Origin: Chrysomallon squamiferum
Taxonomy: Eukaryota > Animalia > Mollusca
DNA: 64,000 nt
Assembly (NCBI GenBank): GCA_012295275.1
Contig: CM022678.1
Span: 1,178,001 to 1,242,000 of the forward strand
Direction: 5' to 3'
Shown here: positions 1 to 64,000 of the stretch, in pieces
Numbering within the stretch: the first letter of the stretch is position 1
Layout: every line of letters begins with the position of its first letter
Made by a program: the position numbers and the translations under genes
The notes under the pieces: model-generated
What the model saw: the letters and a program-made list of their open reading frames with translations, nothing else
Database searches by the model: none
What the model was told of the DNA's origin: nothing

Positions 1-424
1 GGCTCCTGGATCAGCCTATTTTGAACAAAATCAGACTGAAGTTATATCTGCAGCATACAGAAATAAACCATATAAAAGTTATATGTGTATTATATAAGAC
101 AAAACTCTACTAAAGTTATATATGTAAATATACACAACAAAACTATACCAAAGTTATATATGTATTACACAGAACAAAACCATACTAAAGTTGCATGTGT
201 ATTTTATACAACGAAACCACACTAAAGTTATATATGTAAACATTATACACATAGAAGAATATATAACAGTGTTACACCTGTACAAGTATTTGAATTTACC
301 TGTATTATGGTCAGTGCTTGTAGGTAAATCTCTGGCCTGGCCTATGAATTTACCTGTATTATGGTGATGCTTGCAGGTAAATTTGTGATGTTACACCTGT
401 ACAGGTATTGTTTTGTTCACACAG

Positions 425-599
425 GTACGGGCCACGTGAAGTGTTGAGGAAGGAAGACTTCAGCATGAAGGGACAGCTGACCTGCGAGTTCAAGTTTGCA
501 ACGTTTTCCTGCAGACAACGTCGACAACACCAGCAAGACAGCGAGGAGAAAGACTACTCACTTCAAATCCTGGAAGCTCTTGAACCAGCTGTCTGTCTG
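425..599 (+). CDS. EXOSC6: Internal exon of exosome complex component MTR3/EXOSC6 (RNase PH-like); no downstream exons found in the window
   Basis: Acceptor cacag| at 424 and donor |gtgagt at 600. Translation YGPREVLRKEDFSMKGQLTCEFKFATFSCRQRRQHQQDSEEKDYSLQILEALEPAVCL follows the MTR3 pattern GPR...G.L.C.F..A.F...RR.....EE......L.EALEPAV.L (recalled alignment, not searched). Phase 2 to 0. Confidence 0.75.
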
Positions 600-850
600 G
601 TGAGTATGTATGTGTGTCTCTCTGTCTGTCTGGTGAGTTTGTATGTGTGTCTCTCTGTCTGTCTGGTGAGTTTGTATGTGTGTCTGTCTGTCTGGTGAGT
701 TTGTGAGTCTCTGGTGAGTGTGTATGTCTCTGTCTGGTGAGTGTGTGTGTGTGTCTGGTGAGTCTGTATGTCTGTCTGTCTGGTGAGTGTATGTATGTCT
801 GTCTGTCTGGTGAGTTTTTATGTCTCTGTCTAGTGAGTTTGTGAGTGTCT
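590..850 (+). repeat. Minisatellite built from the exon donor site (tgtctgtctg|gtgagt...), about 10 copies
   Basis: Repeated ctggtgagt units separated by gt/ct-rich spacers directly after the exon end. Confidence 0.85.
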
Positions 851-1437
851 ATTTATTATAATTTATAAACCAATATAAAATTTAACCTTAATCATAAAAA
901 CACTAATAGTACAATAATCTAAAAATTAATAATGGCAGAATTTGACAGTAAACAAAATAAATTCACCATTTTGTTGAACACTTTATTAATTTTCTTTTTT
1001 GGCTGAGAAAAACTGGTGCATTTTTCATTATTTTTCTTTAAAAAAAAATAAAAATAAAAAATTAGAAAAAAATAGAGGAAAACCAGCCTAAATGATTTTC
1101 CTATGCTTTAAAGTAGTTGTATTACAGGTTTCTTGTTAAAATATAGGTATGTTAGTATTATAGAAGTATTCAGAATATATTTTCTATAATTTAAGGTTAT
1201 TAGTATATTTTTCCATAAAATGTAGTTACGTTAATACTAACAATACACTGAAACAATAGTGTACATATCTCTCAATCTCTCATTTTATTTATTTAAAAAA
1301 AAAAATTATTTATTTATTTATTTGTTAAATTCATTTCATTCTCTGATATGAAGATTTTAACACCCGTTCTTTTATGTATTAGTTCTAACTAATAAATAAA
1401 TAAATCAATTTTCTAAAAATTGATTCTTTATTTACAG

Positions 1438-2196
1438 ATTGTCCAATGAGATGACTGGTGGGCGTGGTAACAGTAACAAGTAAAACAAAAACCTGTCAAT
1501 CAAAATCTTTGACATGGGAGGTAAAAGGAAAAGCTCTTCTGTTGACCCAGATCAGTCCACTGCAGAGCTTGAAGTAGTGAGTAGTGAAGTAGTGTGTAAT
1601 TAAGCAGCATGAAGGCAGTATTCACTGAAGTAGTATGAAAACAAAATATAGTGAAGCAGTATGAAAGTAGAGTAGTGAAATGGAAGTAGTGTATAGTGAA
1701 GTAGTATGTAGTTGAGATGTATGAAGTTTAAATTGCTGTAGTATGCAAATAGTGCATAGTGAAAGTAGTATGCAAGTAGTGTATAGTGAAGTAGTATGCA
1801 AGTAGTGTATAGTAGTATGAAATTCTCTCTGTATGTCTGTCTCTCATTCATGTCTCCCTTTGTATTATTAAAATAAAATTAATTACTCAGTATTAAACAA
1901 CAAGAATTCACTGTTTCTTAATTAATATACAAGCTGGAATAAATAAATAAATACTATTAATTATTTCAGCAGCTCAACAGCTTCCTATTATCTCAGAAGA
2001 TGTCGGTGATGTCATCCTGGACATTTCCGAAGATCTTTCCGTTACTAAAACTGACACAGCAACAAGGTTAAATCTGAAAACTAGGAGACAAAGCCTAGCT
2101 TTCATATCCATGAATGTAGTGAAAACTAAAAATGATAAATTAAGTCTGGAACACAAAGAACAAATAAACCATGCTTTGGATAGGATAAAAAACTAA
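1438..2196 (+). pseudogene. Two exon-like fragments of an unidentified gene (1438-1576 and 1970-2196)
   Basis: Acceptors tttacag| (1437) and ttatttcag| (1969), donor |gtgagt (1577). The first reads LSNEMTGGRGNSNK*NKNLSIKIFDMGGKRKSSSVDPDQSTAELEV with an internal stop; the second reads AQQLPIISEDVGDVILDISEDL...DRIKN*. The phases do not join cleanly. Confidence 0.3.
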
Positions 2197-2818
2197 CTGA
2201 TATGTGAGACCACTGTTCCACTATTACTACTACTACCATAGTAATATTATTATCAATATGACTTCTATTACTGAGAGTAGTACAATTACTTTTATTACTG
2301 TTATTACTACATTTACTACCACTGTTATACTATAATATCTACTATTATTATTATTGTTACTAGAACATCCATATCTATACTATTACTACTTCTCTTACTA
2401 TAATAGTTCAGCCCTTTCTAATATAAAAAAGGATACAGTTACAAATTTAGTTTTATTACAAATAATTATGGATAAAATGCAATGAATATTACCATTAAAT
2501 TCGAACTTTTCACGACACGTTTAACAATATTCTCGTGTGTATGTATATATAACATGACGTATTTCATTATCATTTAATAAAAACGTTTTATATAACTAAT
2601 GAATCAATAAAGAATTTTTATTTTACTTGCTTAATTAACTGCATCTTTTTTTAAATCAGTTTTTAAATTGATATCATAACAATGTACTCTCAAAAATATA
2701 AAGAACTATTTTAACAAAAAACAGCAAAATCAGTTTATATTGCTGTATTCGTTTTACAACACAGGATAAACATTTGATCAATAATTAAATAATTACATCA
2801 TCATCAAACAACAACAAC

Positions 2819-2819
<1 letters not shown>

Positions 2820-2861
<42 letters not shown>

Positions 2862-4319
2862 TAATTGATAAATTATAACAAATGTTGAAAAAAAGAAGAA
2901 AGAATGCAAAAATAAAAGATAAAAGAACAGAATTAAATAAAGTTTGAATATAAATCTGTAAGTCTGTGAGTGTGTCTGTATGTGACACCACTGTGCTTGG
3001 TTACTGAAGTTTTAGGTTAGAAATTTTGTATAAAAATTACTTACACAAAACTTTATCCAACCTTCCTTGATGTTCAAACATAATATTTCTCCTCTTCTTA
3101 GTGCCTGATACTATAGGGTCATTCTGTGTCAAATCACCCAATGGGTTAAACCCAACCATCCCAGATTTTTATAAAACTTGGTATACTTGTTGACTGGGAC
3201 CCCACAGCACAAAATCTGAAATGTTAGCCCAATCGGACCAGTGGTGTGGGAGATATGGCCCACCGAATATTGAGATTTTTGCCAAAAATGGGTGTGAACC
3301 CTCATATCTCAGGAACTACTGGGCCAATATTCATAAAATGACAAGGATTCCAAATCTGCCATTTTTGTTCAGTTTGGAAAATATTGGGGTACATTTACCT
3401 TTTGACCTTTGCTATGACCTTGAAATTGACCGTGTGGATCACGTGACCTTCAGATGACCTTAATTGAAATTTAATCTCCCACATGTTAACTAAAGCATAT
3501 AAAAGTTTCCTGGGTGTAATATTTTTTGTTTAGCCACAATATAGATTTAAAAAATGCACATACATGAAAATAACACCTTTTCAGCCATTAACATCTGATT
3601 AACTAAAACCTGAATGATCAATTCTAGATGCTAGGAATCACCATCTTTCTTGATCATCAAGTAAGACATTGTAGGCCTACATGTATGCATAAAGTTCACA
3701 TAAATTTGAGAGAACTGGGTGTTTCTGATACTTAACCTTCTCACCATCTGTTTCAAATGCTCACTGTATCCTTCATTCCCAGACATATTCTAGTGTTCTC
3801 GTCACTTTCATAAAATTTGACTATTTCCTCCTTCAATTCATTTGACAGAACTTTCCCTTGTTTCTTATCAATTGCTTATTAATTTTCTTGTTTTTAAATC
3901 CCTGTTAATTATTATTGTCTAAACCAAACTAAGCCATTGCTTAATTAAATGGACCAGAAATATTGAAATCTTTTTTTTTAGATCTTTAAGCTTTAGCAGG
4001 ATTTATTCTTTCATTATATTTCATTTTCTTATTACTGTTTGTTTTTAAGACATATTCAGTTTTTATAAGTGATTTTTTTTTTTCTTCCAGGATTATTCCT
4101 ACTTTTGTTAATGTACAGTATTTTATTATTGTTTGTTATTACTGTTTATTTATTTTTTATTCAAATTGCAACATAATTTTTTAAGGTTTTATAAGAGAAT
4201 TACTCTGTTGATCTTTGTTAATTGATAGATAATTGTTATTTATTGTTAGAAAATTGTAGAAATATCTGAGAGAGGGAAGTTGGAGAGTTAAATCTATAGG
4301 ATAGGTGTATAATTTTAGC

Positions 4320-4376
<57 letters not shown>

Positions 4377-4592
4377 TAATAAAAATAATAATAAATTAAT
4401 TGATAAATAAATTGTAATAAAAATTGACAAAATAAGAAGAAAATAAAGAAATAATGTAAAAAAAAATCTGTATATAAAAGAACACAAATAAAGTGTGAAT
4501 ATAAATCTGTAAATCTGTGAGTGTGTCTGTTTGTGACACCACTGTGCTAGGTTACTGAAGTTTTAGACTAGAAACTTTGTCCAACCATCCTT
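2820..4592 (+). repeat. Two direct repeats of about 270 bp (approx. 2820-3070 and 4321-4592) bracketing the DNA transposon fragment
   Basis: Both have (TAA)n followed by ...tataaatctgtaa.tctgtgagtgtgtctgt.tgtgacaccactgtgct.ggttactgaagttttag... Confidence 0.75.
3116..4279 (-). mobile_element. Truncated non-autonomous Sola2-like DNA transposon, copy 1 (one terminus only)
   Basis: Starts GGGTCATTCTGTGTCAAATCACCC. Its interior is the reverse complement of approx. 24620-25700, including the transposase remnant. Confidence 0.8.
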
Positions 4593-4809
4593 GTTGATTT
4601 CAGTAGGCTAGTTTTGAATTTGAATTTTACTAAATGAGATGAAAATAAAAAGTTAGAAGAAAATACTATCCTCAGAAAATATTAATGAAAATTATTGAAG
4701 TAAAGGTTCATTTTAATTTCGTGTTTCACTGAATATTAATAAAGATTTGGTTGTTAGTTTAAAGAAGTTTTTAAATCTGCTTGTCTCCTGTTCTTATAAA
4801 GTACTGGGC

Positions 4810-5320
4810 TGTAATATGACATTTATGTTATAATTCTGTTGTGATATAATATTTGTTATAATTCAGTTATAATTATGTTGTAATATATATTTATGTTATA
4901 ATTCAGTTATAATATAATATGTTATAATTTAGCTGTAATGTAATATTTATGTTATAATTTAGTTGTAATGTAACATTTATGTTATAACTCAATTGTAATG
5001 TAATATTTATCTTATAATTCAGTTGTAATGTAATATTTATGGTATAATTCAGATGTAATATAAATTTTTTGTCATATTTCAGCTGCAGTGTAATATCTTT
5101 GTCATATTTTGGAATAATGTAATATTTTTGTCATTTCAGCTATAATGTAATATTTTTGCTATAATTCCACTGTAATATAATATGTTTATTATAATTCAGC
5201 TGATATTTATTTAATCTATAGCAGAGTTGTAATATTTTTGCTATAATTCCACTGTAATATAATATGTTTATTATAATTCAGCTGTAATTTATTTAATCTA
5301 TAGCAGAGTTGTGATATTTT
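4810..5320. repeat. Degenerate AT-rich minisatellite of about 30 bp (tgtaatgtaatatttatgttataattcagt) with a terminal duplication of about 79 bp
   Basis: Visible periodicity of ttataattcag and taatatttat units. Confidence 0.75.
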
Positions 5321-5324
5321 TCAG

Positions 5325-5384
5325 TGCGAGACATTGAAGCATATTTAGAAAGAAGAAGAGATAATCCTATACAGGATAGCACTG
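5325..5384 (+). CDS. MYD88: MyD88-like exon: end of death domain and start of intermediate domain
   Basis: ttttcag| ... |gtatgt; 60 bp, phase 1-1; RDIEAYLERRRDNPIQD resembles EDCQKYILKQ...PLQV of vertebrate MyD88. Confidence 0.75.
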
Positions 5385-8300
5385 GTATGTTAATAACTAA
5401 GTAAAAACTTCCTTCTCTCTGTCTCTCTATCTCTTCCTTAATTTAGCTATTTTAAACACTGAATTTAATAATTTGCACATGTTTATGAAATATCCTTGTC
5501 CACAAATTCAAATCACTAATATATGTTAAAAACTAAGTATAATAATAAAATATCAACCTGACTGGAGAATAATTAAAATATGGTGCTTTATAATGGGAAG
5601 CCATTTTATAAATAAATATTAAAAAATATATATAAAAAGATATTCCAAATAGACTGAGGAAATGGCAGCTTTGTGGTGATTCTACTGACCAAGTTTCCAT
5701 AAAGAAAATAAAGTCACAAAAGAAGAAACGATAAACTGTCAGCTTTCACTGATGGAAAGATGGCTTCCAGATAAACTGTGGACAGTTTTAGCAGTTAGTG
5801 TGTTGGTTAGTTTTTAGACAAACAAATATTTGCAAATTCTGAATTCTATTTTTTTTTTTTTTTTATCATTTTTTTTTTGGCAGTAACTGGAAGTAATGAA
5901 TCTGGTTTTGGAACATGTAAGTTCTTTGTTATCTTTTGTTATTCAAGTAACAACAACAGTGATAAAAAAAAGTTAACTTATAGTAATAACAAACTCATCA
6001 AATGGTTGTTTTTAAGGTAACTGTGATTCTAACATTGTTGCAATAGTGGTAATGTTTTCTGTACAACATGTATGTATTTCTGTACAATATGTATGTGTTT
6101 CTGTACAACATGTATGTGTTTCTGTACGACATGTATGTATTTCTGTACTGGTGGTAAAAGATGCTTACTGCTCAGTGTCACTTTCAGAAGTAAACCAGGA
6201 TAACAAACTGTCAGCTGTTCAGTCAATTTGGTGAAGCATTTTTATGAATTATTAATACAAAAAACAACATTAAATGTGTAATTATTTGTATGCACCAGTT
6301 CAGTGTTACATTTCTTACAAAGTACAAAGATATTATAAGAATGTTTCAGATTTTCTGGCAGTCTTGGTCCTGGAACATTTTGCTGAACTGAAAACATACA
6401 ACAATACTAATCGTATAAACCTCAAACTGACTACTTTCACATGTAAAATAACTATACTGCTGAAAGGGTTGTAGATTTTACAGTTTTAAATAGATTCGTG
6501 TTGTTTTTGCAGTTACCAGTGAAGAGGATGTTGATGAGATGCAGGTTATAACTGTTGGAGATGGCAAGTTTTGTTTTTTAATACTTACTGCAATTCTGTA
6601 GCTTAATTAGCTGACCTGCAGAAGAGAAGCAGATATTAAAATGATCTGCCAAAAGTGTTACATAAAGTGAAAAATACTTAACTCTGGCTGGTAAACAATC
6701 TCAGATTTTTAAGTGTGTACAGAGAATGGTATGTGGAATTCTCTAGCTATCAGACTGAAAATATTTTAAAAGCTAATAACAAAGATTTCTTGTTTTAAAT
6801 TACAAACAACATTTAGCAAGTCGCTCCAAGATTGTCAACTAGCAAAAATTATCAAAGTTTTAAATTATTGTGATATTTTTATTCTACAATTACAGTGATC
6901 ACAGGAGAGAAACAGTATTATGTTGCCTTCGTGTCTGTCTGTAGTCCAGATTCGCGAGATTACCAGTTTGTCACAAATGTTCTTATCCCCAAGTTAGAAA
7001 GTGCAGAGGTTGGCTTGAAACTCTGTGTGCCATGGAGGGATGATTTACCAGGAGCCTCCAAATACGCAACCAACGCACATTTAATCAGTGAGAGGTAAAC
7101 AAAAAATCAGACACAGTTGGTCATAATTCCATATTTACCTGTCAATGTAGGTGATATTAGAGGCCATTTTATCACGTCTTGCAATCTTGAGTTGCCATGA
7201 CCACTGTAGATTTCTACTGATTCTTGAATCAAAGAAATCAGCAGTCCATCTAATTTCATAAATTGTTTGATCATCCAGTATTAAAGTGTTTTGCTGGAAT
7301 GTCACATGGAAAGACACCACTGATCAGAATAATCTAGTGAGAACTTTAACACATCAACATTATCCATTCTGCATTATTATCTTCTCATAGTTAAACATGC
7401 TTATTTAGTTGAAATGTGGCGACAAGAAATTCTTTATCTGGTTTTGTTTAGGTGTACCTGCTTTCAGTGAGGACTTTCATCTTACAAATTTTATTTTATA
7501 AAATTTGTTTCAGATGCAGAAGAATTATTCTGATCTTGTCACCAGAATTTCTAAAGAGTCAGATTTGTGAATTTCAGTTGAAATTTTCCCACAGCTTATC
7601 ACCATGTAAGTTAAAATAGGTGAAAAAATAAAAACTTTATTGTTGTTTTAAACAGAAAATAAAACCTGAGCTCATGCTTCAGTATTTTAATGCAGACATA
7701 TTTACAGAAATATATAATAAAAATATTTTGATGCTAGAAACAAATTTGACATTTTTCAAAAATTATTGTTAATATTAAATATCTGTAGTTTTTTCAGATA
7801 CATTTGTAAAAGATGGAAAATAATGTTTACATTCTTACAATTCCTTTGCCCAGTTTGTCATTGTAATGTACAGTGTACACAATATATACACGGTGTATAA
7901 AATTTAAATGATCTGTTAGAATTTTGAGAAACAGAAGTTTATAACAAAATGGAGGACATCAAAATTAGTTTTCTGTTGCACGTTATATGCCACAGACTGT
8001 ATTCTGTATAATTTATTTTCTGTCAAATATACATATAGCAAACATAAACATGTATAAAAATAAATAATATTAATAATAAAAATAAACAAATTCACAAAAA
8101 CTGCTGCCTCATTTTATCCTTAACGTCCGCTAAATTACTTAGACGTATTTAGCATAATTTATTCACGTTTCTAATGGTTAATATCATTCAGATGTTTCGG
8201 CTGTGTATTTTTCTTAGGTTCACGTAAAAAGAAGATTATTCCTTTAATCACTGAGCCTTGTGAAGTGCCTAAACTTCTGTACCAGGTTTCCACATGTGAC

Positions 8301-9409
8301 TACACCAAGGAGAGTACCACACCCTGGTTCTGGCCACGGCTAGAAGCGTCCATCAGAGCTCCTATAAACATCATTCCAGCAACAGACACCAGCCTGCAAA
8401 ACATCACATTAAACATCAGTCCAGTCAGGTAAATAAATAATAAATAACATAAAACTCAATATCAGCTCAAGTATATTAATAATAAATAACATAGAACTCA
8501 ATATCAGCTCAAGCATATTAATAATAAATAACATAGAACTCAATATCAGCTCAAGCATATTAATAATAAATAACATAAAACTCAATATCAGCTCAAGTAT
8601 ATTAATAATAAATAATATAAAACTCAATATCAGCTCAAGCATATTAATAATAAATAACATAAAACTCAATATCAGCTCAAGCATATTAATAATAAATAAC
8701 ATAGAACTCAATATCAGCTCAAGCATATTAATAATAAATAACAGAACTCAATATTAGCTCAAGCATATTAATAATAAATAACATAAGGCATAATAACACC
8801 TTTGTGCCAGGTAAATAAATAATAAGCAGTATAAAACATAGTAACAGCTACATTCCAGATAAATAAATAATAACAAGTATAAAAATCTACATTCTAGGTG
8901 AGAGTTTCTTAAACTGGATTTTTCATGAGCTATTATTTCCAGTTTCAGAGAAATATAAATTCTACTCCAACTGGATTTTATCATTTCTTTCTGAGATATA
9001 TACTGTCCAGTACTATTTTAGTGTTACCTGATTTTATTTGTTTCTGGAATCTTTAAGAACTTTAGGTTTCACGATTTTCCCCAAACATTGTATGACTTGC
9101 ACAATTACACAAAAAGTTTGAGAAATTACATAATTGAAAAAAATTGCACACCGATACCTGGATAGGTAGACATACAATAACACATAAAATGTGTGTATAT
9201 CTATATATATTTCTCTATCTGTCTGTCTATGTAGGGAGATACGGAGAGACACAGAGACAGAGAGAGAGATGTTTAATTTTATATTTGTTTTGTTCTGTTA
9301 CTTCTTGTTTCTTTTTAACAGCTCTAGTTACGTATCTAGGAGTGACTCCACTAAAAGCAGCAATGACAACAGCAGTACAAGTGGTGAAAACGACCAGGAG
9401 TACCAGTGA
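5325..9409 (+). CDS. MYD88: MyD88-like TIR adaptor: exons 5325-5384, 5884-5916, 6513-6563, 6896-7094, 7514-7605, 8218-8428, 9322-9409 (stop); death-domain exon not seen
   Basis: All exons join in frame: xRDIEAYLERRRDNPIQDST-VTGSNESGFGT-FTSEEDVDEMQVITVGD-VITGEKQYYVAFVSVCSPDSRDYQFVTNVLIPKLESAEVGLKLCVPWRDDLPGASKYATNAHLISE-RCRRIILILSPEFLKSQICEFQLKFSHSLSP-CSRKKKIIPLITEPCEVPKLLYQVSTCDYTKESTTPWFWPRLEASI... The BB loop RDDLPG, RCRR, CEFQxKF.HSLSP and WFW.RL are MyD88 TIR hallmarks. Confidence 0.9.
6896..7094 (+). CDS. MYD88: MyD88-like TIR exon (box 1 and BB loop)
   Basis: tacag| ... |gtaaac; YVAFVS...LKLCVPWRDDLPGA. Confidence 0.92.
7514..7605 (+). CDS. MYD88: MyD88-like TIR exon
   Basis: tttcag| ... 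|gtaagt; 92 bp; CRRIILILSPEFLKSQICEFQLKFSHSLSP. Confidence 0.92.
8218..8428 (+). CDS. MYD88: MyD88-like TIR exon (box 3) and start of C-terminal extension
   Basis: cttag| ... |gtaaat; SRKKKIIPL...CDYT...WFWPRL. Confidence 0.9.
8434..8785. repeat. 42-bp tandem minisatellite, about 8 copies, in a MyD88 intron
   Basis: Unit aataataaataacatagaactcaatatcagctcaagcatatt repeated head to tail with no spacers. Confidence 0.92.
9322..9409 (+). CDS. MYD88: MyD88-like terminal coding exon (Ser-rich tail)
   Basis: ttttaacag|, phase 2 matching the upstream donor; SSSYVSRSDSTKSSNDNSSTSGENDQEYQ*. Confidence 0.7.
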
Positions 9410-11560
9410 TAAAAACAACCAGGAGTACCAGTGATAAAAACAACCAGGAGTACCAGTGATAAAAACAACAACAGTGGCAAACTGAAGTAACCCATGAGGC
9501 ATATTTGAAAATAGCCCAGTGATACAGACAACTCTTTTTCTTTTATTTGTAACTAGACGTGCATTTACTTGTTTTAACTCTAACCACTGTGAGTTAACTT
9601 TGTAATAACTGCAGATTTGTAAATCAAATCTAGTTATTTTTTCTTATTTTTTCTTATTTTTCCTTTTCTTTTTCTTTTATTAATTTTTCTATTTTTTTAA
9701 GTTTTTGTTCTTTGTAATCTTTTTCAGCAGAACTTGGTTGTACCAAATTAGCGATCAGTTGTTGAAATCTAATGAAGACACATCATTGTTTGTTTTCTTT
9801 ATTTAAACTCTCCACTCTTATTTAATTTAAATTTTTAAACTTATTTGTGAGTTAACATGCATGAGGCCACATGATTTGTGAGATCAAACCCCCCCCAAAA
9901 AAGATTAATTTTAATAAAAGTCCTTAAATTTATCACTCTTCTGAAAAGCAAAATATTGTGTACACAACCATTTTTGATACTTCATTAAAGAAGGAGACTT
10001 GATTTAAATGATAACAAACTATTCATAATAATAATAATGTTGAGCTGATTATGGATAAATAAAAATTAATAACTTTTATATCCTCTGACTGGCACAGGTA
10101 TACGAAATTATAAACTTTTTTTTATTGCGTTTCAAACGTTTATTATGTGCATTTCTTCATAGTATTTAACTCAGGAAAATACCGTAGAATAAAGAAGAAT
10201 AAAGTTTCGTTACTTATTAATTTTAATTTCTTTATGTGATTATTATAATAAGTTCAATATAAAAATGAATGTATCATTAAAAATATAATTACCTCCCCTT
10301 GATTTCCGAAGTCTTATGTCTGAGTAACTGCAGTTGTTTTCAACAAAACTATTTTGTTACCTGCAGCATTACCTGTATGGTATGTTAAAATACACTTTCT
10401 GTACACAAAACTTTTATACGATTAACATCATTAAAATGAATGTACATCATAATTATGTTTAATAAAATCGGAGATATTTAATTTATCCATCTATTTACGT
10501 TCGATTATGTGTTTATTTATTTATCACTGTCATCATCATCATTATTATTGTAATAATTGCACATATAAAAAATAAAAAAAACGAATTAATTAAAAAATAT
10601 AAGATATTTGCTCATATATATTAAATTTAGTCAATAAAAATTTGTCATCAATGTATTAGTATTTTAGGAGCATGCAGAAATTTAACAAATTAAAAAATTA
10701 CCTATGTAGTGATGATGTTATACATGACAAAAATGAAAGAGTCCTACCTGGACGTTGTTCACGTCTTTCATGTTTACAACGTTGTTAATATTCGTTTACA
10801 GATATAAAATACAAACAGTTTTAATCTATTAAATATTTAATAATTAATTAATGTTGCTGTTTCATTTTTAATATACGTGATATCAATAAAGAAAGAAATA
10901 TCACTTGAATATAGGAATAATTTATTTAATATTAAAAAACTGAAATTACCCATGTTATACAAAATATAAATGGGTAAAAATAAATAATACATGTCAGAAA
11001 ATATAGGTTACAACAAAAGTTACATGTTCACTTATCAATAGGATAAGTATAGTTACAATTAAAAAATCTGTAACTAGACAGAAACGTTTGTTTTTGTCAA
11101 GTAAAGTATTTGCGTACTAAGGGCATGTACATTAAACTGAACAAAACATTATCTTTGTTTTCTGTTAGTAAAGTAAAAAATGTTTAATAAAACATATATT
11201 TAAATTCAATTAATATAATAACAGGAACAAGTAATATTAGAAAATAATGAATCATTATGTTTCACAATTTGCATCAGGAACAATAACTTTGTTTCCAGAT
11301 TTAGATTCTCAAAAGGCAGCTATAGAGGAGTTGACAGAGAAAAACAGATCACTAGAGAGAAAACAGAGTATTTACGTGTGTGCGTGTGCAAGTGAAAAAA
11401 AAAAAAAAAAAAACGAGCTGAGAAAGTGTGCGAGTGTGTTTGTGTGTGTGTGTATGAGTGTCTGTGAGTGTCTGTGTGTGTGTGTGGAACTGAAACAAAA
11501 AACGACCTAAGAAAGTGTGTGTGTACATATAAACATTATTTTCTCTTTGTTTCAACTTAC

Positions 11561-13561
11561 TCGGGTCTACACGACAGTGTCTGGAAAGAGCGATTGATAG
11601 TCCTGAAATTTGCGTCATGTAATTACCCTCCTGTGACCCATTCAGACACTTCGTACTTTGTAAACAGAAAAGAAGAGAGAGCACGTTCCTGATAATGGAG
11701 ACATTGGAGAAAAAAAAATATATATATATATAAAATTATTTTACCAAAATTAACAGACATACATCCCAAAATACACAGTTAACTCATATTGAAAATGTTT
11801 AGTAATAGTACTGTATGAAAATCAGCTGATGCAAAAATAATTGTAAAATATTTACTAAAATTAACTGTTACTAAATGACATGCATAAACACACACCACAG
11901 ACAATGACACACACACAAACACATACATACGTACGTACATACATAAATATAATATAAAAATTCACCTGCAAATTGAATTGGAGTTAGAAAAGGTGGACAC
12001 GAAATTCAACAGACAAGTTTGAAATGATGGGCAGGTCTGCAGCTGTCGTTTGATGTCAGGATCTGTAAAATTCACTTTAGGCTCAAAATAACATTTATCT
12101 AAGAGAAACAATAGAAATTATTTTTCTTTCAGCTACAATTGTTCATAGTTACTTCTTATAAACAGAAACGTGCAAATTCATACTGTACAACAATAGCAAT
12201 ATTTACATTCAACCAACGTGATAGAACAATAACTAGTTTCGTTATATAATACACAGCTGTACGTTAGATACTATACGTACCACACGATATGTTGTAAAGT
12301 GTGATAAGCTTATAGACGCTCAGCTGGTCAAGAGAGGAACACGAGGATAATGTTTTCTCTAGACAAATTATAGATGGCTGAAAGTTGCTGAAACAAAACA
12401 AAATGAAAATAATAATAGATAAAAAAACATTTTTAAAACGTCTACTTATTTTATAATAATTACTTAGATTTTAGTCTTCAACACATTTGTACAACAGTTT
12501 AAAAGACAAAAGTATGGAGGAAATTGACAAACCCGTCCGTTTTATTTATCCTTTCCTTAATATTACGATTTACATCTTGAGTTAACATCAGCATCAAACA
12601 TAAATTATTTTTGCCGATAATATTTATCAACAACTATCGATCTACTACGTCCACTACTGTATTACTACTACAGCCTTACTACTTCGACTATACTACTATT
12701 ATTAAAACCAATAAACGTAATATTATTATTAATAGACTATAACATCTACTACTACTACTATACTACTTCCACACTATTGTAGATATTATTATTGTTACTA
12801 CTACTTCTACTAAGCACTACTCCTCCACACTTCTGTGTATTTTGCTTTACGTGTACGTATTTCAAAAGGTAGATTCTAACACAGGCTGTTGACCTAACCC
12901 TCTGACATTTACGAAAGTGAGAAATCAAACATAATTTGAACACGTGGTTACAACGAATCATATTATGAAAAATACACGGCTGTTGTACATCGTGTGAAGG
13001 AAGTAGGAAAATAATATGTATAAATGGATAAAACCGAGGACAAAAAATAAAAGTAATAATAATAAATAATTTTTACATCTCTATTTAACCAAGTTCAGAA
13101 GGTACATTTAGGCAAATATAATCAAAAGTTTTAAGTGTGTAATTATAAAAATAGTATAATAAAAAAATAAAATACTAATTTTAACATTGTCAAATAAAAT
13201 CCTTTTCATGTTAAAATATACTAATATATTTCGAACATGTCTCCTACCTACAAAATACGTTCGCCTGGAAATTACGAATCAGTGAAATAAATTCTGTTTG
13301 ACAGTTCAAAAAACAGCTGTTGGCCTGCAAAACTAAGTTAAAATACATTATCAACAATGAAACCACAACATATTAACGGTAACGATGATAGTAGAGACAC
13401 AATTATAATATAGTTATTTTTGTAACTTTAAAACACAGACCAGTGTTACTTATTTTAATTACTTATGAGTGGTACACACACACACGTACATACGTTCATA
13501 CATGATTACATATTTTACCTGTGAACACGGTCGCTAGGACAAGGAGCTGGTAGACAGCCAT
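11561..13561 (-). CDS. Uncharacterised secreted Cys-rich protein, possibly a pseudogene: exons 13561-13519, (degenerate approx. 13002-12899), 12387-12281, 12062-11966, 11688-11561
   Basis: Signal-peptide exon MAVYQLLVLATVFT|gtaaaa, then GT-AG exons with matching phases 2-1, 1-2, 2-1: NFQPSIICLEKTLSSCSSLDQLSVYKLITLYNISC / DPDIKRQLQTCPSFQTCLLNFVSTFSNSNSIC / RNVLSLLFCLQSTKCLNG...SRHCRVDP. The exon 2 candidate (PCIFHNMIRCNHVFKLCL...KCQ) has defective splice sites. Confidence 0.6.
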
Positions 13562-14643
13562 GTTGTCAGCTCCAACACTAAATATATCTACGTAATAAAA
13601 TATTCAGTTTTATTTTTATTATTTGTTTAACAATAACTGTGTGTGCGTTTATTGAATATTCTTCTTACAGAGATTTATTATGAATGCTTAATGCACCGTT
13701 CATTTTAAATGGCAAGAAAAATGTAAGCAACTGTGCTCTTAAAAATAAATTAAATAGAGCGAAACAAAATACATACATAAATAAAAACATATATACAAAA
13801 TGCATTACCATCACCATTTATGTGCATTGTTCGTAACTGTAGTATAGTGGCTTCACTAACTACATTAATTTTCAAATAGAAAAAGTGAACAAGATTGTGT
13901 TGAAAACTGTACACTTACACTATATACTTCAGATGAATCATGCAGGCTATGCAAGCAAGTGAAGCAGAATACACAGTTTGTAACTACTGAGTTAGCATGT
14001 TATAAAAAAAAGAATGACTCATAATAAAGTTATCGTTTTAAATGGAAAACGAATAAGGGTTGAAACAACGACTGAAAATGAACACGTTAGTGATGATGTT
14101 AGAAAATAATAACCAGTAAACAACATCGTGATAGCGTTTGCTGAAAGCTACGCAAATCAGAAACCAAGACAAGCCAGGTGAAGAAGCAAATCATGGATCT
14201 TTGAGGAAAACTTTGGCACCTGCTTGAAGAGACAAGTCTACTACACGCACGCACACGCACACACTTACCACTTTAATGTAAAACAAAACAAGTATTTCAA
14301 AATGTACACATTTCATTTACTTTACATCTCAGCTATAGATATAGATAATTATGCCAGAGAAAATACAAAATATACAACAATGTAATTAATTTGACACATT
14401 ATCTTTTGATATTAAACTGTTCACGTAATATGTCAATTTCCACAGCTTTCAGAATTCAATACTAATAAAACAATATACTAAAATTTTCACAATACATTGA
14501 ATAGAGATTGAAGCATCAAATATATATACAAAATTATTACAGAAATATATGTTTTCATTATTAGAAATGTTTCAGAATATTTGAACAGAAACTGCATTAC
14601 ATATTTCGATAAACTATGTCTGTTTGAACTGACTTATTAATAT

Positions 14644-14694
<51 letters not shown>

Positions 14695-14819
14695 TTTCGT
14701 TGATACAAAGACATATTTCGACTTTTTATTATTTCTTTTTTTATAATGCAATTGTATTAGTTCATAATTGTTTTTGTGAGTATTATTTTTAAATTAAAAA
14801 GCAAACGCCAGAGTTCGGA

Positions 14820-14970
14820 TTCACCGTAAAACGAACACCTCCCAACAAAAAAACAAACAACAACAACAACAACAACAAACAAACAAACAAACAAACTCGG
14901 TTCTACATCCCGACACGATTCCACTATCTAGAAAATTATAGAGATCAGTTCTATTACGTGATGACGTCAC
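14820..14970 (-). promoter_or_regulatory. Possible first exon/promoter of the minus-strand Cys-rich gene, with a palindromic CRE TGACGTCA at 14962-14969
   Basis: CpG-richer patch, CRE octamer, minus-strand donor-like sites near 14825, 14267 and 13918. Confidence 0.3.
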
Positions 14971-15309
14971 TGATCGTAGCAGTGTTACTGTCAAACGTTG
15001 ATATGTGTAATGATAAGTCACTCTCAAAAAAGAAACAACTTGGAAGTATAAAGAATTTTACTAAAAAATATCTGTTCTTACTGACACAGGTTCACTGTAA
15101 AGTCGAAGAAACACTGGTGTATATTTCTACGATAAAAAGTAAATCTATTGTTCTATTCACAGTTGTATTCACTGTTAAAATTATATACGTATCAAATATT
15201 TTACCTGAAACTGGCACATAACTGAATAATAAATAAATAAATAAATGAATGAAAGGAAATGAAATCAATCATTAATATTATAATGAGAAATGCATCACAA
15301 GCATTCATA

Positions 15310-16510
15310 AGTAATTTACAGTCTGTTGTGTTTTTAGGAGTGTCCAAAAGTTTCTGTTAGAGGTCGTTATCTGTTATTCATTGTTTTCCTATTTCAGTAA
15401 GTTGTTCTGGCTTCTCTGTATTTTCTTCTGAGTGATTTGCATTTACTACCAAACCATGCCTTATTTCCTCGCTTGGGGGTAAATCTTCTACAATATCCAA
15501 ATGTATTTATTGTTGTGTTCACGAATACGTTACTGATACTGTTCAAGTGGTTTTAAGCTGTTCGTGTGAAAAAGATTCACTTAGCTTATCTAAATCTGTG
15601 ATAATAGTCGTGATGGTTTCTTTATTTACATTTTCACTGTATTTGTCAGCTAGATGTTTATTTCATTTTCGGAACTTCAGTTCAGTATCGTCAATATCAT
15701 CTATTTGTTGTTTCATTTTTGAAACTCTGGAGGAAATAATAATGTCTGAATATAAAGGTTAAAAATCAAGAACTTCACATTTTGAGATTTTCTCTAATAC
15801 ACATAGAAAGACTATAGCATAATCAGCTATACTTGTTACCTTACAAGTAGTTTTACAAATATTTTTATCATTACCAATTCTTCTATTTGCAATATACATG
15901 TTGCTATTTATGCAAAATTCAGTAAGTTTATATCCATGGTTATTTGGCCTACCAATATCCTGACTTTTTCTTTCTAGAGAAATTCTAAAATGTAGCAGAT
16001 CGTTTGGCTCGTTCATAAAATTAAAAAATTCATCTGAAAACTGTATCATGTTATTTTCTTCAGTTTCACACATTATTTAATCTGGGAATCTCCGTGTTTT
16101 TGCGTTAAAGTCGCCAACGAGATCAATATTATTTTCAGTAGATATGTTACTAAGTTCGTCTTATCACTGTTAAAATAATGAGAGCCTTCAGGCGGTATAT
16201 ACACAACGCCAATAATTATATTATATATTCTTCTAGATACCACTGGATCTTTAAATTTAAACCATAATACATGTTCACATGGTTTTTGATAAACACATAC
16301 TTATGCATATGCCACCCGATTTAGCACTTGATTTTCCATTTCTATTATTTCTATATACTGCATAACCTGGTATTTCCACCTGATCAGTATCGTCAAGTTT
16401 TGTTTCTACTAAACACAAAATATCAAACTGATTAAAAAAGTTTAAAAATTCAGGTTATAGTCAGTTTTGTTTTCAATCCAGATACATTTAAAAATACAAT
16501 ATTTGCAGAA
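15310..16510 (-). mobile_element. Degenerate non-LTR retrotransposon (CR1/L2/RTEX-type) ORF2 APE endonuclease fragment; RT absent
   Basis: Minus-strand motifs in the expected order: FLNVSGL, DILCLVETKLD, KSGG, GVVYIPPEGS, LVGDFNA, RKSQD...NNHG..L.EFC, SIADY, AWF; broken by stops and frameshifts. Confidence 0.85.
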
Positions 16511-19500
16511 CTAGTAGCTTTGTCTCTATTTGTGTAAAAGTGGTGGTTCGATACTTCATCTTGATTGTCGCCAGCGTCAATCCTCCGGCCGTCCTAGCCA
16601 GGATCTTTCTCCGGTGAGGAGTAACTGCGGGCACTTGTGTCTGAAACGACTTTCGTTTGTGTTTTTCTTAAGAAACGATTACGAAGTAATACACTATAGA
16701 ACCAGGAAAGAACAGCATTATTTTCATTTATTTATTTATTTATTACATTATATAGTTAAAGAAACAAATACATAGTTAGTTTTAATTACAGATTAATTAA
16801 TGAACTAATTTATTAGATTGAATTATATGTTTGTGTAAACAACAACAACAAATAAAAAAAGCACCAATAAGAGAAGCGGTGTTTAAGTATAACCACTGCT
16901 GATGAACGAACAGTTTGTAAAAATAATAATGTGTTCTTTGTTCAGTTGTCTTATAAAGTAGTCGATGGAGGAATAACATTTCTACGTAATAACTGATTAT
17001 TTGAATATCAAACTGAAATTAATTGATGCTGATACCATTCAACCTATTAGGGAAGTTATAGAAAGTGAAATATAATTATGTTAAGTAATTCGTTAAAATT
17101 ATTTTGAAATTTTAGTCAACGTTAATAAAGTAATATGTTCATTTCAATGTACTGATTTGGTATAATTAAAATGTAATACTGAGCTGTAATTCAAAACGGC
17201 TAAAACTGGCATTCCTTATTACAATTATATTTATTGGTTGCTTTTGTTCTTGTTTTAATCTTTTGTATTTTTTTATTATGTTTAGTTTCTGTAATGTATT
17301 TTTCTAAACAGTTTAATGTGGAGTGTCTTCTCTTTGAAATCATTTCTTACGAGATTAAAATTATTTTATTGTTAAATTTCTTGTTTTGCTTTATATTAAA
17401 TTAATTATTAAATTACATTAATGAAATTAATAAAGAAATTAAACCAAAGATAAATAGTACTGACTTGGTAAATGTTTCAGAATGAAAATTTTATTTTTAC
17501 TACTCACTATTCTCTACCATTACATTTTAAAAATAAAAAAAACTCACTGTTCAAGGTCATGTAACATTAAGGTCAGACCATCGTCACATGATCTAGACAT
17601 GTACATATTTAAAATACTTAACGTGAGTTTTGTCACAGAGAACTAACTAGGAAAGAATAGACTTTATTGTTATACAAGTGTGTATTACTTTTATTATAGA
17701 AAATAAAATGTGCCCAGTTTTAAAAATAAGTGTAATAATGGACATTTTAAAATTTAACTGCGATTGTGACTGTTCCATTTATATTTATTGTATTTTTGAA
17801 TAGTTTATTATGTGTGCATATCATTGTCACATGTATATATTTTAAAAAAGATATCGGTGTTCCGAACATAATGATAATAATAATAATAATAGCAAAGGAT
17901 GTATTTTTACTTCGTTAATTCGACTTTATTAGTATAGAGATTAGTAATAATTAATAATGAAATATAATAACAAAACAATTTAAATAATGAAATAAAAAAA
18001 TAATAAAATAATATATCTATATGTGAATCACTTTTATGTAACGCCTTTTGTTAATTAATCTGGTTTCTGTTGGAGACTAAGATTAAGTGTGAGAAATTGT
18101 ACACAGTGTTCTGTTTCAGTGTTAAATTTCTAAGACCTGTAGAACATAAGCTGCAAATAATATTTGGTTTCCAAAAGCTGATGTTTATATAATGTGATGC
18201 TAAAAAGAATGCGCGCTATTCTTTACTATAAAACAGATATCAGTACCGAATACAGAACTTCCGTGGAACCTAATGTTATTGAACGAAGTTGAGAAGTTAA
18301 TTAGCTGATTATGAAAGAAAATATATCTATTTTGATTATTATTTTTGTGTTGTTGCCCTTATATTGTGTTGTTCGTTCTCTCTGCTTTCTATATAGATAC
18401 ATCCAGTAAAGATGATAAAGTAATGCTAAAACTGTGCATATAATAATTTTATTACATCAGTAGTTTCAGTCGTATCACAACTATACTTAATCATTCACTA
18501 TATATATTGATGGAGTATCTTCTCAATAAAATGAATTTTGACAAACGGTAATGAAATATTTAAATTAATTATTGTTAAATTTCTTGTTTTCGTTAAATGA
18601 AATTATTTATCAAATTAAGAATTCAGAAATTAAACGAAAGATTAATAATACGATATCAGCTGGTTTTGTGAATGTTTGAGAATGAAGAGTTTATTGTTAA
18701 TGCCCTGTTTTCTCTGTCGTTACATTCTAAAATAATCAAGCTCATTGGTCAAGGTCACTGTTACTTTAAGGTAAGATCATTTTTATGATTTCTAGATACG
18801 TTCTACTTTAAAATATTTAACATGAATTTTAATAGGAAAAAAATCTTTACTGTCTTAGAGGTGTTTATTATTTTATAAAATAAAATAAAATTCGGCTAGT
18901 TTTAATAAATAAATTGTTTAATGGGGAGTTTTTGTGCTGAACTGCCAGTGTGATTGTTCAATGTTTTTAAGTAGTTTATTATGTGTATATCATTGTCATT
19001 GAGTGTTCGGAAGATGTGAATACTACTACTGCAACAACAACTACTTCTACTACTACTGTTTTCTTTCTAAGCACAACTGTCAAGTCCACTGAATTTATTT
19101 TCACTCTACTGCAACCTGTTTATAAATTAAAAATTGTGTTGTATGTATGTGAGTGTGTGTGTGATGTTTGTGTTCTATACTGTATATAGACACATGTATC
19201 CAATAAAGATAATAAAATGATGCTTACCCAGTCCCCAGTGTCTCTGTAAAACTGATAAAAACAGTTTTATTAAATTATTGATTTTATTTGTACAATGACA
19301 GTGAAGTACAAACATAAATATACAATAACCTTACTCTACGAAGTTAAAAACAAAACTGATATCTAAGACAAAAACCAGTTAGTTATCTTTTTTTTGTGGG
19401 GGGGTTCTGTAATCCTAAATGATATATATTGTCTTTTATAAACACATATGAGTACCGTTTACAGAACTTTCGGTCAGCTTTACTGTTATCGAGGGAAGTT

Positions 19501-19944
19501 AAGAAATTATTTAAAAAAATGTGATTTATTTGTTGTTGTTTGTATCTGTAAGTCTTTGTTTACTCTCTTTCCATTCCTTGTATGTTGTTATACATGTATC
19601 CAGTAAACATGATAAAGTAATGCAAGGTGTGTGCATATCTGAGATGAATAATTTTATTACACCAGTCATTTCAGTTCTACTACCACTGTACTTAATCTCT
19701 CATTATATAGGTCTGTATATATATCTATCTATATAAATAAAGATGAAACGTATAATTGAATTAAAGGCTATAAATTAAAAATATGTTTACGAGTTAGTGT
19801 ACTCAAGAGACTGAATGAAAGTTAAACGTAGTGTGATTGAGAAATCAAATTAAATAATTAAATAAACAATGTCTGTGGTGACACGAAAAGAAAGTAGTCT
19901 TCCTTACTTGATGTACAACATAAGTCTTAATAGCAATCATAATT

Positions 19945-20311
19945 GCGTGTGTATGTGTGTGTGTGTGTGCGTGAGTGTGTATGTGTGTATCTGTGTGTGT
20001 GTATCTCTGTGTGTGTGTATCTGTGTGTGTATGTGTGTGTATGTCTCTGTGTGTGTATCTGTGTGTGTATCTCTGTGTGTGTGTATCTGTGTGTGCATGT
20101 GTGTGTATGTCTCTGTGTGTGTATCTGTGTGTGTATGTGTATGTGTGTGTGTATGTGTGTGTGTGCGTCCGTGTGTATGTGTGTGTATCTGTGTGTGTAT
20201 CTCTGTGTGTGTGTGTATCTGTGTGTGTGTGTATGTCTCTGTGTGTGTATCTGTGTGTGTGGATGTGTGTGTGTGTGTGTGTGTATGTCTCTGTGTGTGT
20301 ATCTGTGTGTG
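19945..20311. repeat. Compound (TG)n/(gtatct) microsatellite
   Basis: Seen directly; it generates spurious VC- and HT-rich ORFs. Confidence 0.95.
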
Positions 20312-20710
20312 CGGATGATCCACAGAGCGAGCAGACAGCGTAGAATTTGTAACAATTCGTAAGTTCACAAGATTCGACTTTTACCCTGATTTCGATTGAC
20401 AGGTTGATAATTGTTTTACTACATTGCTATTAGTAATGGCTGTTGATTGTTTATTTATTCCTCAGTATATTTTATTTTATTTTGTTTTATTCTTTTTACG
20501 GAGAACCCGGATTCTAACATCTGAAATTCAACTCACGTTTGCGTTTTCATTTAAAAATAATACACACCAACAATTGTGAACTAATAAAATTATTATAGAT
20601 AAATAAATAAATAATGAACAAAAATATATTTATAGTATTTTTTTTTTCATCGCATAATAAAAAGTCGAAATCTATATAGTATATTTGTTTTATGAACAAA
20701 CATTGTATTG

Positions 20711-20779
<69 letters not shown>

Positions 20780-21014
20780 GTAATAATAATTAATAAGTAG
20801 CCTCTACGTATACGTTGTTGAATTATCTCGTAAAGCAGTCGATAGAAAAATAATTTTGGGGAATAACTGATTATTTAATATATATATTGTAAAATAGTTT
20901 ATTTAGGAGTGTAAAATAATTATGATTAGCCACAGAAAAATGTTTCGGTGTAAAATATTTGTGACAAGATTTATGACATGAACTTTGTTACTTTCTTTTT
21001 TCTTTTTCTATGAA

Positions 21015-21100
<86 letters not shown>

Positions 21101-23896
21101 GTAGTAGTAGTATTTGATTGTTATTAGTTTTTTTATTTATTTATTTATTTATTTAGTTTTTTGTTGATAATCGTTTAATATGGAATTTCTTCTCATTAAC
21201 ATTTTTGACAAGGCATTGCTAAATATCTCGACTTCACCGAAGAATAATTTAATTATTTTATTAAATTACATCCCTACGATAAATTAAATAACGGATAAAT
21301 ACTATAATACTATAATTTTATATTGTTTGAAAATAAACTTTTAATATTAAAACTTAATGATAAAAGCGACTAAGTTCAGGTCATTGTCACGTCATCTAAA
21401 CAGTTGAAATAAAGTCAGTTTTGTCACGTAGACACGAGCAAGAAGAAAAATGTGTTCCTTTTCAAGTGATTATTTTCTTTACACAAAAATAGAATATTAT
21501 TTACAATATCCAGAAACCACTAAAATAATTTTTTTACCAGTATTTACTTTTTATATTTGCTCTCGGACACACGTATAAACTTGGTATTGGCGTCGTACTG
21601 TGCAGCTGCTAGCAAGTCCTGAATCAGCTGAAATTGTGTTTTTTTCCCACCTCGGCACAGATACACTTTTGTTCAGATACCACAATAAAGAGTAACGTTT
21701 CCCTTTTCCAGTGAACTGTTTGTCTTTGTTTTAATTAATGTGTGTGAGGTATGATTTTTGCCCTTGAAGAATCAAACAGCGTGGCATGCCTCTCAACGTG
21801 TCGCAAGAAAGCACATGGTTTTGTTTCTGCACACCCCATTCGCGTTAAAAAGGCTAAAGTAATCTTATAAAATGATGTTTTCTTTTCATAAATCAAACGA
21901 AACTTTGTTTCATAATTAAAAAATAAAAAAATAAAAAAAAAAAGTAAAAATATAAAACAAACAGGTTTTTAGACTGAAAGTTCTCTTTCATTCCGCAAAA
22001 AAATACCCGAAAAGAACAATTTCTGCACTTTATAAAAAAAAAGAAAACAAAAACAACAAAAAAAACCCCACAAAAAAACCCAACAAAAACAAATGGAGAT
22101 TATTCTGAGGATATCATGGTGAAAATGCGTGGAGACTTAAAAGACGGTCACTCTTTGTTCAGAGGTGAACTTTGACATGGATCAGTGTTCTCACTAAACA
22201 AGTGGATGGGAATGTGTTCTGAAGGAAAGTACAAGAGATCACCTTGAAAACAATAGAATGAAGGGTTGTATGAATAGTAAAGAGTACTGATATTTATATA
22301 CAGTTTTTTGTTATTTGTTCAATTATGTATGTATGTTTGTGTGTTTGTGTGTGTATGATTATTTTTTTCTTGACCTCCTCTTGCTAAAAAATACTAATAG
22401 TTTTTGTTCGAGGAAGTTGATGTTAACGAGTTCAAGGGAGATAATTTGTAATCGCTCTGTTGTGGATTTTAACCAGTTTGAGTTTGACATTAGTTTGTTT
22501 TGAACTTACATTTCCGTTCATTCAGTTGAATAATTGCATACGTTTTCTTGAAATAACAATAACAATAATAATAATAATAATAGCATGGCTGTAACTAGAC
22601 TATTATTGAAATGAGGAAAAACAACAACAACAACAACAACAAAACATTTAATCGTCGAGCGGGGACCGCCTAAGTCATAGACATAAATGAATTCATTTAG
22701 TGGATATCGTTTCTATCGGAATAGAGATTTATATTTTATGTCTTTAAAATCTTTGAGAAAAAAAATCTTCAATTTCGGTACGAGACATTTACCTCATTTG
22801 CCTCAGTGTAGTTATGGCCTTAAATAAAAAGGAAAGATGGAAATACAAAGATAAAGTTCTTTGGTTAGACCTAATAAATTGGCACATATTGAAAGTTACC
22901 AGATGTTAGCATCAAATGGCTGCATTCTGAAACAGGATAATCCTTAAGAATATCATAATTTGTTTGAGAAAAACAGATTAAAATGTACTTATGTGCATAT
23001 TACAGAATATGTTAGCGAAGTGAACTGTTTGTGAGCTGAGCTCAGTCATTTCACCCCACCCCAAGTCACGTACATGTTTGTAGTTTGAAGTATGTATTCT
23101 TATGTCTCTTTTTGCACAGATCTTTTCATCGTGAACAAAAGGCAGGATTATGATTAGGTATTTTATTGTATTTTAAAGTATTGACTCCAAATGTCGTCAA
23201 ATTTTAGGGCCAGTTTTGAGCTGCTAGGTCAAATCTAAACAGGGAATGAATTTTGAATAAATAAATAAATAATAAATAAATAGTATCTATATATTAAATT
23301 CTTAAAATATCTGCATAATGAAATTTCTCTGTATAGACGTGTGAAAGATATGAACTGACATAAATCAGGATTTTCTTTAAACGATGTGTGGTTTTTAAAG
23401 TTGTTTTATTGAAATTTTTGGAGAACATCATCAACTGCACTGTTGTTCGAATAAAGATAGAAACATAATTTTTTTTTTATGCTTTCTTTTTGTAAAATGA
23501 TCTATAAGATAGGGGGAGGGAAATAATAAAGAAAACATAAAATAAAATAAAATAAGACAGTTTTGGTTCCAAGATTAAATTTACTTGCCTGTATCTACAT
23601 ATGCACGCATTCTGATATGTTACTACGAATATGTTTTTGCACTAATCGGAAGTTTCTACGTGTAAACCACGTTTACCGGTCCAAGTCCACAACCCGGTTA
23701 ATATTTTACGTGATTTAAAATGTCGGCATGTTGTATCAGCAAATAAAATGCTAATGAAATCTGGTAACGTATATTTTTTTTTGTATTGGGATAAATATAT
23801 AATTCCGTAGATTCTTTACATACTTTTTCTTCTTCTTCTTCTTCTTTATGTGTGATAAGTTTTCTTTGTTTTTGGTTACGTGGCATTAGAATAATC

Positions 23897-23910
23897 CAAA
23901 ATGGCGCCGG
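23897..23910 (+). promoter_or_regulatory. YY1-type motif CAAAATGGCG in putative promoter copy A
   Basis: ataatcCAAAATGGCGccgg in a CpG-enriched patch, conserved in the paralogous block at 38220. Confidence 0.45.
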
Positions 23911-24472
23911 TATTCATAAACAAATTGCGTTGTAATTGTTTACTAACTGAAATTCTCGAAAGGCTTAGGAAATTAATTTAAAAATTAATCCGCTCTTGAA
24001 ACCTTCCATCCTATCTGTATAGTTATCAGTCTGTGATTAGACTCAGAAAATATGATTCGGCAGTCAGTATTATAATAAAAGTTACGCCTCTTTTCAGCAA
24101 ATTATTTGTAAATGTGAGTGCGTCCCCATTTCATGTAGCGTAATAAAACCACGTAGAAGTTTATTTATTGTGCCAACTGCTGTTTTGAAATAAACAATTA
24201 ATCGAATTGTAATCCCACATACATCTACATAAACTAGATGACACAGTACAAAAACGGTACAAACAAGCACATTGTGTTTCTGTATTGTTATTTTGATTTT
24301 CTCACTCTCTAGTTCATTTTATTATTATTTTATATCTAGTAAATTTAATTTTGTTGATATCTAAATATTCAAATTTTCTCACAATCTATGTATTTGGATT
24401 TTCTGGCAGAAAAAAAAAAGTGTAATAACTGTTTCTGACAAATTCCCTTTTAATCAACTGAAATTCTGTATA

Positions 24473-25807
24473 GGGTCATTCCGTGTCAAATCACCCAATG
24501 GGTTAAACCCGACCATCTCAGATTTTTATAAAACTTGGTATACTTGTTGACTGGGATCCCACAGCACCAAATCTGAAATATTAGCCCAATCAGACCAGTG
24601 ATGTGTCAAAAATGGGCGTGACTACTTCCCTCTCTCGGATATTTCTACAACTTTCTAACAATTATCTATCAATTAACAAAGATCAACAGAGTAATTCTCT
24701 TATAAAATCTTTAAAAATTATGTTGCAATTTGAATAAAATAAAAATAAACAGTAATAACAAACAATAATAAAATACTGTACATTAACAAAAGTAGGAATA
24801 ATCTTGGAAGAAAACAAAAATCACTTATAAAAACTGAATATGTCTTAAAAACAAACAGTAATAAGAAAATGAAATATAATGAAAGAATAATTCCTGCTAA
24901 AGCTTAAAGATCTAAGAAAAACAGATTTCAATATTTCTGGTCCATTTAATTAAGCAATGGCTTAGTTTGGTTTAGACAATAATAATTAACAGGGATTTAA
25001 AAACAAGAAAATTAATAAGCAATTGATAAGAAACAAGGGAAAGTTCTGTCAAATGAATTGAAGGAGGAAATAGTCCAGTTTTATGAAAGTGATGAGAAAA
25101 GTAGAATATGTCTGGGAATGAAGGATACAGTCAGCATTTGAAACAGATGGTGAGAAGATTAAGCATCAGAAATACCTAGTTCTCTCAAATTTATGTGAAC
25201 TTTATGCATACATGTAGGCCTACAATGTCTTACTTGATGATCAAGAAAGATGGTGATTCCTAGCATCCAGAATTGATCATTCAGGTTTTAGTTAATCAGA
25301 TGTTAATGGCTGAAAAGGTGTTATTTTCATGTATGTGCATTTTTTAAATCTATATTGTGGCTAAACAAAAAATATTACACCCAGGAAACTTTTATATGTT
25401 TTAGTTAACATGTGGGAGATTAAATTTCAATAAAGGTCATCTGAAGGTCACATGATCCACACGGTCAATTTCAAGGTCATAGCAAAGGTCAAAAGGTCAG
25501 GGTACTCCAATATTTTCCAAACTAAACAAAAATGGCAGATTTGGAATCCTTGTCATTTTGCCTTTCTAACAATATCAATTTTATGAAGATTGGCCCAGTA
25601 ATTCCTGAGATATAAGGGTTCTAAGGTTGGTGGCCACACCCATTTTTGGCAAAAATCTCAAATTTCGGTGGGCCATATCTCCCACACCACTGGTCTGATT
25701 GGGCTAACATTTCAGATTTGGTGCTGTGGGATCCCAGTCAACAAGTATACTGAAACGATCGGGTTTAAATTTCTTCTTTTTTGGGGTGATTTGACACGGA
25801 ATGACCC
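24473..25807 (+). mobile_element. Internally deleted Sola2-like DNA transposon, copy 2, with both TIRs
   Basis: Termini GGGTCATTCCGTGTCAAATCACCC ... GGGTGATTTGACACGGAATGACCC (24-bp perfect inverted match, imperfect to about 130 bp). Transposase remnant at approx. 25025-25210: KQGKVLSNELKEEIVQFYESDEKSRICLGMKDTVSI/DGEKIKHQKYLVLSNLCELYA. The element is absent at the paralogous site near 40050. No clean TSD seen; superfamily assigned from recalled motif. Confidence 0.8.
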
Positions 25808-25870
25808 ATTTGTAATATTTAGAAACAATTGGAATAGCACTAGCAAATCTGTGTGTGTTTCAGGTTGACT

Positions 25871-25968
25871 ATGGTTACTCGACAAAACAGCAGAACAGAT
25901 GAGAAACACAAAAACCAGAGCCCATCACCACAGCCTAAAAAGATGAAAAAGAACAAATCCACAACAAG
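25871..25968 (+). CDS. Candidate first coding exon (exon 25864-25968), MVTRQNSRTDEKHKNQSPSPQPKKMKKNKSTT; phase-compatible with the NLR-like exon at 48226
   Basis: tgtttcag| at 25863, ATG at 25871, AG|gtgaga donor (phase 2); lies downstream of promoter copy A. Confidence 0.45.
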
Positions 25969-27016
25969 GTGAGAGTAATTAATTAGAAGTAAGTTATTAC
26001 GTAACAACCTTGTAAAAATTGTGTTTTCATAACAATTTCTAAATAACATAATCTAACACCTCTGCTTAAAAAAATACAGTATAAAAACATAATAATAATA
26101 ACAATAACATTAACAATAATAATAATAAAAATAATAATATGAACAGTAACTACACAAGTAAGAACAGTAATAACAGACAACAGCAATAGTTTTGATAATT
26201 ATGTTTACTTCAGTTGACATAACTAATATACTAAGAACAATTAATGTCCTTATTGTATTTACTACAAAATAAAAATATTACTTTGTATTAGTATTGTGAT
26301 AATTAGTTAACTACAAAACTAAGGTACAAGTTAAAATAATTATTGTGATAATTTTTATATTGATTATAAAACTAATATATATGGTAGTATAGCTATTTAT
26401 ATTTACTACAAAACTAAGGTATAAGTTAATATAACTTTTGTAATAGTAATTATATTTACAATACAACTAAAGTATATCTATGTATGACTGTTGTGATAAT
26501 TATTTTATTATAAAACTATAAATGTATATCTGTCTAGATGTCTGTACATGTGTATGTCTATACATATGTGTATATGAGAGAGTGTGAGCAGTATAACACT
26601 GTTATATGAATAAATACTAAATCTGAGTTTTGTTGAATTGAATTAAGTTAAAATAGTTTATGTATCATAGTTTAATTTTGTTTTTAATAAATTTTATTTC
26701 ATGCATTGTTAAAGAAAAAACATACTGTGATAGAATAATGCATTCTACAAGTTCCTGTGACATCCTCTGACATTCACTAGTGACATAGTTACACACCAGT
26801 GTGCCTGCTAATGGACTGTTCCTTATAAATTCATTTTGTAAATGGACTCACAAAACACAACTTCGTTTATTTCAACTTATTTATTATCTTAATTTCCTCA
26901 TACAGGGTAATTAATAATTGATACATATTGTTATGATTTCCTGTGTGTCCATATTTCATGCAATCTTTCTGTTCTTTGATATGTTTCAACATACATTCTG
27001 TGGCATTGGCATGGAA

Positions 27017-27255
27017 TATGATAAATGTAATGTTTGGTATATATGAGTGTTTATTCACTAGGTTGGGATAGAGTATGTTAAATGTAATGTTTGGTATGTT
27101 TCAGTGTATATTCTCTAGGTTGGGGTAGAGTATGATAAATGTAATGTTTGGTATATTTCAGTGTATATTCTCTAGGTTGGGGTAAAGTATGATAAATGTA
27201 ATGTTTGGTATATTTCAGTGTATATTCTCTAGGTTGTAATGTTTGGTATATTTCA
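27017..27255. repeat. 57-bp tandem repeat, about 4 copies
   Basis: Unit tatgataaatgtaatgtttggtatatttcagtgtatattctctaggttggggtagag. Confidence 0.9.
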
Positions 27256-28859
27256 AGTTGGTTGCTCTGGGACTGAAGTTGGAATGATGATTACAAACAG
27301 AAGCACAGGAAATAACACAGACATCCACCCAAGTGTTGACTGAGTTGAAAGTAGAGTTTTGGAGAATTTCTGTGAGTTTTCTTTTACTTGTAGCCAGGTG
27401 TTTCAGACTGATGTCACTCACAGTACAGCACCTCAGCAATCAGGTCTTTCTCCTGTTTTTATATCTGCTTCCACATTCCTTGCGAAAAAAGCAAAAAGAA
27501 AATTAAAATAAGAAAATGTTTCCCGAAATGTTGGCTGTTGACAGTACATCATGCAGTAGGTTGTTATAAGCAGAGTTCACTGTAACATCTGTAATCTGCA
27601 AAAAAACAATCTTAATTCTTTTGTCTGTAGAAAAAAACAGCACACTCTGGAATCTTTCACAAGAAAATTTAATCTCTTATGTTTGTGTACAAACTTGAAT
27701 CTCTTTCAAGTGTCAAAAAAAGAAGGAAAAAGACAACAACAGTATAATATGTTTAGTCTGTTTTTATTTTGGTTTCAGTGTGCATTAAGATTACATAATC
27801 ATATGAAATACTACATATCTATACACAATAACCCATTAAAATACTCACAAACATAATAATAATAATAATATTAATAACAATAATAATAATAATAATAATA
27901 AAATGATCGTAGCTGCAGAATACCTATGTCTTGGGTATTAAAGCATCGAATTAACCATTACTTATTTAATTATTTAGCCAATTCATAAACATGAGAGAAG
28001 TAAATAAATTTAAGATATTAATTCAGTATTCTGGGGAACTTTGTAAAGCACGATATTATTGTTTACTACACGTAGTTGGTACCTTCACCCTCCACACTCT
28101 TTCTGTCTCTTTCTTAGCCTGCATGCAAACCAGTTTCAACACGTTTGTAAAAGTCGTAACGATCTAGCCATACTCAAATAAATGGTTGATTTGAATGTGA
28201 CCTCAACGATAACAACAAACTGTGTGGGTCCTAAAAGTTCTTTATTAAAACTTGAAGCCAAACATGTGACGTCAGTTTGAACAGAAATCACGCAATGTCG
28301 CCTGTGCACGTGCTGTCACATGAGTAACAGTATTGAAAGATCACCGACTGAGTTAAACACAGCTGTCCAGTCTTTTTGCCAGTCGTCAGTGTTAATAGTC
28401 TGAGGTCATATTATTATGTACAGAATGTAAAATGTTTATTAAAACCAATAAAATCAACTAATGTGGTTACAGAACAAACTGTACTTAGATGTACATTGTC
28501 AAAACGACGAGAAATCTGCATATTAGTCACCTGTTATTCATCCTGTGTGTAGAAATACAAAACTTTTTTTTTTCTTTTGTTACTGTGCGTAGTTCATGTA
28601 CAGAAACTTAGACAGATCGCGTGTTAACCGTGTTCACGGTTGAGTTGTAAACAAGGAGAATTTAAAATCTGTATAGCTGCACTCATTGTTAGAGAAAAGG
28701 AGAAACAAAATGTTGTTGTACTAGTGCTGAAAATACTATTACTAATACTGACTAATTTTGTCTGCGAAACAGTAGGTCAGATTTCAAACTTTATTGTCAA
28801 ACTAACTTCAATATTGTGGTTGTTGTTGTTGTTGTTAAATTGAATTATATCTTTGTATA

Positions 28860-28891
<32 letters not shown>

Positions 28892-29086
28892 ATAATAATA
28901 ATAATAATCAATGAAGGAATAAAATGTCTTGAAGTAACTGATTTTATGAAAATACAAAATTGAAATTAATTGATTTTGTCAAATATTGATGCTGATGTAA
29001 TAAAGTAACAGGTTAATTTCAATATACTGATATGGTATAATTATAATTTAATACTGAGCTGTAATCTAAAATGGCTATTCCTTATT

Positions 29087-29642
29087 TATAAGAAAAGAAC
29101 ATATTTCTCGCCCTTGTATACTTCTCATATATACTTTTTGTTATATTTAGAACGTATGTAAAACGTGTTTACATTGTCACCAAACAACCGGAATAACACA
29201 CTATGTGCAAACCTGTCACTTGTGCTCGTATAAAAATATCACCTGATGTGTCTAAGTAGGCTATCCACGGAGTGAGCAGACGGTGTAGAATTTGTGACAA
29301 TTCGTTAGTTGAAAAGATTCCAATTTTATTTCGATTTCAACTACAGGTAGGTAAAACTTATACTATACTGCTATTACTACACTGTTAATTGTTTGTTTAT
29401 TTCATAGTATAAAATTAATTATTTTATTTTATTTATGTTTTGTTCTTTTTGAGGCGAACATGGACTGTAACATCAGAAACTCAGCTCACTTTCGCGTTCT
29501 CATTTTAAAATAATACATCAACAATTATGAACTAATAAAACTGCACTGTAAATAAATAAATATTATCTTTTATAATATATTTTTCATTGAATAATAGAAA
29601 GTCAAAATACATCTTTGCATAAATAAAAATATAAATATTACA

Positions 29643-29683
<41 letters not shown>

Positions 29684-30420
29684 ATAATAATAATAATAAT
29701 AGTAATAATAAATAAATCAATCTTAATAATAATATAGTAATAATAATAATAATATTAATAATAATAATGTTTGTGTATGTATTATTTTAAGCTATATTTG
29801 AGCTTACTATAAGAAAAGAACATATGTCTCGCCCCTGTATACTTCTCATATCTTTTTGTTATACTTAGAACTTATGTAAAACCTGTTTACACTGTCACCA
29901 AGCAACCAGAGTAACACACTACCTGCAAATCAGTCACATGCAAATCAGTCAGGTGTCATACAAAGAGGACGATTCACAGAGTGAGCAGAAGGTGTACAAT
30001 TTGTGACAATTCGTTAGTTGAAAAGATTCCAATTTTATTTCGATTTCTACTACAGGTAGGGAAACCTTTTACTACACTGCTATTACTTCATTGTTGATTG
30101 TCTGCTTATTTCATAGTACAAACTTAATTATGTTATTTTAGTTTAGTTTATTTACTTATGTTTTGTTCTTTTTGCGGCGAACACGGAATGTAACATCAGA
30201 GACTCGGCTCACTTTTGCGTTTTCATTTTAAAATAATACATCAACAATTATCAACTAATAAAACTGCATTATAAATAAATAAATAAATAAATAAGGATTA
30301 TCTTTTATATTATATTTTTCATTGAATAATAAGTTGAAATATATCTTTGTATAAACAAAAATATAAATATGACATACCACTACTATTACTATTACTACTA
30401 ATAATAAATAAATAAATAAA
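29087..30420 (+). repeat. Tandem duplication of a unit of about 720 bp (29087-29807, then from 29808); third partial copy at approx. 20314-20700
   Basis: Both copies begin tataagaaaagaacatat.tctcgccc.tgtatacttctc and share gagtgagcaga.ggtgta.aatttgtgacaattcgttagttgaaaagattcc. Confidence 0.85.
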
Positions 30421-30496
30421 TAAGCAGCATCTATGAATATGTTGTTCAGTTATTAAGCAGTCGAAAAAGGAATAAATATCTATGGAATATCTGCTT

Positions 30497-30529
<33 letters not shown>

Positions 30530-30559
30530 CAACAACAACTGAAAGACTTGGTTCCGTCT

Positions 30560-32215
30560 CTCTGCATTCTATAAGTAATGTGTATCTTGTTACATATGAA
30601 TCCAGTAAAGATGATAAAGTAGTGCAAGGTCTGTGTATGTCAGATACAAATAAGTTTATTACACAACACATTTCAGTCATACCGCGACTATACGTAATCA
30701 CTCACTATTTGTCTGTGTGTGTGTTTGCAATTTGATTAACTGTTCAGTATGGAGAATCTTCTCTGTAGAATTATTTTTGACTAGGAGTCATGAAAGATTC
30801 ATATTAGTTTATTGTTAAATTTCTTGTATTTATTACATTATTATTATTATTTTTTTTTTTAATTAAATTACAAATTAAAACAAAGATAAACAGTACGATA
30901 TCACCTGATTTGGTAAAAGTTTGAGAACGAAGAGTTTTTTTAATTAAAATTCAGTTTTCTCTGTCGTTACATTTTAAAATAAACAAGCTCACTGCTCACT
31001 GTTGAGTTGTCGTTGTTGTTGTTGTTCTTCTTATTATTAGTATTATTATTACTATCTCTATTGTTATTTTAATGTGAGTAGAACATGTATAGACAGACCG
31101 CACGTTAACCATGTTCATGGTTGAGTTGTAAACAAGGAGAATTTGAAACCTGTATAGTTACACCATTCAAGATAATATCGCTAATACTGCCTAGTTTTGT
31201 TTGTTAAACACTAGGTGACATTTCAAAGTTTAATGTCAAACCATACTTCATAATTATTGTAGTTCTTGTTTTTATTGATTTATTATTATTGTTATTATTA
31301 TTATTAAATCGAATTATATCTTTTTATACACAACAAGAACAATAGCAATAATGATATTAATAATAAGAAGAAGAAGAATAAAAAAAAGATAAGTGCTTTA
31401 AGAGAAGCGATGTTTAAGTATAAACACTTGACAAACAAGCAGTTTGTAAAAATAATAATGTGTACTTTGTTCAGTTGTCTTATAAAATAGTCGATGGATG
31501 AATAAAATGTTTACGAAATAACCGATTATTTGAAAATACAGAACTGAAATTAATTTGGTATCGTCAAATATTGATGCTGAAGTTGCAGAAAAGGAGGAAT
31601 GATTATGACAAGCCATTAGCTCAAAAATATTTAGAAATTTTAGTCACCGTTAATAAAGTAACAAGATAATTTTTACATATTCTTTTATTATAATTATAAT
31701 CTAATACTGAGCTGCAATTTAAAACTGCTAAAATTGATATTCCTTATTTCAGTTTTATTTATTAAATAATTTCTTGTTATATTTATTAAATAATTTCTTG
31801 TTTTCATTAAATCAAATTATTCATTAAATTATGTGATTAAGAAAATTAAAAGAAAGATAAATACTGCGTTATCATCTGATATGGTAAATATTTGATAATG
31901 AAAAGTTTATTATTAATACTCAGTATTTTTCTGTCGATATATTTTACACTAAATAATGTCACTGTTACTTTTTTTTGTCACGTAGACACTAATTAGGAAA
32001 GAACAGACTTTACTGTTATACAAGCGTTTATTGTTTTATATTATAGAAAATAATATTTGGCCAGTTTTAAAAATAAATGTGATAATGGAGATTTCTTGCG
32101 TGTGTGATTGTTCATTATATATATATATATATATCCTTTATCCTCTATGTATATCATTGTCATGTTTAAATATTTCAAATATGATACCGTACAGTGATGC
32201 TGGTATGCCGAAGAT

Positions 32216-32249
<34 letters not shown>

Positions 32250-35200
32250 TGTGGCTACTCATGCTCCAAATCTGGTGTTTTCTGTACCTACAGTAACACT
32301 TTAATTAGCAATACAAACGAAATTACATTAAATACTCGCTATGTCAGATGTACATTAAAACGCCCAGTAACATTTACTTAATAACAGATGTTAAAACTAT
32401 GTCATGCGCAGCTAAAGCAGCCAACCATGGAGAAAAATCGTCATAGCGTCGAAAAAGAAATTCACAAAATCTGTTTATTAACTGAAATCATCGATAGGAA
32501 AAAGAAATGTAAATGATTCGTTTCTGGAAAAATTCATGTCGTGTTTATTATCGATTGGAAAAAAGAACTATAAATCATTTCACTGGAAAGAGTCCTGTCA
32601 AGTCTCTTCTAATTATCATTCTTTCAGTGTCTGAGAGTGTGTGGCTTAAGTGCCGTACAGTGTATTAAAAAGAATAAAAGCTATTTTTTATCTGTTATTT
32701 TTTTTCTTCTTACAATGTGAAAAAAGAAAATTATTATTATTATTGACTTATTTCCATTATATTTTCTCGTTCTGTATGTCAATTTCTCTGTCCCATTTTG
32801 GAGAGTGAGTGTGTGTGGGTGTGTTTTGCAGTTCTGCTTGTATTCTAATTTGTATATATAGACACATGTATCCAATAAAGATGACAAAATACTTTTTACC
32901 CAAACACCTGTGTCTGTGTAAAACTGATATAAACACTTTTATTAGAGCAGTCATTTTATTTGTACCATGAGAGTGAAGTTGGCAGTAATAATCAAACACA
33001 CATACACACACATACATGCTAACACACATATCAGCCGTACTCTTGTAATCCTAAATAACACAAAAATTAAAAGTAATTGTTTTCTTTCTCAGTTTGACCG
33101 CTCTTGAGAGTAAAACCTCCACTTGTGTTTATTTTGTTGTTGCTCTACATTTTAAAAATAATTATATAAAACTATTTTAAGACCAAAACCAGTAGTTAAA
33201 TATGAAAGAAGTAACTGAGTAATAAGTATATATGTACGTATGTATATGTGTGTGGGTATAAATGTATGTATGTATGCCTTCATGTGTGTCTCTATGTATG
33301 TATGTATGGATGTGGTTGTGTGTATATGTGTGTGTGTGTGTGTATCTGTGTTTGTGTTTGTACAGATTAACCAGTTCTTTTTCTTTTCCTTTGTGAAAGA
33401 TAATTTCAGCTAATAAACAGGTTATTTTATTTGAAGCAAATATAGGCATATGACTAAATGAAAAACTTATCATTATATTTGAAATTAACTGTTCGTAGTA
33501 TCAGATGCAGGTTACTTTTTGAATTCAGTGTAAGGTACATTTAGTAAATGTTGAAAACTGTTATAAAAGTATAATAATTTACAAACTACAACCACAGTGA
33601 TAAATCGTTTTTATTTTTTTATATTTTTTTTTTTTTTTTTTTAATCTGTATTGTACTGCAGTATTGTAGTTATAATATTTTACATTTTTTCTAACAGTGT
33701 GTGTGTGTGTGTGTGTGTTACCTCTTGGTGATAGGTCTATTATTAAAAAGTGTATTTTAAAACTATCACTCCAATCTTGTCTTATGTGTTTCAAAAGAAG
33801 AATATGATTTATAATTTTGTTTTTGATCTGATTTTATTTTATTGATTTATTTTATTGATTTTATTATAATCATTGTTGTTATTGCCGTTAATCTTCTTCT
33901 TTTTCTTTTTAAAATTTTATTTTACCTGTTTTTTTCTCTTGTTTTTTTCACTTTATGTAATACCTGTATAAACCAGATCCTAGGTCAGTCATTTTCACGA
34001 TTGAGTTGCAAACAAGGATAATTTGAAACCTGTGTAGTTACACTCATTGTTAGAGAATACAAAAATGTCGTAACAGGTGTATTGAAGATTATTTTACTGA
34101 TACTGCCTAGTTTTATCTGTCAATTGCATTTCAGATTTCAAAGTTTAATGTCCGCTACATTTCAGTACTATGATTATTATTATTATTATTATTATAAAAA
34201 AATGTACTGTGTATAAGAATTATCCTAGTTATTCACTATTTATAGATTCATTGATATGTTTGTTTATAATTAAGTTTATTTATATCTGTGTGTGCGTTTG
34301 TGTGTGTGTGTGTGGGGTTGTATATATGTATATACAGATACAAACAATAATTAAAAAAAGAAACAAAATGAAATGAAATCATATAAATAAGTAAGCAAGT
34401 AAATAAGTAAATAAGTAAGTAAGTAAGTAAGTAGGTAAGTAAGTAAGTAAGTAAGTAAATAAGTAAATAAATATATAATGAAGTTCCTGGTCACGAGACA
34501 TGTTAGGCTCCCGTGGATGATCTTGGATTTATTTGCTCAAGAAAACGAGAACAATACACTGTACCAGAAATAAATGAAGCGAGATAAACCAGGATTATGA
34601 GACATTTGACGTTGACTTAAAGTTATTGTAATCTGAGGAGAGGACGAGAAAGAAGAACAAGATTAAAACAAAATAAAATTTAATAAATAAATAAAAGTAA
34701 AGAATGTTAATATGAATGTTTTTAAAAAAAAAAAACATACAACAGTATATTTATCTCCATATAGATCATATTATTATTCATTGTACATCGTTGGTACATA
34801 CTAAACCACTATCCCTATGTGTGTCTGTACCCAATATAAATGGATTGCTTAGAATGAGAAATTTTAGTATTACTCAGATGATGTTAAAGTTGTTTATAGA
34901 TAACTGTAATTTGACGAAAGGAGAAAAAAGAAGTAAAGAAAGAAACAGAAACAACTTGCACTTACCTGTCACTGATAGATAAGACAATAGAAATAAATTA
35001 TTTATTTTTTTATTTATTTATTTATTATTATTATTGTTTACTAACTTTCAAGATTAATGTGAGATATCTGGATGCTAGTGAAGTGAGCTTTATTCAGATT
35101 GTGAAACAAAAAATTATAACAGGACAAAAAGCCCAAAAGAAACAAATAAAAATTTGGAAAATAATGTAAAATAAAAATAAAACAAAATAAATAACTTTCT

Positions 35201-38200
35201 TAGGATCCATAGAAATTTGGCAAAATACTGCAGAAAACACAAGTACAACACAATAGAGATGCTTCCATGGCGAGGTAACCAAGTGAAACAAACGAGTAAA
35301 ACGCGTGATGCTGGATGGATGTTGTGTTGCTCCAACTAGCGACAGCAATTCTGAAGTTCGCTCGTAAGTCGGATTTAGGTTCGCAACTCAAAGCAATAAC
35401 TTGAGGTACCACTGTATTTATTTTATTTATTTTATCAATTATTAGTTGTTGTTTCTTTTTTCTTCGTTTTTCTGGTTTATTTGGTGTTTTTTTTCTTGTT
35501 GTTTGTGTTGTTATTTTCTTCTCTTTTTTTTAGATCATCTTTTATTGTGGAATTTCGTCTGATTAAATATCTCAACTTTATTAAATGAAAATTATATTTT
35601 CTAATTTTTTATAAGTTTCAGAATGAAATAAGAGATCATCTTTACATGATCCGACAGATACAAGTAAATGTTGTTTCTGTCTTCAGAAAGTGTAATAAAA
35701 TTTATACATATATTTATCATCATTATTATTATTATTATTAATATTATTATTATTATTATTATTATTATATTGAGAAGCCATTAAAATCATGTTTTACCCC
35801 AGTATCCACATTTTGAAATTTATTAGCCGGAGCATGCCCTCGGACACAAACATAAATTTGCGCAGTTGCCCATAAGGAGTGAATCAGTTGAAAACTGCTT
35901 TTTTTCCATGCTCGACATATTTAGAATATTGTTCAGAGGAGCATGTGATGTATACTACAATAAACAGTAGCAATTGACCTTTCTAATGCATACATTGTTT
36001 TTGTTTGGATTAAAGTGTGTTATTCTTAATTATTAGAAATGAACTTAAAGCAATGTGTCCTCTCTAAGTAAGTGGATGGGAATGGGTTGTGAAGGAAAGT
36101 ATTAGATGTCACCTTGAAAACAATAGAATGAATAGTTGCATAAATAGCAAAGAGTATTATTTATTCTTTTTATTTATTTATTTATTTATTTATTATTTTT
36201 ATTTTTCCTTGTCCTCCTTATGTTAAAAATACTGATAATTTTTGTACGAGCAAACTGATGTTAGTGATTTCAAGGGAGGTAATTTATGATCGCCGTGTTG
36301 AGTATTTTAACTAGTTAATATTTCTTTTCAGTTTATATTTCAGTTCAGTCTTTTAAATAATTACATAATTTTAATGAAATAGTGATGATGAAAGTGATGA
36401 TAATGATGATGACGATAATAATAATAATAATAAGAAGAAGAAGAAGAAGAAGAAGAAAGCTGAAGGAAAGGAAAAGAAAAAGCTTTTTGGTGAAACTTGA
36501 TAAATTGCCACATGTTGAAAGTTATCAGATGTTAACATCAAATGCTTGCATGCAGAAACTGGATAATCCTCAAGAACTAAAATGTACTTAGGTTCATATT
36601 ACAGAATATGTTAGCAAAATGTTCTATGTTTTACCCTGCATCTGAGCTGAACTCGGTCATTTCACCCCATCCAAAACCTACATCTTTGTGTTTTTGTTTT
36701 TTTTTTGTTGGTTTTTTGTTGTTGGTTTTTTATTGAAAAATTAGAGAACATCATCAACCATAACTGTTGTGTGAATAAAGAGACAGGGTTCATACATGTT
36801 TTTGAAAGACATGGAAAGTTTTGGAAATTCCTCACGGTGTTTTCCAGCACCTTAAAAGTTTTGGAAAATCAGCTATGTTACCTTAGCTACAGAAATGTTA
36901 TGAAAAATTATATCCTTGCCGTAATTTTTTTTAAGAAAAACTGGTTTCTTTCACCAACATTTAGCCCCGACCCAGCGCCCTGTTTTTGCCTGTATAATGA
37001 GGTGCCGTTATAGCCTAGGCAAAGAAAATAGTTCCGTTTTGGTACTGGCTCCGTTTCAGCCTGATCCGGAAAGATTAACTCAGGGTATCTGCGCTTGCGC
37101 AGGAAATGCGTTTAGCCCAAAACAACTATATTTTGTTTTCGGTGTTCCAGTTTTTTAATCTGTTTAATTATCAATAATACATGATGCTTGTTGCAAACTT
37201 CTATCAGACTGGCAGAGCAGTTGTGTTGTGGTAGCGCTAAGTGGACAGTGTAATTGATTACAGCACTGGTACATGCTACTTACAGAAGCAGTTTATACAA
37301 TATTTAAAACTGAAAATCATGTATAAACTGCCCCCATGTGATATTTTTCATTTACGGTTAGGGTTTAGAGCGATGAATAGGAAATGGGGAAACATTTTAA
37401 TGTACTCAGTGCTTTGATATTAATCGCGACAAAATCTCAGCCTGACGGTGAGCGCCACAAGAAACGTGTGACAAGTCTGCATCTGACCATGATCCCTCGT
37501 TGGCTGCAAATTTACCTTATCCTAGACTTTTTAATCAAATCAATACAAAATTGCATGAATTTATTTATTTTATTTTATTTTTTTTCTCTCCTGATGATTG
37601 TTTATAGTAAAAGAAATTTTGATTTTGTTACTGATGTCATAAATTGTGAAATAATGAAACTCAGACAAAGTCCAACTTATCCTAGACCCATTTTTAAAGG
37701 TTTGGGTTAAATTCAATACGAAAATTGCAACAATTTATTTATTTTATTTTTTTGTCCTTTTGATTGTTTGGAAAGTTTTGAAAAGGAATTTTTATTTTGT
37801 TACCAATGTTATAAACCCTGATGAAATTATTTCTTTTTTTCTAAAACTATCTATAATACACTAGGGAGGGGGAGACATATATCGTTCCAAGATTAAATTT
37901 GGTTTGCCAGTACCTACAAACACACGCACGCTGATATGTTACTACATGTGTTTTACCTAATCGAACGTTTTCAACTGTTAACACAATTTCCGGTCGTGGT
38001 CGCAACCCGGTTTATACTTTATGTGACTGAATAGAACCACGTGTTTTAAAATGCCGGCATGTTGTTAAATATCAGAATATAAAATGCTTAAGAAAGCTGA
38101 TAATGTACATTATTTTTTTCATTCGGTTAAAGATATAGTTCCTTGGATTTTTACATTCTTCTTCTTCTTTATGCGCGATAACTTTTCTTTGTTTTTGGTT

Positions 38201-38438
38201 ATAGGGAATTAGTATAATCCAAAATGGCGCCGGCATGTTAACTGTTTGCGATACAATATCTGTTTATTACTGAAATTCTCGAAATGTTTAGGAAATTAAA
38301 TTTAATAAAATAGTCTGAAAATATGGTCTATATATGAATTATGATTCAGCAGTCAGTATTGTAATAAAAGACATACGTCTTTTCACAGTTATTTATTTCA
38401 TGTGTGTCTACTGCTATTTTTAAATAAATAGTAGCAGT

Positions 38439-38503
<65 letters not shown>

Positions 38504-40050
38504 TATACACAGACACATATGTATGTGTGTAAAATTAATGTTTTTAATTTTACATCATTGGAGGCTAAAACTGTATGAAAAGTTTTACAAGAATGTTTGC
38601 TTTCTGTGTTAAATTTATCAGACATAGAATATAAAGTTGAGATACAGTAACTTTTTCAAATAATATTTGGCTTTCTTCTGACAGACAGCAATTCTGTTTA
38701 TGGGCTGTTTGAAAGAGTAACTTTTTCAAATAATATTTGGCTTTCTTGTAAGACAGACAGCAATTCTGTGTACAGACCTTTGGTTGGTTTTATCTGTTAT
38801 TGGGAAAGTGAAGAAGATAATTAACTAATTATCAAAGAAAATGCTCCTTTCATTAAATTATTATTCTAGAGTTATTTCCCTTATAGGTTTTGTTTCTGTT
38901 GTCCTTGTTCCTTCTCTCTGCATTCTATAAGTAAGCGAATGGTACTTTGAATATAAAAACATGTATCCAATGTCCATTCAAGTCTGATATACATAAGTTT
39001 TAGACCTGTCATTTTAGTTGAACCACAGCAGTAAACTTAATTAGTGAAATAGAATGAACTTATAAATTGTTACTGTTCATATATAAACTATATATCTTTA
39101 AGGTTACAGTGACCACTTCATATAATGAATCTCTCCACACACAGACACACACATACACAGATACATACACAGATATACACAAATATATATAGGAATTGGT
39201 TATTTTGTTGTCATATAAAATCAAAACAAAGGTTTGACCTGTTTTAAAGCTGAATAACTTTACTATTTGTTAAATAAAACAAAAACTATTTTTTTGTCAA
39301 TAAATCAAAACTGGTTTTTCAAAATGGTATTTTAAGACCTAAATCAGCAGTTAAATATTAAATGTCTGTGTATGTGTGTGCATGTAAATACACAATTGTT
39401 ATGAGTAAACACACATCCATCATGAAAACTTACTTGGTACCTAAAAGTAAATTTATCTAGTCATCACATCTTTCCTCTATGTACATTTAAATATCTTTAT
39501 AATGCTGACATTGGTGTTCAACTGATGTTGTTATAATGAGTTGAGTGATAAAACAAGTTTACTGAGATAATGAATTACTACAAATCTCAAAACAAGATCC
39601 AAAACACCTCATTTCTTGCTTGCTCAGTAGTCCTAGCTACTAGTAAAACTATACTGAGTTATAAACATGTTTTTTATTTTCTAATTTTCTTATTGTTTCA
39701 TAATCAAGTATTAACAAATGAATTTAACAACAACAATAATAATAACAATAATAGTTTTAGTTTCACACACATGTAATTTATCTTTCTAAGTCTTAGATAA
39801 ATTGTAATCCTACATACATCTACATAAACTAGATGACCCTGTAGTAAAACAGTACGCACAAGCACATTGTGTTTCTACATAGTCATTTTGATTTTGTCAC
39901 TCTCTAGTTCATTTTATTTTCTTGATATTTAATCATTTTAATTTTCTTCATGTCTAAGTTGTTAGATTTCCTGTGTATAGAGGATTTTTTGGAGAAAAAA
40001 ATATGTAGTAACTGTTTGTGACAAATTTCCTTTTTATTAACTGAAATTCT
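30560..40050 (+). repeat. Segmental duplicate B, upstream region of the NLR-like gene
   Basis: Same collinear blocks as duplicate A, with private insertions such as approx. 36800-37800. Confidence 0.75.
38220..38233 (+). promoter_or_regulatory. YY1-type motif CAAAATGGCG in putative promoter copy B
   Basis: ataatcCAAAATGGCGccgg, identical core to 23897 while the flanks have diverged. Confidence 0.45.
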
Positions 40051-40247
40051 GTGTAAGAAAAGATAAAATAATTCATCAGTGAAACTAAACATACAACAAT
40101 TTTGATATGGAAAAATTCTTTTAGAAAAGAAAATATTTATGGTATAATATTTTATTTATTTTATTTTATTTTCTAAATGAAAATTGACACAAATATCAAT
40201 AATACATAAAATTTGAAAACATCTATTTTGTTTTGTTCTGTTGACAG

Positions 40248-40535
40248 GACAGAAGAGTTTCATGATCAGTGAATGACAAATGGTTTAACATAGAACAGCT
40301 AAAATCTGAAGATGGGTTAAACTGAATTGTAAGTAAGTAAATTATTTGAGAGTAATGTATCACAATAATAAAAAAGGAAAATGTATTACTTGACAATATT
40401 AATTTAAGAAGAAAGTTAAATCAGTATCTAATTTTTGTATTGTTCTATTGACAGGACAGTAGAGTTGTATGGTCAGTGTCAGAAAACTGGTTTAACATTA
40501 AACAGCTAAAATCTAAAGATGGGTTAAACTGATTT
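40248..40535 (+). other. Two tandem 81-bp exon-like units (40248-40328 and 40455-40535), probably 5' UTR exons
   Basis: Each has ttgacag| and |gtaagtaag; sequences are similar; the first has stops in all three frames. Confidence 0.5.
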
Positions 40536-42029
40536 GTAAGTAAGTAAATGTTTTGTTTATTTGAATTACTTACTTTTACAAACAGAACCAGAAACACACA
40601 TACATATACATATTTCAAATTTCAAGTGTAAAAATACTAAAATGTAATATAAGTGTACAATGTACAGTACAAGACTGATAAAACTTGGTCCAGGTTTTAT
40701 TGAAAAATAATTTTTGATTCTTGTTGTGGTTTGATACTTATATATCTTTCTTTAGAAATTTTTAACTCTTAGCAGGTTTCAAACTTTACATGAAATATCT
40801 TATAAGATTTGGAATGAAGAATGTAGCAGATTGTTGAAAACTGAAGCCTGAAAATTATCAAAGTATGTTTATAAACAGAGAAATAGAGAAAAATTATCAT
40901 CGAATATTTATTTAACAGACTTGTCTCCCTGTTTTGAAATATTACAAATGTTGATAGTGATTTATTTAAAAACTTAAAATTTTAAGAACTTCTAAATAAG
41001 TAAATAAATTACTATATAATTAAATTGAATACAAATAAATATGAATAATCTACTAAGAAAAAAAAGAGAAAAACACAGCACAGGAGAGTGACAGTATAAT
41101 ATACACTTGGAAAATGTTTTAACACTGTATTAGAAGACAATGTTTTGTATTATTATTATTTTTTGCACAATATTGTCGAATAATTACAATTGCTATTTAA
41201 CACTAATAACAAATCATTCATAAGTATGGATCTGCAGAGTTCATAAAATAGTTTAAGAAATTGTTTCAGAGAGAAAATGTTACTTTGAGTATCTAGATTA
41301 CATCTGTAGTTAAAGGGTTAAGTGACAAGTAAACATTCAACTGACTTCAACACCTGACTTGTCTTTACACTTACATATTGAATTGTCAGATGGTCAACTA
41401 CTGTCATTCCCAGTGCTAAGCTGATTCCACTTTCATTGTATATAAAATGCTTGAGATACACTGATGTGCTACAGTGGATTCAAAACTGTCTCAAGACTGG
41501 ATTCATGATGTCCTGTTGCAGGTTTTGATCTGTTGTCCTGTAGTTTTGATCTGTTGAATGTATTCTTATTATCTGTTATCTTTGTGTTTATGATGTTCAT
41601 CACTGTGCCAAGTTCACACTGAATGTTTTATCTGTGGTAGACAGTGGAGTTAAACATCTATATGTAGCATGTGAGTATGCTGCAGTTTGAGAAAAAAAAA
41701 AAAACATGGAGACATAATACACTGACCTCTCACAGTAAAATCAGTTGTAACTGTCATTCAGAAACAAGAAACATTCTGTTGTTAATCATCACAAAGTATT
41801 AATTACTTGTCATATTTTGCCACTCATTTATATTTCCTCCAGGTGTATATTGGTGATATTTCCATTTGTATCATTTACATCACATAATTTACTAGAGTGA
41901 GAGTATAAATAAAACTATTCAGATATTATCTGTATAGTTATTTTGTTTATATAATTTAATACAAATGACAAAACTAATAATATAATTTAGTTGTTACTAT
42001 TCTGGTTATTATTATATTTATTACATATC

Positions 42030-43048
42030 TGTTACAGAATCTCATTAGTGCCTCTTTGCCAGCATTATTTTTACTCATAAGTGTGGATTCTATGTAGTGA
42101 ATTATATAATGTTCACAACATTTAAAGCAGAATTAGTGCCATATTGTATATTAAGTATATTATTATATTACGGTAATATTAAATTAGCTATAGTGTATAA
42201 TGATGTTTGTAATTCATATTTTTACATTTCTTAAATGTCTACCTAATTAATATCAGGAAATGAGGGTAATTACACAAAAACTAAATAGCAGAGCATATCC
42301 AGACATCCATGAGTTCTTTGGAAACAGTATTATACAATTTAGGGAAGTTCTGTCAGTTTATAAACTAAGAAACACTGGGATTATAAACTCAAAATTGGCG
42401 TTAAAGTTGCAAAGTAAATTCAGAAAGGCTGTCTGGAGAGGAGTATACTGAACGCTTGTGCACTGACTTTAAACATTGTAAATGCATTTTAAATGAGATC
42501 TTTTGATCCGTGCGCCCGCCTTCTTGCGACACGTTGTCTGAGGTACATCTGCTCAAGACAAAGGACAACTCAATGTTGATAGATTGAAGACAGAGAAATC
42601 TATTACTGTTGGATTTTTTATTGTGTTATTCTGTGGTACTTACATACGCTTGAAAACTAAGTAACAAACTACGATAACTTATTTTAATAACTAAAAGATT
42701 AGTTAGAAAGTTAAAGTAACCAACTGGACTTAATTATATTTAGCATTATCTATCAATGCTATTTGCTTATATATATATATAGCATCGTTTGAATAATACG
42801 ATGAACTTATATGTTACCATTGATGGCTAATTTATGTGAAATATATATATATATATAAAAAACAGTTACCTATATTCAATTCTTGTTTGCTTTATTATTC
42901 TCTAATGGATGCAGAATAGTTATTTAATAGTTTAAGCTGTCTCAGATAATTATCACCTTATCATCTGTTGCTATTATAGTCTACTACCCTTTACACAGGA
43001 CAAGCCAAATTTTTGGTATTAATACGTCTCAAACTAGTCACTGTGACA
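42030..43048 (+). repeat. 5' LTR (about 1 kb)
   Basis: TGTTACA...ctagtcactgtgaCA; its 3' half aligns to approx. 47050-47633. Confidence 0.85.
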
Positions 43049-43067
43049 GGACAAAGTAAATAAAGAG

Positions 43068-43086
43068 TGGGGTTCTTGTCTGGGAT
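43068..43086 (+). other. Primer-binding site resembling the tRNA-Pro complement
   Basis: TGGGGTTCTTGTCTGGGAT versus canonical TGGGGGCTCGTCCGGGAT, about 20 bp after the 5' LTR. Confidence 0.65.
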
Positions 43087-46000
43087 TTTTGAACTGGAAA
43101 ATAATGTGTAAATAGAATGTAGTAAATGGGGGCGTTAAATAAAAATATTTTATTGCACGTTAGTAAGAGACAGTGATTATCTAAGTATCCACAAGAGAAA
43201 TAACGAATTATGAGCCAAGGTTTGTTAGATCAACTTACTATCGCACAAATTAAACATAGCAAGCGTGTAGAATTAGTAGTGTTAGCAGAAGAAAGGAATA
43301 TTTCATTTGAGGGGTCTAAAACAGTAGCGGAGATCAGAGATAAGATAATAGACAAATTATTTCCAGATCATACTGAACAGAGTGAAATGGAAGGTGAGAA
43401 AGAGATAGAAAATGGAGATGATGAAATCATGGAAGAAATTTCAAGGCTGGGGACTGTATTAGAGAGTGGTAGTTTGTCTATGAATCAAAAAAATAGAATT
43501 ATAGAAATTATAGCTGGAAGAAAAATGAATTCAAAGGAAAGAAAAACAATTAGACAGAGAATTGGAAGAAAAATTGTTAGATAGAGAGTTTGAAGTTACT
43601 AATCTTATAACGGTTCATAAACATAGAATGGAATATAGAAAAAGTAGTTTAAAACAGAGACTAAGACACAGCAGTTTCAAAATTAATGAAGCATATCTGT
43701 GGGTTCCCATGTTTAAAGAAGTTAAGGTAGATCGATTCTTTCAGTTATTTGAATGGAATGCAAGGAAATTAGACTGTTCTGAAGACAAATGGTCATTATT
43801 AGCACAAAAATAAATTAAAAGGGAAGGCCAATGACTTGTATAATTCTTTAAGTGAGGAGAATGCTAAAGATTATCATAAATAAAAAGAGGAAGTGTTAAC
43901 AGCAAACCAGCTAACCAGTGAAGCATATAGACAGCAGTTTAGAAATTTTAAAAAACAAGACTTATTGTGACATTCTAGCGAAAAAAGCAGGTTTATTAGA
44001 TATATGGTTAAGAGCCCAGAATGTCAGTGAAAAGTTTGAAGAATTAAGAGAATTAATGATTTTATAAAAATGCAAACGATTGTTACCTTTGCCTATGCTG
44101 GTTCATTTAGAGGACCGAAATATCTGTAATTATGACAAAGCGGCAGCCACAGCTGATCACTACTCTTTGTAGACAAACTTTGAGTCAACTGGTAATCGAC
44201 TTGTAGGACAAGTACTTCAGCATTCGTCCAGTCCTGGGTCAGTTGATAAGAGATTGTAGCCAGGCTGAGTCCCATCCATCAACAGGTTATAGCCATTCCA
44301 AGTTATTTGCTGGGGCTAAATCTTTTCAACCTAGATGGAGATTTTGTCACATGACTAATCATTTAATTGCGAATTGTTTTAAGCGGAAAAGAGATAATGA
44401 TAAAGTTGTTCAGAGGGTTAAGAATTTGGAGACAGTTAGGTTGCTTGACATGCCAAGTAGGAACAAACTTGACACCTATCTGTCTACTGGCGAGATTTGC
44501 GATGTGTTGCAAACAGATATTCCTGAGTCATTGACGATTTTCAGAGATACTAGGGTAGAGCAAAGTTTAATACTTGAAAATGCCCTAAATAAAGTATTCT
44601 ATACACAGACAGGAAGAAGTGTGATTATAGGTGGAGCGTGTATGACCATTCCATTAGTGTTTCTGCATTCGAAATTTGTGACAGGTAATGTAGTGTTAGG
44701 AGTTATAGCTCAGTTACCTTGTGTGAATGTTGATTTGTTATTTGGAAATGACTTAACAGACAGATGTTGTCTCAAAGGTTGTGATATTTTAGAAGTAGCG
44801 GAGTTGTCTGTTGTAGCTGAACCAGAAGTTGATACATTATTATATCTGGATTGCGTTAACTACCTGATGCATGTCGGCAAAAGCTAAATTGTCAGATGTA
44901 GAACTTACAAATTTGTCTGAAACGTTTATAAGTCATTCAGCAGAGAGGGAAGCAGCAAAGCATAGTGTTAACTTATTGGCTGATACATTGGGATCACATG
45001 ATCTACTAATATGCAAGAAGGAACCAGTAAGGTGTGCGATATTTCGCGTGTGCTTGTCTCTGCAGAGATAAAAAATCTGATCAGTCATTAAACTGTTTTT
45101 GGAATAAGGTGATAGATTACAAAGAAATAGTTAATCACAAAGAATGTTATTACCTATACGAGGATGTGTTGATGAGAAAATGTAGTGAGAAAGAGGTTCC
45201 TGAGAACTGTGAGTTAATTGAACGTTATAGAATCGTATTAACTAGCAAATATCGGAGAGATATTCAGTTTATCTAATGAGAGTCTCTTTGCTGGACACCC
45301 GGGAAGGACAAAAACGTATATCAAAGTGGCAGATGATTTCTATTGGCCTGGTTTGTTTCAGGATACCAGTTATTTTGTGAGATCGTGTTATGTGAGTCAG
45401 ATCACAGGGAAGCCTAACCGAAAGATCCCACCCCTACCCTTGCAGACTATCCCTATTGTGACAGAAGCCTTTTTCAAGATATTAATTCATATGATGGGTC
45501 TACTCCCTAAAGCTACCCAAGGTAACATGTATCTGTTGATGAAAATGTGTTTTTAATGACCCGATTCCAGGAAGTTATTCCCTTGCGATCGTAATCACTA
45601 AAGCATTAACAGAATACTTTACAATGACAGGTCTGACAGGGGAAGTAACTTCATGTCAAAATTGTTCCAGCAAGTGATGGCTCTGTTAGAAACATACCAG
45701 GTACTGAGTAGAGCATAATGGCTCTGTTAGAAATACACCAGGTACTGTGTAGAGCATACCAGCCCGAGTAACAAGGCGCTTTAGGACGTTTCCACCAAAG
45801 TTTAAAAAGTATGCTTACGTGTTTTTGTAAAGCAAATGACAAAGACTGGGAGCAGTGCATGCCTTATGTGCTACTTGCCATCTGAGATTAAAAACAAGAA
45901 TCTCTAGGATTCTCCTCTTTTGAACTGGTTATGGACACAGACCAAAGGAGTGTCTGAAATTAATTAAGGACAGTTTGTTACAGGAACATCATTCAGAACA

Positions 46001-47049
46001 TTTACTTAACTATGTTTCAAGAATTAAAGAAAAACTTTGGCAAGGTACTGAATTATTGAAAATGCATCTTAACCAAGCCCAAAATAAAATCAAAGCCCAT
46101 TTTAATAAGAAAGCTAAGTTTAGGGAATTTCACCAAGGTGATAAAGTGTTATTATACTTACCATTACAAAAATCTTCTTTGCAATGTAAATATTTCGGAC
46201 CATATGTAATTAAATGGAAAGTGAGCACCATAGGTTACATTATAGACACTCCTGACAGGGGCAGAAAAGCCAGATTTTGTCATATCAATTTGTTAAAAGC
46301 ATATCATGTCAGAAAACCAGTACTACCATCATGTCAGCAGACGTCAACACTGAAGAGATCAAAAATCAGGATCTGGAGACCGTAGATACCAAACTGTCAA
46401 ACCCTCAAGAACGTGAAAACCTGGACACTTCATTAGATTACCATGACAACACACAGTGATTGTATTTCAACCAATCAAAGAGCACCACTCATTGTTTCCA
46501 GATGCACCAGGTGTGATGAAGGTCAGCACCCAAGATATTAAAGTGGACGATTCTGCGCCTTTGAAAGCCAATGTGTTGTGTATTACCAAATACCCAGCAC
46601 CAACCAATCAATGACAAGTGCGTTGCTTGCTAGGGATGACTGGTTAATGTCGGAGGTTCTGTGCTCAGAAAAGAGGTGAAATTTCTTTGGACGGAAGTGA
46701 AAAAGCATTTAAGCTCTTGAAAAAAATGTTGTTGAATCCCATAATGGCTGCACATGACTACCACCATCCCTTTAAACTAGCTTGTGATGCTAGTCAAGTA
46801 GGATCGGGAGCTGACATTCCAAAAAGACAAAAATGAACTTGACAAAACAGTCAACTACTTTTCACGAAAGTTTGATAATCATCAAGCATATTTCAGGAAC
46901 AAGTAACGAGCTCGCTGATTGTTGATCACGTGCTTAAATCCAAAATGGTAACTAACATTATGATTGTTATATGCTGTGTTTTCATCATGTTGAATTATAT
47001 TCGAATAATTTAATCATATCCTCTGTTGCTGTATATGTGCGTTTATGAG

Positions 47050-47633
47050 CGTTTCAAACGAAATCTTTTGATCAGAGTGCCTTCTTGCAACACGTCTGAG
47101 GCACGTCTGTTCAAGACTAGGGATCACTCAGACAATGCTAATTACGGTTTAAATGTTTTCTGTATGTAACATACATGTTGATTGATTGAATATAGCTAAA
47201 TATAATACTATTCGATATTTTATTGTGATATTATGTGATACGCACTTGTGCTTAAAAACTAAGTAACAAACTAAGATAACTTGTTTTAATAACTAAAACA
47301 TTAGTTAGAAAGTTAAAGTAGCCAACTGGGCTTAATTATTTTTTGTAATTCGTATCAATGCTATTTGCTCTTATATTGCATCGTTCATATTGTACGATTA
47401 AATTATATGTTACCATTGATGGTTAATTTATGTAATCTACATATCTATATAAAACAATAATCCATACTGAATTCATGTCTGTTATTGATCTCTAGTGGAT
47501 ACAGAATAGTCATTTAGTAGTTTAAGCTGTCTCAGATAATTAGCACCTTGTCACGTGACGCTGTTATAGTCTGCTACCCTTTAGACGGGATGAGTTTTAG
47601 GTATTAATACCACTCAGCCTAGTCACCGTGACA
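47050..47633 (+). repeat. 3' LTR, 5'-truncated and diverged
   Basis: Matches 42485-43048 (gccttcttgc.acacg, aaaactaagtaacaaacta.gataactt, gtttaagctgtctcagataatta) and ends ctagtcaccgtgaCA followed by the TSD. Confidence 0.85.
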
Positions 47634-48225
47634 ATATCTTAGTATAACTTAGTATAACTTTTGTGATAATTATTGATATAATTTAGTACTGTAGTTTAAA
47701 AGAATCCTGTAAATGTTTTGTGATAATTATTGGAGTTAATTATTACAAAATATTTTGAATGAACTGATTCTAATATAATGTAAGAGTAATTAATTACAAC
47801 ACTATTAAATTTTCACATTAGTGCTGTTGTGATAATTATGTTTTCATGACAATTTTCATATAACAATCTAACATCACTATTTACAAAATGAAGGCATTTG
47901 TTAAAACAATTCTCATTTCATTATTTAAATTCTTTCAATAATAGGTTTATAGAACAAAAGTTTAGAATGCACTCTGAGCTGTTTTCATTTCAGCAGTATT
48001 CAACAAGTAATATATGAAACTGTATGCGCTGTCTGTGGGTAGGTGTAAATGAATTATCACTTATTGCTAATAAGAAAGAGTAGAGTGAAGTGACAGCAAT
48101 GGATTTTTCTTTTTGTTATCTGAATATTCCTAAATCTTATCTCTAACCTCATATAAATTAAACGAGTTAAATAAAACATTTCTTGCTTCTGTATCAAAAA
48201 TCAATGGTTATGTTATTTTTTACAG

Positions 48226-48491
48226 CTCAACCAATATGGATAACAAAAACAAGAGTTCAGAAGTTTCATCTAACAGCACAGATGTTTTGTCCACAGGCAA
48301 AATCACAGCTGTTTCTTCCTCAGACAACATCACAGGCATTTTGTCCACAAACATCACAACTTGTTGTTCTGTATGGACTGAGACAGCTGATTCTTTCTTA
48401 GACAAAAGTGTTAGTCACTCTGACATCAGATCTCAGTCTTGCTGTGACAGTACAGGATATCATTTACCACAATCTGTGTTAAGCAGTCTAG
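48226..48491 (+). CDS. NLR-like gene exon: Ser/Thr-rich N-terminal region (in-frame ATG at 48236)
   Basis: ttttacag| at 48225, G|gtaaca at 48491; open frame MDNKNKSSEVSS...SVLSSL. Confidence 0.65.
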
Positions 48492-50311
48492 GTAACACGC
48501 ACAATATTTCAGTGTTTAATGTTTTGATATTATAAGCATTCAAAATTATTTTTACTTTTGTAATCATAGAATATTTCAATATATTGTTTCTGTTATTGAT
48601 GGTAAATTCTAAACTGACAAATGTACTACTTACATTTAGAACAATGCACTGTTTCAGTATTTTGTTTAGTTCCATCTTAGGTATTAGTTAAATTGACACT
48701 TTTTAAATTTACATTGATAAAGGATTAGCAATTTAAAGTCTTTATAGCCTTTTTGTTTCACAGATTAAAATAGTAAATCAAAACACACACTGGTTACTGT
48801 TTGATTATTTCATCATGACCATTATAATTATTCGTGTTTTTCTGTTATATATTATAATAATATTCGTTTCATAGCATCTGTACATAATCACTTAAAGACA
48901 TTTTTAACATATATTGTTATATTTAATAATACTTTTTAACAAATAACAGATTGTATTAATACTGTATCCTGTCCTTACAGATAAAAACAGATATAGATGC
49001 TTGAATGTTTCAGATTTAAGAAATGTATTTACTCTGTTTCACAGATATTCCAATAAAGCAACTTGAGCAAATGCTAGCAAATATGCCTTGCTGTGGAAAT
49101 TTTCAAGTGGGAGACAATAACACTATAATTAGTAAGTTCAAAACTAAAAGTTTTTACATTTTTTTGTTTTCTCTACATTTTTAATTGATAACAGAATAGA
49201 CATGTAATGTATTCTGGCTAAAGGAGACATGTCCAAGTTCTGGAATCTGAATATATTTTGCATCCACATGCAAAATCCTTTTTTAATATATCATGTACAT
49301 ATCTTTTAATTTGACTAAGTTGTAGCATTTTCTAATATTGATGTCACCAAGTCAACACAAGAAATATATTTGTTAAAAATCCCTTAAACATTTATAAGTA
49401 GCCTGCAACAGAATACCCAACAATAACTTAGTGAAACATTCATGAATTTTATATCACAGAATTAAAACACATTCTTATGTTGATTACAGCAGGTCAGAAA
49501 TATGAAAATATATGTGTCCAGATGCTAAAAGACAATGGCAGATTAAAAACAGCCTGTAGAAGAAATATTTAGTAGAAGTATCAGTTTTATTAACAGTTTG
49601 ATATTTCATATCATGTTTCAGAGTTACAACTTTTTATTACAGTCTCATGTACACTGAGATAGTAATGTTTGTGTGTATGTATATAGACAGACACACAGAC
49701 AGACAGATACTTATAAACTTAATGTAGGTTTTGTCCTGTTTTGGCACCGTGATCCTACTGGAAGTGAAGTTCACAATTAACAGACAAGTTGACATCACCA
49801 AGCTCACCCAGTAACTGATTAGAAGTCAGTTTACTGCAGTGCTGACCTTCAACCAAATACATAGCTAAATTTTACCATGAGAAAACAAATTATTTTTCAT
49901 TAAATCAAACACTGACTAAAATTCTTGTCATCCATTAGTGTTGTCTTATGTAATCTATCTCGACCAGTAATCAATACATTATCCAAAGATGCTCTGATCT
50001 GCTATTCTCTGCTGTTAGGATTTTTTTGTCATCTTTGTTTCTCTGGACACTGATTCTAAAATCGTCATTTTCATTATCTTATTGTGTGAATATGCATGTT
50101 TTAGCATTTTTAATTAAAACCAACATATTGATGTAGTAATGGTCATTTAAAAAAATAATAATAAAGATAATTTTTTTATTATTTTGTTTTTAAATAATTT
50201 GTTTTCTCCATTTTTCTAAAAACAAGGTCATTTATTCATAGTCAGGTCATACTGTCATTTCTCCTTTAGCAGTGGCTGGTGAATTACGCAAAAACATGCG
50301 CATATAAACAC

Positions 50312-50351
<40 letters not shown>

Positions 50352-53300
50352 TTTTAATACTATATGTTCAGACAGACATTTTTAGAAATAATGCTTGTAG
50401 GCTGTGAAGTTTAATAATTTATTTTTCTATATTTGCTGCAATACAACCATTGGTAAAACATAATTAAATATGAGCACAGATAAAAATCACTAACAAATAA
50501 TGTCGCTGTGGAAACAACTAAGATAAAAATTGAGACTTATTTAATACATAACAGATCTACATGTCAGATTAATCATTAGTATTTAACTACCAAATACTAT
50601 GACGAACACATGCGAACACAGACATAATACATACATACATATATCTATATATATCTACCACTACAAAGGGTGCACAAATTGCGCGAACAATCGTTTAGTT
50701 CACATGAAGATGCTCAAAACAGTCCTTGCGTAACTCATTTTGTATTTGTGCAAATTTTGTGCTATGCTGAAATTAAACCACCATTCACCACATCAACACC
50801 ATTGGCCACTGAGTGACATTCTTTGGTGTTCCGTCTTTCTGCATTGCTACTTGAACAACGTCAGTGCTGCAGAGGTTACCCCAACAAAACCAAAACCTTG
50901 TTAACTAAGAATCTGTAATTTTGAAATCAACATTAATATTTATAAAATAAGTAATGTCATTTTTTTTTCTTTGAGTGAGGGGAGTAGAAGAAATGAAAAG
51001 TTATTTTAATTGTTTTTACCTGTTTGGAAATAGCAGCCACTTCTACTGGTGCAAGGCTGGAAATCAAGGCATTTTGTCTCATTTGTGATGTTCTCGTTTC
51101 TTCGGTATTTAATTGAACAATGTCAAGAATGACTAATTATTCCCTTCAAATTATCAAAGCAACATTAATTATCTATAAGACTCTCCTGCTTTTACCTATC
51201 AATTTAAATAAATTACACTTTATTATATAAAAAAACAACAACAAAAAAACATATATGTATTAACGATAATAATTTATTCCAGTGATAATCCTTAGTTTAT
51301 ATTTATTGTTTATAATTTATAAAATAAAATACATATTCTTTAAAAAAAGAGATTTATGGAAAAGAAAATGATTATGCAAGTAATTTTTGGATAATCCATT
51401 AATGGGTTAAGTAAAATTTAAACACTCAAACATACATAGGCACTTAAAAACATACAGACAACTAAACAGACAGACATTAACAGATACATATTCAGGCATA
51501 GCATAAGTTCTGACTGAGAATATCTTCTTAAACTGTTAAAATAACTCAACATGAATTAAACATGACTATATGCCTGTCATTATTGTCATCTGTAAATACT
51601 AAAGATACTGCAAAGTATACGTAACAACAAGAACAGTAATAATAAACAGTGGGGCATCTAATGCAGAACCAAATCAGAACCCTGCAACGGGCGTAACACT
51701 CTTCCCCCAAAAGAGCACTCACTAACATACAGTCCTCCCTGTGTCGGGTAGATAGATACCCGATTTGTCTCGGCTCTAAGGGTATTCAGGGAACAAGGCC
51801 ATATATGTATTTATATTTACTGTTAAATCATTAGAAATACAAAAACACAAGTTTAGATTTAAAGAATATTTGTATTATATGATCTAACAATAGTTATTTA
51901 CCGAGTAAGCTTACAGTGCTTACACTGCCAATTACAAACAGTTTTATGCCATAAAATTGCTCTCACCACATACGTGAACATGTGGGGATATTAAAGATGT
52001 TTTAACTAGCACATCCCAAGATGTACTTGAATATGCAAGAGTATCAAAATAACGTACTGCGTAGTGGGACGTTGACGTAACAATCAGTTAATCATAACAT
52101 TGGTTTTGACCTCAAATTCCCTCTATTCTCACCCATTGTTTTAGAGATAATAAATCACAGTTAACTTCGATCAGTCTGATTTCAGATTGCCAGATTTTCC
52201 AAAATAATGGTTATACTATTTCAATACATAAACCTATACATAAACACATACATATACATATTTAGGAAAGACCACATAGGATGTCTTATAATATTCCTTT
52301 CCCAGAGTGGTGCTGAGATTGGTTGGATTCATCAGCAGACATGCAGACGCTCACGCTTATATATTTCTTAAGGAAATATATTATGTATTAAAGAGGAGAC
52401 TGGTTGTCTCTGTGACACCAACAATAACAATAAACAAAAACATTAGTGATAAGAAACACTGGCAGTAGTTTTGAAGGTAGTAGGAGTAATTATATAAGAT
52501 AAATAACAAAGATGGTGTCAAGGCATTTCCCCACAGATATTCCCCCCATTACAGTTAAATAAATAGTTTTCAAAGATGTTCATAAACAGAAAGAAAATCA
52601 TCTCGTTACATTTATTCCATCTACAATTGTGACATCTTATTATCATCATTAAATTCTGATGAACTAAAATTATGACAAAAAAACTACTGCTTTATTTCAA
52701 AAACTTCACATCTGATGAACAGTTAAAAACTATTTACATTGTAAACTATGTTTTAAACAGTCAATAACAGATACTATTTTTTTGTTTATGTTGTGATACA
52801 GAGTCTACCAGGTCAGTGTTAAACTCAGTTGACTGGAGAGTCTATGTTGAAACAAGAGCAGAGAAAAGAGGTGTTGCACTTTTGAAGAAGAACGGTGTTG
52901 TCATTGTGATAGGATGTCCAGGTTCAGGAAAGACAACTCTTGCTTTGAGCATGATGAGACAGATGGAAAAAGAAGAAGAAAGAGTATCTTACTTGCTGAC
53001 TCATCACTCTGAATTCAATGACATCCCTGTATCTAAAAATAAGAAATGTGTTGTTCTCATTGATGATATATTTGGTAAGACTAATCTTGTTTCAGAATTT
53101 ATAGACTCATGGAAACTAAAATTTCCAATGATCTGGAATCTTGTTCACGACAGATCTTTGAAATGTATTATTACTTTAAGAAAACAATTATTTTCAGAAA
53201 GTGAAACTAGTTTGAAGGAATTTGGTCTGTTTAATGAGAAACATGTTCTTGATCTGCACAGTCATGACTATTGTCTGGATTATAATGAAAAGGAAGAAAT

Positions 53301-56300
53301 TCTAAACAAATATCTCAAACAAAAGAATGTTAAAATGGATGAAACTGATAAAATGATTGTCATTTACAATTCATGTACAGAGTTAGGATTTCCTCAGGTG
53401 TGTGTGTATTATGTTAATTCAAGTGATGCACAAAAAAGAGGAGTTGACTTTTTTGTGAAACCTGTTGAATATCTCACACAACAGCTGGAATATTTGAAAA
53501 AAAAGTCAAAACTTTACAGATCAATTACCTGGTTCTACTGTTGATCATGTTCAAACAAGGCAGTCTCAGCATTGATTCACTGGACCCTTTTGAAAATGGC
53601 CCTGACAGTGACATAATGAAATTAATAAGACAACTAGAGCAAGTCTGTTTGCGTCTAGAAAACACTGGTCTCACAGTTACAAAGAAAACAGCTGATCAAA
53701 TGTGTGGTACATATTTGAAGTGTTATGACAATAAATACACATTTATTCACCAGTCAGTGTTTGACTGTTTGTTTCTGATGTTTTCATCACAGTTTCCAAA
53801 GAAAGCAGCAGAGTTGCTAGAAGTGTGTCCTGTCTCCATGTTGTTAGAATATATTGTGACACCTGGAGTGTCTAACAAAAGTCACATTACAATGACTGTG
53901 AGACCTAACTGCTTTGATGTTCTTGCTCGCAGATTTACTGACTTGTTGGCATCAGACAATTTCATAGAAATTATTTCACATCCATCTCTGAAAGATGAAG
54001 AGTTTCTAAAATACCTCATAGAAGAAAAACAGTTTTATGGTAGGTTGTCTGAAATCTTACAGCAAAGACTATCTGGAGAACATCAAAAGCAATATTGTTA
54101 TATATCATCTGTACATGTAAACTCAACTGAAATTTCATATCTTCTTGACAATGATTCTAGGTACGGATTTCCTATCAGTCTTGATGAAAATGTAATAAAT
54201 TCAAAATCTGTTCCAAGTGAATGTATCGTGAATAGACACAGAACATTGTCAAAATATTTCACATCAAATCTGTGTCAGATGGAATTGTCAAAACTGCTTA
54301 AAATGATAATATCAAGATTTTTCACATCAAAACTGTTTGAAACGGACTTAATAGGCATGAAAAAAGAACTTTTGGATATTTCTTGTTTGTTTGGTGATGA
54401 AGATGTTGTGGGAATGTTGTTAAAATCAGGTGTTGTTCCAACATTTCATACACTGACTGCAGCTGCTTGTTCAAAAACAGACAGTGCTACCGTACTCAAA
54501 GAACTGTTACTGTATAAAAAAGAGATGAAATTGAAGAACTATTCACAACTGTTACTTGTTTCTATTTATTCAGGTAACATGAACATTGCCTGTCTGTTAG
54601 CTGACATGATAAACAATGAGAAACAGAACAGTGAAATCAAGGAAGAAGCTGTGAAACTTTTATTGGTTAGATTCCACAGACAAGTAAGACTTAAATCAAG
54701 TTACACGGCAGATGGCAAGTATTTGGAGAACTCAGAGACTTCTAAAGTTGTTGATGTATGCCGACTTTTTAAGAAACTGGTTACCATTGATATAATAAAC
54801 AAAACTAAAGACATTGCTGTCATTGCTGCTGGTCACAGTACTTCAAATGTTATAAAAGAAATAGTAAAACTGAAACCTGATTGTATAAATGATGAGAACA
54901 GAGATAAAGTACTTTTAGCAGCAGCAATGTGGGGATCTACTGACACAGTGAATTTTCTCATTGAGCAGCAATATAATGATACAGACGAGGACAACTGGAA
55001 GAAAGGTGAAGTACTGAAAGTAGCAGTGATGTTTAACAGTGCAGATGTTGTTCAGTGTCTACTTGATAAAGGAGCTGATCCTAATGTGGATGTAGCTGTT
55101 AACAAGAATTTTGTTCAGTTGTTTAAAGAGAAAACTGAAGTGGAAATGTTGACTTCAGACTCACCTCTCCATATTTCAGTTCTGCTTGGTGACTTAAATA
55201 TGATAAGATCACTGATAAAGAGAAAAGCTGATGTTAATGCAGTAAACAGTGAGGGAGAAACTCCACTTCATGAAACTGTAAAAGCAGTGTCACACAAAAA
55301 GGAAGTAGCTTTGTTGTTACTAGAAAATGATGCAGATATTAACATAAAAGATACACGAAAAAATACAGCATTGCACATAGCATCTCAAATTGACATAAAT
55401 GTGATGAAAAACATAGTAAAGAAAGGCGTTGAAATAAATGTAACAAACACTGCAGGTGAAACTCCTCTTTTTATATCCTTAAACACCAACAGACGACAAA
55501 TAGCTTTGTACTTACTCAAACAAGGAGCTGATCCTAATATAACAGACACTCATAACAATTCTGTTTTACATTTAGCAGCTAAATATGGAAATATAGAAAT
55601 TGTGACCGCACTGATTGAAAAAGGTGCTGATGTAAATATTAGAAACTGTAGAGATGAAACTCCTCTTTTTACAGCTCATCAGTATGGAAAGAACCAAGTA
55701 GTTTTGTATTTACTGGAACATGGAGCTGATCCTACTTTAACAGATAGTGATAACAATTCTGTTTTACACCTAGCAGTTCAATTTGGAAATATAGAGATTG
55801 TGACAGCACTGATTGAGAAAGGTTGTGATGTAAATATTAAAAACAGCCACGGTCAAACTCCTCTTTTTGCAGCTCTTCATTTCTGTCTGCATGATCCACC
55901 TCTGAATATTGAAAAATATAAAGTATTTTTCTGTTTACTGCAAAATGGAGCTGATCCTAATTTAATAGACAATGATAAGAATTCTGTTTTACACCTAGCA
56001 GCTGAATTTGGATATAGAGAAATTGTATCAGTACTGATTGAAAAAGGTGTTGATATATATATTAGAAACAGTCGAGGTGAAACACCTCTTTTTACTGCTG
56101 TTAAGTGTCAACAGAACAAAGTAGTTTTGTATTTATTGGAATATGGAGCTGATCCTAATATAACAGACAATGATAACAATTCTGTTTTACATTTAGCAGC
56201 TAAATATGGAAATATAGAGATTGTGACAGCACTGACTGAGAAAGGTTGTGATGTAAATATTAGAAACAGCCAAGGTCAAACTCCTCTTTTTGCAGCTCTT

Positions 56301-58954
56301 CATTTCTGTCTGCGTGATCCACCTCTGAATATTGAAAAATATAAAGTATTTTTCTGTTTACTGGAACATGGAGCTGATCCTACTTTAACAGACAATGATA
56401 TCAATTCTGTTTTACATTTAGCAGCTAAATATGGAAATATAGAAATTGTGACAGCACTGATTGAAAAAGGTGCTGATGTAAATATTAGAAACTGTAGAGG
56501 TGAAACTCCTCTTTTTACTGCTGTTAAGTGTGAACAGAACAAAGTTTTGTATTTACTGGAACATGGAGCTGATCCTACTTTAACAGACAATGATAACAAT
56601 TCTGTTTTACACCTAGCAGCTGAATTTGGATATAGAGAAATTGTATCAGTACTGATTGAAAAAGGTGTAGATGTAAATATTAGAAACTGTAGAGATGAAA
56701 CTCCTCTTTTTACAGCTGGAAAGAACCAAGTAGTTTTGTATTTACTGGAACATGGAGCTGATCCTACTTTAACAGATAGTGATAACAATTCTGTTTTACA
56801 CCTAGCAGCTAAACAAGGATCTTTTGGAATTGTGACCGCACTGATTGAAAAAGGTGTTGGTATAAATATTAAGAACAACAGAGGTGAAACACCTCTTTTT
56901 ACTGCTGTTAAGTGTCAACAGAACAAAGTAGCTTCGTATTTACTGGAACATGGAGCCGATCCTACTTTAACAGACAATGATAACAATTCTGTTTTACACC
57001 TAGCAGCTGAATTTGGATATAGAGAAATTGTATCAGTACTGATTGAAAAAGGTGTAGATGTAAATATTAGAAACTGTAGAGGTGAAACTCCTCTTTTTAC
57101 AGCTCATCAGTATGGAAAGAACCAAGTAGTTTTGTATTTACTGGAAAATGGAGCTGATCCTACTTTAACAGACAATGATAACAATTCTGTTTTACATTTA
57201 GCAGCTAAATATGGAAATATAGAAATTGTGACCGCACTGGTTGAAAAAGGTGCTGATGTAAATATTAGAAACTGTAGAGGTGAAACTCCTCTTTTTACTG
57301 CTGTTAAGTGTGAACAGAACAAAGTAGTTTTGTATTTACTGAAACATAGAGCTGATCCTACTTTAACAGACAATGATAACAATTCTGTTTTACATTTAGC
57401 AGCTGAATTTGGATATAGAGAAATTGTATCAGTACTGATTGAAAAAGGTGTAGATGTAAATATTAGAAACTGTAGAGATGAAACTCCTCTTTTTACTGCT
57501 GTTAATTGTGAACAGAACAAAGTAGTTTTGTATTTACTGGAACATAGAGCTGATCCTACTTTAACAGACAATGATAACAATTCTGTTTTACATTTAGCAG
57601 CTGAATTTGGATATAGAGAAATTGTATCAGTACTGATTGAAAAAGCTGTAGATGTAAGTATTAGAAACTGTAGAGATGAAACTCCTCTTTTTACAGCTCA
57701 TCAGTATGGAAAGAACCAAGTAGTTTTGTATTTACTGGAACATGGAGCTGATCCTACTTTAACAGACAATGATAACAATTCTGTTTTACATTTAGCAGCT
57801 AAATATGGAAATAGAGAAATTGTGACAGCACTGATTGAGAAAGGTTTTTATATAAATATTAGAAACAGCCAAGGTCAAACTCCTCTTTCTGCAGCTCTTC
57901 ATTTCTGTCTGCGTGATCCACCTCTGAATATTGAAAAATATAAAGTATTTTTCTGTTTACTGGAAAATGGAGCTGATCCTGCTTTAACAGACATTGATAA
58001 CAATTCTGTTTTACAGTTAGCAGCTAAATATGGAAATATAGAAATTGTGATAGCACTGATTGAAAAAGGTGTAGATGTAAATATTAGAAACTGTAGAGGT
58101 GAAACTCCTCTTTTTACTGCTGTTAAGTGTGAACAGAACAAAGTAGTTTTGTACTTACTAGAACATAGAGCTGATCCTACGTTAACAGACAATGATAACA
58201 ATTCTGTTTTACACCTGGCAGCTGCATTTGGAAATATAGAAATTGTGACAGCACTGATTGAAAAAGGTGTAGATGTAAGTATTAGAAACTGTAGAGGTGA
58301 AACTCCTCTTTTTACAGCTCATCAGTATGGATTTAACCAAGTAGTTTTGTATTTACTGGAACATGGAGCCGATCCTACTTTAACAGACAATGATAACAAT
58401 TCTGTTTTACACCTAGCAGCTGAATTTGGATATAGAGAAATTGTATCAGTACTGATTGAAAAAGGTGTAGATGTAAATATTAGAAACTGTAGAGGTGAAA
58501 CTCCTCTTTTTACAGTTCATCAGTATGGATTTAACCAAGTAGTTTTGTATTTACTGGAACATGGAGCTGATCCTACTTTAACAGACAATGATAACAATTC
58601 TGTTTTACACCTGGCAGCTGCATTTGGAAATATAGAAATTGTGACAGCACTGATTGAAAAAGGTGTAGATGTAAATATTAGAAACTGTAGAGGTGAAACT
58701 CCTCTGTTTACAGCTCATCAGTATGGAAAGAACCAAGTAGTTTTGTATTTACTGGAACATGGAGCCGATCCTACTTTAACAGACAATGATAACAATTCTG
58801 TTTTACATTTAGCAGCTAAATATGGAAATATAGAAATTGTGACCGCACTGGTTGAAAAAGGTGCTGATGTAAATATTAGAAACTGTAGAGGTGAAACTCC
58901 TCTTCTTACTGCTGTTAAGTGTGAACAGAACCAAGTAGTTTTGTATTTACTGGA
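48226..58954 (+). CDS. NLR-like protein: Ser/Thr-rich N-terminus, RHIM-like motif, nSTAND3-type P-loop NTPase, helical region, long ankyrin array; exons 48226-48491, 49045-49131, 52802 to beyond 58954 (frameshift at 53497-53504; 3' end in gap)
   Basis: Three GT-AG exons join in frame through two phase-1 introns. Walker A GCPGSGKT, Walker B VVLIDDIFG, YVET and IITLR motifs, GFPQVC, FIHQSVFD; 17 pairs of near-identical ANK repeats. Confidence 0.85.
49045..49131 (+). CDS. NLR-like gene exon encoding a RHIM-like motif
   Basis: tttcacag| ... A|gtaagt; 87 bp, phase 1-1; DIPIKQLEQMLANMPCCGNFQVGDNNTII; compare human RIPK3 RHIM NCSGVQVGDNNYL. Confidence 0.75.
52802..53544 (+). CDS. STAND (nSTAND3-type) NTPase domain, 5' part of the large exon
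   Basis: gatacag| at 52801 (phase 1); VYVETRA...VVIVIGCPGSGKTTLA...VVLIDDIFG...CIITLR...GFPQVC. Confidence 0.88.
53505..58954 (+). CDS. Winged-helix/helical region and ankyrin-repeat domain (-1 frame continuation of the large exon)
   Basis: Uninterrupted frame of more than 5.4 kb: YLVLLLIMF..G, FIHQSVFD, then diverged ANK repeats from approx. 54350 and highly similar ones from approx. 55500. Confidence 0.92.
55500..58954 (+). repeat. Coding tandem repeat with a unit of about 198 bp (two ankyrin repeats), 17 copies visible
   Basis: aattctgttttaca..tagcagct... and gaaactcctctttttac.gct... recur every ~198 bp at very high nucleotide identity. Confidence 0.95.
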
Positions 58955-59154
58955 NNNNNNNNNNNNNNNNNNNNNNNNNNNNNNNNNNNNNNNNNNNNNN
59001 NNNNNNNNNNNNNNNNNNNNNNNNNNNNNNNNNNNNNNNNNNNNNNNNNNNNNNNNNNNNNNNNNNNNNNNNNNNNNNNNNNNNNNNNNNNNNNNNNNNN
59101 NNNNNNNNNNNNNNNNNNNNNNNNNNNNNNNNNNNNNNNNNNNNNNNNNNNNNN
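58955..59154. other. Assembly gap (200 N)
   Basis: Run of N that interrupts the ankyrin array. Confidence 0.99.
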
Positions 59155-60879
59155 CATCGTACATTCCGAGCGTTCTGTATGACAACATAAACATAATCAC
59201 TTTATCGTGTTTGTATCGTGTCCTATTCATAATTCGAACACAACTTCTGCTTTGTTACTCCCGGCTTACCGTGAATACTTCTGACGTGTTTGTGTATTCC
59301 CTAGCGCCCTCTAGTAACCAGTGCCGTCAAATTGTTACGCTCTCTTATGTTTGAAGTATGGCACTGTGTTGACAGTCTATTGCTTTTCACGGTAGACTTA
59401 TTCAGTTAGGGTCGACCACAAGTCAAGATCGAATTCATATAATTTAGCACAATAAATACGTATTATTTGCTCATTAAAACGGCATAGAGAAAAAAAAAAA
59501 AAAAAAAAAAAAAAAAATTACCATAGAATATATATGAGCTTAATCCTGTATGATCAAATTTTGTGACTGTTAATGCATTTTATGGTGAATTTTCTGTTTC
59601 ATTGTGATTATTATTATTGTTTTCTTTTATCAGTATAAAGACGACAGATGCATCACTTCAGTATCACATGTTTCAGTTTCACGTGCAAATTATTTCCGTT
59701 CTATCTTTGTAATCATTTAGTTTCACATTTACAGTTGTATTATATATGTTTCGTTTTGAGAACACGATTTATATTCTTATAATTAAATTTACCGTTTATA
59801 CTTTTACGACTGCTACTACCACTACTATTACAATGATAATAACTGCTACTATTTCTGTTATAATAAAAATAACTGATACTATTTCTATTGTTAGTACTAT
59901 TGCTACTTACACTTTAACAATTACAACCATCTCAGTTACTGCTACTTCCACTACCACCACTACTACTACTACTTCAAGATTCACCTCCTTATATAACTTC
60001 TGCGATTACTACAGCTACTACTACTACTACTGCTACTGCCATAGCTACTGCTTCTTCTACTAATATTACTACTACTGCTACTACTACTACTACTACTACT
60101 TGTGGTATTTCAACATGTAATTTTACTGCTTTTTACGACCATAATTTTCTTTTTTTATTTCTTGAAAAAAAAAAAATGTGTCTTAAACCGGAGAGACTGA
60201 GAGTAAATGCAAATAATGTTGAAAACAAATCAAACGTTTTTCTTTTACTGTTGACGATTCTTATTCTCCTTCTTGTGTCTGTTATCATTAAAACACACAG
60301 TGTCGCCCGTAAATTGTTTTATTTTATTATATTACTGTACCCGTGTGTTAGTGTGTGTGTGTGTTAGTGTGTGTGTGTGTGTGAGTGAGAGAGAGTGAGT
60401 GGATATGCATATGTGTGTGGGTATCTGTATGGTAGTGTGAGTGTATATGAGTGTCTGTGAAAATGTGTGGATGTGGCGCAGTGTGCGTATGTGTGTGTGT
60501 TTGTGTGTATGTATGTGTGTAAGTGTTTGTGTATGTGTCTATGTGTGTATATTCTTATTAAATGTGTAATCTAATAAACATAAAATAAAATGATTATGAT
60601 GACGATGACGATAAAAACAAATTAATATGCAGAGAAAGAAAGAAATTAAATTAAATTAAATTAAATTAATAAATTAAAATTAAAGTCAAATAAAATAATA
60701 ACCACAACTGTTAGATCAAATAATGCAAACAAAATCCAGCAGAATCGAGGCAAGGCAAAACACAGAAACATCGAAGGGAAAAATAGAGTTTTGTGTAGAC
60801 AATCTAAGTTACAAAGTCAACTTGTATAGTCTACACGGTTTTCTAAAGAGTCACAGTTCGCTAACCGCATTCAGTGTGT

Positions 60880-61027
60880 TAGCGCTTGGCAGTCTTCAGT
60901 CGAGTACCAACACTCGCTATAGACTTCTGAGCACCGCGGGACGTGTTTTCGTGGTGTCGAGTTTTATCGGTTTTGTGTGTGCGTAGTTCATTTCTGCCAG
61001 GTTATTTGCTACTTGTTTCTGATTAAG
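60880..61027 (+). other. Possible non-coding first exon of a downstream gene
   Basis: CpG-rich patch ending at a strong donor AAG|gtgagc; no coding signal. Confidence 0.3.
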
Positions 61028-61145
61028 GTGAGCAGATTTTCTTTTATTTTCTTTTTATTTGTTTTTAATCATTTGTGAAATGTTGAACGAATAATAGCAA
61101 TGTGTTCTTTTCTTTTTTTTTTTTTTTTTTGACATTTATAATCGT

Positions 61146-61176
<31 letters not shown>

Positions 61177-62051
61177 TTGGAGTCAAGATTTGTTCAGCTG
61201 CTAAAATAAAGGTGAAATAAAGAAATCCGAGGGGAAAAATTGGTAATGAATGCATCTCTAACTTTTTTTCCTGGCAAATGTTCAACAGTTCTTCATTTAC
61301 TCCGATTATTTAAGCAGAAGAGAAAGTTCTCGTGTTCATACTTTTGTGTGTTGTCCGTACGTTGGAGTTTCCAGTTAAAATCATTTATAAATACATATAA
61401 AAAAAAAAAAAAAAAATAGCAGCCAAATTAATTAATTAATTCTAAAACTATTACTACAACTACTGCTATTACTGCTACCACTACTAATACAACTAATACT
61501 GCCATTCTGCTACTAATAATAATCTATCGAATACACACATATGATTTTTCTCTTTTGTGTCAATTGTGAAATCGATCTTTAACGATAAAATGTGAATTGA
61601 CTTTCGATACCGATATTATCGCGATTATCGTTCATCGCTTCATTGGGACGAAATCGATATTGTTTTTTTTTTTTTTCCACGCGATGGTTGAGCAATACGA
61701 TACGATTACATCTGAATGCATAGTTTTAGTGTCACTTTGAGGCATTTAAATATACATGTAATACATAATATAATATATGTAATATATAATATAATATATG
61801 TAATGCATAATATAATACATCTAATACATAATACAATCATGACTGTTCGAGAGTAAAGCCTTTACGTGCCGACACAGAGGTCGAGTTATGAATATTTATG
61901 AGCGAGATTACTCCACCCACACGACCCACATGACCCAGTGACTGGAGAGTATCGTAACAGAGAGAAGTGGTTGTACGGGTCGAGACACTGAGTTCAACTT
62001 GCAGCAATTGTTCGTTCATCGTTATACTTCTTGAGGATTGTCCTGCGAGAT

Positions 62052-62065
62052 TGAGAGAGCGAGAG

Positions 62066-62156
<91 letters not shown>
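62052..62156. repeat. (GA)n microsatellite
   Basis: Seen directly. Confidence 0.97.
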
Positions 62157-62158
<2 letters not shown>

Positions 62159-63018
62159 CATTAACACAGACAGAGAAGTATATAAATTGGACGGCGCGCT
62201 GTTTTAGTCATCTGACTTCGTTATTTACCTCTAGTTCAAACAAGATGGTATAAAAATGTACAATTTGATCTTTTCATTATCACGGACTATCGGACGGTTG
62301 GCTACGATTTCGTCCGAGGAACCAATACAGTCGCAGAGTGTGTCCCCGCCTTTAGGCCTATTCCGTGACGCGTCGATTTTTTCCTACTGGGAACAAGATC
62401 CTTTCACTCTCAAACGAAACACTGCGGTCAGAAGTTGCGTATCTGAACTATTCCGGCATCTAACATAGAGTTTCGCAAAAGTCAACATTTAGAGTGTTGT
62501 TCTTTCAAAATACATTTCTGTGTTGTTAGGGTGTTCTATTGACTAATTTATTGTTTTATTTATTATTTATTTACCTGTACAGTGACAAATACGAGGAAAA
62601 AAAGAGACCAGTAATTAATAACCCTTCGTTACCTAGCAACCAGTCTAGTCGCCTGCACTGCGCACGTGCACCATGCAGTTGTTCAAACGTTTACATAATT
62701 TATATCAAATACTTTAACTTCAAACGAAGCGCCTCCTACTGTAAATTATGAACGATAACTGACGAATGGCATTTGACCTCGGGGTCACGGTGACTTTGAC
62801 AAATGTCCGTATTGTGTCGAAACTTCCCGAGTTTCCTTACTCTCTCTTCGTCAGTTGCCGAGCACGCTACGTACAGTCTGATAGGGTAATTTGCTGTACT
62901 TGATATTAATCTGTCGTAAAAAGAATCGGGGGACGACCTAAACAGCGTGTCGTTCAGCCATCAAATTCAGTAAGATATTTAAACTGAAACTAGCAGCACT
63001 ATTCTTTGTCTGTATGTA

Positions 63019-63051
<33 letters not shown>

Positions 63052-63155
63052 TTAACTTATTATTATTATTTTATTCTTATTAATATTACATTCACAATGA
63101 AGGTGATTTTGAGTGTGCGTAAGCGTACGTGTACATTTATGAACTATTTCATATT

Positions 63156-63203
<48 letters not shown>

Positions 63204-63319
63204 TGTATGTATGTATAAATGTATTAAAATAGTATGTAGGTATCAGACGTTTTATGACTAACAGAAGCATTTCAAAGATAACAGTGTTAATATATTTACG
63301 CAAACACATAGACATGCGT

Positions 63320-63320
<1 letters not shown>

Positions 63321-63385
<65 letters not shown>
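63321..63385. repeat. (CT)n microsatellite
   Basis: Seen directly. Confidence 0.97.
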
Positions 63386-63389
<4 letters not shown>

Positions 63390-64000
63390 GTTTATTTGTG
63401 TTATGTAATTCTGTTCACTCGCAGTTTAATGTAGGTAAAACTATTGTTATTCAAGTCTGGTACGACCAGTTTTTTAATTAATCCTTTGGAAGCTGCAGTC
63501 TTGACACAAAATAAACTTTAATGTTGTTTTTCTTGTCAGTGCGCATGCCCAGCAAACGACACTTCTAGAAGATGAATCTGACGAGTGTTTTCGATGGAAT
63601 GTACGTATGCATAAATTACCATTTTAATTTATACTAATATATATATAACGGTTACGGTTACATCTTCATTTCCAAAGCTCATTTATTAAATTTCAGTTTT
63701 TCTGTCTGCTGCACGTCTTTAGAATTCTTCTAACTGAAAACAGAATATTACAACGTAACTTTTTTTTTTTTTTTTTTTTTTTTAATGTTTTTAGTAATTC
63801 AAACAGTGTTTCATTTCGTCTGCTATATGAAATTGGTGTTGTTGTTGCTGTTGTTGTCGTTTTCCTTGCCGAAGTAATGTCGTTCTCGTTCTTCATCGTA
63901 GAGGTAACGATCATTTTGAGTGATGTAAGGAATGTGTTAATGGATAAACGTTCACACCATGCGTTTGTCTGTATGTACAAATGTGTGTTTGTTCATGTGT

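Follow-up and report, generated by a model that had tools for sequence, protein, structure and literature searches.

A transcribed nSTAND3–ankyrin gene of Chrysomallon squamiferum with a RHIM-like motif ahead of its NTPase, a candidate amyloid-signalling receptor

A gene encoding a RHIM-like motif, an nSTAND3 NTPase and an ankyrin array is transcribed from the region of the Chrysomallon squamiferum genome that we analysed (64,000 nucleotides, referred to as the window), and its exon structure and domain order were established. Its product is very probably a STAND immune receptor. By analogy with known systems, we propose that it would act inside the cell and signal by stacking its RHIM-like peptide into an amyloid-like seed, a reading to which we assign a probability of roughly 0.55.

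Exon structure, transcripts and integrity of the locus

The coding exons 48226-48491, 49045-49131 and 52802 onward are delimited by AG/GT boundaries and linked by an unbroken phase-1 frame (Table 1). A sequence-only reading of this DNA had placed an 87-bp exon in frame between the Ser/Thr-rich exon and the NTPase exon. The frame and the upstream joint, 48491/49045, which is present in RNA contigs of two studies (X5, X7), bear this out; the direct downstream joint, 49131/52802, was absent among the joints listed (15 of 16 and 15 of 33). The joints seen after 49131 carry 31+2 extra letters that are missing from intron 49132-52801, and these joints therefore come from paralogues. An 11-codon microexon is inserted in paralogue transcripts, and none was found inside intron 49132-52801.

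Table 1 Features of the gene, in window coordinates
Feature	Position	Strand	Evidence or remark
Likely first 5'UTR exon, 3' end	30026..30055	+	one X4 contig only
5'UTR exon	40248..40328	+	GT..AG joint 40328/40455 in X7, X4, X5
5'UTR exon	40455..40539	+	GT..AG joint 40539/48226 in X7, X4, X5
First coding exon, ATG 48236	48226..48491	+	Ser/Thr-rich low-complexity spacer, 27-nt triple repeat
Symmetric (phase 1-1) 87-bp exon with RHIM-like motif	49045..49131	+	joint 48491/49045, frame
RHIM-like motif	49089..49127	+	core tetrad 49101-49112
Donor read-through, 17 further codons and stop	49132..49184	+	X4, X5, X6, X7, X8 contigs
nSTAND3 NTPase	52802..53504	+	Walker A 52912-52935, Walker B 53051-53068, helical lid
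A8 run, frameshift in assembly	53497..53504	+	reading frames, RNA contigs
Post-NTPase helical region and first, divergent ankyrin repeats	53505..55445	+	
Array of 35 ankyrin units	55446..58954	+	3' edge is the assembly gap

The two upstream RNA joints put an in-frame stop ahead of the ATG. Exon 40248..40328 carries stop codons when read in the ORF frame and has an 85% copy in exon 40455..40539 (self-match), and the loose end of an X4 contig ahead of 40244 matches the most upstream segment exactly, followed by a GT donor. Because these exons are non-coding, the protein is without a death-fold or TIR domain, as had been proposed. A death-fold exon hidden upstream was considered and ruled out, given that the upstream exons are UTR. 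The first coding exon, in which one X8 contig uses an in-frame alternative donor at 48407, gave no Pfam family above cut-off. The RHIM-like motif alone is thus supported as the recognisable N-terminal signalling element of this STAND-type receptor.

In the assembly, the ankyrin ORF (from 53469) does not continue the frame of the NTPase ORF (52768-53544). Homologues are collinear across the A8 run, and 2 nt are absent from RNA contigs at 53497 (X5) or 53505 (X5, X6, X8); 1,828 codons are open after the frameshift, and the 3' end of the gene is hidden by an N run at 58955-59154. The frameshift raises the question of whether we are dealing with a pseudogene or decoy that makes mainly truncated products, 131 amino acids with the motif only or 361 ending after the NTPase, which would buffer the RHIM signalling of its intact paralogues. 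Pirk buffers RHIM signalling in this way in flies. Read-through of donor 49131 occurs in contigs from five runs, some reaching about 50140, and four show a weaker +5 base (49136 G>A). The read-through may represent pre-mRNA; its translated product would be the 131-residue form with the motif and without the NTPase. Contigs of the Phe type, described below, retain the upstream intron among those listed, and the missing microexon and missing direct joint point in the same direction. Against a defective copy, the A8 run is 2 nt shorter in one X5 contig (depth 5.79), which, by depth subtraction, is the one that keeps the bases of the window at 53448 and 53491. The long open frame after the shift also speaks against it, and RNA contigs cannot show RNA ends or levels. 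We regard a pseudogene or decoy as improbable. Separately, the RNA contigs that end near 50115-50140 do so beside a repeat and so hint only weakly at a 3' end.

The RHIM-like motif and its relatives

Between the Gly of the core tetrad and the first Gly of Walker A lie 43 residues, in agreement with the spacing originally estimated. Six residues (49104-49121) are identical to those of human RIPK3 as aligned from the PDB, confirming the shared core residues noticed earlier, and none of 100,000 shuffled versions of the 114-aa N-terminus reproduced this identity. The extended RHIM pattern of the literature turned up in 28 of the 100,000 shuffled sequences, and the six-frame translation of the window (127,996 residues) contains it once. 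Scored against RIPK3, the motif reached 32.5 (p 2.5e-4, shuffles of its own N-terminus), compared with 14.5 for the rest of the protein and at most 23.5 for the best 13-mer in 150 homologues. The upstream flank is of low complexity and without a Pfam domain. Downstream of the tetrad, the Asn-x-apolar extension that PMC4262963 uses as a criterion, along with unstructured flanks, is present.

The RHIM core tetrad is V/I-Q-V/I-G (PMC12119088), and Phe in the first position had been raised as a caveat. Phe stands in the assembly, and most RNA contig depth encodes Val (49101 T>G), a variant seen in all four runs analysed here, with Val-type depth of 18.9/18.9 in X5, 18.3/27.2 in X6, 13.2/16.1 in X7 and 22.3/25.9 in X8. 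The tetrad is therefore canonical in most of the contig depth over the exon, and the caveat largely falls. A 761-nt X7 contig of the Val type is collinear with this locus, and paralogue-type contigs with differences at neighbouring codons also retain the canonical tetrad. The Pfam RHIM profile (PF12721) matched neither the exon nor 14 homologue stretches in HMMER searches, the filters of which remove anything weaker than about E 0.1. The 28-aa exon gave 0 phmmer matches in the PDB, and the ESM Atlas yielded no usable match. The residue before the tetrad is Asn, so the G-phi-Q-phi-G signature is incomplete; a Gly at this position is common to RHIM, PP and BASS3 (bioRxiv 2020.01.06.895854), and is also lacking in mouse RIPK3. 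We judge the motif to be probably a working RHIM-type interaction element.

Across molluscan relatives, related motifs before nSTAND3 appear only modestly above chance by sequence scoring, with conservation that is partial and heterogeneous. A RIPK3-derived motif scored at p<=0.05 in 7 of 54 N-terminal clusters (controls, 2/51 and 1/48), about three of the seven positives looking like chance, and a held-out motif test gave 6/46 versus 1/43. The three top-scoring matches over whole proteins are located about 105-120 aa ahead of Walker A; one of them, P0090, sits inside a DED. In the closest relatives (P0001, P0004 and P0006), beta-rich stretches resemble the motif only loosely. The QxG-xxN pattern, suggested earlier as a possible conserved feature before the NTPase, fared poorly, with occurrences in 2 of 94 N-termini (shuffle maximum 3). 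With a profile of 10 molluscan motifs, RIPK3 chains ranked 2-5 of 177,635 PDB sequences at E 0.16-0.72, none of which is significant, and because the aligned motifs had been chosen by eye for their likeness to RHIM, the ranking is partly circular. Two other searches did no better than shuffles: de novo EM on the 54 clusters was overfitted (LL 217.7 versus 193-212 in four shuffles), and iteration seeded with the window motif accepted 2 of 89, with 0-4 in shuffles.

This modest conservation over the 54 clusters, together with the unmatched Pfam profile, would suit an ordinary nSTAND3–ankyrin sensor in which the motif is incidental or vestigial and which would signal by co-oligomerising with DED, CARD, caspase or HEPN paralogues. 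The gene belongs to a multi-copy family, and among 28 chosen relatives the same N-terminal slot is occupied by a caspase, DED, CARD, HEPN or SAM domain. The relatives with folded effectors, however, fall outside the Gigantopelta clade of the window in a quick-method tree that includes 87 of 150 homologues and in which the position of P0120 next to the window is a long-branch effect. The RIPK3 identity beyond all shuffles, and a tetrad kept while neighbouring codons changed, also speak against an incidental motif, which we consider unlikely. Word-indexed homologue searches returned 2, 1 and 9 proteins, the third being limited to >1,904 aa, and added one family member.

The NTPase switch and the ankyrin sensor

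Profile searches recovered two of the three domains expected from the first interpretation, nSTAND3 (PF20720, 96.2 bits versus a cut-off of 27.2, E 2e-27) and Ank (34 stretches), and left only RHIM unmatched. Walker A and Walker B are intact, and a C-terminal repeat sensor is present. The NTPase model was predicted with a pLDDT of 84.7 and showed an AAA+/STAND fold in a fold search, in which Avs5 scored Z 12.1, level with DnaA and ClpA, so that such searches do not separate Avs5 from these two; the Avs5 helical assemblies 9jap and 9nc9 were among the matches. The NACHT profile scored 19 bits, below its cut-off of 26.7. Judged by its domains, the protein would lie outside the canonical animal NLR (NACHT-LRR) class, having an ankyrin sensor and no death fold.

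The region 53505..55445 is 34% identical to Gigantopelta P0003 over 625 columns, and a single-sequence model of 53505-55250 was poor (pLDDT 45.5). The array that follows comprises two alternating types of unit (17 + 18) with 86-89% mean nucleotide identity within type, namely 0.89 for the 17 type-A units and 0.86 for the 12 of 18 type-B units without indel. The units thus fall within the 80-100% identity that characterises NLR repeats with high internal conservation (HIC). The description of this sensor as hypervariable was overstated, as the array consists of shuffled, near-identical units. Variation peaks at unit positions 12-17, with pN/pS of 1.3 and 2.4 from non-independent pairs. Enrichment at six DARPin positions was not significant (P 0.135 and 0.233).

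Proposed signalling and comparison with known systems

By the logic of other STAND proteins, ligand binding by the ankyrin array would free the NTPase, which would oligomerise, possibly as does Avs5, a receptor of the nSTAND3 type whose structure has been solved and which builds helical assemblies. Motifs clustered on the flexible Ser/Thr spacer could then nucleate a cross-beta stack. In what would be the weakest steps, the stack would recruit a RHIM-bearing partner, most plausibly a molluscan RIPK1-like kinase, leading to NF-kB activation and/or cell death. The partner had been regarded as one still to be found; a RHIM-bearing RIPK1-like kinase has, however, already been described in molluscs, the RHIM of zebra-mussel RIPK1 being required for full NF-kB activation (PMC12119088). 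The partner therefore need not be a killer of the HeLo type, and NF-kB may be the output. We put forward RIPK1-like identity of the partner only tentatively.

Direct killing would follow if the motif instead templated the C-terminal motif of a pore-forming (HeLo/MLKL-like) or enzymatic effector, encoded nearby or at an unlinked locus. The position and size of the motif are as in NWD2/PNT1-type receptors (PMC4262963, PMC12881547), and the ankyrin array has the high internal conservation of fungal NLRs. In the 64-kb window, which includes about 5 kb of downstream sequence, no such effector or partner gene was nevertheless seen, the neighbours being MyD88-like TIR exons and an RNase PH exon, and six other tetrad matches are all without coding-exon support. 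A pair of the fungal type is, to our reading, very unlikely. The amyloid-NLR logic first ascribed to this gene thus holds as far as a STAND receptor with a RHIM-like motif, and is weakened by the partial conservation, the unmatched Pfam profile and the lack of an effector in the window.

NLR-type amyloid templating is established in fungi and bacteria, and in animals kinases, adaptors and PGRP receptors are known to form amyloids through their RHIMs. More doubtful is an extension of RHIM-type stacking to a molluscan family-wide code, in which expanded nSTAND3–ankyrin receptors with shuffled repeats would bear diversified RHIM-type motifs instead of death folds and seed fibrils on RHIM-bearing kinases or effectors, with short motif-only isoforms acting as built-in inhibitors. 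If real, such a code would give animals their first working equivalent of the NLR amyloid signalling of fungi and bacteria, and would represent an ancestral, receptor-level state of the necrosome motif. The gene also offers a signalling hypothesis for the many molluscan nSTAND3–ankyrin proteins that are uncharacterised in databases and have no folded effector.

The fungal and bacterial systems NWD2/HET-S, PNT1/HELLP (PP motif) and BASS3/Bell likewise place a short motif ahead of a STAND NTPase that carries a repeat sensor of high internal conservation. The present gene differs from them in having no adjacent effector seen in the window, no Gly before the tetrad, a motif about 105 residues from the N-terminus and an NTPase of the nSTAND3 type. 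With the RHIMs of RIPK3 and RIPK1 (PF12721; PDB 7dac, 7da4, 6jpd) it shares the six identical core residues, the Asn-x-apolar extension and a Cys three residues before the tetrad-preceding position, whereas those RHIMs reside on kinases or adaptors rather than on an NTPase receptor and the Pfam profile is unmatched here. Avs5 (Sir2-nSTAND3-TPR; PDB 9jap, 9nc9), an immune receptor by experiment (bioRxiv 2025.07.08.663546), has the same nSTAND3 switch and helical-repeat sensor; it is bacterial, has an enzymatic effector and is 10% identical in structural alignment.

In molluscs, bivalve (oyster) TRADD-N(+HEPN)+nSTAND3+Ankyrin proteins share the nSTAND3 and ankyrin core and the lineage-specific expansion, but have folded N-terminal modules; RHIM occurs 0 times in the main text and 12 of the 13 supplement files of that account (Kaur et al. 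2021, PMC8195603). The novelty first suspected for an animal architecture of this kind holds in part. Amphioxus BF82280, a predicted RHIM-NACHT-repeat protein (Kajava et al. 2014, PMC4262963), already represents, by prediction, a STAND receptor of an animal in which a RHIM-like motif occupies the N-terminal effector position; the combination of such a motif with nSTAND3 and ankyrin repeats was not found in print. BF82280 has NACHT in place of nSTAND3, and what distinguishes the present gene is its mollusc origin, its near-identical ankyrin array and its multi-copy family with RNA evidence. An animal RHIM-NTPase receptor had so far been predicted only, in amphioxus in 2014. The gene described here provides a transcribed example open to testing, whose motif is nearly identical to that of RIPK3, together with a natural Phe/Val pair as internal control and, in molluscan RIPK1, a described candidate partner.

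Transcripts and reading frame of the receptor gene

The window is animal DNA with a GC content of approximately 30%, and the splice sites and phases proposed for the receptor gene by the sequence-only reading proved canonical and in frame on the window sequence. The joints 40328/40455 and 40539/48226 were present in contigs of three sequencing runs: X7, which is RNA on record, and X4 and X5, which are without a library record but whose contigs display GT..AG joints. The upstream exons carry in-frame stops, and translation therefore starts at 48236, with no folded region ahead of the 114-amino-acid NH2-terminus; such non-coding exons support the earlier statement that no death-fold or TIR domain is visible.

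Inclusion of the 87-bp exon was borne out by the 48491/49045 joint in X5 and X7 contigs. The proposed direct joint 49131/52802 was absent among the joints listed (15 of 16 in one set, 15 of 33 in the other). In contigs of X5 and X8, an additional in-frame stretch of 33 nucleotides (11 codons) lies between 49131 and 52802; it is missing from the 49132–52801 intron of the window, and these contigs therefore derive from paralogues. In family members, as these contigs show, the motif exon and the NTPase exon share one transcript, and we infer the 49131/52802 joint for the window locus itself. The donor at 49131 was read through in contigs of five runs, representing either pre-mRNA or a 131-amino-acid short isoform. 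In read-through contigs of X4, X5, X6, and X8, a +5 donor change (49136 G>A) accompanied a 51-bp deletion (49168–49218), possibly an allele that favors a motif-only product.

In the assembly, a stop at 53544 closes the NTPase frame, and the long open frame of the ankyrin region starts in a different phase. RNA contigs lack 2 nucleotides at the A8 run (53497–53504) or immediately after it, and homologues align collinearly across the site. One X5 contig has a depth of 5.79, which matches the residual depth retaining the window bases at 53448 and 53491; given this match, we infer that it was transcribed from the window locus itself, with the frame open. On the evidence of this one contig, the frameshift is more likely to reflect a slip in the assembly or a null allele than a fixed lesion. 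The protein model comprises 2,164 amino acids before the N gap that starts at 58955, and the window gene is a real, transcribed receptor gene.

The RHIM-like motif at the locus and in relatives

The likeness to RIPK3 noted in the sequence-only reading agreed with the human and mouse RIPK3 RHIM as printed in PDB alignments. With a scoring motif built solely from these two sequences, the window NH2-terminus scored 32.5 (p 2.5e-4, 20,000 shuffles), compared with best sites of 14.5 in the remaining 2,049 residues of the window protein and 23.5 among all 150 homologues. The window motif was the most RIPK3-like of those compared. The Pfam RHIM profile gave no match, and the residue before the tetrad is Asn, where a RHIM-type signature places Gly (bioRxiv 2020.01.06.895854). 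The change 49101 T>G, which converts Phe to Val and yields a canonical tetrad, occurred in RNA contigs of all four runs compared; Phe-type contigs were also found in X6, X7, and X8. Given that a 761-nucleotide X7 contig with this change differs only once from the window across the first coding exon and extends through the intron of the window locus, the Val version is either allelic or the product of a very recent duplication. Judged from sequence, the RHIM-like motif is statistically convincing, and the amyloid mechanism proposed for it is plausible but unproven. A short stop-to-stop frame at 10718–10795 (−) also contains a canonical tetrad, set among residues rich in Asn and Val and with a possible donor after it; neither an acceptor nor evidence of a gene was found for it in the window, and it is probably due to chance.

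Sufficient upstream sequence was available for 94 of the 150 homologues (89 at a stricter limit), the models of the others being short or truncated. On visual inspection, RHIM-like stretches preceded the NTPase in proteins of Gigantopelta (P0005, P0008, P0012), abalone (P0031, P0136), freshwater mussels (P0060, P0112), Solemya (P0057, P0123, P0137), and scallops (P0085, P0097). Conservation before the NTPase received modest support from cluster tests, with the RIPK3-derived motif reaching p ≤ 0.05 in 7 of 54 clusters (binomial P 0.018; controls 2/51 and 1/48) and a mollusc-trained profile matching 6 of 46 held-out clusters (P 0.026; control 1/43), whereas the strict tetrad, present in 3 of 94 NH2-termini, was no commoner than in shuffles (maximum 4). 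Two unsupervised motif approaches on the homologue NH2-termini also failed. On these sequence comparisons the motif is therefore diversified or patchy across relatives. The NH2-termini of P0066 and P0123 contain at least two tandem motif-like stretches before the NTPase, as do ZBP1 and HET-s, and P0085 has one such stretch downstream of a DED-like region.

Family, ankyrin array, and neighboring features

Among the 20 of 150 homologues named, the closest were nSTAND3-ankyrin proteins of Gigantopelta aegis, a vent gastropod (44–51% identity), followed by those of abalones and bivalves. The window sequence clustered with the Gigantopelta proteins in a quick tree (SH-aLRT 99), which places its source among the gastropods. 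At E ≤ 0.001 the NTPase had 851 matching representatives. Depths summed across the NTPase exon came to approximately 3,000–3,600 in the DNA-like run X1, a figure that is not to be read as a copy number, versus 33–49 for long unique contigs. This excess and the many variant contigs show that the receptor belongs to a multi-copy family. Among 28 relatives picked for long or motif-bearing NH2-termini, Pfam domains other than the NTPase were caspase (1), CARD (1), HEPN_DZIP3 (7), SAM (2), DUF4559 (2), and Ig (1), with a DED below the Pfam cut-off in 3; the remainder had no Pfam domain besides the NTPase. An effector position with exchangeable domains of this kind is typical of STAND immune receptors.

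Two types of ankyrin unit, 35 units in all, alternate throughout the region 55446–58954. The description of this sensor as hypervariable is overstated. DNA identity within type is 89% and 86%, and the differences cluster at positions 12–17 as a few cassettes that recur in irregular order. The array, which adjoins the N gap, may be misassembled. It fits the high internal conservation described for fungal NLR repeats, which occurs in animals too (PMC13449251).

Other features of the window
Feature	Position	Strand	Remark
RNase PH (exosome subunit-like) gene exon	425–599	+	
MyD88-like TIR gene exons	6896–7094, about 7529–7605, 8218–8428	+	best PDB matches MyD88
Decayed tandem duplicates of receptor 5' region	20313–20793, 29263–29715, 29967–30344		
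Further decayed duplicate pairs of receptor 5' region	16868–19307 vs 30600–32979; 22185–24472 vs 36055–40055		
Broken Gypsy-type retrotransposon remnant	43204–46385	+	integrase zinc-binding and SH3-like pieces

The decayed duplicates include copies of the putative first exon, and no second NTPase exon was noticed among the window ORFs. The Gypsy-type remnant sits in the intron that separates the final UTR exon from the first coding one. The MyD88-like exons lie approximately 20 kb upstream of the first UTR exon, a positional observation alone.

Candidate mechanism and known systems

STAND receptors generally act through oligomerisation. By this biology and by analogy with Avs5, described as an nSTAND3 immune receptor in bioRxiv 2025.07.08.663546, the NTPase would oligomerise; Avs5 helical-assembly structures matched the NTPase model with Z scores of 12.1 and 11.6, on a par with other AAA+ folds. 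By analogy with the accessible text of PMC12119088, a RHIM-bearing partner might be a molluscan RIPK1. According to that text, RIPK1 homologues with a RHIM tetrad are known in zebra mussel and other spiralians, the zebra mussel RHIM is required for full NF-kB activation, and single-residue tetrad variants, none Phe-first among those described, tune NF-kB output. PGRPs with a RHIM, and Imd, are reported absent from molluscs in PMC9835746.

Our literature search found no publication combining RHIM with nSTAND3 and no molluscan RHIM-STAND receptor, the latter judged mostly by titles and abstract openings with few subscription papers covered. A RHIM-NACHT-repeat architecture has already been noted in amphioxus (PMC4262963), and nSTAND3+Ankyrin proteins of Crassostrea have been catalogued (PMC8195603). 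The window receptor is a new combination of known parts.
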